Shown piece by piece: positions 1 to 26,995 of a stretch of 26,995 bases of DNA. Under the pieces are notes generated by a model. That model was given only the letters and a program-made list of their open reading frames with translations. It did no database searches and was not told where the DNA came from. This stretch comes from Gemmatimonadales bacterium (GTDB lineage: Bacteria > Gemmatimonadota > Gemmatimonadetes > Gemmatimonadales > GWC2-71-9): contig JBDIWC010000050.1 in assembly GCA_039794085.1 (NCBI GenBank), positions 1 to 26,995 on the forward strand. The letters run 5' to 3'. The stretch's first letter is position 1. Every line of letters starts with the position of its first letter. The position numbers and the translations under genes were made by a program.

Positions 1-86
1 CCTTGGCCCAGCGCCAGCTCCACCTCGGACACGCGCCACGGGCTGGGGAGGCCCAGAATCCTGCTATACAGATCTCGATCTCTCAT
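1..86 (-). CDS. ISL3-family transposase, N-terminal fragment (runs off the window edge)
   Basis: Manual translation from the ATG at 86 (minus) gives MRDRDLYSRILGLPSPWRVSEVELALGQ, which resembles the L-Y-x-x-I-L-G-x-x-x-P-W-x-V start of ISL3 transposases. It is not in the ORF track. Confidence 0.8.
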   Translation of the reverse strand, partial: MRDRDLYSRILGLPSPWRVSEVELALGQ

Positions 87-126
87 GGATGCAGGCTAAC
101 TTACCCACTCGATCAGGGGAAGAGCC
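1..126 (-). mobile_element. Left end of an ISL3-family insertion sequence
   Basis: The minus strand from 126 reads GGCTCTTCCCCTGATCGAGTGGG. A GGCTCT(T) start is typical of ISL3 terminal inverted repeats. The transposase ATG lies 40 nt inside. Confidence 0.75.
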
Positions 127-868
127 CGTTATCGTATGGGGTCATCTCAGCCGGGACAAAACCCGTGGGGACCACGCTCCATCGGTTGGTGCCGTCCAGA
201 GCGGAGTACGCCGCGACGGTTCCAAACTGACGCGACAGGACGTACATCATCCCCTGGTCCCCATCGCACACGAGCCGGCCACGGATCGTCCCGCCGCGGG
301 TGATCGGCAGGTCCAACCCCACGGGCCCGCCAAACGAACGGAGCAGGGTGCCGTCCAGCGAGTACTCATGAAGGATGGTCCCGTCGCTGTAGGCGAGGAG
401 GAAGAGCCGCTCCCCCATGAGGCATGCATCAGCCGGCCATCCCGCGATTCCGAATGTTCGCGCGAAGGTGAGGCCACCAGAACCCAACGCAAACACCGAG
501 ATGCGACGGAGCATCGTGTCGAGCACAAGAACCGAGTCCCGCCGGACCGCCACCAGCTTCGGATTCCTGAATTCCCCCGGCCCGTCACCGATCCGGCCCT
601 CGGCGTCGAGCAGTGCTCCCTCAGGTGAGAAGAGAGAAAGGAGACCGGCCTTCCCGTCGAGCAGGAGGATCCTCCTGTCCCGCAGGGTGATGACGCCCGC
701 GATGTCACCGAAGACCTGGGAGGGCTCCCCGTCCTCCACACCGAGAGCGAGAATCCCTTCGGAGAGGGTGACCTCCGGAGCGCCGGTCTGTCCCATCGCA
801 CTGTTTACCCCTGCCAGCGAACACACTGACAGGACGGCAAGAACCTCGACAAACCATCGTCTGTTCAT
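113..868 (-). pseudogene. Secreted 6-bladed beta-propeller (NHL/TolB-like) protein, probably truncated by the IS
   Basis: N-terminal signal peptide and the motif GRIGDGPGEFRNP typical of this propeller family. The stop codon (113-115) lies inside the IS terminus and the last residues (LFP) are IS-encoded. Confidence 0.7.
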
Positions 869-931
869 TCATCCCATTCCCTCACAAGGGGCCTGCTGCC
901 CAGGATCTACCGACTACCCTTTCCACCTGGA

Positions 932-962
932 GCTCGGGCGACGCTGCCGCGTCGCCCCTGCC
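932..962. repeat. REP-like palindrome (GTAG-type variant), copy 1
   Basis: gctcGGGCGACGCtgccGCGTCGCCCctgcc matches 18744-18774 at 29 of 31 positions, with differences only in the loop. It lies just after the stop of the DUF6265-like gene. Confidence 0.8.
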
Positions 963-964
963 GC

Positions 965-1483
965 CTATCTCCGCTTCCTTCCGACGCCCGGACAGTCCAC
1001 CGCCTCAAGACGCACCTCGACATTCCGCGCGTCATACTCGTCGATCTTGTCGTTCCGGGCGATCAACGACCCGTCGGAGGCGAGCCGGTACATGATCCGC
1101 TGCGGGAAATTCTGGGTCCGGTTCTCCCAGATCGCGATCTCGTCCGACAACTGGGTGAGGGTGTAGTAGCTGGGGGTTCCCCCTTCGGTGGCCGCGATGT
1201 ACGCGATGCCCGAATCGGACTTCTCGATCCGGGTGAACTCGAAGGAGGTGGCCGTGTTCTTGGTCAGGTACCGGGTCGTGGCGAGCATGAGGTTGTCCGA
1301 CGGCGTGGTCCAGATCTCCTCCACCGTGGAGTTCTTCTCGCCGAACGGGGCGGCCCAGCACCCCGACATGAACTTGAGCTTGCCGAAGTCGAAGTCCTGG
1401 GCGAGGGCCGGGGTCGTCACCCCACCCGCCGCCAGGGGAAGAAGGAGAAGGATCCGGAACAGGGACACACGGCGACGCTTCAT
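965..1483 (-). CDS. DUF6265-like secreted protein
   Basis: Start refined to the ATG at 1483 (AAGGAG upstream). Signal peptide MKRRRVSLFRILLLLPLAAGG. Motifs L-x-F-M-x-G-C-W, EEIW and FPQRIMYR. Confidence 0.75.
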   Translation of the reverse strand: MKRRRVSLFRILLLLPLAAGGVTTPALAQDFDFGKLKFMSGCWAAPFGEKNSTVEEIWTTPSDNLMLATTRYLTKNTATSFEFTRIEKSDSGIAYIAATEGGTPSYYTLTQLSDEIAIWENRTQNFPQRIMYRLASDGSLIARNDKIDEYDARNVEVRLEAVDCPGVGRKRR

Positions 1484-1654
1484 GGGACTGCACTCCTTGA
1501 CTGCGAATTGGTTCCGATCGGTTCGTGCCACGGACTCGCCCTCCGAAGGGGACCGGGGCCACTCGGGGTATGGGGACGATTATCCTGCCCCGGGGAACAC
1601 GTCCCCCCCGAGGGTGCAGCTGTGTCCGTCCGACGTGGCACCCGGTTCCCCCTG

Positions 1655-1722
1655 ACGCAGCCACCGGGAAGTACAACACCCCCCCTTCACAGATCCCTCG
1701 GGCGTTGCCCTCGGGATGACGT
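1655..1722. repeat. Partial copy of the inverted-repeat element at 23713-23874
   Basis: acgcagcc-N4-ggaagtaca...cacagatccctc-N-tcgggatgacgt aligns with 23812-23876 (acgcagcc-N4-ggaagtgca...cacagatccctc-N-tcgggatgacgt). Confidence 0.7.
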
Positions 1723-1770
1723 TCCCAATTCTATCCCGGCGTCCGGTCCTCAAACCTCCCCGACGACACA

Positions 1771-1796
1771 CTTCGAACTTCACCCTTCGAACTTCC
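1771..1796. repeat. Heptamer tandem repeat (cttcgaa-type)
   Basis: cttcgaa cttcacc cttcgaa cttcc, similar to the cttcaaa array at 12331-12350. Confidence 0.6.
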
Positions 1797-1805
1797 TCCT
1801 CACCG

Positions 1806-1836
1806 TGGACCCTGGCGTTCGCCGGGGTGACGCTCC
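1806..1836. repeat. CGTC-tagged palindrome, copy 1
   Basis: tggaccctggcgttcgccggggtgacgctcc matches 12180-12210 at 30 of 31 positions. It lies 11 nt downstream of the paaZ stop. Confidence 0.85.
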
Positions 1837-1847
1837 CAAGGCTACCC

Positions 1848-3881
1848 CTACCTCCTCACCAGCGTCAGGATCACATAGCTCGCCACCGGCTCGTCGTCCT
1901 GATTGGTCACTTCCACGTCCCACGCCACCACGCCCTGGGGCGGCTGTCCCTCCACCGGCTCCTTGGCCGTCTTCTGCTTCACCGTAAGACGCGCCCGTAT
2001 CGTGTCCCCGGGGTAGACCGGCTTCACGAACCGCAGGGTCTCCAACCCGTAGTTGGCGAGCACCGGCCCCGGCGCGGGATCCACAAAGAGACCCGCCGCC
2101 GCCGACAGCACGAAATACCCGTGGGCCACCCGCCGCTCGAAGATCGAATCCCGGGCGGCCAGCTCATCAGTGTGGGCGTAGAAGGTGTCGCCGCTCACGC
2201 CGGCAAAGTTCACGATGTCGGCCTCGGTGACGGTGCGCCGATGGGTGAGGCGCGACTCCCCGATCTCCAGCTCGTCGAAGGTTTTCCGGAAGGGATGCAC
2301 CCCATCCGACGTGGTGTCGGCGCCGCGGGTCCACTCCCCGGTGATCCGGGCCAGCGTCGTGGGCGACCCCTGGATCGCGGTCCGCTGCATGTAGTGCATC
2401 ACCCCGCGGGCTCCCCCCATCTCTTCCCCACCGCCGGCGCGTCCCGGGCCCCCGTGCACCAGGTGCGGCAATGGCGACCCATGCCCGGTCGACTCCCGGG
2501 CCGCGTGACGGTTCATCACCATGATCCGCCCATGCCACGCCGCAGTGCCGAGCACCACATCCCGCGCGATGCGATCATCGGCGGTGAAGAGGGATCCGAC
2601 CAGGCTCCCCTTCCCCCGCTTGGCCAGCGCGATGGCATCGTCCACGGTGTCGTACGGCATCACCGTGTTGACCGGCCCGAACGGCTCGATGTCGTGCGCC
2701 TGGGTGTTGGTGAACGGCTGGTCGCAGTACAGAAGCAGCGCCGGGAAGAAGGCGCCCCGTTCCCGGTCTCCCCCGTCCAACGCAAAATCCTCGAGCTGGC
2801 CATGCACGAGTTCACACCCGGCGCGGAGGGCCTCCACCGTCCGCCGGACCTCGTCCACCTGGCCTCGGCTCACCAGCGGCCCCATGCGCACCCCCTCCCG
2901 GGCCGGATCGCCCAGCACCGCCTTGTCCAGCCTCTTCCCGATCGCGTCCACCACCGAATCGACCCGATCGGCCGGCACGATCGTCCGCCGGATCGCAGTG
3001 CACTTCTGTCCCGCCTTCACCGTCATCTCCCGGACCACCTCCTTCACGAAGAGATCGAACTCCTCCATGCCGGGAGTGACGTCGGGACCGAGGATGCAGC
3101 AATTGAGGGAGTCCGCCTCCATGTTGAAGCGGACCGAGTTCTCGATCATGGCCGGGTGGACCTTGAGCTTCCGGCCCGTGACGGCGGATCCGGTGAAGGT
3201 TACCACGTCCTGGCAGGTGACGTGATCCAGCAGGTCGCCGGCTCCGCCACAGATGAGCTGCAGCGCTCCCTCCGGCAGAATCCCCGACTCCAGCATCACC
3301 TGAACCATGCGATGGGTGAGATAGCTCGTGGCCGTGGCCGGCTTCACGATGGCCGGCATCCCGCCGAGGAAAGTGGGGGCGAGTTTCTCGAGCATGCCCC
3401 AGCAGGGGAAGTTGAAGGCGTTGATGTGGACCGCGGTTCCCTCCAGCGGCACCGCGAGATGCCGGCCCACGAAGGTGCCCCCCTTCGAGATCGGCTCCAC
3501 GCCGCCGTCGAGGTGGAAGCGCTCATCGGGGAACTCCCGCCGCCCCTTGCTCGCGTACACGAAGAAGGTGCCGATGCCCCCCTCGATGTCGATCCACGAG
3601 TCGGTCTTCGTGGCCCCGGTGGCGGCACTGAGCGGATAGAACTCGTCTTTGCGCGACATCAGATACTGGGCCATCGCCTTCAGCATCCGCGCCCGTTCGT
3701 GGAAGGTCATCGCCCGGAGCGCCGGCCCGCCAACGTCCCGCCCCCAGGCGAGCATTCCGGCAAAGTCGAGTCCGGTGCTCGTGGCATGGGCCACCGGCTC
3801 GCCGGTCACCGCATGACAGAGCGCGGTTCCGTCTCCTGTCCCTTCCACCCACTGTCCGCCCGCATAGCTCGGCAACTTCAT
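1848..3881 (-). CDS. paaZ: Bifunctional oxepin-CoA hydrolase / 3-oxo-5,6-dehydrosuberyl-CoA semialdehyde dehydrogenase
   Basis: 677 aa. ALDH domain (INAFNFP, FTGS, EADSLN, GQKCTA) fused to a C-terminal MaoC hot-dog domain ([16 protein letters not shown]). paa context. Confidence 0.96.
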
Positions 3882-4537
3882 TCCTGCGACTCCTTGGCTG
3901 AAGTGGCGGGAGACGGTGCACCACTCGGCGCACCCTCCTGTCGAGTGATGGTCCAGGGCCGGTACCCCCCCCCCACCTCCTGCACCGGGCGGTCCGCGGG
4001 CACGCTCCGCAGCGGCTCCACCGCCCGGAGCGAGCGATCACACGCCTCCGGCAATCGTTGATAGAGCCGCGTGCCCTCGGTTTTCCAGGCGAGCATCTCG
4101 TCGCTCACCTCCTTCACGACCCGGGCGGGGTTCCCCACCACCACCGACCGGTCCGGAATCCGCATCTCGGCCGGCACGAAGGCAAGAGCCCCCACGATGC
4201 ACTCCGCCCCCACCACGGCCTGGTCCATCAGTACCGCGTTCATCCCTATCAGGCTGTTGCGTCCCACCTGCGCCCCGTGCACCACCGCGCCGTGCCCGAT
4301 GTGCGCCCCCGTCTCCAGCCGGACCGTGATGCCCGGGAACATGTGGACGGTGCAGTTCTCCTGCACGTTGCACCCCGCCTCGAGCACGATGCCCCCCCAG
4401 TCCCCCCGGATTGCGGCGCCCGGGCCGATGTAGCAGTCGGGCCCGATGATCACGTTGCCCGTCACCGCCGCCTGCGGATGCACGAAGGCCGTCGGGTCCA
4501 CCACCGGGATGAACCCCTCGAAGGCGTAGCAGGTCAC
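3878..4537 (-). CDS. paaY: PaaY-like hexapeptide-repeat (gamma-carbonic-anhydrase family) protein
   Basis: [30 protein letters not shown] and HIGHGA motifs. Its stop overlaps the paaZ start (ATGA). Confidence 0.9.
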
Positions 4538-4584
4538 GACCCGCCCCGGGTTGGTGCCGGAGACGTGCAGAATCTCCGATCAAC

Positions 4585-4863
4585 CGTCATCCCCGCGAAA
4601 GAACAGCTCCTCACGCGGAGACGCGGAGGCGCGGAGGGGTGTACAAGGCTGGGATGACCGGCAACTCCAGGCCCTGAGAAATGAGTGACCCCACTCCCCA
4701 ACCACCAACCATCACAGGGAGTTCGGGGTACGAGGGGTGATCTCATCGACTCAACCTCCGCGTCTCCGCGTCTCCGCGTGAGCCCACTCCGGATCCCGGG
4801 AGGCACGACCCCACAGGGAACCCCGAGGCGCCGAAAATGGATCCCTGCGTGCGCGGCACTGAC
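4585..4863. repeat. Nested inverted-repeat composite between paaJ and paaY
   Basis: Inner 28-bp inverted pair of octamer arrays at 4610-4637 and 4755-4782 (1 mismatch). Outer degenerate CGTC-type halves at 4585-4601 (cgtcatccccgcgaaag) and 4838-4863 (tggatccctgcgtgcgcggcactgac). Confidence 0.8.
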
Positions 4864-4909
4864 CGGCAGGGGCCGCCTCGCCAATCGACCAAGGTATCCC
4901 TGAGTTGCG

Positions 4910-6127
4910 TCATCCGGCCCGCTCCAGGATCGTGGCCATCCCCTGCCCCACGCCGATGCACATGGTGCAGAGCGCGTAACGGCCACCCGTCTCCCTCAGT
5001 TGATGCGCCGCCGTGAGGAGAAGCCGTGCACCCGACATCCCGAGCGGGTGTCCCAGCGCGATCGCCCCGCCGTTCGGATTGATCCGGGCGTCGTCATCGG
5101 CCAGGCCGAACTCACGGGTACAGGCCAGCGACTGCGCGGCAAAGGCCTCGTTCAACTCGATCACGTCCATGTCGTCCATGGTGAGCCCAGCCCTTGCGAG
5201 TGCCATCCGCGACGCCGGCACCGGGCCGATCCCCATCACCCGCGGTTCCACCCCCGCCACGCCGGACGACACCACCCGCGCGAGCGGCGCAACACCCAGC
5301 GCCTCGACTCCAGCCTCGCTCGCGAGCAGAAGGGCGCACGCCCCGTCGTTGATCCCGCTCGAGTTTCCCGCCGTCACCGTGCCGCCGGACCGGAACGCGG
5401 GCCGCAGCTTCGCCAGGGCCTCCAGGGTGGTCCCGGGACGGAGAAACTCGTCCTCCCGCATCACCACCGGCTCCGGCTGCCGCCGGCTGGCCGACACCGT
5501 CTCAACCGCCACGATCTCCCGCTCGAATCGCCCGCCACTCCGGGCCCGCGCCGCCTTCTCCTGCGACCAGACCGCGAACCGGTCCTGATCCTCCCGCGCG
5601 ATAGCAAACCGTTCCGCCACGTTCTCGGCCGTCTCCCCCATGGCGTCGGTTCCGTAGCGTTCTTTCATCACCGGATTGACGAAGCGCCACCCGATGCTGG
5701 TGTCGAAGAGTTCCGCGGTCCGGGCCCAGGCCTGCGGGGCCTTCGACATCACGTAGGGCGCCCGGGTCATCTGCTCCACGCCACCCGCGAGGTACAGGTC
5801 TCCCTCCCCCAATTTGATGGCCCGCGCGGCCGACACCGCCGCACTCATGCCCGAGGCGCAGAGCCGGTTCACCGTTTCCCCCGGCACCGACCAGGGGAGC
5901 CCCGCCAGGAGCAGCGCCATGCGCGCCACGTTCCGGTTGTCCTCCCCCGCCTGGTTGGCGCACCCCAGGATCACGTCGGTAATCCCCGCCGGGTCGAGAC
6001 CGGGGTGACGCGACAGGAGCGACCGCAGAACGTGCGCCGCGAGGTCGTCCGCCCGAACCGGCGCCAGACCGCCGCCGAACGCCCCGATCGGAGTGCGAAC
6101 CCCATCCACCAGAAATGCCTCGGCCAT
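4910..6127 (-). CDS. paaJ: 3-oxoadipyl-CoA / 3-oxo-5,6-dehydrosuberyl-CoA thiolase (PaaJ/PcaF)
   Basis: GCANQAGEDNRNVARM, NRLCASG, NEAFA, GHPLGMSG and CIGVGQG motifs. Start refined to the ATG at 6127 (GGAG upstream). Confidence 0.94.
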   Translation of the reverse strand: MAEAFLVDGVRTPIGAFGGGLAPVRADDLAAHVLRSLLSRHPGLDPAGITDVILGCANQAGEDNRNVARMALLLAGLPWSVPGETVNRLCASGMSAAVSAARAIKLGEGDLYLAGGVEQMTRAPYVMSKAPQAWARTAELFDTSIGWRFVNPVMKERYGTDAMGETAENVAERFAIAREDQDRFAVWSQEKAARARSGGRFEREIVAVETVSASRRQPEPVVMREDEFLRPGTTLEALAKLRPAFRSGGTVTAGNSSGINDGACALLLASEAGVEALGVAPLARVVSSGVAGVEPRVMGIGPVPASRMALARAGLTMDDMDVIELNEAFAAQSLACTREFGLADDDARINPNGGAIALGHPLGMSGARLLLTAAHQLRETGGRYALCTMCIGVGQGMATILERAG

Positions 6128-6278
6128 GCCGTCTCCCGCTCCTGTCTGTGTCAATCGGCCCGATTCACGCGCCGGGCCCTCGTCAATCCGGGGAAATCTA
6201 GTTTATTTGTCGAGCGAGCGAATCGTATCGTACCACGCGGAAGAACCACCCGTACCACCTGACTGACCCCGGAGCACC

Positions 6279-7061
6279 ATGGCGTATCGGTACATCGAGC
6301 ATGAGGAGGGAGACGGAGTCGCCCGGATCGTCCTCAACCGGCCCGACGTCCTCAACAGCATCCACACGGCGATGGCGGACGAGATCCGGCAGGCGCTGGA
6401 CGCGGCCGCCCGCCCCGAGATCCGCGCCGTGTATCTCACCGGAGCGGGCCGGGCCTTCTGCGCGGGCCAGGACCTCGCCGAGGTGGCACCCGGGTCGGGC
6501 CGGGAGGACTTCGCTCAGCAGGTGCGCACCGTCTACACCCCGCTGGTGCTCGCCATCCGGCGCCTGGACAAGCCGGTGGTCTGCGGAGTGAACGGGGTCG
6601 CGGCGGGTGCGGGCGCCAATCTGGCCCTGGCCTGTGATCTGGTGGTCGCGGCCGAATCGGCCTCCTTCGTCCAGGCCTTTGCCAGGATCGGTCTCGTGCC
6701 CGACACCGGGGGAACCTGGTTTCTCCCCCGACTCGTCGGCCTGGCCCGGGCCACCGCCCTCACGATGCTCGGCGAGAAGCTCGCGGCCGCGGAGGCGGAG
6801 CGAATCGGGATGATTCACCGGGTCTGTCCCGATGCGGAGCTGGAGGCGGTGGCGGGAGGGCTCGCGCGCCACCTCGCCACCCAACCGACCACCGGGCTCG
6901 CCCTCACCAAGCGTGCCCTGCACGCCTCTCTCTCAAACTCACTGGAGTCCCAATTGGAGCTGGAAGCCGAGTCGCAGGGCATCGCGGGCCGCACTGCCGA
7001 CTACGCCGAGGGGGTCGCCGCATTTCAGGCCCGGCGGGCGCCCTCCTTCACGGGGCGCTGA
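6279..7061 (+). CDS. paaG: 2-(1,2-epoxy-1,2-dihydrophenyl)acetyl-CoA isomerase (crotonase family)
   Basis: FCAGQDL, GVAAGAGANLALACD and IGLVPDTGG (PaaG-type Asp). GGAG RBS. Confidence 0.9.
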   Translation: MAYRYIEHEEGDGVARIVLNRPDVLNSIHTAMADEIRQALDAAARPEIRAVYLTGAGRAFCAGQDLAEVAPGSGREDFAQQVRTVYTPLVLAIRRLDKPVVCGVNGVAAGAGANLALACDLVVAAESASFVQAFARIGLVPDTGGTWFLPRLVGLARATALTMLGEKLAAAEAERIGMIHRVCPDAELEAVAGGLARHLATQPTTGLALTKRALHASLSNSLESQLELEAESQGIAGRTADYAEGVAAFQARRAPSFTGR

Positions 7062-7063
7062 GC

Positions 7064-8248
7064 GTGGCCATTCTCACCAGGGGCACCACCGTGGGCGTGC
7101 TGGGCGCCGGCACCATGGGCGCCGGGATCGCACAGGTGGCGGCCACGGCGGGCCATCCCGTGCAGCTCATGGATGCGAGTGCCAGCGCCATCGAGCGGGC
7201 CCGGACCGACCTGCGCCGCCTCCTCGACCGTCAGGTGGCCAAGAACCGCCTCAGCACCACCGACGCCGACGCCATCTTCGGCCGCGTCTCCTTTCATGCC
7301 GGCACCGATCCCGCCCCGTTCGCCCCCGCCGGAATCGTCATCGAAGCGATCATCGAGCAGCTGGAGGCCAAGCGACAGGCCTTCCTCCAGATCGAGCAGG
7401 TCGTGTCGCCGGCCACGATCCTGGCCACCAACACCTCCTCCCTCTCGGTCACCGCGGTGGCGGGGGCCCTGGTCCACCCGGACCGCGTGGTCGGGATCCA
7501 TTTCTTCAACCCCGCGCCGCTCATGCCCCTGGTGGAGGTCGTGCCGGGACACCGCACCACAGCCGCCGTGACCGACGCCGCCGCCGCCGTCGTGCGCCGC
7601 TGGGACAAGACGGTGGTCATCGCGAAGGACACGCCGGGGTTCATCGTCAACCGCGTGGCTCGGCCCTTCTACGGCGAGGCGCTCCGAATCCTGGAGGAGC
7701 AGATCGCCGACGCCGCCACCGTCGACTGGGCGATGCGCGAACTCGGCGGGTTCCGCATGGGGCCCTTCGAGCTCATGGACCTGATCGGAAACGACGTCAA
7801 CTTCGCCGTGACCTGCTCGGTGTTCGAGGCCTTCTTCGGGGACCCCCGCTACCGCCCCTCGATCACCCAGCAACGGATGGTCGAGGCCGGCCTCCTGGGA
7901 CGGAAGACCGGACAGGGACACTTCTCCTATGCCGCGGACGCCAAAGCGCCTCAACCCACCCGCGACACCGATCTCGGCCGCCGGATCGTGGATCGCATCC
8001 TCGCCATGCTGATCAACGAGGCCGCCGAGGCAGTGCGTCTCGGGATCGCAACGATTGAGGACATCGAGACGGCGATGACCCGCGGCGTCAATTATCCGAA
8101 GGGGCTCCTCGCCTGGGGTGACGAGATCGGGTGGAGCGAAGTTCTCACTCGGCTGACCGCCCTGCAACAGGAGTACGGTGAGGATCGATACCGGCCAAGC
8201 CCCCTGGTGCGTCGTCTCGCAGCAGATGGCGGAACCCTCACCCGATGA
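7064..8248 (+). CDS. paaH: 3-hydroxyadipyl-CoA (3-hydroxyacyl-CoA) dehydrogenase
   Basis: GAGTMGAGIAQ, NTSSLS, HFFNPAP and DTPGFIVNR motifs, plus two C-terminal 3HCDH helical modules. GTG start 2 nt after paaG. Confidence 0.9.
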   Translation: MAILTRGTTVGVLGAGTMGAGIAQVAATAGHPVQLMDASASAIERARTDLRRLLDRQVAKNRLSTTDADAIFGRVSFHAGTDPAPFAPAGIVIEAIIEQLEAKRQAFLQIEQVVSPATILATNTSSLSVTAVAGALVHPDRVVGIHFFNPAPLMPLVEVVPGHRTTAAVTDAAAAVVRRWDKTVVIAKDTPGFIVNRVARPFYGEALRILEEQIADAATVDWAMRELGGFRMGPFELMDLIGNDVNFAVTCSVFEAFFGDPRYRPSITQQRMVEAGLLGRKTGQGHFSYAADAKAPQPTRDTDLGRRIVDRILAMLINEAAEAVRLGIATIEDIETAMTRGVNYPKGLLAWGDEIGWSEVLTRLTALQQEYGEDRYRPSPLVRRLAADGGTLTR

Positions 8249-8703
8249 TGACCTCCGCTCCCGCTCTCCTGCAGGCCCAGCGGATCGTCGCGGCCATGAT
8301 GTCGCAGGACCGCTTCAGCCAGTGGCTCGGCATCGAGATTCTCGACGTGGCACCGGGCACGGTGCAGCTTGCAATGCGGGTTCGGCCGGACATGGTGAAC
8401 GGCCTTGGCGTCTGTCACGGGGGAGTGACCTTTGCCCTGGCTGACAGCGCCCTGGCCTTTGCCTCCAATGGTCACGGCCGGGTGGCCTTCAGCGTGGACA
8501 CGAGCATCACCCATTCCGCTCCCGTCCGTGACGGCGACATCCTCACCGCCCACGCGACAGAGGAGGGAACGACGAAACGTCTCGGCTTCTATCGCGTCAC
8601 CGTGACCAACCAGAACGGCACGCCCGTGGCCTGGTTCCGAGGCACCGTGCTTCGAACCGACACCGCGCACGAGATCGCCCCCTCCTCCCGGACGGAGCAG
8701 TAG
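8245..8703 (+). CDS. paaI: (Hydroxy)phenylacetyl-CoA thioesterase, hot-dog fold
   Basis: NGLGVCHGGVTFALADSALAFASN motif. ATGA overlap with paaH. Confidence 0.92.
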   Translation: MMTSAPALLQAQRIVAAMMSQDRFSQWLGIEILDVAPGTVQLAMRVRPDMVNGLGVCHGGVTFALADSALAFASNGHGRVAFSVDTSITHSAPVRDGDILTAHATEEGTTKRLGFYRVTVTNQNGTPVAWFRGTVLRTDTAHEIAPSSRTEQ

Positions 8704-8706
8704 ACC

Positions 8707-10788
8707 ATGGCCCCACCCCCGACACCCTTCTCCACCGGCCCGCTCGACTGGCGCCGCGTCGCGCGCCTGGTGCTCGCCTCCCGCGCCCTCGACGACATCG
8801 AGGAGCAGCAGCTCGTCCCTCAGAAGAAGGTGCTCTACCAGTTCAGCGCGCGCGGGCACGACGTGGCCCAGGTCATCCTCGGATCGATGCTCACCCACCC
8901 GCACGACGCCGTGAGCGCCTACTACCGCTCCCGGCCGATGCTCCTCACCGCGGGGCTCACTCTGGAGGATGCCTTTGCCGGGCCGATGGGGAAGTCGGGA
9001 GGGTTCAGCGATGGCCGTGACATCGGCGTGGTGTGCAACCTCCCACCGTTGAACGGCCCCACCGTGCTTCCCATGGCGGGGGACGTCGGGAGCCAGTACA
9101 CCCCCGCCGCCGGCTGGGCTCAGGCCATCCGCTACCACGACACCGTCCTCGGCGACGCCACCTGGCGCCACGCCGTCTCCGTCGTGCTCGGCGGCGAGGC
9201 CTCGGTGGCCACCAACGGGTTCTGGTCCGCGCTCACCATCGCCACCACCCAGCACCTCCCGATGCTCTTCTACATCGAGGACAACGGCTACGGCATCTCC
9301 GTGCCCGGCGCCTTCCAGACACCCGGCGGCAACATCGCCACCAATCTCGCAAGCTTCACCCATCTCACGATCCGCGAGGGCGACGGAACCGACCCCGTCT
9401 CAACGGAATCAATCTTCCGTGAGTCTGTGGGGTTGCTCCGCGAGGGCCAGGGCCCTGTCTTGGTGCATCTCACCGTTCCGCGCCTCTCGGGACACTCGGG
9501 ACAGGACACCCAGGCCTACAAGCCGCCCGAACTGCTGGCACGGGAGACGGCGAACGACCCGCTCCCCAAGCTCAGGACCCATCTGGTCCCCTCGACCCTG
9601 AGCGAAACGGAGTGGGCCTCCCTCGAGGCGGAGGTGGCCGCGGAAGTCCAGACCGCGCTGGAGGGCGCCCTGGCCCGCCCCGAATCCGATCCCGCGCAGA
9701 TCCGCCGGCATGTGTTCCTCGAAACGCTGCCCGACGGCACACCCGATCGGCAGCGGGTGGGGGGATGCCCCCAACCGATGTCGCAAGGGTCAGATGTGGC
9801 CGCTCCCGAGGGCCCGCGGATCAACATGCTCACCGCGATTCGCCGCACCCTGGAACAGGAGCTGGTGGGCAACCCGCGGCTCCTCGTGTTCGGAGAGGAC
9901 GTCGGTCCCAAGGGAGGGGTGCACGCCGCCACGATGGGGCTGCAGGTGGCCTTCGGGGAGGGTCGCGTCTTCGATACCTCGCTCTCCGAGGAGGGCATCA
10001 TCGGCCGGTCGGTCGGAATGGCGATCGCCGGCCTCATGCCGGTGGCCGAGATCCAGTTCCGCAAGTACGCCGATCCCGCCACGGAGCAGCTCAACAACTG
10101 CGGCACCATCCGCTGGCGCACCCACAACCGGTTTGCGGCCCCGATCGTGGTCCGGATGCCCGGCGGCTTCGGCAGCAAGTGCGGCGACCCCTGGCACAGC
10201 GTGTCGGGAGAGGTCACCTGGGCCCACGCGGTCGGATGGCAGGTCTGCTATCCCTCCAACGCGGAGGACGCCGTCGGGCTCCTTCGCGCCGCCATGCGGT
10301 GCCAGAACCCGACCATCTTTTTCGAGCATCGCGCCTCGCTCGACGGCGTCTGGGCCCGGCGTCCCTGGCCCGGCGACGATTTCGTGCTCCCCCTCGGCCG
10401 GGCCCGAACGATCCGGGCGGGAACCGACCTCACCGTGGTCACCTGGGGCGCCATGGTGGAGCGGTGCGAGCAGGCAGCGGGGAGCGCCGGTGGCTCGGTG
10501 GAGATTCTCGACCTGCGGACCATCATCCCCTGGGACCGGGACGCGGTGCTCGAGTCGGTGCGTCGCACCCGGCGCTGTCTGATCGTGCACGAGGACATCC
10601 AGACCGCGGGCTTCGGAGCGGAGATCGCCGCGGTGGTGGCACAGGAGGCCTTCCTCTCGCTCGACGCGCCGGTCTCCCGCATCGCGATTCCCGACATCCC
10701 GACGCCGTACCATCCGGACCTCATGGATGCCGTGGTGCCGAGCGTCGAGGTGATCGCCGAGCGAATGCGCGAGCTGCTCGAATTCTGA
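8707..10788 (+). CDS. 2-oxoacid dehydrogenase E1, fused alpha/beta subunits (ThDP-dependent)
   Basis: 693 aa. Alpha part has a ThDP-motif variant GEA-x24-DN and RLSGHS. Beta part has FGEDV, FDTSLSEEGI, EIQF and the C-terminal EILDLRTI/VHED. It starts 3 nt after the paaI stop. Confidence 0.92.
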   Translation: MAPPPTPFSTGPLDWRRVARLVLASRALDDIEEQQLVPQKKVLYQFSARGHDVAQVILGSMLTHPHDAVSAYYRSRPMLLTAGLTLEDAFAGPMGKSGGFSDGRDIGVVCNLPPLNGPTVLPMAGDVGSQYTPAAGWAQAIRYHDTVLGDATWRHAVSVVLGGEASVATNGFWSALTIATTQHLPMLFYIEDNGYGISVPGAFQTPGGNIATNLASFTHLTIREGDGTDPVSTESIFRESVGLLREGQGPVLVHLTVPRLSGHSGQDTQAYKPPELLARETANDPLPKLRTHLVPSTLSETEWASLEAEVAAEVQTALEGALARPESDPAQIRRHVFLETLPDGTPDRQRVGGCPQPMSQGSDVAAPEGPRINMLTAIRRTLEQELVGNPRLLVFGEDVGPKGGVHAATMGLQVAFGEGRVFDTSLSEEGIIGRSVGMAIAGLMPVAEIQFRKYADPATEQLNNCGTIRWRTHNRFAAPIVVRMPGGFGSKCGDPWHSVSGEVTWAHAVGWQVCYPSNAEDAVGLLRAAMRCQNPTIFFEHRASLDGVWARRPWPGDDFVLPLGRARTIRAGTDLTVVTWGAMVERCEQAAGSAGGSVEILDLRTIIPWDRDAVLESVRRTRRCLIVHEDIQTAGFGAEIAAVVAQEAFLSLDAPVSRIAIPDIPTPYHPDLMDAVVPSVEVIAERMRELLEF

Positions 10789-10802
10789 CGCCCGCGATGA
10801 AT

Positions 10803-10829
10803 CGTCATTCCCACGAACGCGGGAATCCA
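10803..10829. repeat. CGTC-tagged palindrome with ATTCCC-N8-GGGAAT core
   Basis: cgtcATTCCCacgaacgcGGGAATcca between E1 and E2. A related degenerate copy is at 23630-23653. Confidence 0.75.
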
Positions 10830-10868
10830 TGTTGTGCAGGCTGAACCCTTGACCGCGGGACCGTGTGC

Positions 10869-12083
10869 ATGAGCAACCTTGTGGATGTCAAACTCCCCGC
10901 CGATCAGGCCGAGGGAACGGAATCGGTGGCCGGCACCTGGTTCAAGGCGGTGGGAGACGCGGTGACCCGGGACGAGCCCCTGCTCGAGATCAGCACCGAC
11001 AAGGTGACGGTGGAGATCGCCGCCCCGGCCACCGGGGTGCTGCAGGAGATCCTGGTGAGCGAGGGTGACCCGATCGAGGCCGACACTGTCCTTGGACGCA
11101 TCGCGGTCGGTGATCCGGCTGCAGTGCCAACGGCGGCGCAGAAACCGGCGGCCACCGCGCCCGCAGCCGCGGCCGGCGCCCGGGCCTCGACCGCCGTGAC
11201 GGGTTCAGGAGCAGCGCCGGTCATCGAGCTCACCCCCGCCGTCCGCCGCCTCCTCGAGCAACATGGACTCGATGCGGCGTCCATCTCCGGAACCGGTCGC
11301 GGCGGCCGGATTACCGTGCAGGATGTGGAGCAGCATCTCGCCTCGGCAGGAGCCGGTTCGACGGCTCCCACGGCGGACGCGCCTACCGGTCCCTCGCGAC
11401 GGGTGCCGCACACCCCCATGCGGGCTCGGATCGCTCGGCACATGGTGGCGAGCATGCAGACGGCACCGCACGTCACCACCCTCTTCCAGGCCGACCTCTC
11501 CGCCGTGCTCCGGCACAAGGCGGCACTCGCCACTCAGGGCACCCCCGTCACCCTCACCGCCTATTTCGTCAGGGCGGCGGTCGAGGGGATCAAAGTCGTG
11601 CCCGAGGTGAACGCCCGCTGGCATGATGACGCACTTGAACTCTTCGACGATGTGAATCTCGGCATCGCCACGGCGCTGGAGACGGAGGGTGGACTCATTG
11701 TCCCGGTGCTGCGCAGGGCTCAGACCCTGGACCTGGCCGCCATCGGGGCCCGAATCGCTGATCTCACCACCCGGGCGCGCGCCGGCACCCTCACCCCCAC
11801 CGACGTGCAGGGCGGCACCTTCACCATCTCCAACCACGGGGTGAGCGGGAGTCTCCTCGCGGCCCCGATCATCATCAACCAACCCCAATCAGCGATTCTG
11901 GGGGTCGGCAAGCTGGAGAAGCGAGTGGTGGTGATCCCGGGCGCTTCGGGAGAGGAGGACCGGACCGCGGTCCGGCCGATGGTGTACGTCACCCTCACCA
12001 TCGATCACCGGGTGCTCGACGGCCACCAGGCCAACCGGTTCCTGCAGCTGTTCGTGGAGACGCTGGAGAAGTGTGAAGTGTGA
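10869..12083 (+). CDS. 2-oxoacid dehydrogenase E2 (dihydrolipoamide acyltransferase)
   Basis: Single lipoyl domain (EISTDKVTVE), Ala/Pro linker, E3-binding domain (TPAVRRL...GTGRGGRIT) and catalytic DHRVLDG. Confidence 0.93.
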   Translation: MSNLVDVKLPADQAEGTESVAGTWFKAVGDAVTRDEPLLEISTDKVTVEIAAPATGVLQEILVSEGDPIEADTVLGRIAVGDPAAVPTAAQKPAATAPAAAAGARASTAVTGSGAAPVIELTPAVRRLLEQHGLDAASISGTGRGGRITVQDVEQHLASAGAGSTAPTADAPTGPSRRVPHTPMRARIARHMVASMQTAPHVTTLFQADLSAVLRHKAALATQGTPVTLTAYFVRAAVEGIKVVPEVNARWHDDALELFDDVNLGIATALETEGGLIVPVLRRAQTLDLAAIGARIADLTTRARAGTLTPTDVQGGTFTISNHGVSGSLLAAPIIINQPQSAILGVGKLEKRVVVIPGASGEEDRTAVRPMVYVTLTIDHRVLDGHQANRFLQLFVETLEKCEV

Positions 12084-12085
12084 TG

Positions 12086-12172
12086 CCGTCATTGCGAGGG
12101 CCCGCAGGGCCCGTGGCAATCCCGTGAGCCGACGCCGGCTCCGTGAGACGCCGGCTCGGCCTTCCTGCCGGA
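12086..12172. repeat. Dispersed ~85-bp repeat, copy 1 (GTCATTGCGAG...GGCAATC type)
   Basis: Aligns with 25942-26025 in two blocks, ccgtcat[t/g]gcgagggcc...ggcccg[t/c]ggcaatc[c/t]cgtgagccg and cggccttcctgccgga, around a divergent ~25-nt middle. Confidence 0.85.
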
Positions 12173-12179
12173 CCGAACA

Positions 12180-12210
12180 TGGACCCCGGCGTTCGCCGGG
12201 GTGACGCTCC
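12180..12210. repeat. CGTC-tagged palindrome, copy 2
   Basis: tggACCCCGGCgttcGCCGGGGTgacgctcc forms a perfect stem and is a near-identical copy of 1806-1836. Confidence 0.85.
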
Positions 12211-12232
12211 GATGTACCCTTCGGCCCCTTCT

Positions 12233-12350
12233 CCTTCGTGCCTTCGTGCCTTCGTGCCTTCGTGTGAATCGACCCCTTCTCCCGAACCCCTTTCCTTCGC
12301 GGCTTCGCGTCTTCGCGTGAGACTTCCTCCCTTCAAACTTCAAACTTCCC
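12233..12350. repeat. Octamer and heptamer tandem arrays
   Basis: (ccttcgtg)x4 at 12233-12264; ccttcgcg gcttcgcg tcttcgcg tgag at 12294-12321; cttcaaa cttcaaa cttccc at 12331-12350. Confidence 0.85.
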
Positions 12351-12351
12351 A

Positions 12352-13221
12352 TCACGGCGCCGTCAACTCCCCGTACGTCTCCGGTCGCCGGTCCCGGTAG
12401 AACTGCCACACGTTCCGCACCTCGCGGATCACATCCAGATTGAGGTCCGCCACCACCAGCTCGTTCTTGTCGCGGCTTCCCTGCGCCAGGGTCTGCCCTC
12501 GCGGATCGCAGAAGTAGCTCTGCCCGTAGAACTCCCCGATGTTCCACGGCCCCTCGACGCCCACCCGGTTGATCGCCCCCACGAAGTACGCGTTGGCCAC
12601 CGCGTGGGCCGGTTGCTCCAGTTTCCAGAGGTACTCCGAGAGTCCCGCCACCGTGGCCGACGGGTTCAGCACGAGCTCGGCGCCATTCAGACCCAGCGCT
12701 CGGGCGCCCTCGGGAAAGTGCCGGTCGTAGCAGATGTAGACTCCCACCCGTGCGTAGCGGGTGTCGAACACCGGGTAGCCGAGGTTTCCGGGCCGGAAGT
12801 AGAACTTTTCCCAGAATCCCGGCGCGCAGTGCGGGATGTGGTTCTTGCGGTACTTGCCGAGATAGGTGCCGTCGGCGTCGATGACGGCGGCGGTGTTGTA
12901 GTAGATCCCGGGACCATCCTCCTCATACAGCGGCGCCACGATGACCATCGCGTGCCGTTTCGCCACCTCCTGCAGCAACCGGGTGGTCGGGCCGTCGGGA
13001 ATCGCTTCCACCGCCTCGTACCAGCGGGCCGTCTGTTCCGCGCAGAAGTAGGGACCGGTGAAGATCTCCTGCATGCAGAGGATCTGCACCCCCTCGCGAC
13101 CCGCCCGTTCGATGAGTTCCAGGTGCTTGTGGAGGTTGGCTTCCCGGATCAGGGGGATCGCCTCGTCGGTGGCGCAGGCATGGGTAGCCTGGATCAGGCC
13201 GCACTTCACGACACGGGGCAT
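12352..13221 (-). CDS. Beta-ureidopropionase (N-carbamoyl-beta-alanine amidohydrolase), nitrilase superfamily
   Basis: Glu-Lys-Cys triad motifs MQEIF, YRKNHIP and ICYDRHFPE, plus FWEKFYF and the C-terminal FYRDRRP. In an operon with dihydropyrimidinase. Start at the ATG at 13221. Confidence 0.88.
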   Translation of the reverse strand: MPRVVKCGLIQATHACATDEAIPLIREANLHKHLELIERAGREGVQILCMQEIFTGPYFCAEQTARWYEAVEAIPDGPTTRLLQEVAKRHAMVIVAPLYEEDGPGIYYNTAAVIDADGTYLGKYRKNHIPHCAPGFWEKFYFRPGNLGYPVFDTRYARVGVYICYDRHFPEGARALGLNGAELVLNPSATVAGLSEYLWKLEQPAHAVANAYFVGAINRVGVEGPWNIGEFYGQSYFCDPRGQTLAQGSRDKNELVVADLNLDVIREVRNVWQFYRDRRPETYGELTAP

Positions 13222-13242
13222 TCGCACACTCCGGGAATCGGG

Positions 13243-14685
13243 TCAGGATCGCGCATCCGGCATCGCCGATCGCATGAAGAGAAGATACAGGATGAAGCTC
13301 AAGGCGAAGGTGACGAACCAGGCGTAGGTGTAGAGATGATCGAGGAACGTCGGCGTCGCCACCATTCCGCCGGGAGTCACCGCGGCACGGAGGAACCCGG
13401 GAACCACCGGCAGCACCGCGAGCACCAGCGCCGCCACGGCCCGCAGGTTGAATCCACGGCGGTAGGTGTACCGGCCCTGGAGCTGGAAAAGCGCCGTGGC
13501 ATCGAGGGTCTGGCGCCGGAGCACCCAATAATCGGCGATGAGGATCCCGCCGATCGCCCCCATGAGGCTCGAATACCCCAGGAGCCAGGTGAATATATAT
13601 GCTGCCGCATCGGCATATAACCGCCACGGCATCATCAGAACCCCGATCACCGCAGTGATGATCCCCCCCATGACGTAGCTGATGCGGCGGGGACTCAGGT
13701 TCGAAAAGTCATTGGAAGGAGACACCACATTCGCCGCCATGTTGGTCGTCACCTGGGCCGCGAGCACCACCAGCGCCGAGAACACGATGGTCCCGGCACT
13801 CCCGATCCGGCTCACCAGCACCACCGGGTCCCACACCGGCTCACCGAAGATTCCGATCGTGGCGCTGGTGACCGCCACGCCGATGAAGGCAAAGGCCGTC
13901 ATCGTGGTCGGAAGACCAAGCGCCTGGCCCAGCATCTGGGAGCGCTGGCTCCGGGCGTACCGGGTGAAGTCGGGAATGTTGAGGCTCAGGGTGGCCCAGT
14001 ACCCGACGTTGGCCGTGAGCGCTGCGGGGAAGAGTACCCAGAACGGGGTGCTCCCGGTCCGGAGCCCCTCGGATCGGGAGAGGATCTCCCCGAGCCCGCC
14101 CCCGGCTCGAATGGCCCACACCAGGAGCACGAGCCCTCCCGCCAGGAGCAACGGTGCCGCCCAGCTCTGCAGCAGCCGGATCCCCTCGGTCCCCTTCAGA
14201 ATGATCGCCACCTGCAGCAACCAGAACGCGGCAAAGGCGTACGCCACTCCCCCCGTCACCTGGCTCCACCCGGGCCACGCCGCACCGAGGAGCAGATTCA
14301 GCGCGAGGGCGCCGATCCAGGTCTGGATCCCGAACCATCCACAGGCCACGATCGCCCTGAGGAGCGCCGGGATGTTGGCCCCGCGCACTCCGAAGCTGGC
14401 CCGGCAGAGCACCGGGAACGAGATGCCGTACCGGGTGCCTGCGTGCGCGTTGAGGATCATCGGGATCAGCACGATCACATTGCCGAGCAGGATCGTGATC
14501 ATCGCCTGCCACCAGGTCATCCCCTGCTGGATGAGACCCGAGGCGAGGGTATAGGTCGTGATGACCACACTCATCCCGATCCAGAGTGCCGCGATGTTCC
14601 AGGTGGTCCAGGTTCGCTGTTCCGGCGTGGTCGGCGCCAGGTCCCGGTTCCAGAGCGGGCTTCCTTCCGCGTCGCTCCCGGTCAC
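13243..14685 (-). CDS. NCS1-family nucleobase:cation symporter
   Basis: Many hydrophobic helices. Motifs GTRYGISFPVLCRASFG, ACGWFGIQTWIG, LSLNIPDFTRY and NMAANVVSP. The GTG start at 14685 overlaps the dihydropyrimidinase TGA (GTGA). Confidence 0.92.
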   Translation of the reverse strand: MTGSDAEGSPLWNRDLAPTTPEQRTWTTWNIAALWIGMSVVITTYTLASGLIQQGMTWWQAMITILLGNVIVLIPMILNAHAGTRYGISFPVLCRASFGVRGANIPALLRAIVACGWFGIQTWIGALALNLLLGAAWPGWSQVTGGVAYAFAAFWLLQVAIILKGTEGIRLLQSWAAPLLLAGGLVLLVWAIRAGGGLGEILSRSEGLRTGSTPFWVLFPAALTANVGYWATLSLNIPDFTRYARSQRSQMLGQALGLPTTMTAFAFIGVAVTSATIGIFGEPVWDPVVLVSRIGSAGTIVFSALVVLAAQVTTNMAANVVSPSNDFSNLSPRRISYVMGGIITAVIGVLMMPWRLYADAAAYIFTWLLGYSSLMGAIGGILIADYWVLRRQTLDATALFQLQGRYTYRRGFNLRAVAALVLAVLPVVPGFLRAAVTPGGMVATPTFLDHLYTYAWFVTFALSFILYLLFMRSAMPDARS

Positions 14686-16097
14686 ACCGTTTCCGTCCCG
14701 TTCCCCACGGGAGCCGGACCCGCATGGGTTCTCGGCAGCCACTGTCCCCGCCCCTCCGTCCCCACCACCCGGTAGTTGTCCACGATCACCTCCCCGCGCG
14801 AGAGAGTGGTGCGGGCAAAGCCGGCGAGGTCCCACCCTTCGTAGGGCGACCAGTCGGCGTTCGTCTCCATCGTCGCCGGATCCACCGTGCGGGTTTTCGT
14901 GGGATGGATGATGGCCAGGTCGGCATCGGACCCGATGGCGATCGATCCCTTCCGCGGAGCGAGTCCCATCAGGGTGGCCGGGTTGGTGGCGAGCTTAAGG
15001 CTCATCTCTTCCAACGTGAGCCGCCCCTTCATTACTCCGTGAGTGTAGACCAGCGGCAGCAGCGTCTCCAGGCCCGGCATCCCCATCGGAATCCTGGTCC
15101 AGTCCCCATTCCACATCGCCTTCTGCTCGCGGGTGAAGGTGCAGGTGTCGGTCGAGACTACCGAGACGTCGCCGTCGTGGAGCCCGGCCCAGAGTCGTGC
15201 CACGTCCTTGGGCGTCTTGAGCTGGGGACAACAGGCGAAGAGATGCCCGTCCTCCCGGTCGAACACCGCGTCGTCGAGCACGAGGTACTGCGCGCACGTC
15301 TCCGCCACGACCGGCACTCCGCGCTGCTTCGCCGCCCGCACCAACTCGGTGCCCTCGGCGGTGGACATGTGGACGATGTAGAGCGGGCCCCCCGTCGCCT
15401 CGCTCCAGCAGATCACCCGCTGAATCGCCTCCGCTTCCACAAAGTTAGGGCGGGTCATGCGATGGAGACGGGCCCCGTGCTTCTTCATCAGCTCGGGGGT
15501 GTGATGCCGGGCGATCAGTTCGTCGAGCACCGCGGCGGATTCGGCGTGCACCAGGAGCATCGCCCCGTGCGCCTTCATCTGTTCCAGCGCGCCGAAAAGG
15601 GCCCGGTCATCCGATTGCCATCCCTCCGAGGCGTAGATCATGAACGCCTTGAAGGTCGGGAAGCCCTGCGCCACCATGGCGCCGATCTCCTCCTTGTGAT
15701 CGTTCCACCGGGTGAGACAGAGATGAAAGGTGTAGTCTATCAGCGCCTTCCCCTCCGCCTTGGCCTTCCAGTTCCGCGCGGCGTCGGCGAGGGACTCCCC
15801 GGCGTACGGAATGGCGAAGTCGATCACCGTGGTGACACCGCCGCGGGCCGCCGCCCGGGTTCCGGTCCGGTAGTCGTCGGATGAAACCGTGCCGCAGAAG
15901 GGGAGCTCGAGGTGCACATGCACATCGAGAGCCCCGGGAAGCACCAGGTGGCCCGTGGCATCGACCACCTCGGCGCCGACGGTGTCGAGCCCGTCGCCCA
16001 GGGCGACGATCTTTTCCCCCCGGATGCCGATATCGCCGCGGAAGGTGGCACCGGGGGTCACCACCGTGCCGCCTCGAACAACCCGGTCAAAGCGCAT
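14682..16097 (-). CDS. hydA: Dihydropyrimidinase / D-hydantoinase
   Basis: PGALDVHVHL metal motif, GGVTTVIDF, FKAFM (carbamylated Lys position), VHAE, VHMS and GSDADL. The real start is MRFDRVVRGG at 16097 with GGAG upstream. Confidence 0.93.
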   Translation of the reverse strand: MRFDRVVRGGTVVTPGATFRGDIGIRGEKIVALGDGLDTVGAEVVDATGHLVLPGALDVHVHLELPFCGTVSSDDYRTGTRAAARGGVTTVIDFAIPYAGESLADAARNWKAKAEGKALIDYTFHLCLTRWNDHKEEIGAMVAQGFPTFKAFMIYASEGWQSDDRALFGALEQMKAHGAMLLVHAESAAVLDELIARHHTPELMKKHGARLHRMTRPNFVEAEAIQRVICWSEATGGPLYIVHMSTAEGTELVRAAKQRGVPVVAETCAQYLVLDDAVFDREDGHLFACCPQLKTPKDVARLWAGLHDGDVSVVSTDTCTFTREQKAMWNGDWTRIPMGMPGLETLLPLVYTHGVMKGRLTLEEMSLKLATNPATLMGLAPRKGSIAIGSDADLAIIHPTKTRTVDPATMETNADWSPYEGWDLAGFARTTLSRGEVIVDNYRVVGTEGRGQWLPRTHAGPAPVGNGTETV

Positions 16098-16111
16098 GTC
16101 CGTCTCCCGTG

Positions 16112-17506
16112 TCAGTTGGCCCGGCCCCCAACGAGGGTCAGCGCCCGATCCAGCACATCGACCGCGAAATCGGCGTCCTCGGCGGTGATGCAGAGCGGGG
16201 GCTTGATCCGCAGCACGTTCCCCTCGAGCCCTCCCTTGCCCACCAACAGCCCCATCGTGCGACACGCCTCGAGTACCGCCATCGTCTCCGCCTTGGCCGG
16301 TTCCTTGGTGGCCCGGTCCCGCACCAGCTCCACGCCGAGGAGAAGGCCGAGGCCGCGCACATCGCCAATCAGCGGATGATGGTCGGCGAGGTGCTGGAGC
16401 CCCGCCTTCAGCCGTCCGCCCACCACCCGGGCGTTCTCCTGCAATCCCTCCTCCTCGATCACGTCGAGCACGGCGAGCCCCGCCGCCATGCACACCGGGT
16501 TCCCGCCGTAGGTGTTGAAGTGGATCCGCTGCGTCATGGCCCGCGCAATGTCCATGCGGGTGGTGACGGCGGCCAGCGGAACCCCGTTGCCGATCCCCTT
16601 GGCCATGGTGACGATGTCGGGCACCACGCCGTAGTGCTCGAACCCCCAGAAATGGTCCCCGGTCCGGCCGAATCCGGTCTGGACCTCGTCGGAGATGCAG
16701 AGGCCCCCATGGGCGCGGACGATGTCGTACACCGCCGACAGGTAGTTCGGCGCGCCGGCCGTGACGCCGCCGACTCCCTGCACCGGCTCCGCGATGAACG
16801 CGGCGATCCGTCCCGGCGTGCTGAACCGGATCAGGTCCCGCAGCTCCTCGGCGCTCTGCCGGGCGATCTCCTCCGGGGAGCCGCTGTAGGGACTTCGATA
16901 GGGATCGGGACAGATGGCGTGGTGCACCCCCGGGGTGCCGGCCACCGGATACTTCCAGGTGTGGTGCGAGGTGAGCCCCATGGCACTTGGGCTCCCGCCA
17001 TGATAGGCGTTGCGGAGCGCGATCACGTCGGTGTTGCCGGTCTGGAGGCGGGCCATGGTGATGGCCAGATCGTTGGCCTCGCTTCCGCTGTTCACAAAGT
17101 AGGTCACCTCGAGCCCCGGAGGCATCTTCGCGGCGAGGCGCTTGGCGAGCAGGGGAAGGTTCGGGTGCAGGTAGATCGTGGTGGCGTGTTGGAGACGGGC
17201 GCTCTGCTCCTGGATGGCCTGGACCACGCGCGGGTGACAGTGCCCGCACGACACGGTCACGATCCCGGCGAGACAGTCGAGATAGCGCCGTCCGGTCTCG
17301 TCGAAGAGCCACTGCATGTGGCCCGCCACGAGGAGAAGCGGCTCCCCGTAGATCGTGTACACCGCGGGGTTCACGTGGCGGTTGCGCATCGCCACCAGTT
17401 CCTCCCGCGACGGTCCCTCATAGCGGGGCGGCGTGTAGGAGCACTCCGGCATGGGGACCCCGGTGGTCACCCTCCCCGTGGCGGCCTCTCCTCGTGTGGC
17501 AGTCAT
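16112..17506 (-). CDS. Class III PLP aminotransferase, AGXT2/PYD4-like (probable beta-alanine / 3-aminoisobutyrate transaminase)
   Basis: [30 protein letters not shown] and MAKGIGNG motifs. AGXT2-like N-terminus ([10 protein letters not shown]...[16 protein letters not shown]...GHCHP). The ATG at 17506 overlaps the preA stop. Confidence 0.88.
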
Positions 17507-18645
17507 GACGGCACCTCCTGATTCTCGGGGCTCGCGTATCCCTCCACCGGTTCGTGGCCTCCCTGGTAGTCGCTCGCGTCGGGTCGGCGGATGGCCGACT
17601 GCGCCACCACCCGGTCCCGCCGGAGCCCGCGGAAATCCTCCAGCGATCGCCATCCGCGGTCGGCGTGCCGTTCGAGGAAGGCGTCGAAATCGGCCAGGAG
17701 ACGCTTGATAAGATTGGGACCAACGGCCTGATCGAGCATCGCCGCGGTGCAGACCTGCACGGTGCCGCACCCGAGCAGGAAGTAGCTGAGCGCCTGGTCG
17801 AACCCCGAGATCCCTCCGATTCCGGAGAAGGCGCGGTCGGGAAAGGCCTGGTTGAGACGGGCCATGTTGGCGAGTGACATCGGCAGGATGGCGGGGCCGC
17901 CGAGCCCCCCGCTGGACACGAGTCCATCGACCTGGATTTCGAACTCGAGGGTCTCCGGGTCGATCACCGGGAGCGCGGGAAAGGTGTTGGAGGAAACCAC
18001 CGCATCGGCCCCGCCGCGGAAGCAGGCCGCCGCCTCGACCACCATGTCCCGGGTCGCGGGGGTCAGCTTGGTCCAGACCGGGATCGTCACGGCGGCCTTC
18101 ACCGCCTCGGTGACCACCGAGCAGAGCCCCTGGTCCTTCCCGATGTTGGAGCCCATGTCCTTCCGGTCCATGTGGGGACAGGAGAAGTTGAGCTCGAGCC
18201 CGTCGGCACCGTTCTCCTCGCACACCCGGGCCAGGGTCTGCCAGTTCTCCAGTTCCTTGTCGTTCCCCGAACCCGCCATGATCGACGCGATCAGCACCCG
18301 GTCGGGGAAGGCATCCTTGATCCGACGGATCCGCGGAGCCCACCAGTCCAGGGTCTTGTCGGAGACGAGTTCCCAGTTCCACGAGGAGTGCAGTGCCGCG
18401 GTGCCCTTCGGCCGTTTCCGCATCGAGACCACGGCGCTCTCGACGTCGGTCCGCAGGAACTTGGCCTTGGCTCCCACCACGTTCACCACGGGGTGCAGGC
18501 CGATGGTCTTGGTGACGACTCCGCCCCACCCCGCCTCGAACGCGCGCAGGATGTTGCTCTCGGACTCGGTGGGCGGCGCCGAGGAGAGGAGGAAGGGGTT
18601 GGGGAACCGGATCCCCGTGAAGGTCACTGTTCGGTCCACTGTCAT
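17503..18645 (-). CDS. preA: Dihydropyrimidine dehydrogenase FMN subunit (PreA/PYD1-type), lacking the C-terminal ferredoxin domain
   Basis: NPFLLSSAPPT, AFEAGWGGVVTKT, ELNFSCPH (catalytic Cys), KLTP, SGIGGI and VQVCTA motifs. 380 aa with no CxxCxxCxxxC motif. Confidence 0.9.
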   Translation of the reverse strand: MTVDRTVTFTGIRFPNPFLLSSAPPTESESNILRAFEAGWGGVVTKTIGLHPVVNVVGAKAKFLRTDVESAVVSMRKRPKGTAALHSSWNWELVSDKTLDWWAPRIRRIKDAFPDRVLIASIMAGSGNDKELENWQTLARVCEENGADGLELNFSCPHMDRKDMGSNIGKDQGLCSVVTEAVKAAVTIPVWTKLTPATRDMVVEAAACFRGGADAVVSSNTFPALPVIDPETLEFEIQVDGLVSSGGLGGPAILPMSLANMARLNQAFPDRAFSGIGGISGFDQALSYFLLGCGTVQVCTAAMLDQAVGPNLIKRLLADFDAFLERHADRGWRSLEDFRGLRRDRVVAQSAIRRPDASDYQGGHEPVEGYASPENQEVPS

Positions 18646-18690
18646 CGGAACCGCCTTTCGTTGCCATCATCGGATCATTCCCACCCTCAA

Positions 18691-18813
18691 GGGCGGCCCA
18701 CGGGCCGCCCCTACCGCCTACCGCCGTTTCGTTCCCATCCGACGCTCGGGCGACGCTCGCGCGTCGCCCCTGCCACGTCGTCCCTACCGCCTACCGCCTA
18801 TCGCCTACCGCCT
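18691..18813. repeat. Cluster of GTAG-type REPs and CCTACCG heptamer arrays
   Basis: 18691-18714 reads GTAGGGGCGGCCCGTGGGCCGCCC on the minus strand. A second REP is at 18744-18774. (cctaccg)x2 at 18710-18723 and x4 (one variant) at 18783-18810. Confidence 0.85.
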
Positions 18814-18817
18814 GCGG

Positions 18818-20272
18818 TTACGACATCCAGTTCACCCCGGCCTCGCGGTTCCACTTCGTCGTCATCTTCTTCGACTGGGTCCAGAACTCGATCGACCCGC
18901 GGCCCGTGATGTCGCCCACGCCGAACTTCGATTCGTTCCACCCGCCGAACGAGAACGGCTCTCTCGGCACCGGCACCCCGACGTTCACTCCGACCATCCC
19001 GGCACTGGCCCGCTCCATCACCCGCCGGGCGATCCCCCCGCTTTCGGTGAACACCGACGCCGCGTTCCCGTAGGGCGACGCGTTCTCCACCGCGAGCGCT
19101 TCGTCCACGGTGCCGGTGCGCACGATGGCGAGAACCGGACCGAACACTTCCTCCCGGGCGATCCGCATCCCGGGGGTGACATGGTCGATGATGGTGGGGC
19201 CGAGATAGTATCCCTCTTCCCGACCCGGAACCGTCACGTGGCGGCCGTCGACGAGGACGGTGGCTCCCTCGGCCTCGGCCTCGTCGATATACGCTGTGAT
19301 CCGGGCCTTCGCCTCGGCGGAGATCACCGGGCCGAGATCCCGGCCCGGCACCATCCCCCGGGCCTGCTCCACCATCCGGCGGATGATGTGGTCGGTGTCG
19401 GACACCGCCACCATCACCGAGGCCGCCATGCAGCGCTGGCCGGCGCACCCCGACATCGAGGCCACGATGTTGCTCGACGCCATCTCCACGTCCGCGTCCG
19501 GCATCACGATCAGATGATTCTTGGCGCCACCCAGCGCCAGCATCCGCTTCAGGTGGGAGGTCCCGCGCCGGTAGACGATCTTGGCCACCTTGGTGGACCC
19601 GACGAAGGACACAGCCGCGATGCCGGGATGATCACAGATCGCCTCCACCGCCTCGCGGCCCCCATGCACCACCTGGAGGACGCCGGCGGGGAGCCCGGCC
19701 TCGCGGAGGAGTTCCACGATGCGCCGGGCGCTCAGCGGCACGAATTCCGACGGCTTGAGAATGAGACAGTTGCCCAGGGCGATCGCATTCGGCAGGGACC
19801 AGTTCGGCACCATGTTCGGGAAGTTGAACGGGGTGATGGCGGCCACGACCCCGACCGGGTAGCGCTCGATCCGGCACTCGACCCCCCGGCTCACCTCCAG
19901 CACCTCTCCGGGCGCGATCTGCGGCAGCGAACAGGCAAACTCCGCGAGCTCCGCCGATTTGAGCACCTCGGCCCGGGCCTCACCGGCAATTTTCCCGTTC
20001 TCCTCCGACACCAGCGCGGCGAGCGAATCGAGGTCCCGTTCGAGCAGCGCCTTGTACCGGTAGAACACCTGCACCCGTTCCTTGATCGGAGTGCGGGACC
20101 AGTCAGGGAAGGCGTCCTCCGCGCTCCGGACCGCCCGGTCCACCTCCTCGTGGGACGAGAGAGGAACGCGGGAGATCGCCTCCCCGGTGCCGGGATCGAA
20201 CACGTCAATGGCGGGCAACACATCGTCGACGAAGTGGCCGTCGAGATAGTTCTGGACCGCGGGGTATTTCAT
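18818..20272 (-). CDS. mmsA: CoA-acylating (methyl)malonate-semialdehyde dehydrogenase
   Basis: ITPFNFP, LKPSE, SFVGST, GGAKNH, AGQRCMA, EEVFGP and GMVGVNVGVPVP motifs. The ATG at 20272 follows GGAGG. Confidence 0.93.
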   Translation of the reverse strand: MKYPAVQNYLDGHFVDDVLPAIDVFDPGTGEAISRVPLSSHEEVDRAVRSAEDAFPDWSRTPIKERVQVFYRYKALLERDLDSLAALVSEENGKIAGEARAEVLKSAELAEFACSLPQIAPGEVLEVSRGVECRIERYPVGVVAAITPFNFPNMVPNWSLPNAIALGNCLILKPSEFVPLSARRIVELLREAGLPAGVLQVVHGGREAVEAICDHPGIAAVSFVGSTKVAKIVYRRGTSHLKRMLALGGAKNHLIVMPDADVEMASSNIVASMSGCAGQRCMAASVMVAVSDTDHIIRRMVEQARGMVPGRDLGPVISAEAKARITAYIDEAEAEGATVLVDGRHVTVPGREEGYYLGPTIIDHVTPGMRIAREEVFGPVLAIVRTGTVDEALAVENASPYGNAASVFTESGGIARRVMERASAGMVGVNVGVPVPREPFSFGGWNESKFGVGDITGRGSIEFWTQSKKMTTKWNREAGVNWMS

Positions 20273-20315
20273 CGTTCCTCCAACCGGTCGGGGACCGGCA
20301 CTCCGGGAGGATGGA

Positions 20316-20344
20316 AGTCTAGGGAGCCGGAAGCGGGGGCGCAA
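20316..20344 (-). promoter_or_regulatory. Candidate sigma70-type promoter for the pyrimidine operon
   Basis: On the minus strand, TTGCGC (20344-20339), a 17-nt spacer, then TAGACT (20321-20316), about 44 nt upstream of the mmsA ATG. Confidence 0.5.
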
Positions 20345-20372
20345 ATCACCCCCGTCGACCCGAGGACCGAGT

Positions 20373-20882
20373 CTAGTGGGGTTTGAAATGCTCGAAGGGC
20401 TGGTGACACGCCTCGCAGCGATGGAGCGACTTACAGGCCGTGGAACCGAAAGTGCTCTCCAGGACCGTGTCGGGTGACCCGCAGAAGGGACACGACACCG
20501 CCCGCACGGTCGGCCCGAATCCGAGCGGCGCCACCGGTTCGGCCGGTCCCGGAGCGGGAGGGGCGATGCCGTAGGCTCGGAGCTTCTCCCGGGCCTCGTC
20601 GGTCATCCAGCCGGTGGTCCAGGCCGGCACAAAGACCCGGCGCACCGTGGCTCGGGTGATCCCATGGGCGGCAAGCGTGTCCCGAACCTCCGCCTCGATC
20701 ACCTCCATCGCCGGACACCCGCTGTAGGTGGGGGTGATGTCCACCCGGACGTCGTCCCCCTCCAGAACCACGTCCCGCACCAGCCCCATCTCGACGATGT
20801 CGAGCACCGGCACCTCGGGATCCTTCACCTCCCGCAGGAGTTCCCGGATCCGTTCCGCCGTGATCGCCGGACTCACGGCCAT
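20373..20882 (-). CDS. paaD: Phenylacetyl-CoA epoxidase subunit D
   Basis: VKDPEVP, TPTYSGCPA, AWTTGWM, CPFCGS, FGSTACK and CEACHQPFEHFK motifs. Confidence 0.95.
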   Translation of the reverse strand: MAVSPAITAERIRELLREVKDPEVPVLDIVEMGLVRDVVLEGDDVRVDITPTYSGCPAMEVIEAEVRDTLAAHGITRATVRRVFVPAWTTGWMTDEAREKLRAYGIAPPAPGPAEPVAPLGFGPTVRAVSCPFCGSPDTVLESTFGSTACKSLHRCEACHQPFEHFKPH

Positions 20883-21670
20883 TACCAGCTCGCTCCCGGA
20901 TGCGACCGGGCCAGGATCTGCATCTCCGCCAGCAGGTGGCCCAGATGCTCGGTATGGTCACCCCGCCGCGCGGGTCTCGCCACGACCGGCACCTCGGGCG
21001 CATGCAGGGTGGCGCGAGCCAGAACCTCCCTCACCGTTTCTTCCCACGGCTCCCGGAGCGTGGCCGGATCCGGGGCGACACCCCGCTCCGCGAGGCGCGC
21101 ATCGACCTCGTCGGTCACGAAGAGTTCCCCGGTGAACCGCCAAAGCTCATTCAGGGCCTGCTGGACCCGAGCGTGACTCTCCTCGGTGCCGTCCCCCAGG
21201 CGAGCCACCCAGGTGCTGCTGTGGCGCAAGTGATAGGTGGTCTCCTTCCGCGAGCGTTCCGCAAGCCCCGCCAGCTCGGCGTGGGAACTCTCCCGCAACC
21301 GGCCGAGGTGGTGCCAGCTCCAGACGTCGAAGAGGAATTGCCGCATCATCGTCATCCCGAAATCCCCGCGGGGCAGCTCCACGAGCCGACAGTTCCGGAA
21401 CTCCACCGCCTCCCGGAAATACGCGAGGGCGTCGGCGTCGCGACCCGCACCCTCGACCGTTCCCGCGAGTCCGAGCAGGAGATTGGCCTGCCCCACCAGA
21501 TCCAGGGCGATGTTCGCGAGCGCGATGTCCTCTTCCAGGATGGGGCCGTGACCACACCATTCCGAGAGCCGGTGACCCAGAACCAGGCGGTCATCACCGA
21601 GCCGGAGGAGGAGCTCGAACAGGTCGAGGTCGGGAGACGAACTGCGCGATGAACCCGATGCGGCTGCCAT
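20882..21670 (-). CDS. paaC: Phenylacetyl-CoA epoxidase subunit C
   Basis: LGHRLSEWCGHGPILEEDIALANIALD, RLGDGTEESH, HTEHLGHLLAEMQ and the C-terminal HPGASW. Start refined to the ATG at 21670. Confidence 0.95.
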   Translation of the reverse strand: MAAASGSSRSSSPDLDLFELLLRLGDDRLVLGHRLSEWCGHGPILEEDIALANIALDLVGQANLLLGLAGTVEGAGRDADALAYFREAVEFRNCRLVELPRGDFGMTMMRQFLFDVWSWHHLGRLRESSHAELAGLAERSRKETTYHLRHSSTWVARLGDGTEESHARVQQALNELWRFTGELFVTDEVDARLAERGVAPDPATLREPWEETVREVLARATLHAPEVPVVARPARRGDHTEHLGHLLAEMQILARSHPGASW

Positions 21671-21695
21671 GAGTCTCACTCTTTCCTCGATAAGG

Positions 21696-22214
21696 TCACT
21701 CCCGGAGACGGCCCGGACTCCACATGTCCATCTTGTACAGAAATCCCTCCCACCGAACCCCGGGTAGCGCGGTGGAAAACCCTCGAGCAAGATCGGCGGC
21801 GACGTCCGCGCTGGCCTGGTCGTGCCGAACACCCAGCGTCAGATTCAGCAGATTCTCCGTGGTGACCGGCCCGTTGAAGGCGAAGATCAGCAGGGTGGCC
21901 TCGGGAACCCAATCTCTCCGGTCCAGAAGGGGAAACGTGAGCACGTGGCGACCGGGCTCCAGCCGGGGAGTGACATCCTCCAGCGGATAGATCAGGCCCA
22001 CCCCGGTCCCTCCCACGAACCGGAGGTGCTCGAACACCGCGATCCATGCGGGGGCTTCGAGCAGGATCGTCGCTTCCTCGCGCGTCCCCCGATCGCGGTA
22101 GAGGCGGGGCGCCATGGTTCCCCACGGGCCCAGCGTTTCCCGATGCGCCCCCGTGGAGGCACACCCGGGCAGCATCACCAGAAGGAAGGCCAGATGGATC
22201 AGACGCCGTCGCAT
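21696..22214 (-). CDS. Hypothetical lipoprotein (172 aa) between paaB and paaC
   Basis: ATG at 22214 after GGGAGAGG. Signal peptide and lipobox MRRRLIHLAFLLVMLPG-C. It fills the paaB-paaC gap with 26- and 25-nt spacers. Confidence 0.7.
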   Translation of the reverse strand: MRRRLIHLAFLLVMLPGCASTGAHRETLGPWGTMAPRLYRDRGTREEATILLEAPAWIAVFEHLRFVGGTGVGLIYPLEDVTPRLEPGRHVLTFPLLDRRDWVPEATLLIFAFNGPVTTENLLNLTLGVRHDQASADVAADLARGFSTALPGVRWEGFLYKMDMWSPGRLRE

Positions 22215-22240
22215 GCCTCTCCCACCGGTGGGGCCACGAG

Positions 22241-22552
22241 TCAGAAGACCCGAACACCCCGCGGGACCTTGTAGAACTGCGGATGCCGGTACGGCTTGTC
22301 GTTTCCCGGGTCGAAGAACGGTCCCGCATCTCCCGGCGCCGACGCCGTGATCGCGCTCGACGGGACGACCCACAGACTCACACTTTCACCGCGACGTGTG
22401 TAGACATCCCGCGCATTCTGCAGCGCGCCCTCCGCGTCGGGCGCATGCACGCTGCCGGCATGTTCGTGGGGGCCACCGCCGGGGGGTTGGGAGAACACCT
22501 CCCAGAGGGGCCACTCCTCTCCCGCATGGGCTTGGGTGTCCGAGGGGGTCAT
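22241..22552 (-). CDS. paaB: Phenylacetyl-CoA epoxidase subunit B
   Basis: [26 protein letters not shown] and [10 protein letters not shown] motifs. ATGA overlap with paaA. Confidence 0.96.
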
Positions 22553-23526
22553 GCCGCCTCCGTCCGGGTCCGGGTTTCCTGTTTCGCCGCATGGGCCCGG
22601 GCGGCGTCCCGCACCCAGGCGCCCTCAGCGTGCGCCGCGCTCCGTGCGGCGAGGCGTTCCGCATTGCAGGGGCCGTTTCCCTTCACCACCTGCCAGAACT
22701 CCTCCCAGTCGATCGGTCCGATCTGCCAATCGCCGCTCGCCTCGTCCAGTCGCAGGTCGGGGTCGGGCAGGGTGAGTTCCACCGCCTCGGCCTGGGGCAC
22801 GGTCAGGTTCACAAAGCGCTGGCGCAGTTCGTCGTTTGTCTTCCGCTTGACCCGCCACCGGAGCAGCTCCGCCGAGTTCGGGGAGTCGGTGTCGCTCGGC
22901 CCGAACATCATGAGGGAGGGCCACCACCACCGGTTCACGGCATCCTGCACCATCGCGTGCTGGGCCGGCGTCCCCCGGGCCAGCGTCGCCACCATCTCGT
23001 ACCCCTGCCGCTTGTGGAAGTTCTCCTCTTTGCAGATCCGGATCATGGCGCGGGCGTAGGGTCCGTAGGAGGCCTTGGCGAGCACCGTCTGGTTCACGAT
23101 CGCCGCGCCATCCACCAGCCACCCGATCACGCCGATGTCGGCCCAGGAGAGGGTCGGATAATTGAAGATGCTGGAGTACTTGGCCTGACCCGTCAGCAGC
23201 TGGTGGGACAACTCGGCCCGGTCGATCCCGAGAGTCTCGGTACCGCAGTAGATGTACAGACCGTGCCCCGCCTCATCCTGCACCTTGGCCAGGAGCCCCA
23301 GCTTTCTCCGGAGACTCGGCGCCCGGGTGATCCAGTTCCCCTCCGGCAGCATGCCCACCACCTCGGAGTGCGCGTGCTGCGACATCATCCGCACGAGCTG
23401 CTTCCGGTACCGGGCCGGCATCCAGTCCTTCGGCTCGATCGATTCTCCCGCCGCGATCCGAGCCTCGAAGCTCGCGATCTGCTCCGGTGATTCCGCCGCG
23501 GGGGCGTTGGGTGTCTGTCCTGTCAT
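22549..23526 (-). CDS. paaA: Phenylacetyl-CoA epoxidase catalytic di-iron subunit A
   Basis: [38 protein letters not shown] and [13 protein letters not shown] motifs. Confidence 0.97.
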
Positions 23527-23712
23527 CAGTACTCCACTCTCAAGGGCTCCGTCAACCCTTTACGTAACACCGTTTTGATCGACTTATCAACCTCACGGGC
23601 CCGCAGGCGGACCGTAACACAGCCAATGCCGTCATTCCCGCGCACCCGGGGGACGACGATTGTCAGGAATTCCCGGGGGGGGGGACAGAGGAGACAGGAA
23701 CAAAAGCCGTCT

Positions 23713-23874
23713 GTCATCCCGAACGGAAGTGAGGGATCTAAGGAGGTTGCAGGTGAACTTCCCACCGTCCGGACTTCGGGGCTCGCCTGCTGTGCCCACA
23801 GGGCCCGGTGAACGCAGCCGACAGGAAGTGCATCCACCAGCCGTCACAGATCCCTCACTTCCGTTCGGGATGAC
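23713..23874. repeat. 162-bp MITE-like element bounded by perfect 27-bp inverted repeats
   Basis: gtcatcccgaacggaagtgagggatct (23713-23739) is the exact reverse complement of 23848-23874, with a 108-bp interior. Confidence 0.88.
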
Positions 23875-24002
23875 GTACCTCATTCCGGACCTCCTTGCTT
23901 CGCGTGCCCAAGGGAACGCGATCACAGACATCGGCGATGACTCCGGCCCCGGTTTACCTTTTCCCCCGGGAAACCACCTTACAAGAACTTCGGGAGCACC
24001 CC

Positions 24003-24767
24003 ATGTCCGACCCCACCCTGTTGACCGCCGGCCGCGTCACCTACCACGTGGAGAAGGGAATTGCCACCATCCAGTTCCACCACCCCAAGAGCAATTCGCT
24101 CCCCGGAGCTCTCCTCCGCGAGCTGGCGCAGACGGTCGACCGGGCTGGTGCAGATCCCGAGGCGCGGGTGGTGGTGCTCCGGAGCGAGGGGGCGGGGGCC
24201 TTCTGCGCCGGTGCGTCCTTCGATGAGCTCAAGGCGATTGCCGATCCCGACACCGGCAAGCGGTTTTTTCTCGGATTTGCCACGCTCATCCTGGCCATGC
24301 GCCGCTGCCCCAAGTTCGTCCTGGCCCGCATCCACGGAAAGGCGGTTGGCGGGGGAGTGGGCGTGGCCGCCGCCGCCGATTACGCGCTCGCCGCGGGGAG
24401 TGCCGCCGTCAAGCTGAGCGAGCTGGCAGTGGGCATCGGGCCGTTCGTGGTGGGTCCGGTGATCGAGAAGAAGATCGGGGCCGCCGCCTTCACCACCCTC
24501 GCGGTCGACGCCACCACCTGGCGGAATGCGGCCTGGGGCCAGCGGCACGGGCTCTTTGCGGAGGTCCACGACACGCCCGAGGCCCTCGACCAGGCGGTGG
24601 ACGCATTGGCCGCCCGTCTGGCGGCGTCCAGTCCGGAGGCGATGGCTCGCATGAAGGCGATGTTCTGGGAGGGCACCGACCACTGGGAGTCGCTGCTCGA
24701 CCAGCGGGCGGCGATCAGCGGGTCCCTCGTCCTGAGCGACGCCGCCCAGCGGGCCATCCGCGGATAG
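24003..24767 (+). CDS. Enoyl-CoA hydratase/isomerase family protein (methylglutaconyl-CoA hydratase-like)
   Basis: FCAGASFDEL, GKAVGGGVG and KLSELAVGIGP motifs. The ATG at 24003 follows GGAG. Divergent from paaA. Confidence 0.88.
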   Translation: MSDPTLLTAGRVTYHVEKGIATIQFHHPKSNSLPGALLRELAQTVDRAGADPEARVVVLRSEGAGAFCAGASFDELKAIADPDTGKRFFLGFATLILAMRRCPKFVLARIHGKAVGGGVGVAAAADYALAAGSAAVKLSELAVGIGPFVVGPVIEKKIGAAAFTTLAVDATTWRNAAWGQRHGLFAEVHDTPEALDQAVDALAARLAASSPEAMARMKAMFWEGTDHWESLLDQRAAISGSLVLSDAAQRAIRG

Positions 24768-24768
24768 C

Positions 24769-25869
24769 CTACCGCGGCACGAACCGGAAGCGCGTCACCC
24801 GCCCCTGAGGGCCCACCGCCCATCCGGCGTCGCGGTCGGCGAAACCGGCGCTCCAGTAGTTCACCGAGTCCATCGCCGCCCACGAGCGACCGTGGTCCTG
24901 TGACCACGCAGCCCCGCCCGGACCCACCGCCACGATCAGCTCCTCGGGACCCGGAACCACCATGGCCCCGAAGATGGTGCCGGGAAAGGGAACCCGTCCT
25001 CCCGGAGTCCAGGTGGCGCCACCATCCTCGGTCCACGCCACCGCGTCCAGGGTCTCCCCGGTCATCGCGAGGTTCCCCCCCACGGCCACGCCGCGGCGCG
25101 TGTCGAGCCAAGCCACCGAGGTGAGCCCCGCCACCGTGGTGTCGTGCACCACCGGTGTTTCCGATACCGTCCACGTCTCACCGCGGTCGTCGGTGCGGAG
25201 CACCCGTGCTGCGAGCCCGCTCGCCCCCGTGGCGATGAACGCCGAGCTGTCACCGAGGGCCAGGACACAGGTGCCGCTGGCGGCGAAGGCCCCCTCGCCC
25301 GGCAGGGCGGGTGGCAGCCGGTCCGCGGCGATCGGCACCCAGGTGGCTCCGCCGTCCGCGGTCCGCAGCACGGGAAAGGCCCCGTCCACCGCGTCACTCA
25401 TCACCAGGCCGGCCGAGGCATCCCAGAAGTCGAGACAATCGAAGAAGGCCCGCGGTTCGGCGTTGGTGAACTGGAGATGCCACGTGGCACCGGCATCGGC
25501 AGTGTGATAGATGCGCGACCGGTCCCCGGGGCCGGCACTCAGGAGCCACGCCACCTCGGCGGATGCTGCGTGGACATCACGGAACTCCAGGGAGTCGGCA
25601 CCCGGCACCACGGCGATCTGCCAGGTGGTACCCCCATCCACGGTGCGCCCGTAGCGCCCCCCGGTGCCGCTGATCCACACCGTCTCCCCATCCACCACGC
25701 TGACCGCCTGGAACCGGGCGGTGACCCCCGTTTCCTGCTCCACCCGCTCGACGGTGAAGTCGGGCGTGGCCGGAGCCGCAGGGGCACACGCCGTCATCAG
25801 GCCGGCGAAGAGGAAGGCGCGGGAGACGGGAAAGCTGCCTGGGATGGTGACGAGGGGCGATCGGTGCAT
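24769..25869 (-). CDS. BNR/Asp-box (YCF48-like) beta-propeller protein, probably exported
   Basis: Repeated Asp-boxes (TVDGGTTW, TADAGATW, TADGGATW, TDDRGETW, TEDGGATW, SQDHGRSW), GEGAFAASG, and a lipobox-like LMTAC. The start is uncertain. Confidence 0.85.
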   Translation of the reverse strand: MHRSPLVTIPGSFPVSRAFLFAGLMTACAPAAPATPDFTVERVEQETGVTARFQAVSVVDGETVWISGTGGRYGRTVDGGTTWQIAVVPGADSLEFRDVHAASAEVAWLLSAGPGDRSRIYHTADAGATWHLQFTNAEPRAFFDCLDFWDASAGLVMSDAVDGAFPVLRTADGGATWVPIAADRLPPALPGEGAFAASGTCVLALGDSSAFIATGASGLAARVLRTDDRGETWTVSETPVVHDTTVAGLTSVAWLDTRRGVAVGGNLAMTGETLDAVAWTEDGGATWTPGGRVPFPGTIFGAMVVPGPEELIVAVGPGGAAWSQDHGRSWAAMDSVNYWSAGFADRDAGWAVGPQGRVTRFRFVPR

Positions 25870-25941
25870 GGGACTCACGGGATGAAGGGTCAGGAAAGAG
25901 GTGATCTCACACCGCCGGAATGCCACCGGCGGATCGGAAGA

Positions 25942-26025
25942 CCGTCATGGCGAGGGCCGAAGGCCCGCGGCAATCTCGTGAGCCGGCAGTGACCCGCACG
26001 ACATGCGGCCGGCCTTCCTGCCGGA
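25942..26025. repeat. Dispersed ~85-bp repeat, copy 2
   Basis: Two-block match to 12086-12172. It lies just downstream of the Uma2 stop. Confidence 0.85.
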
Positions 26026-26048
26026 GCCCCTCCTCTCGGGCTGTAGAC

Positions 26049-26594
26049 CTACGGTGCCCGGAACAGCTCCTCCAGCGAGACCACCATCGGCTCGGCGGCA
26101 CCCGCCGGATGCCACCGGATCTCCTCCCGTTCGGTGGCGGGAAACAGCGACTCCGGAGTCCAGGCCTCGACCGTCCTCGCATCGGCGTCCACCAGCCAGT
26201 AGAGCGGAACACCCACCTCCTGGTACAGTCGGCGCTTGGGGAAGCGGTCCTGCCGCGCATTCGAGGGACTCAGCACTTCGACCACCAGCAGCAGTGTCTT
26301 GACCTGCTCCCAGGACATCGTCCGGGCTTCCTCGAGGTCAGCCACGAGAAGATCCGGGATCACCAGCGTGTCCTCGAACCAGGAGATGTCACCGCCGGGG
26401 AACCCCACACCGACCGGGTTGGCTTCCAGGTAACCGCCGATTCGCAGCACCAGGCGACCGACCACAAGCTGATGCAGGAGCCGGGGCCCCGGGCTCACCA
26501 GCAACTCCCCGTGAACCACCTCGTACTTGTTGCCGTCCTCCGGCATGGCCAGTATATCGGCCCCGGTGTAATAGTGCCGTGCAGGCATGCCCAT
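26049..26594 (-). CDS. Uma2-family (PD-(D/E)xK) endonuclease-like protein
   Basis: YEVVHGEL...HQ, PDLLV, VVEVLSPS and KRRLY...GVPLYWLVD motifs. Start at MGMPA (26594) or MPA (26588). Confidence 0.9.
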   Translation of the reverse strand: MGMPARHYYTGADILAMPEDGNKYEVVHGELLVSPGPRLLHQLVVGRLVLRIGGYLEANPVGVGFPGGDISWFEDTLVIPDLLVADLEEARTMSWEQVKTLLLVVEVLSPSNARQDRFPKRRLYQEVGVPLYWLVDADARTVEAWTPESLFPATEREEIRWHPAGAAEPMVVSLEELFRAP

Positions 26595-26857
26595 AGTATC
26601 GGCTCGGCGGAAGGGGGTTGGCAAGGCATCGCCCCAAGGATGGCGGCGGAGCCATCCGGTCAGGTAACCCGAATTCCACGACGAGGAGACAAAAGAATGC
26701 GGGTCGATCCCGGGGATACGACGTCTCGCGTGTAAAGGGTCCGCTTCCCCCGTTATTGATGGTCGTCGAGGTGCCTCACCCTCTTATCGTGTGGGGGCGC
26801 CGGGGCGGTCAACACAGCACAGTAAGACTTCGACGGAGGGTGGGGGAACAGAGATGG

Positions 26858-26927
26858 AACGCAAAATTGCCAGGTCGCCAGGGCGCAGGGAGTTCCGTGC
26901 GTCTCCGCGCCCTTGCGCCCTCGCGTT
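26858..26927. repeat. Degenerate inverted pair of octamer arrays
   Basis: aacgcaaa attgccag gtcgccag ggcgcagg ... ctccgcgc ccttgcgc cctcgcgt t, with the same 8-nt periodicity as 4610/4755 and 12294. Confidence 0.55.
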
Positions 26928-26995
26928 GATCCGTTGGGAAACGGGATGGGAAGAACCACGATGGAATCGCCACCCCCCGGAGAGGGGGGAACAGA

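Follow-up and report, generated by a model that had tools for sequence, protein, structure and literature searches.

We propose that the fused E1 and the E2 encoded in a paa cluster of a Gemmatimonadales bacterium probably oxidise phenylpyruvate directly to phenylacetyl-CoA, relying on an E3 whose gene lies outside the cluster. On this reading the cluster would be fed by phenylalanine and not by free phenylacetate, and no ATP would be spent on a ligase step. This function was first put forward from sequence alone; it gains support as a predicted activity from the mutual exclusion of E1 and fused Ior and from their use of the same gene slot, although two expectations attached to it, a strict anti-correlation with paaK and a universal E2, did not hold.

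The window (the whole stretch of DNA analysed, 26,995 nt) is positions 1–26,995 of contig JBDIWC010000050.1 in assembly GCA_039794085.1 (lineage GWC2-71-9). Its minus strand carries paaZ (1848..3881; oxepin-CoA hydrolase/semialdehyde dehydrogenase; TIGR02278 at 1032 bits, above cut-off), paaY (3878..4537; TIGR02287 at 233 bits, below the cut-off of 319.6; 47% to E. coli PaaY) and the thiolase gene paaJ (4910..6154; TIGR02430 and PRK09050, both above cut-off). Divergent from paaJ, across 124 nt, is a plus-strand series of five genes: paaG, epoxide isomerase (6279..7061; TIGR02280 at 332.7 bits against a cut-off of 345; 52% to E. coli PaaG); paaH, 3-hydroxyacyl-CoA dehydrogenase in a short form of 394 aa (7064..8248; PRK08268 above cut-off; two HSPs to E. 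coli PaaH); paaI, thioesterase (8245..8703; TIGR02286 at 116.7 bits, cut-off 118.9); the fused alpha-beta E1 of 693 aa, predicted to be a phenylpyruvate dehydrogenase E1 (8707..10788); and the E2 dihydrolipoyl acyltransferase (10869..12083, with an in-frame GTG start also at 10863). The gaps between these five are, in order, 2, −4, 3 and 80 nt. The sequence-only reading was thus exact in placing the E1 start 3 nt past paaI and in describing the five genes as co-oriented, and it was right that the window holds no acyl-CoA ligase, the three AMP-binding proteins of the genome being on C8, C84 and C15 and none on this contig.

Further along, again on the minus strand, are paaD (20373..20882; TIGR02159 above cut-off), paaC (20882..21832; TIGR02158 above cut-off with the match from residue 78 on, the true start probably lying near 21670), paaB (22241..22552; TIGR02157 above cut-off) and paaA, the epoxidase catalytic subunit (22549..23526; TIGR02156 at 502.7 bits). 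An enoyl-CoA hydratase gene on the plus strand, divergent from paaA (23895..24767; PF00378), is a candidate PaaF equivalent, and by position and family it is probably the same as a hydratase cluster that recurs across gemmatimonad paa loci (18 of 33). With the PaaABC epoxidase, PaaG and PaaZ all present, the cluster belongs to the aerobic paa pathway. It has paaA, B, C, D, G, H, I, J, Y and Z in common with E. coli, at 34–66% identity. E. coli enters the pathway through tynA-feaB-paaK, whereas this genome yielded no paaK, paaE or paaX and probably feeds the pathway directly with the CoA ester. A promoter and terminator scan was uninformative, returning no sites; an RNA search gave one run, with a word share of 0.06, which is not evidence for an RNA.

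E1 is an alpha/beta-type enzyme (PF00676 with PF02779 and PF02780, and a ThDP/Mg motif). The motif reads G163-E164...N193; across 84 clade sequences its second position is D in 61 and E in 23, and N193 is present in all 84. His263, Glu428 and His497, aligned to PDB chains, are invariant in the clade alignment; we take Glu428 to be the ThDP-activating glutamate, and the two histidines to be the active-site residues linked to reductive acylation. E2, assigned by Pfam, motifs and PDB alignments, has one lipoyl domain (TDKV), an E3-binding domain and the catalytic DHR..DG. The genome encodes an E3 (542 bits) and LipA outside the cluster, on C61; C38 carries another E3-like protein, a marginal one. 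Phenylalanine would first be deaminated to phenylpyruvate, either by an aminotransferase encoded away from the cluster or by a Leu/Phe/Val-type dehydrogenase encoded on C1. E1, a ThDP enzyme in which two fused chains probably pair, would decarboxylate phenylpyruvate and phenylacetylate the lipoyl-lysine of E2; E2 would pass the acyl group to CoA, and the E3 of the PDH operon, the likely partner, would reoxidise the lipoyl group, yielding NADH.

The host genome already has a true PDH (a lipA-pdhA-pdhB-E2-E3 operon on C61), a Kgd-type OGDH (C18) and two BCKDH-like E1s, one a second fused chain 37% identical to the window E1 (C4), the other an alpha plus beta pair (C83). The window E1 is therefore an extra enzyme, and not the genome's only BCKDH candidate. 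In this genome, 94.7% complete, no PaaK, no PhhA and no Ior domain were found, and hence another entry is needed; absence from a metagenome-assembled genome does not prove a gene to be missing. Counting against our reading, the genome encodes an acetyl-CoA synthetase and two ligases for long-chain acyl-CoA, any of which might activate phenylacetate, as well as a PFOR and a 2-oxoacid:acceptor oxidoreductase. A screen for TPP enzymes found no decarboxylase of IpdC length among its seven matches, one of which (C27, beside PEP mutase) was not itself scanned.

Co-occurrence was counted in 151 genomes of the order Gemmatimonadales, each at least 90% complete, with window-type E1 defined at ≥55% identity (the housekeeping fused E1 stands at 37–40%). 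Window-type E1 is found in 56 of these and paaA in 55, and 95 have neither. Every paaA genome (55/55) has the E1, as the sequence-only reading had led one to look for, and a single genome has E1 without paaA; a divergent member, at 55%, sits in a polysaccharide locus that has no paa genes. Only 11 of the 55 paaA genomes give a PaaK-like match of 545 bits or more, seven of these above cut-off, which leaves 44 without PaaK. PaaE, which was not found in the host genome, exceeds its cut-off in three of the 55, and the 33 gemmatimonad paa loci showed no redox gene conserved among them. A role for E1/E2 as a PaaE replacement was ruled out: paaE is present in 29 of 80 E1 loci, and the three PaaE-bearing gemmatimonad genomes also have E1.

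Linkage between E1 and paa extends beyond the order. A paa gene lies within 10 kb of E1 in 58 of 80 homologous loci; of the 34 loci spanning 21 kb or more, 31 have one, and these frequencies argue against chance; orthologues, then, are not as a rule separated from paa. No paa genes were found nearby in the other three of these 34 full-length loci, nor in the two other plasmid loci inspected. An Lrp/AsnC regulator is present in 42 of the 80 loci. On the Sinorhizobium meliloti megaplasmid the order is Lrp-E1-E2 (61%), with a paa cluster 42 kb away; that cluster has no annotated ligase, and the replicon gave no TIGR02155 match. The E1 and E2 of S. meliloti are probably SMb20020/SMb20019. The anti-correlation with paaK that had been expected is not strict. 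PaaK is found in 18 of the 80 loci, directly downstream of E2 in many from Steroidobacteraceae, so a simple replacement of PaaK by E1 does not hold.

The exclusion that was found is with fused Ior. In a second order (111 genomes, 37 with paaA), paaA is present in 13 of 14 E1 genomes. Among the paaA genomes, fused Ior was counted in 0 of 13 with E1 against 17 of 24 without, before loci were inspected, while PaaK was present in 6/13 against 7/24 (Fisher p=0.47; the sampled genomes are kin, so such p-values overstate). Inspection of the 17 paaA loci lacking both E1 and PaaK accounted for the two exceptions, one having a split E1 with E2 and Lrp, the other an Ior cut by a contig end. The final tally of entries in the 37 paaA genomes is E1 in 14, fused Ior in 18 and PaaK alone in five, with no overlap between E1 and Ior. 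A class-wide sample (181 genomes around the host of L043) held too few E1 genomes to count: only two, both carrying paaA and one being the genome on which the sample was centred. There PaaK-like matches are found in 19 of 21 paaA genomes, and fused Ior in 0 of 2 E1 genomes against 14 of 19 others, the same direction as in the second order. Gene order agrees, running paaZ-aromatic aminotransferase-Ior in L112, L114 and L117 and E1-E2-aromatic aminotransferase-paaZ in L035, L039, L042, L048 and L063, such that E1 and Ior can occupy the same slot beside the aromatic aminotransferase.

Reviews, in the parts available, credit Ior with conversion of phenylpyruvate to phenylacetyl-CoA (PMC5577590, PMC9765128), and since Ior and E1 swap with one another, E1/E2 likely carry out the same reaction. 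For the fused Ior1/IorAB of Phaeobacter inhibens and Aromatoleum, the available accounts propose this reaction too, and the slot beside aromatic aminotransferase and paaZ is common to both systems. Ior is non-orthologous and uses ferredoxin-type electron transfer, whereas E1/E2 would use lipoyl, E3 and NAD+; in second-order paaA genomes the two are mutually exclusive.

It is very unlikely that the enzyme is instead a second, broad BCKDH for Leu, Ile and Val, found near paa only through common CoA-ester beta-oxidation and amino-acid regulation. The window E1 does have the fold, ThDP motif and catalytic residues of BCKDH E1s (Thermus thermophilus 1um9, Pseudomonas putida 1qs0, and the fused BCKDH-like C4 protein), with beta-half identity of about 36–39%; Thermus BCKDH is the best PDB match of its alpha half, as it is for the C4 and C83 proteins, and many homologues bear the JGI label '2-oxoisovalerate dehydrogenase E1 component'. 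FadB-like genes are present in 16 of the 80 loci, and the divergent placement of an Lrp regulator is an arrangement like that of Pseudomonas bkdR. The motifs differ, however. Where BCKDH has GRQMPxH in alpha and QFxDY in beta, marks that we take to be diagnostic and that are also seen in 1um9, the 84 clade sequences have GRDIGVV and QFRKY (Thermus M128-P-E-H131 becomes I106-G-V-V109, and QFADY becomes QFRKY), while the C4 paralogue keeps QMPSH and QFFDY. The window E1 is moreover a fused chain in a separate clade, tied to paa genes and not near-universal in the order. The two BCKDH-like E1s already in the host, the tracking of paaA and the exclusion of Ior also speak against this role.

PDH models score below cut-off (TIGR03181, TIGR03182 and PRK09212 at 120/411, 101/394 and 218/321 bits), as does AcoC for E2 (53.5/307 bits), and the window E1 has no SucA match. 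An AlphaFold model of E1 (pLDDT 88, pTM 0.90) matched PDH/BCKDH beta chains in Foldseek (TMt 0.89–0.95), which indicates the generic fold only, and no solved fused member was among the matches. A beta-domain tree of 36 of the 84 clade sequences and three own paralogues on very long branches put the window type on one side of a 99/98 branch and these paralogues on the other; built without characterised references, it shows the separateness of the clade and not its nearest kin.

The sequence-only reading had E1 and E2 acting as a complex. The pair is present and co-oriented here, but a cognate E2 is not universal: 10 of 80 loci have no E2 next to E1, nor does any of the 18 paa loci retrieved from a sister family, f2, and five f2 genomes with such loci have no E2 closer than 45%, so that an f2 E1 would need a housekeeping E2. 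These absences, and the two long-chain acyl-CoA ligases of the host, would suit an E1 that is mainly a phenylpyruvate decarboxylase giving phenylacetaldehyde or phenylacetate, with a non-PaaK acyl-CoA ligase for activation and E2 dispensable. We consider this very unlikely, given that 70 of 80 loci keep an E2 and that TDKV is present in 63 of 65 near-full-length E2s, that both histidines presumed to serve reductive acylation are conserved, and that 44 of 55 own-order paaA genomes lack a PaaK for the free acid. In its favour, a decarboxylase-plus-ligase route has been hypothesised for TpoG/TpoF, in the part of that source available (PMC11481866). Least probable of all is oxidation of a dicarboxylic 2-oxoacid (2-oxoglutarate or 2-oxoadipate type) connected with the lower part of the paa pathway or with balancing transamination, which could account for Arg452-Lys453 (invariant in 84/84, near the beta-chain ThDP-binding aromatic residues, and unexplained by the phenylpyruvate reading), for SucB models as the best NCBIfam matches of E2 (below cut-off, 272/379 and 290/449 bits, and likewise unexplained by that reading) and for the OGDH E1 labels on the S. 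meliloti homologue in UniRef and on SMb20020 in a table of the available part of PMC12542648, but which leaves Ior exclusion and slot-sharing unexplained in a host that already has a full OGDH, and for a lower pathway described, in the part of PMC9007349 available, without a 2-oxoacid intermediate.

We found no paper on a paa-linked phenylpyruvate dehydrogenase complex, in a search thin on subscription journals, and a prior description is possible; the word 'phenylpyruvate' is absent from the text and four supplements of the GapMind paper (PMC9007349). The reaction itself is known for Ior and has been suggested, in the part of the source available, for PglB/PglC of Streptomyces pristinaespiralis, a PDH-like alpha/beta pair whose pglA-E operon has no E2 or E3 listed there (PMC7089894). 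That pair, likened here by description only, is biosynthetic (L-phenylglycine) and split, in contrast to the fused E1 of the window.

If our reading of E1/E2 is right, it identifies the entry step so far missing from many PaaK-less paa clusters, brings aromatic substrates as a class into the 2-oxoacid dehydrogenase family, and offers an enzymatic way of making phenylacetyl-CoA, from which tropones and phenylglycine derive, without ATP. It would also reassign a large group of proteins now labelled PDH, OGDH, BCKDH or transketolase-domain protein (at least 8000 matches at E≤1e-30, other fused E1s included), and the orthologue in S. meliloti, a laboratory symbiont, makes the proposal directly testable. 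On a broader view, which we hold to be evenly balanced between right and wrong, the clade may be an undescribed specificity class within the 2-oxoacid dehydrogenases, one for aryl-pyruvates that parallels Ior but works with NAD+ and lipoyl, and may be the standard door to paa across Gemmatimonadales; paa there would be a phenylalanine pathway without ligase or PaaE, and in the sister family a lone, specificity-giving E1 would plug into the housekeeping E2-E3 core.

The sequence-only reading had E1, the fused alpha-beta 2-oxoacid dehydrogenase component, starting 3 nt past paaI, followed by E2 and co-oriented with paaGHI, and this layout stands: by open reading frames and family scans, paaG (6279-7061), paaH (7064-8248), paaI (8245-8703), E1 (8707-10788) and E2 (10869-12083) succeed one another on the forward strand, with intergenic gaps of 2, -4, 3 and 80 nt. 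The paaJ, paaY and paaZ genes are divergently oriented relative to this run. A reductive pyrimidine-degradation block (12352-20344, -) interrupts the cluster, encoding a CN hydrolase, NCS1 transporter, dihydropyrimidinase, class III aminotransferase, PreA-like dehydrogenase and methylmalonate-semialdehyde dehydrogenase; paaABCD (20373-23526) lies beyond it, seen from E1/E2. At another locus, L009, paaD directly follows E2, unlike in the window.

Several smaller features accompany the cluster. PaaH (394 aa) is without ∼100 central residues of E. coli PaaH, a short form that recurs in gemmatimonad loci. An open reading frame with a lipoprotein-like signal stretch and no Pfam or NCBIfam match (21696-22373, -) is inserted between paaB and paaC. 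Intergenic inverted repeats have 28-nt arms of tandem 8-mers (4610-4782) and perfect 27-nt arms (23713-23874); a tandem 8-mer array lies 3′ of E2 (12226-12262), and the contig end carries genes for a BNR/YCF48-like protein and a Uma2-family nuclease (24769-26624, -).

The linkage of E1/E2 to paa genes is real and widespread. Of 589 homologous loci, the 80 ranked highest (61-91% identical, rich in kin) were compared: a paa gene lies within 10 kb of E1 in 58, and in 31 of the 34 that are at least 21 kb long. Of the 80, 70 have E2, 42 have an Lrp/AsnC regulator (Lrp), 10 have an aromatic aminotransferase and none has indolepyruvate oxidoreductase (Ior). Records showing the linkage are labelled Gemmatimonadota, Pseudomonadota, Bdellovibrionota, Acidobacteriota and Calditrichota. 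Orthologues on Shinella and Paracoccus plasmids have the order Lrp-E1-E2 with no paa gene within 12 kb, S. meliloti has its paa cluster 42 kb from the E1 orthologue and no ligase on that replicon, and E1 occurs in only 2 of 21 paaA genomes of a class-wide alphaproteobacterial sample.

The expected co-occurrence with paaA was borne out. In the window's own order (151 genomes, at least 90% complete), 56 carry the window-type E1 and 55 carry paaA, every paaA genome being among those with E1; the 95 with neither include the unpublished G064 and G075. The lone E1 genome without paaA has a divergent clade member (55%) within a polysaccharide-synthesis cluster (L149:7800-9992, -), possibly with a different substrate. 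In a second order (111 genomes) E1 is found in 14, paaA in 37 and both in 13, the exception being G344, an unpublished genome with E1 at a contig end. The anti-correlation with paaK proposed alongside is not strict: PaaK, the phenylacetate-CoA ligase, often coexists with E1 (18 of the best 80 loci). The two entries would thus be complementary, for phenylalanine and the free acid, rather than exclusive. Within the own order, a PaaK-like gene was seen in 11 of the 55 genomes that have paaA.

The strongest evidence for the E1 substrate is the non-orthologous displacement between E1 and Ior in one slot. Initially 17 of the 37 second-order paaA genomes seemed to have neither E1 nor PaaK; 15 of these have a fused Ior-type protein. 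Inspection of all 17 loci accounted for the remaining two: in G393 a split E1 accompanies E2 and Lrp, and in G380 the contig end truncates an Ior. At L118:3527-5571 (-), a window-type E1 lies in two pieces next to E2, Lrp and a paa cluster, which may reflect a frameshift or assembly error. The 37 genomes divide into 14 with E1, 18 with Ior (leaving out short IorB-type frames and one weak match in a long frame, G364) and five with PaaK only, none having both E1 and Ior, although the genomes are kin and significance values on these counts are overstated. The four Ior proteins scored against NF009589 all exceed its cut-off. The order paaZ-aromatic aminotransferase-Ior occurs in three loci, and is mirrored by E1-E2-aminotransferase-paaZ in Hyphomonadaceae/Caulobacterales loci. 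According to reviews (PMC5577590; PMC9765128), Phaeobacter uses Ior1 and Aromatoleum uses IorAB to make phenylacetyl-CoA from phenylpyruvate, a direct phenylalanine route likewise given in PMC7497051; E1/E2 would resemble Ior in physiology.

E1 and E2 look catalytically intact. Alignments show that E1 retains the ThDP motif and Glu428, His263 and His497, which we take to have catalytic roles, and E2 the lipoyl TDKV and catalytic DHRxxDG; the confidently predicted E1 structure fits the PDH/BCKDH fold. The nearest relatives of the window E1 are Gemmatimonadales records. E1 comes on top of the genome's other 2-oxoacid dehydrogenases: a PDH whose operon also encodes E3 and LipA (contig C61), an OGDH of the Kgd type (C18), another fused E1, 37% identical to that of the window (C4), and an alpha+beta pair (C83). 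A 99/98 branch in a beta-domain tree parts window-type sequences (36 chosen from 84) from three own-genome paralogues, in a tree with long-branched outgroups and characterised enzymes absent.

That E1/E2 is a second BCKDH, which it resembles in chemistry, seems improbable: E1 does not pass the BCKDH motif or score tests, and it is not the genome's only BCKDH candidate, the C4 and C83 proteins having Thermus BCKDH as closest solved structure. In 84 clade sequences Thermus M128-P-E-H131, presumably lining the substrate pocket, is replaced by I-G-V-V, and QFADY by QFRKY; the reduced side-chain bulk fits a benzyl group, and is no proof of one, nor does it account for the Arg-Lys pair of QFRKY. We very much doubt that E1 is a plain decarboxylase, with E2 in 70 of the best 80 loci. 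Counting against the proposed complex, E2 adjoins E1 in only 1 of 20 hand-picked own-order loci (from 20 of the 56 E1 genomes), 19 of which have E1 inside the paa cluster. In a sister family, f2 (L130-L147), none of the 18 paa loci has a cognate E2 next to E1, the closest E2 in five of these genomes reaches no more than 45%, and E1 directly follows paaD on the same strand in L138 and L142. A dicarboxylic 2-oxoacid dehydrogenase, as in the OGDH label some orthologues bear, is the least credible. E1 and E2 fail motif or score tests for PDH and OGDH, neither protein reaching the cut-off of any PDH or OGDH model.

The paaK gene, missing from the window in the sequence-only reading, was also not found in the 4.16 Mb genome (94.7% complete, the window being all of contig C50), nor were PaaE, PaaX, phenylalanine hydroxylase or the Ior C-terminal domain. 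The genome's long-chain acyl-CoA ligases, PFOR and 2-oxoacid:acceptor oxidoreductase could be alternative entries. PaaE, reported as required in vitro (PMC9493321), exceeds its cut-off in only 3 of the 55 own-order paaA genomes, and no conserved redox gene as electron donor for the di-iron epoxidase was seen in 33 gemmatimonad paa loci. The genome also carries a PEP mutase gene for phosphonate synthesis (C27) and mercuric reductase (C14), at L150:5049-6869 (-) and L153:690-2150 (-).

Databases name E1 orthologues PDH, OGDH, BCKDH or transketolase-domain proteins, and the literature searched, with most subscription journals outside its scope, yielded no description of a paa-linked phenylpyruvate dehydrogenase complex. 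A possible precedent is the Streptomyces pair PglB/C, which has been 'suggested' to catalyse this reaction (PMC7089894).

A divergent Glu/Leu/Phe/Val-dehydrogenase-like gene lies by the paa cluster in five loci (e.g. L136:12580-13758, -; L146:12881-14068, -), a candidate phenylalanine dehydrogenase with a weak Pfam match and 25% identity to the Leu/Phe/Val-dehydrogenase-like enzyme on C1; three gemmatimonad loci have a homogentisate-dioxygenase-like gene near the cluster.

E1/E2 is probably a phenylpyruvate dehydrogenase. Phenylalanine would be converted to phenylpyruvate by an unlinked aminotransferase or the Leu/Phe/Val-dehydrogenase-like gene product of C1:27730-28809, and phenylpyruvate to phenylacetyl-CoA, CO2 and NADH by E1/E2; we think it likely that the complex, with a shared E3, makes phenylacetyl-CoA in this way and feeds the paa enzymes, which would complete its degradation.
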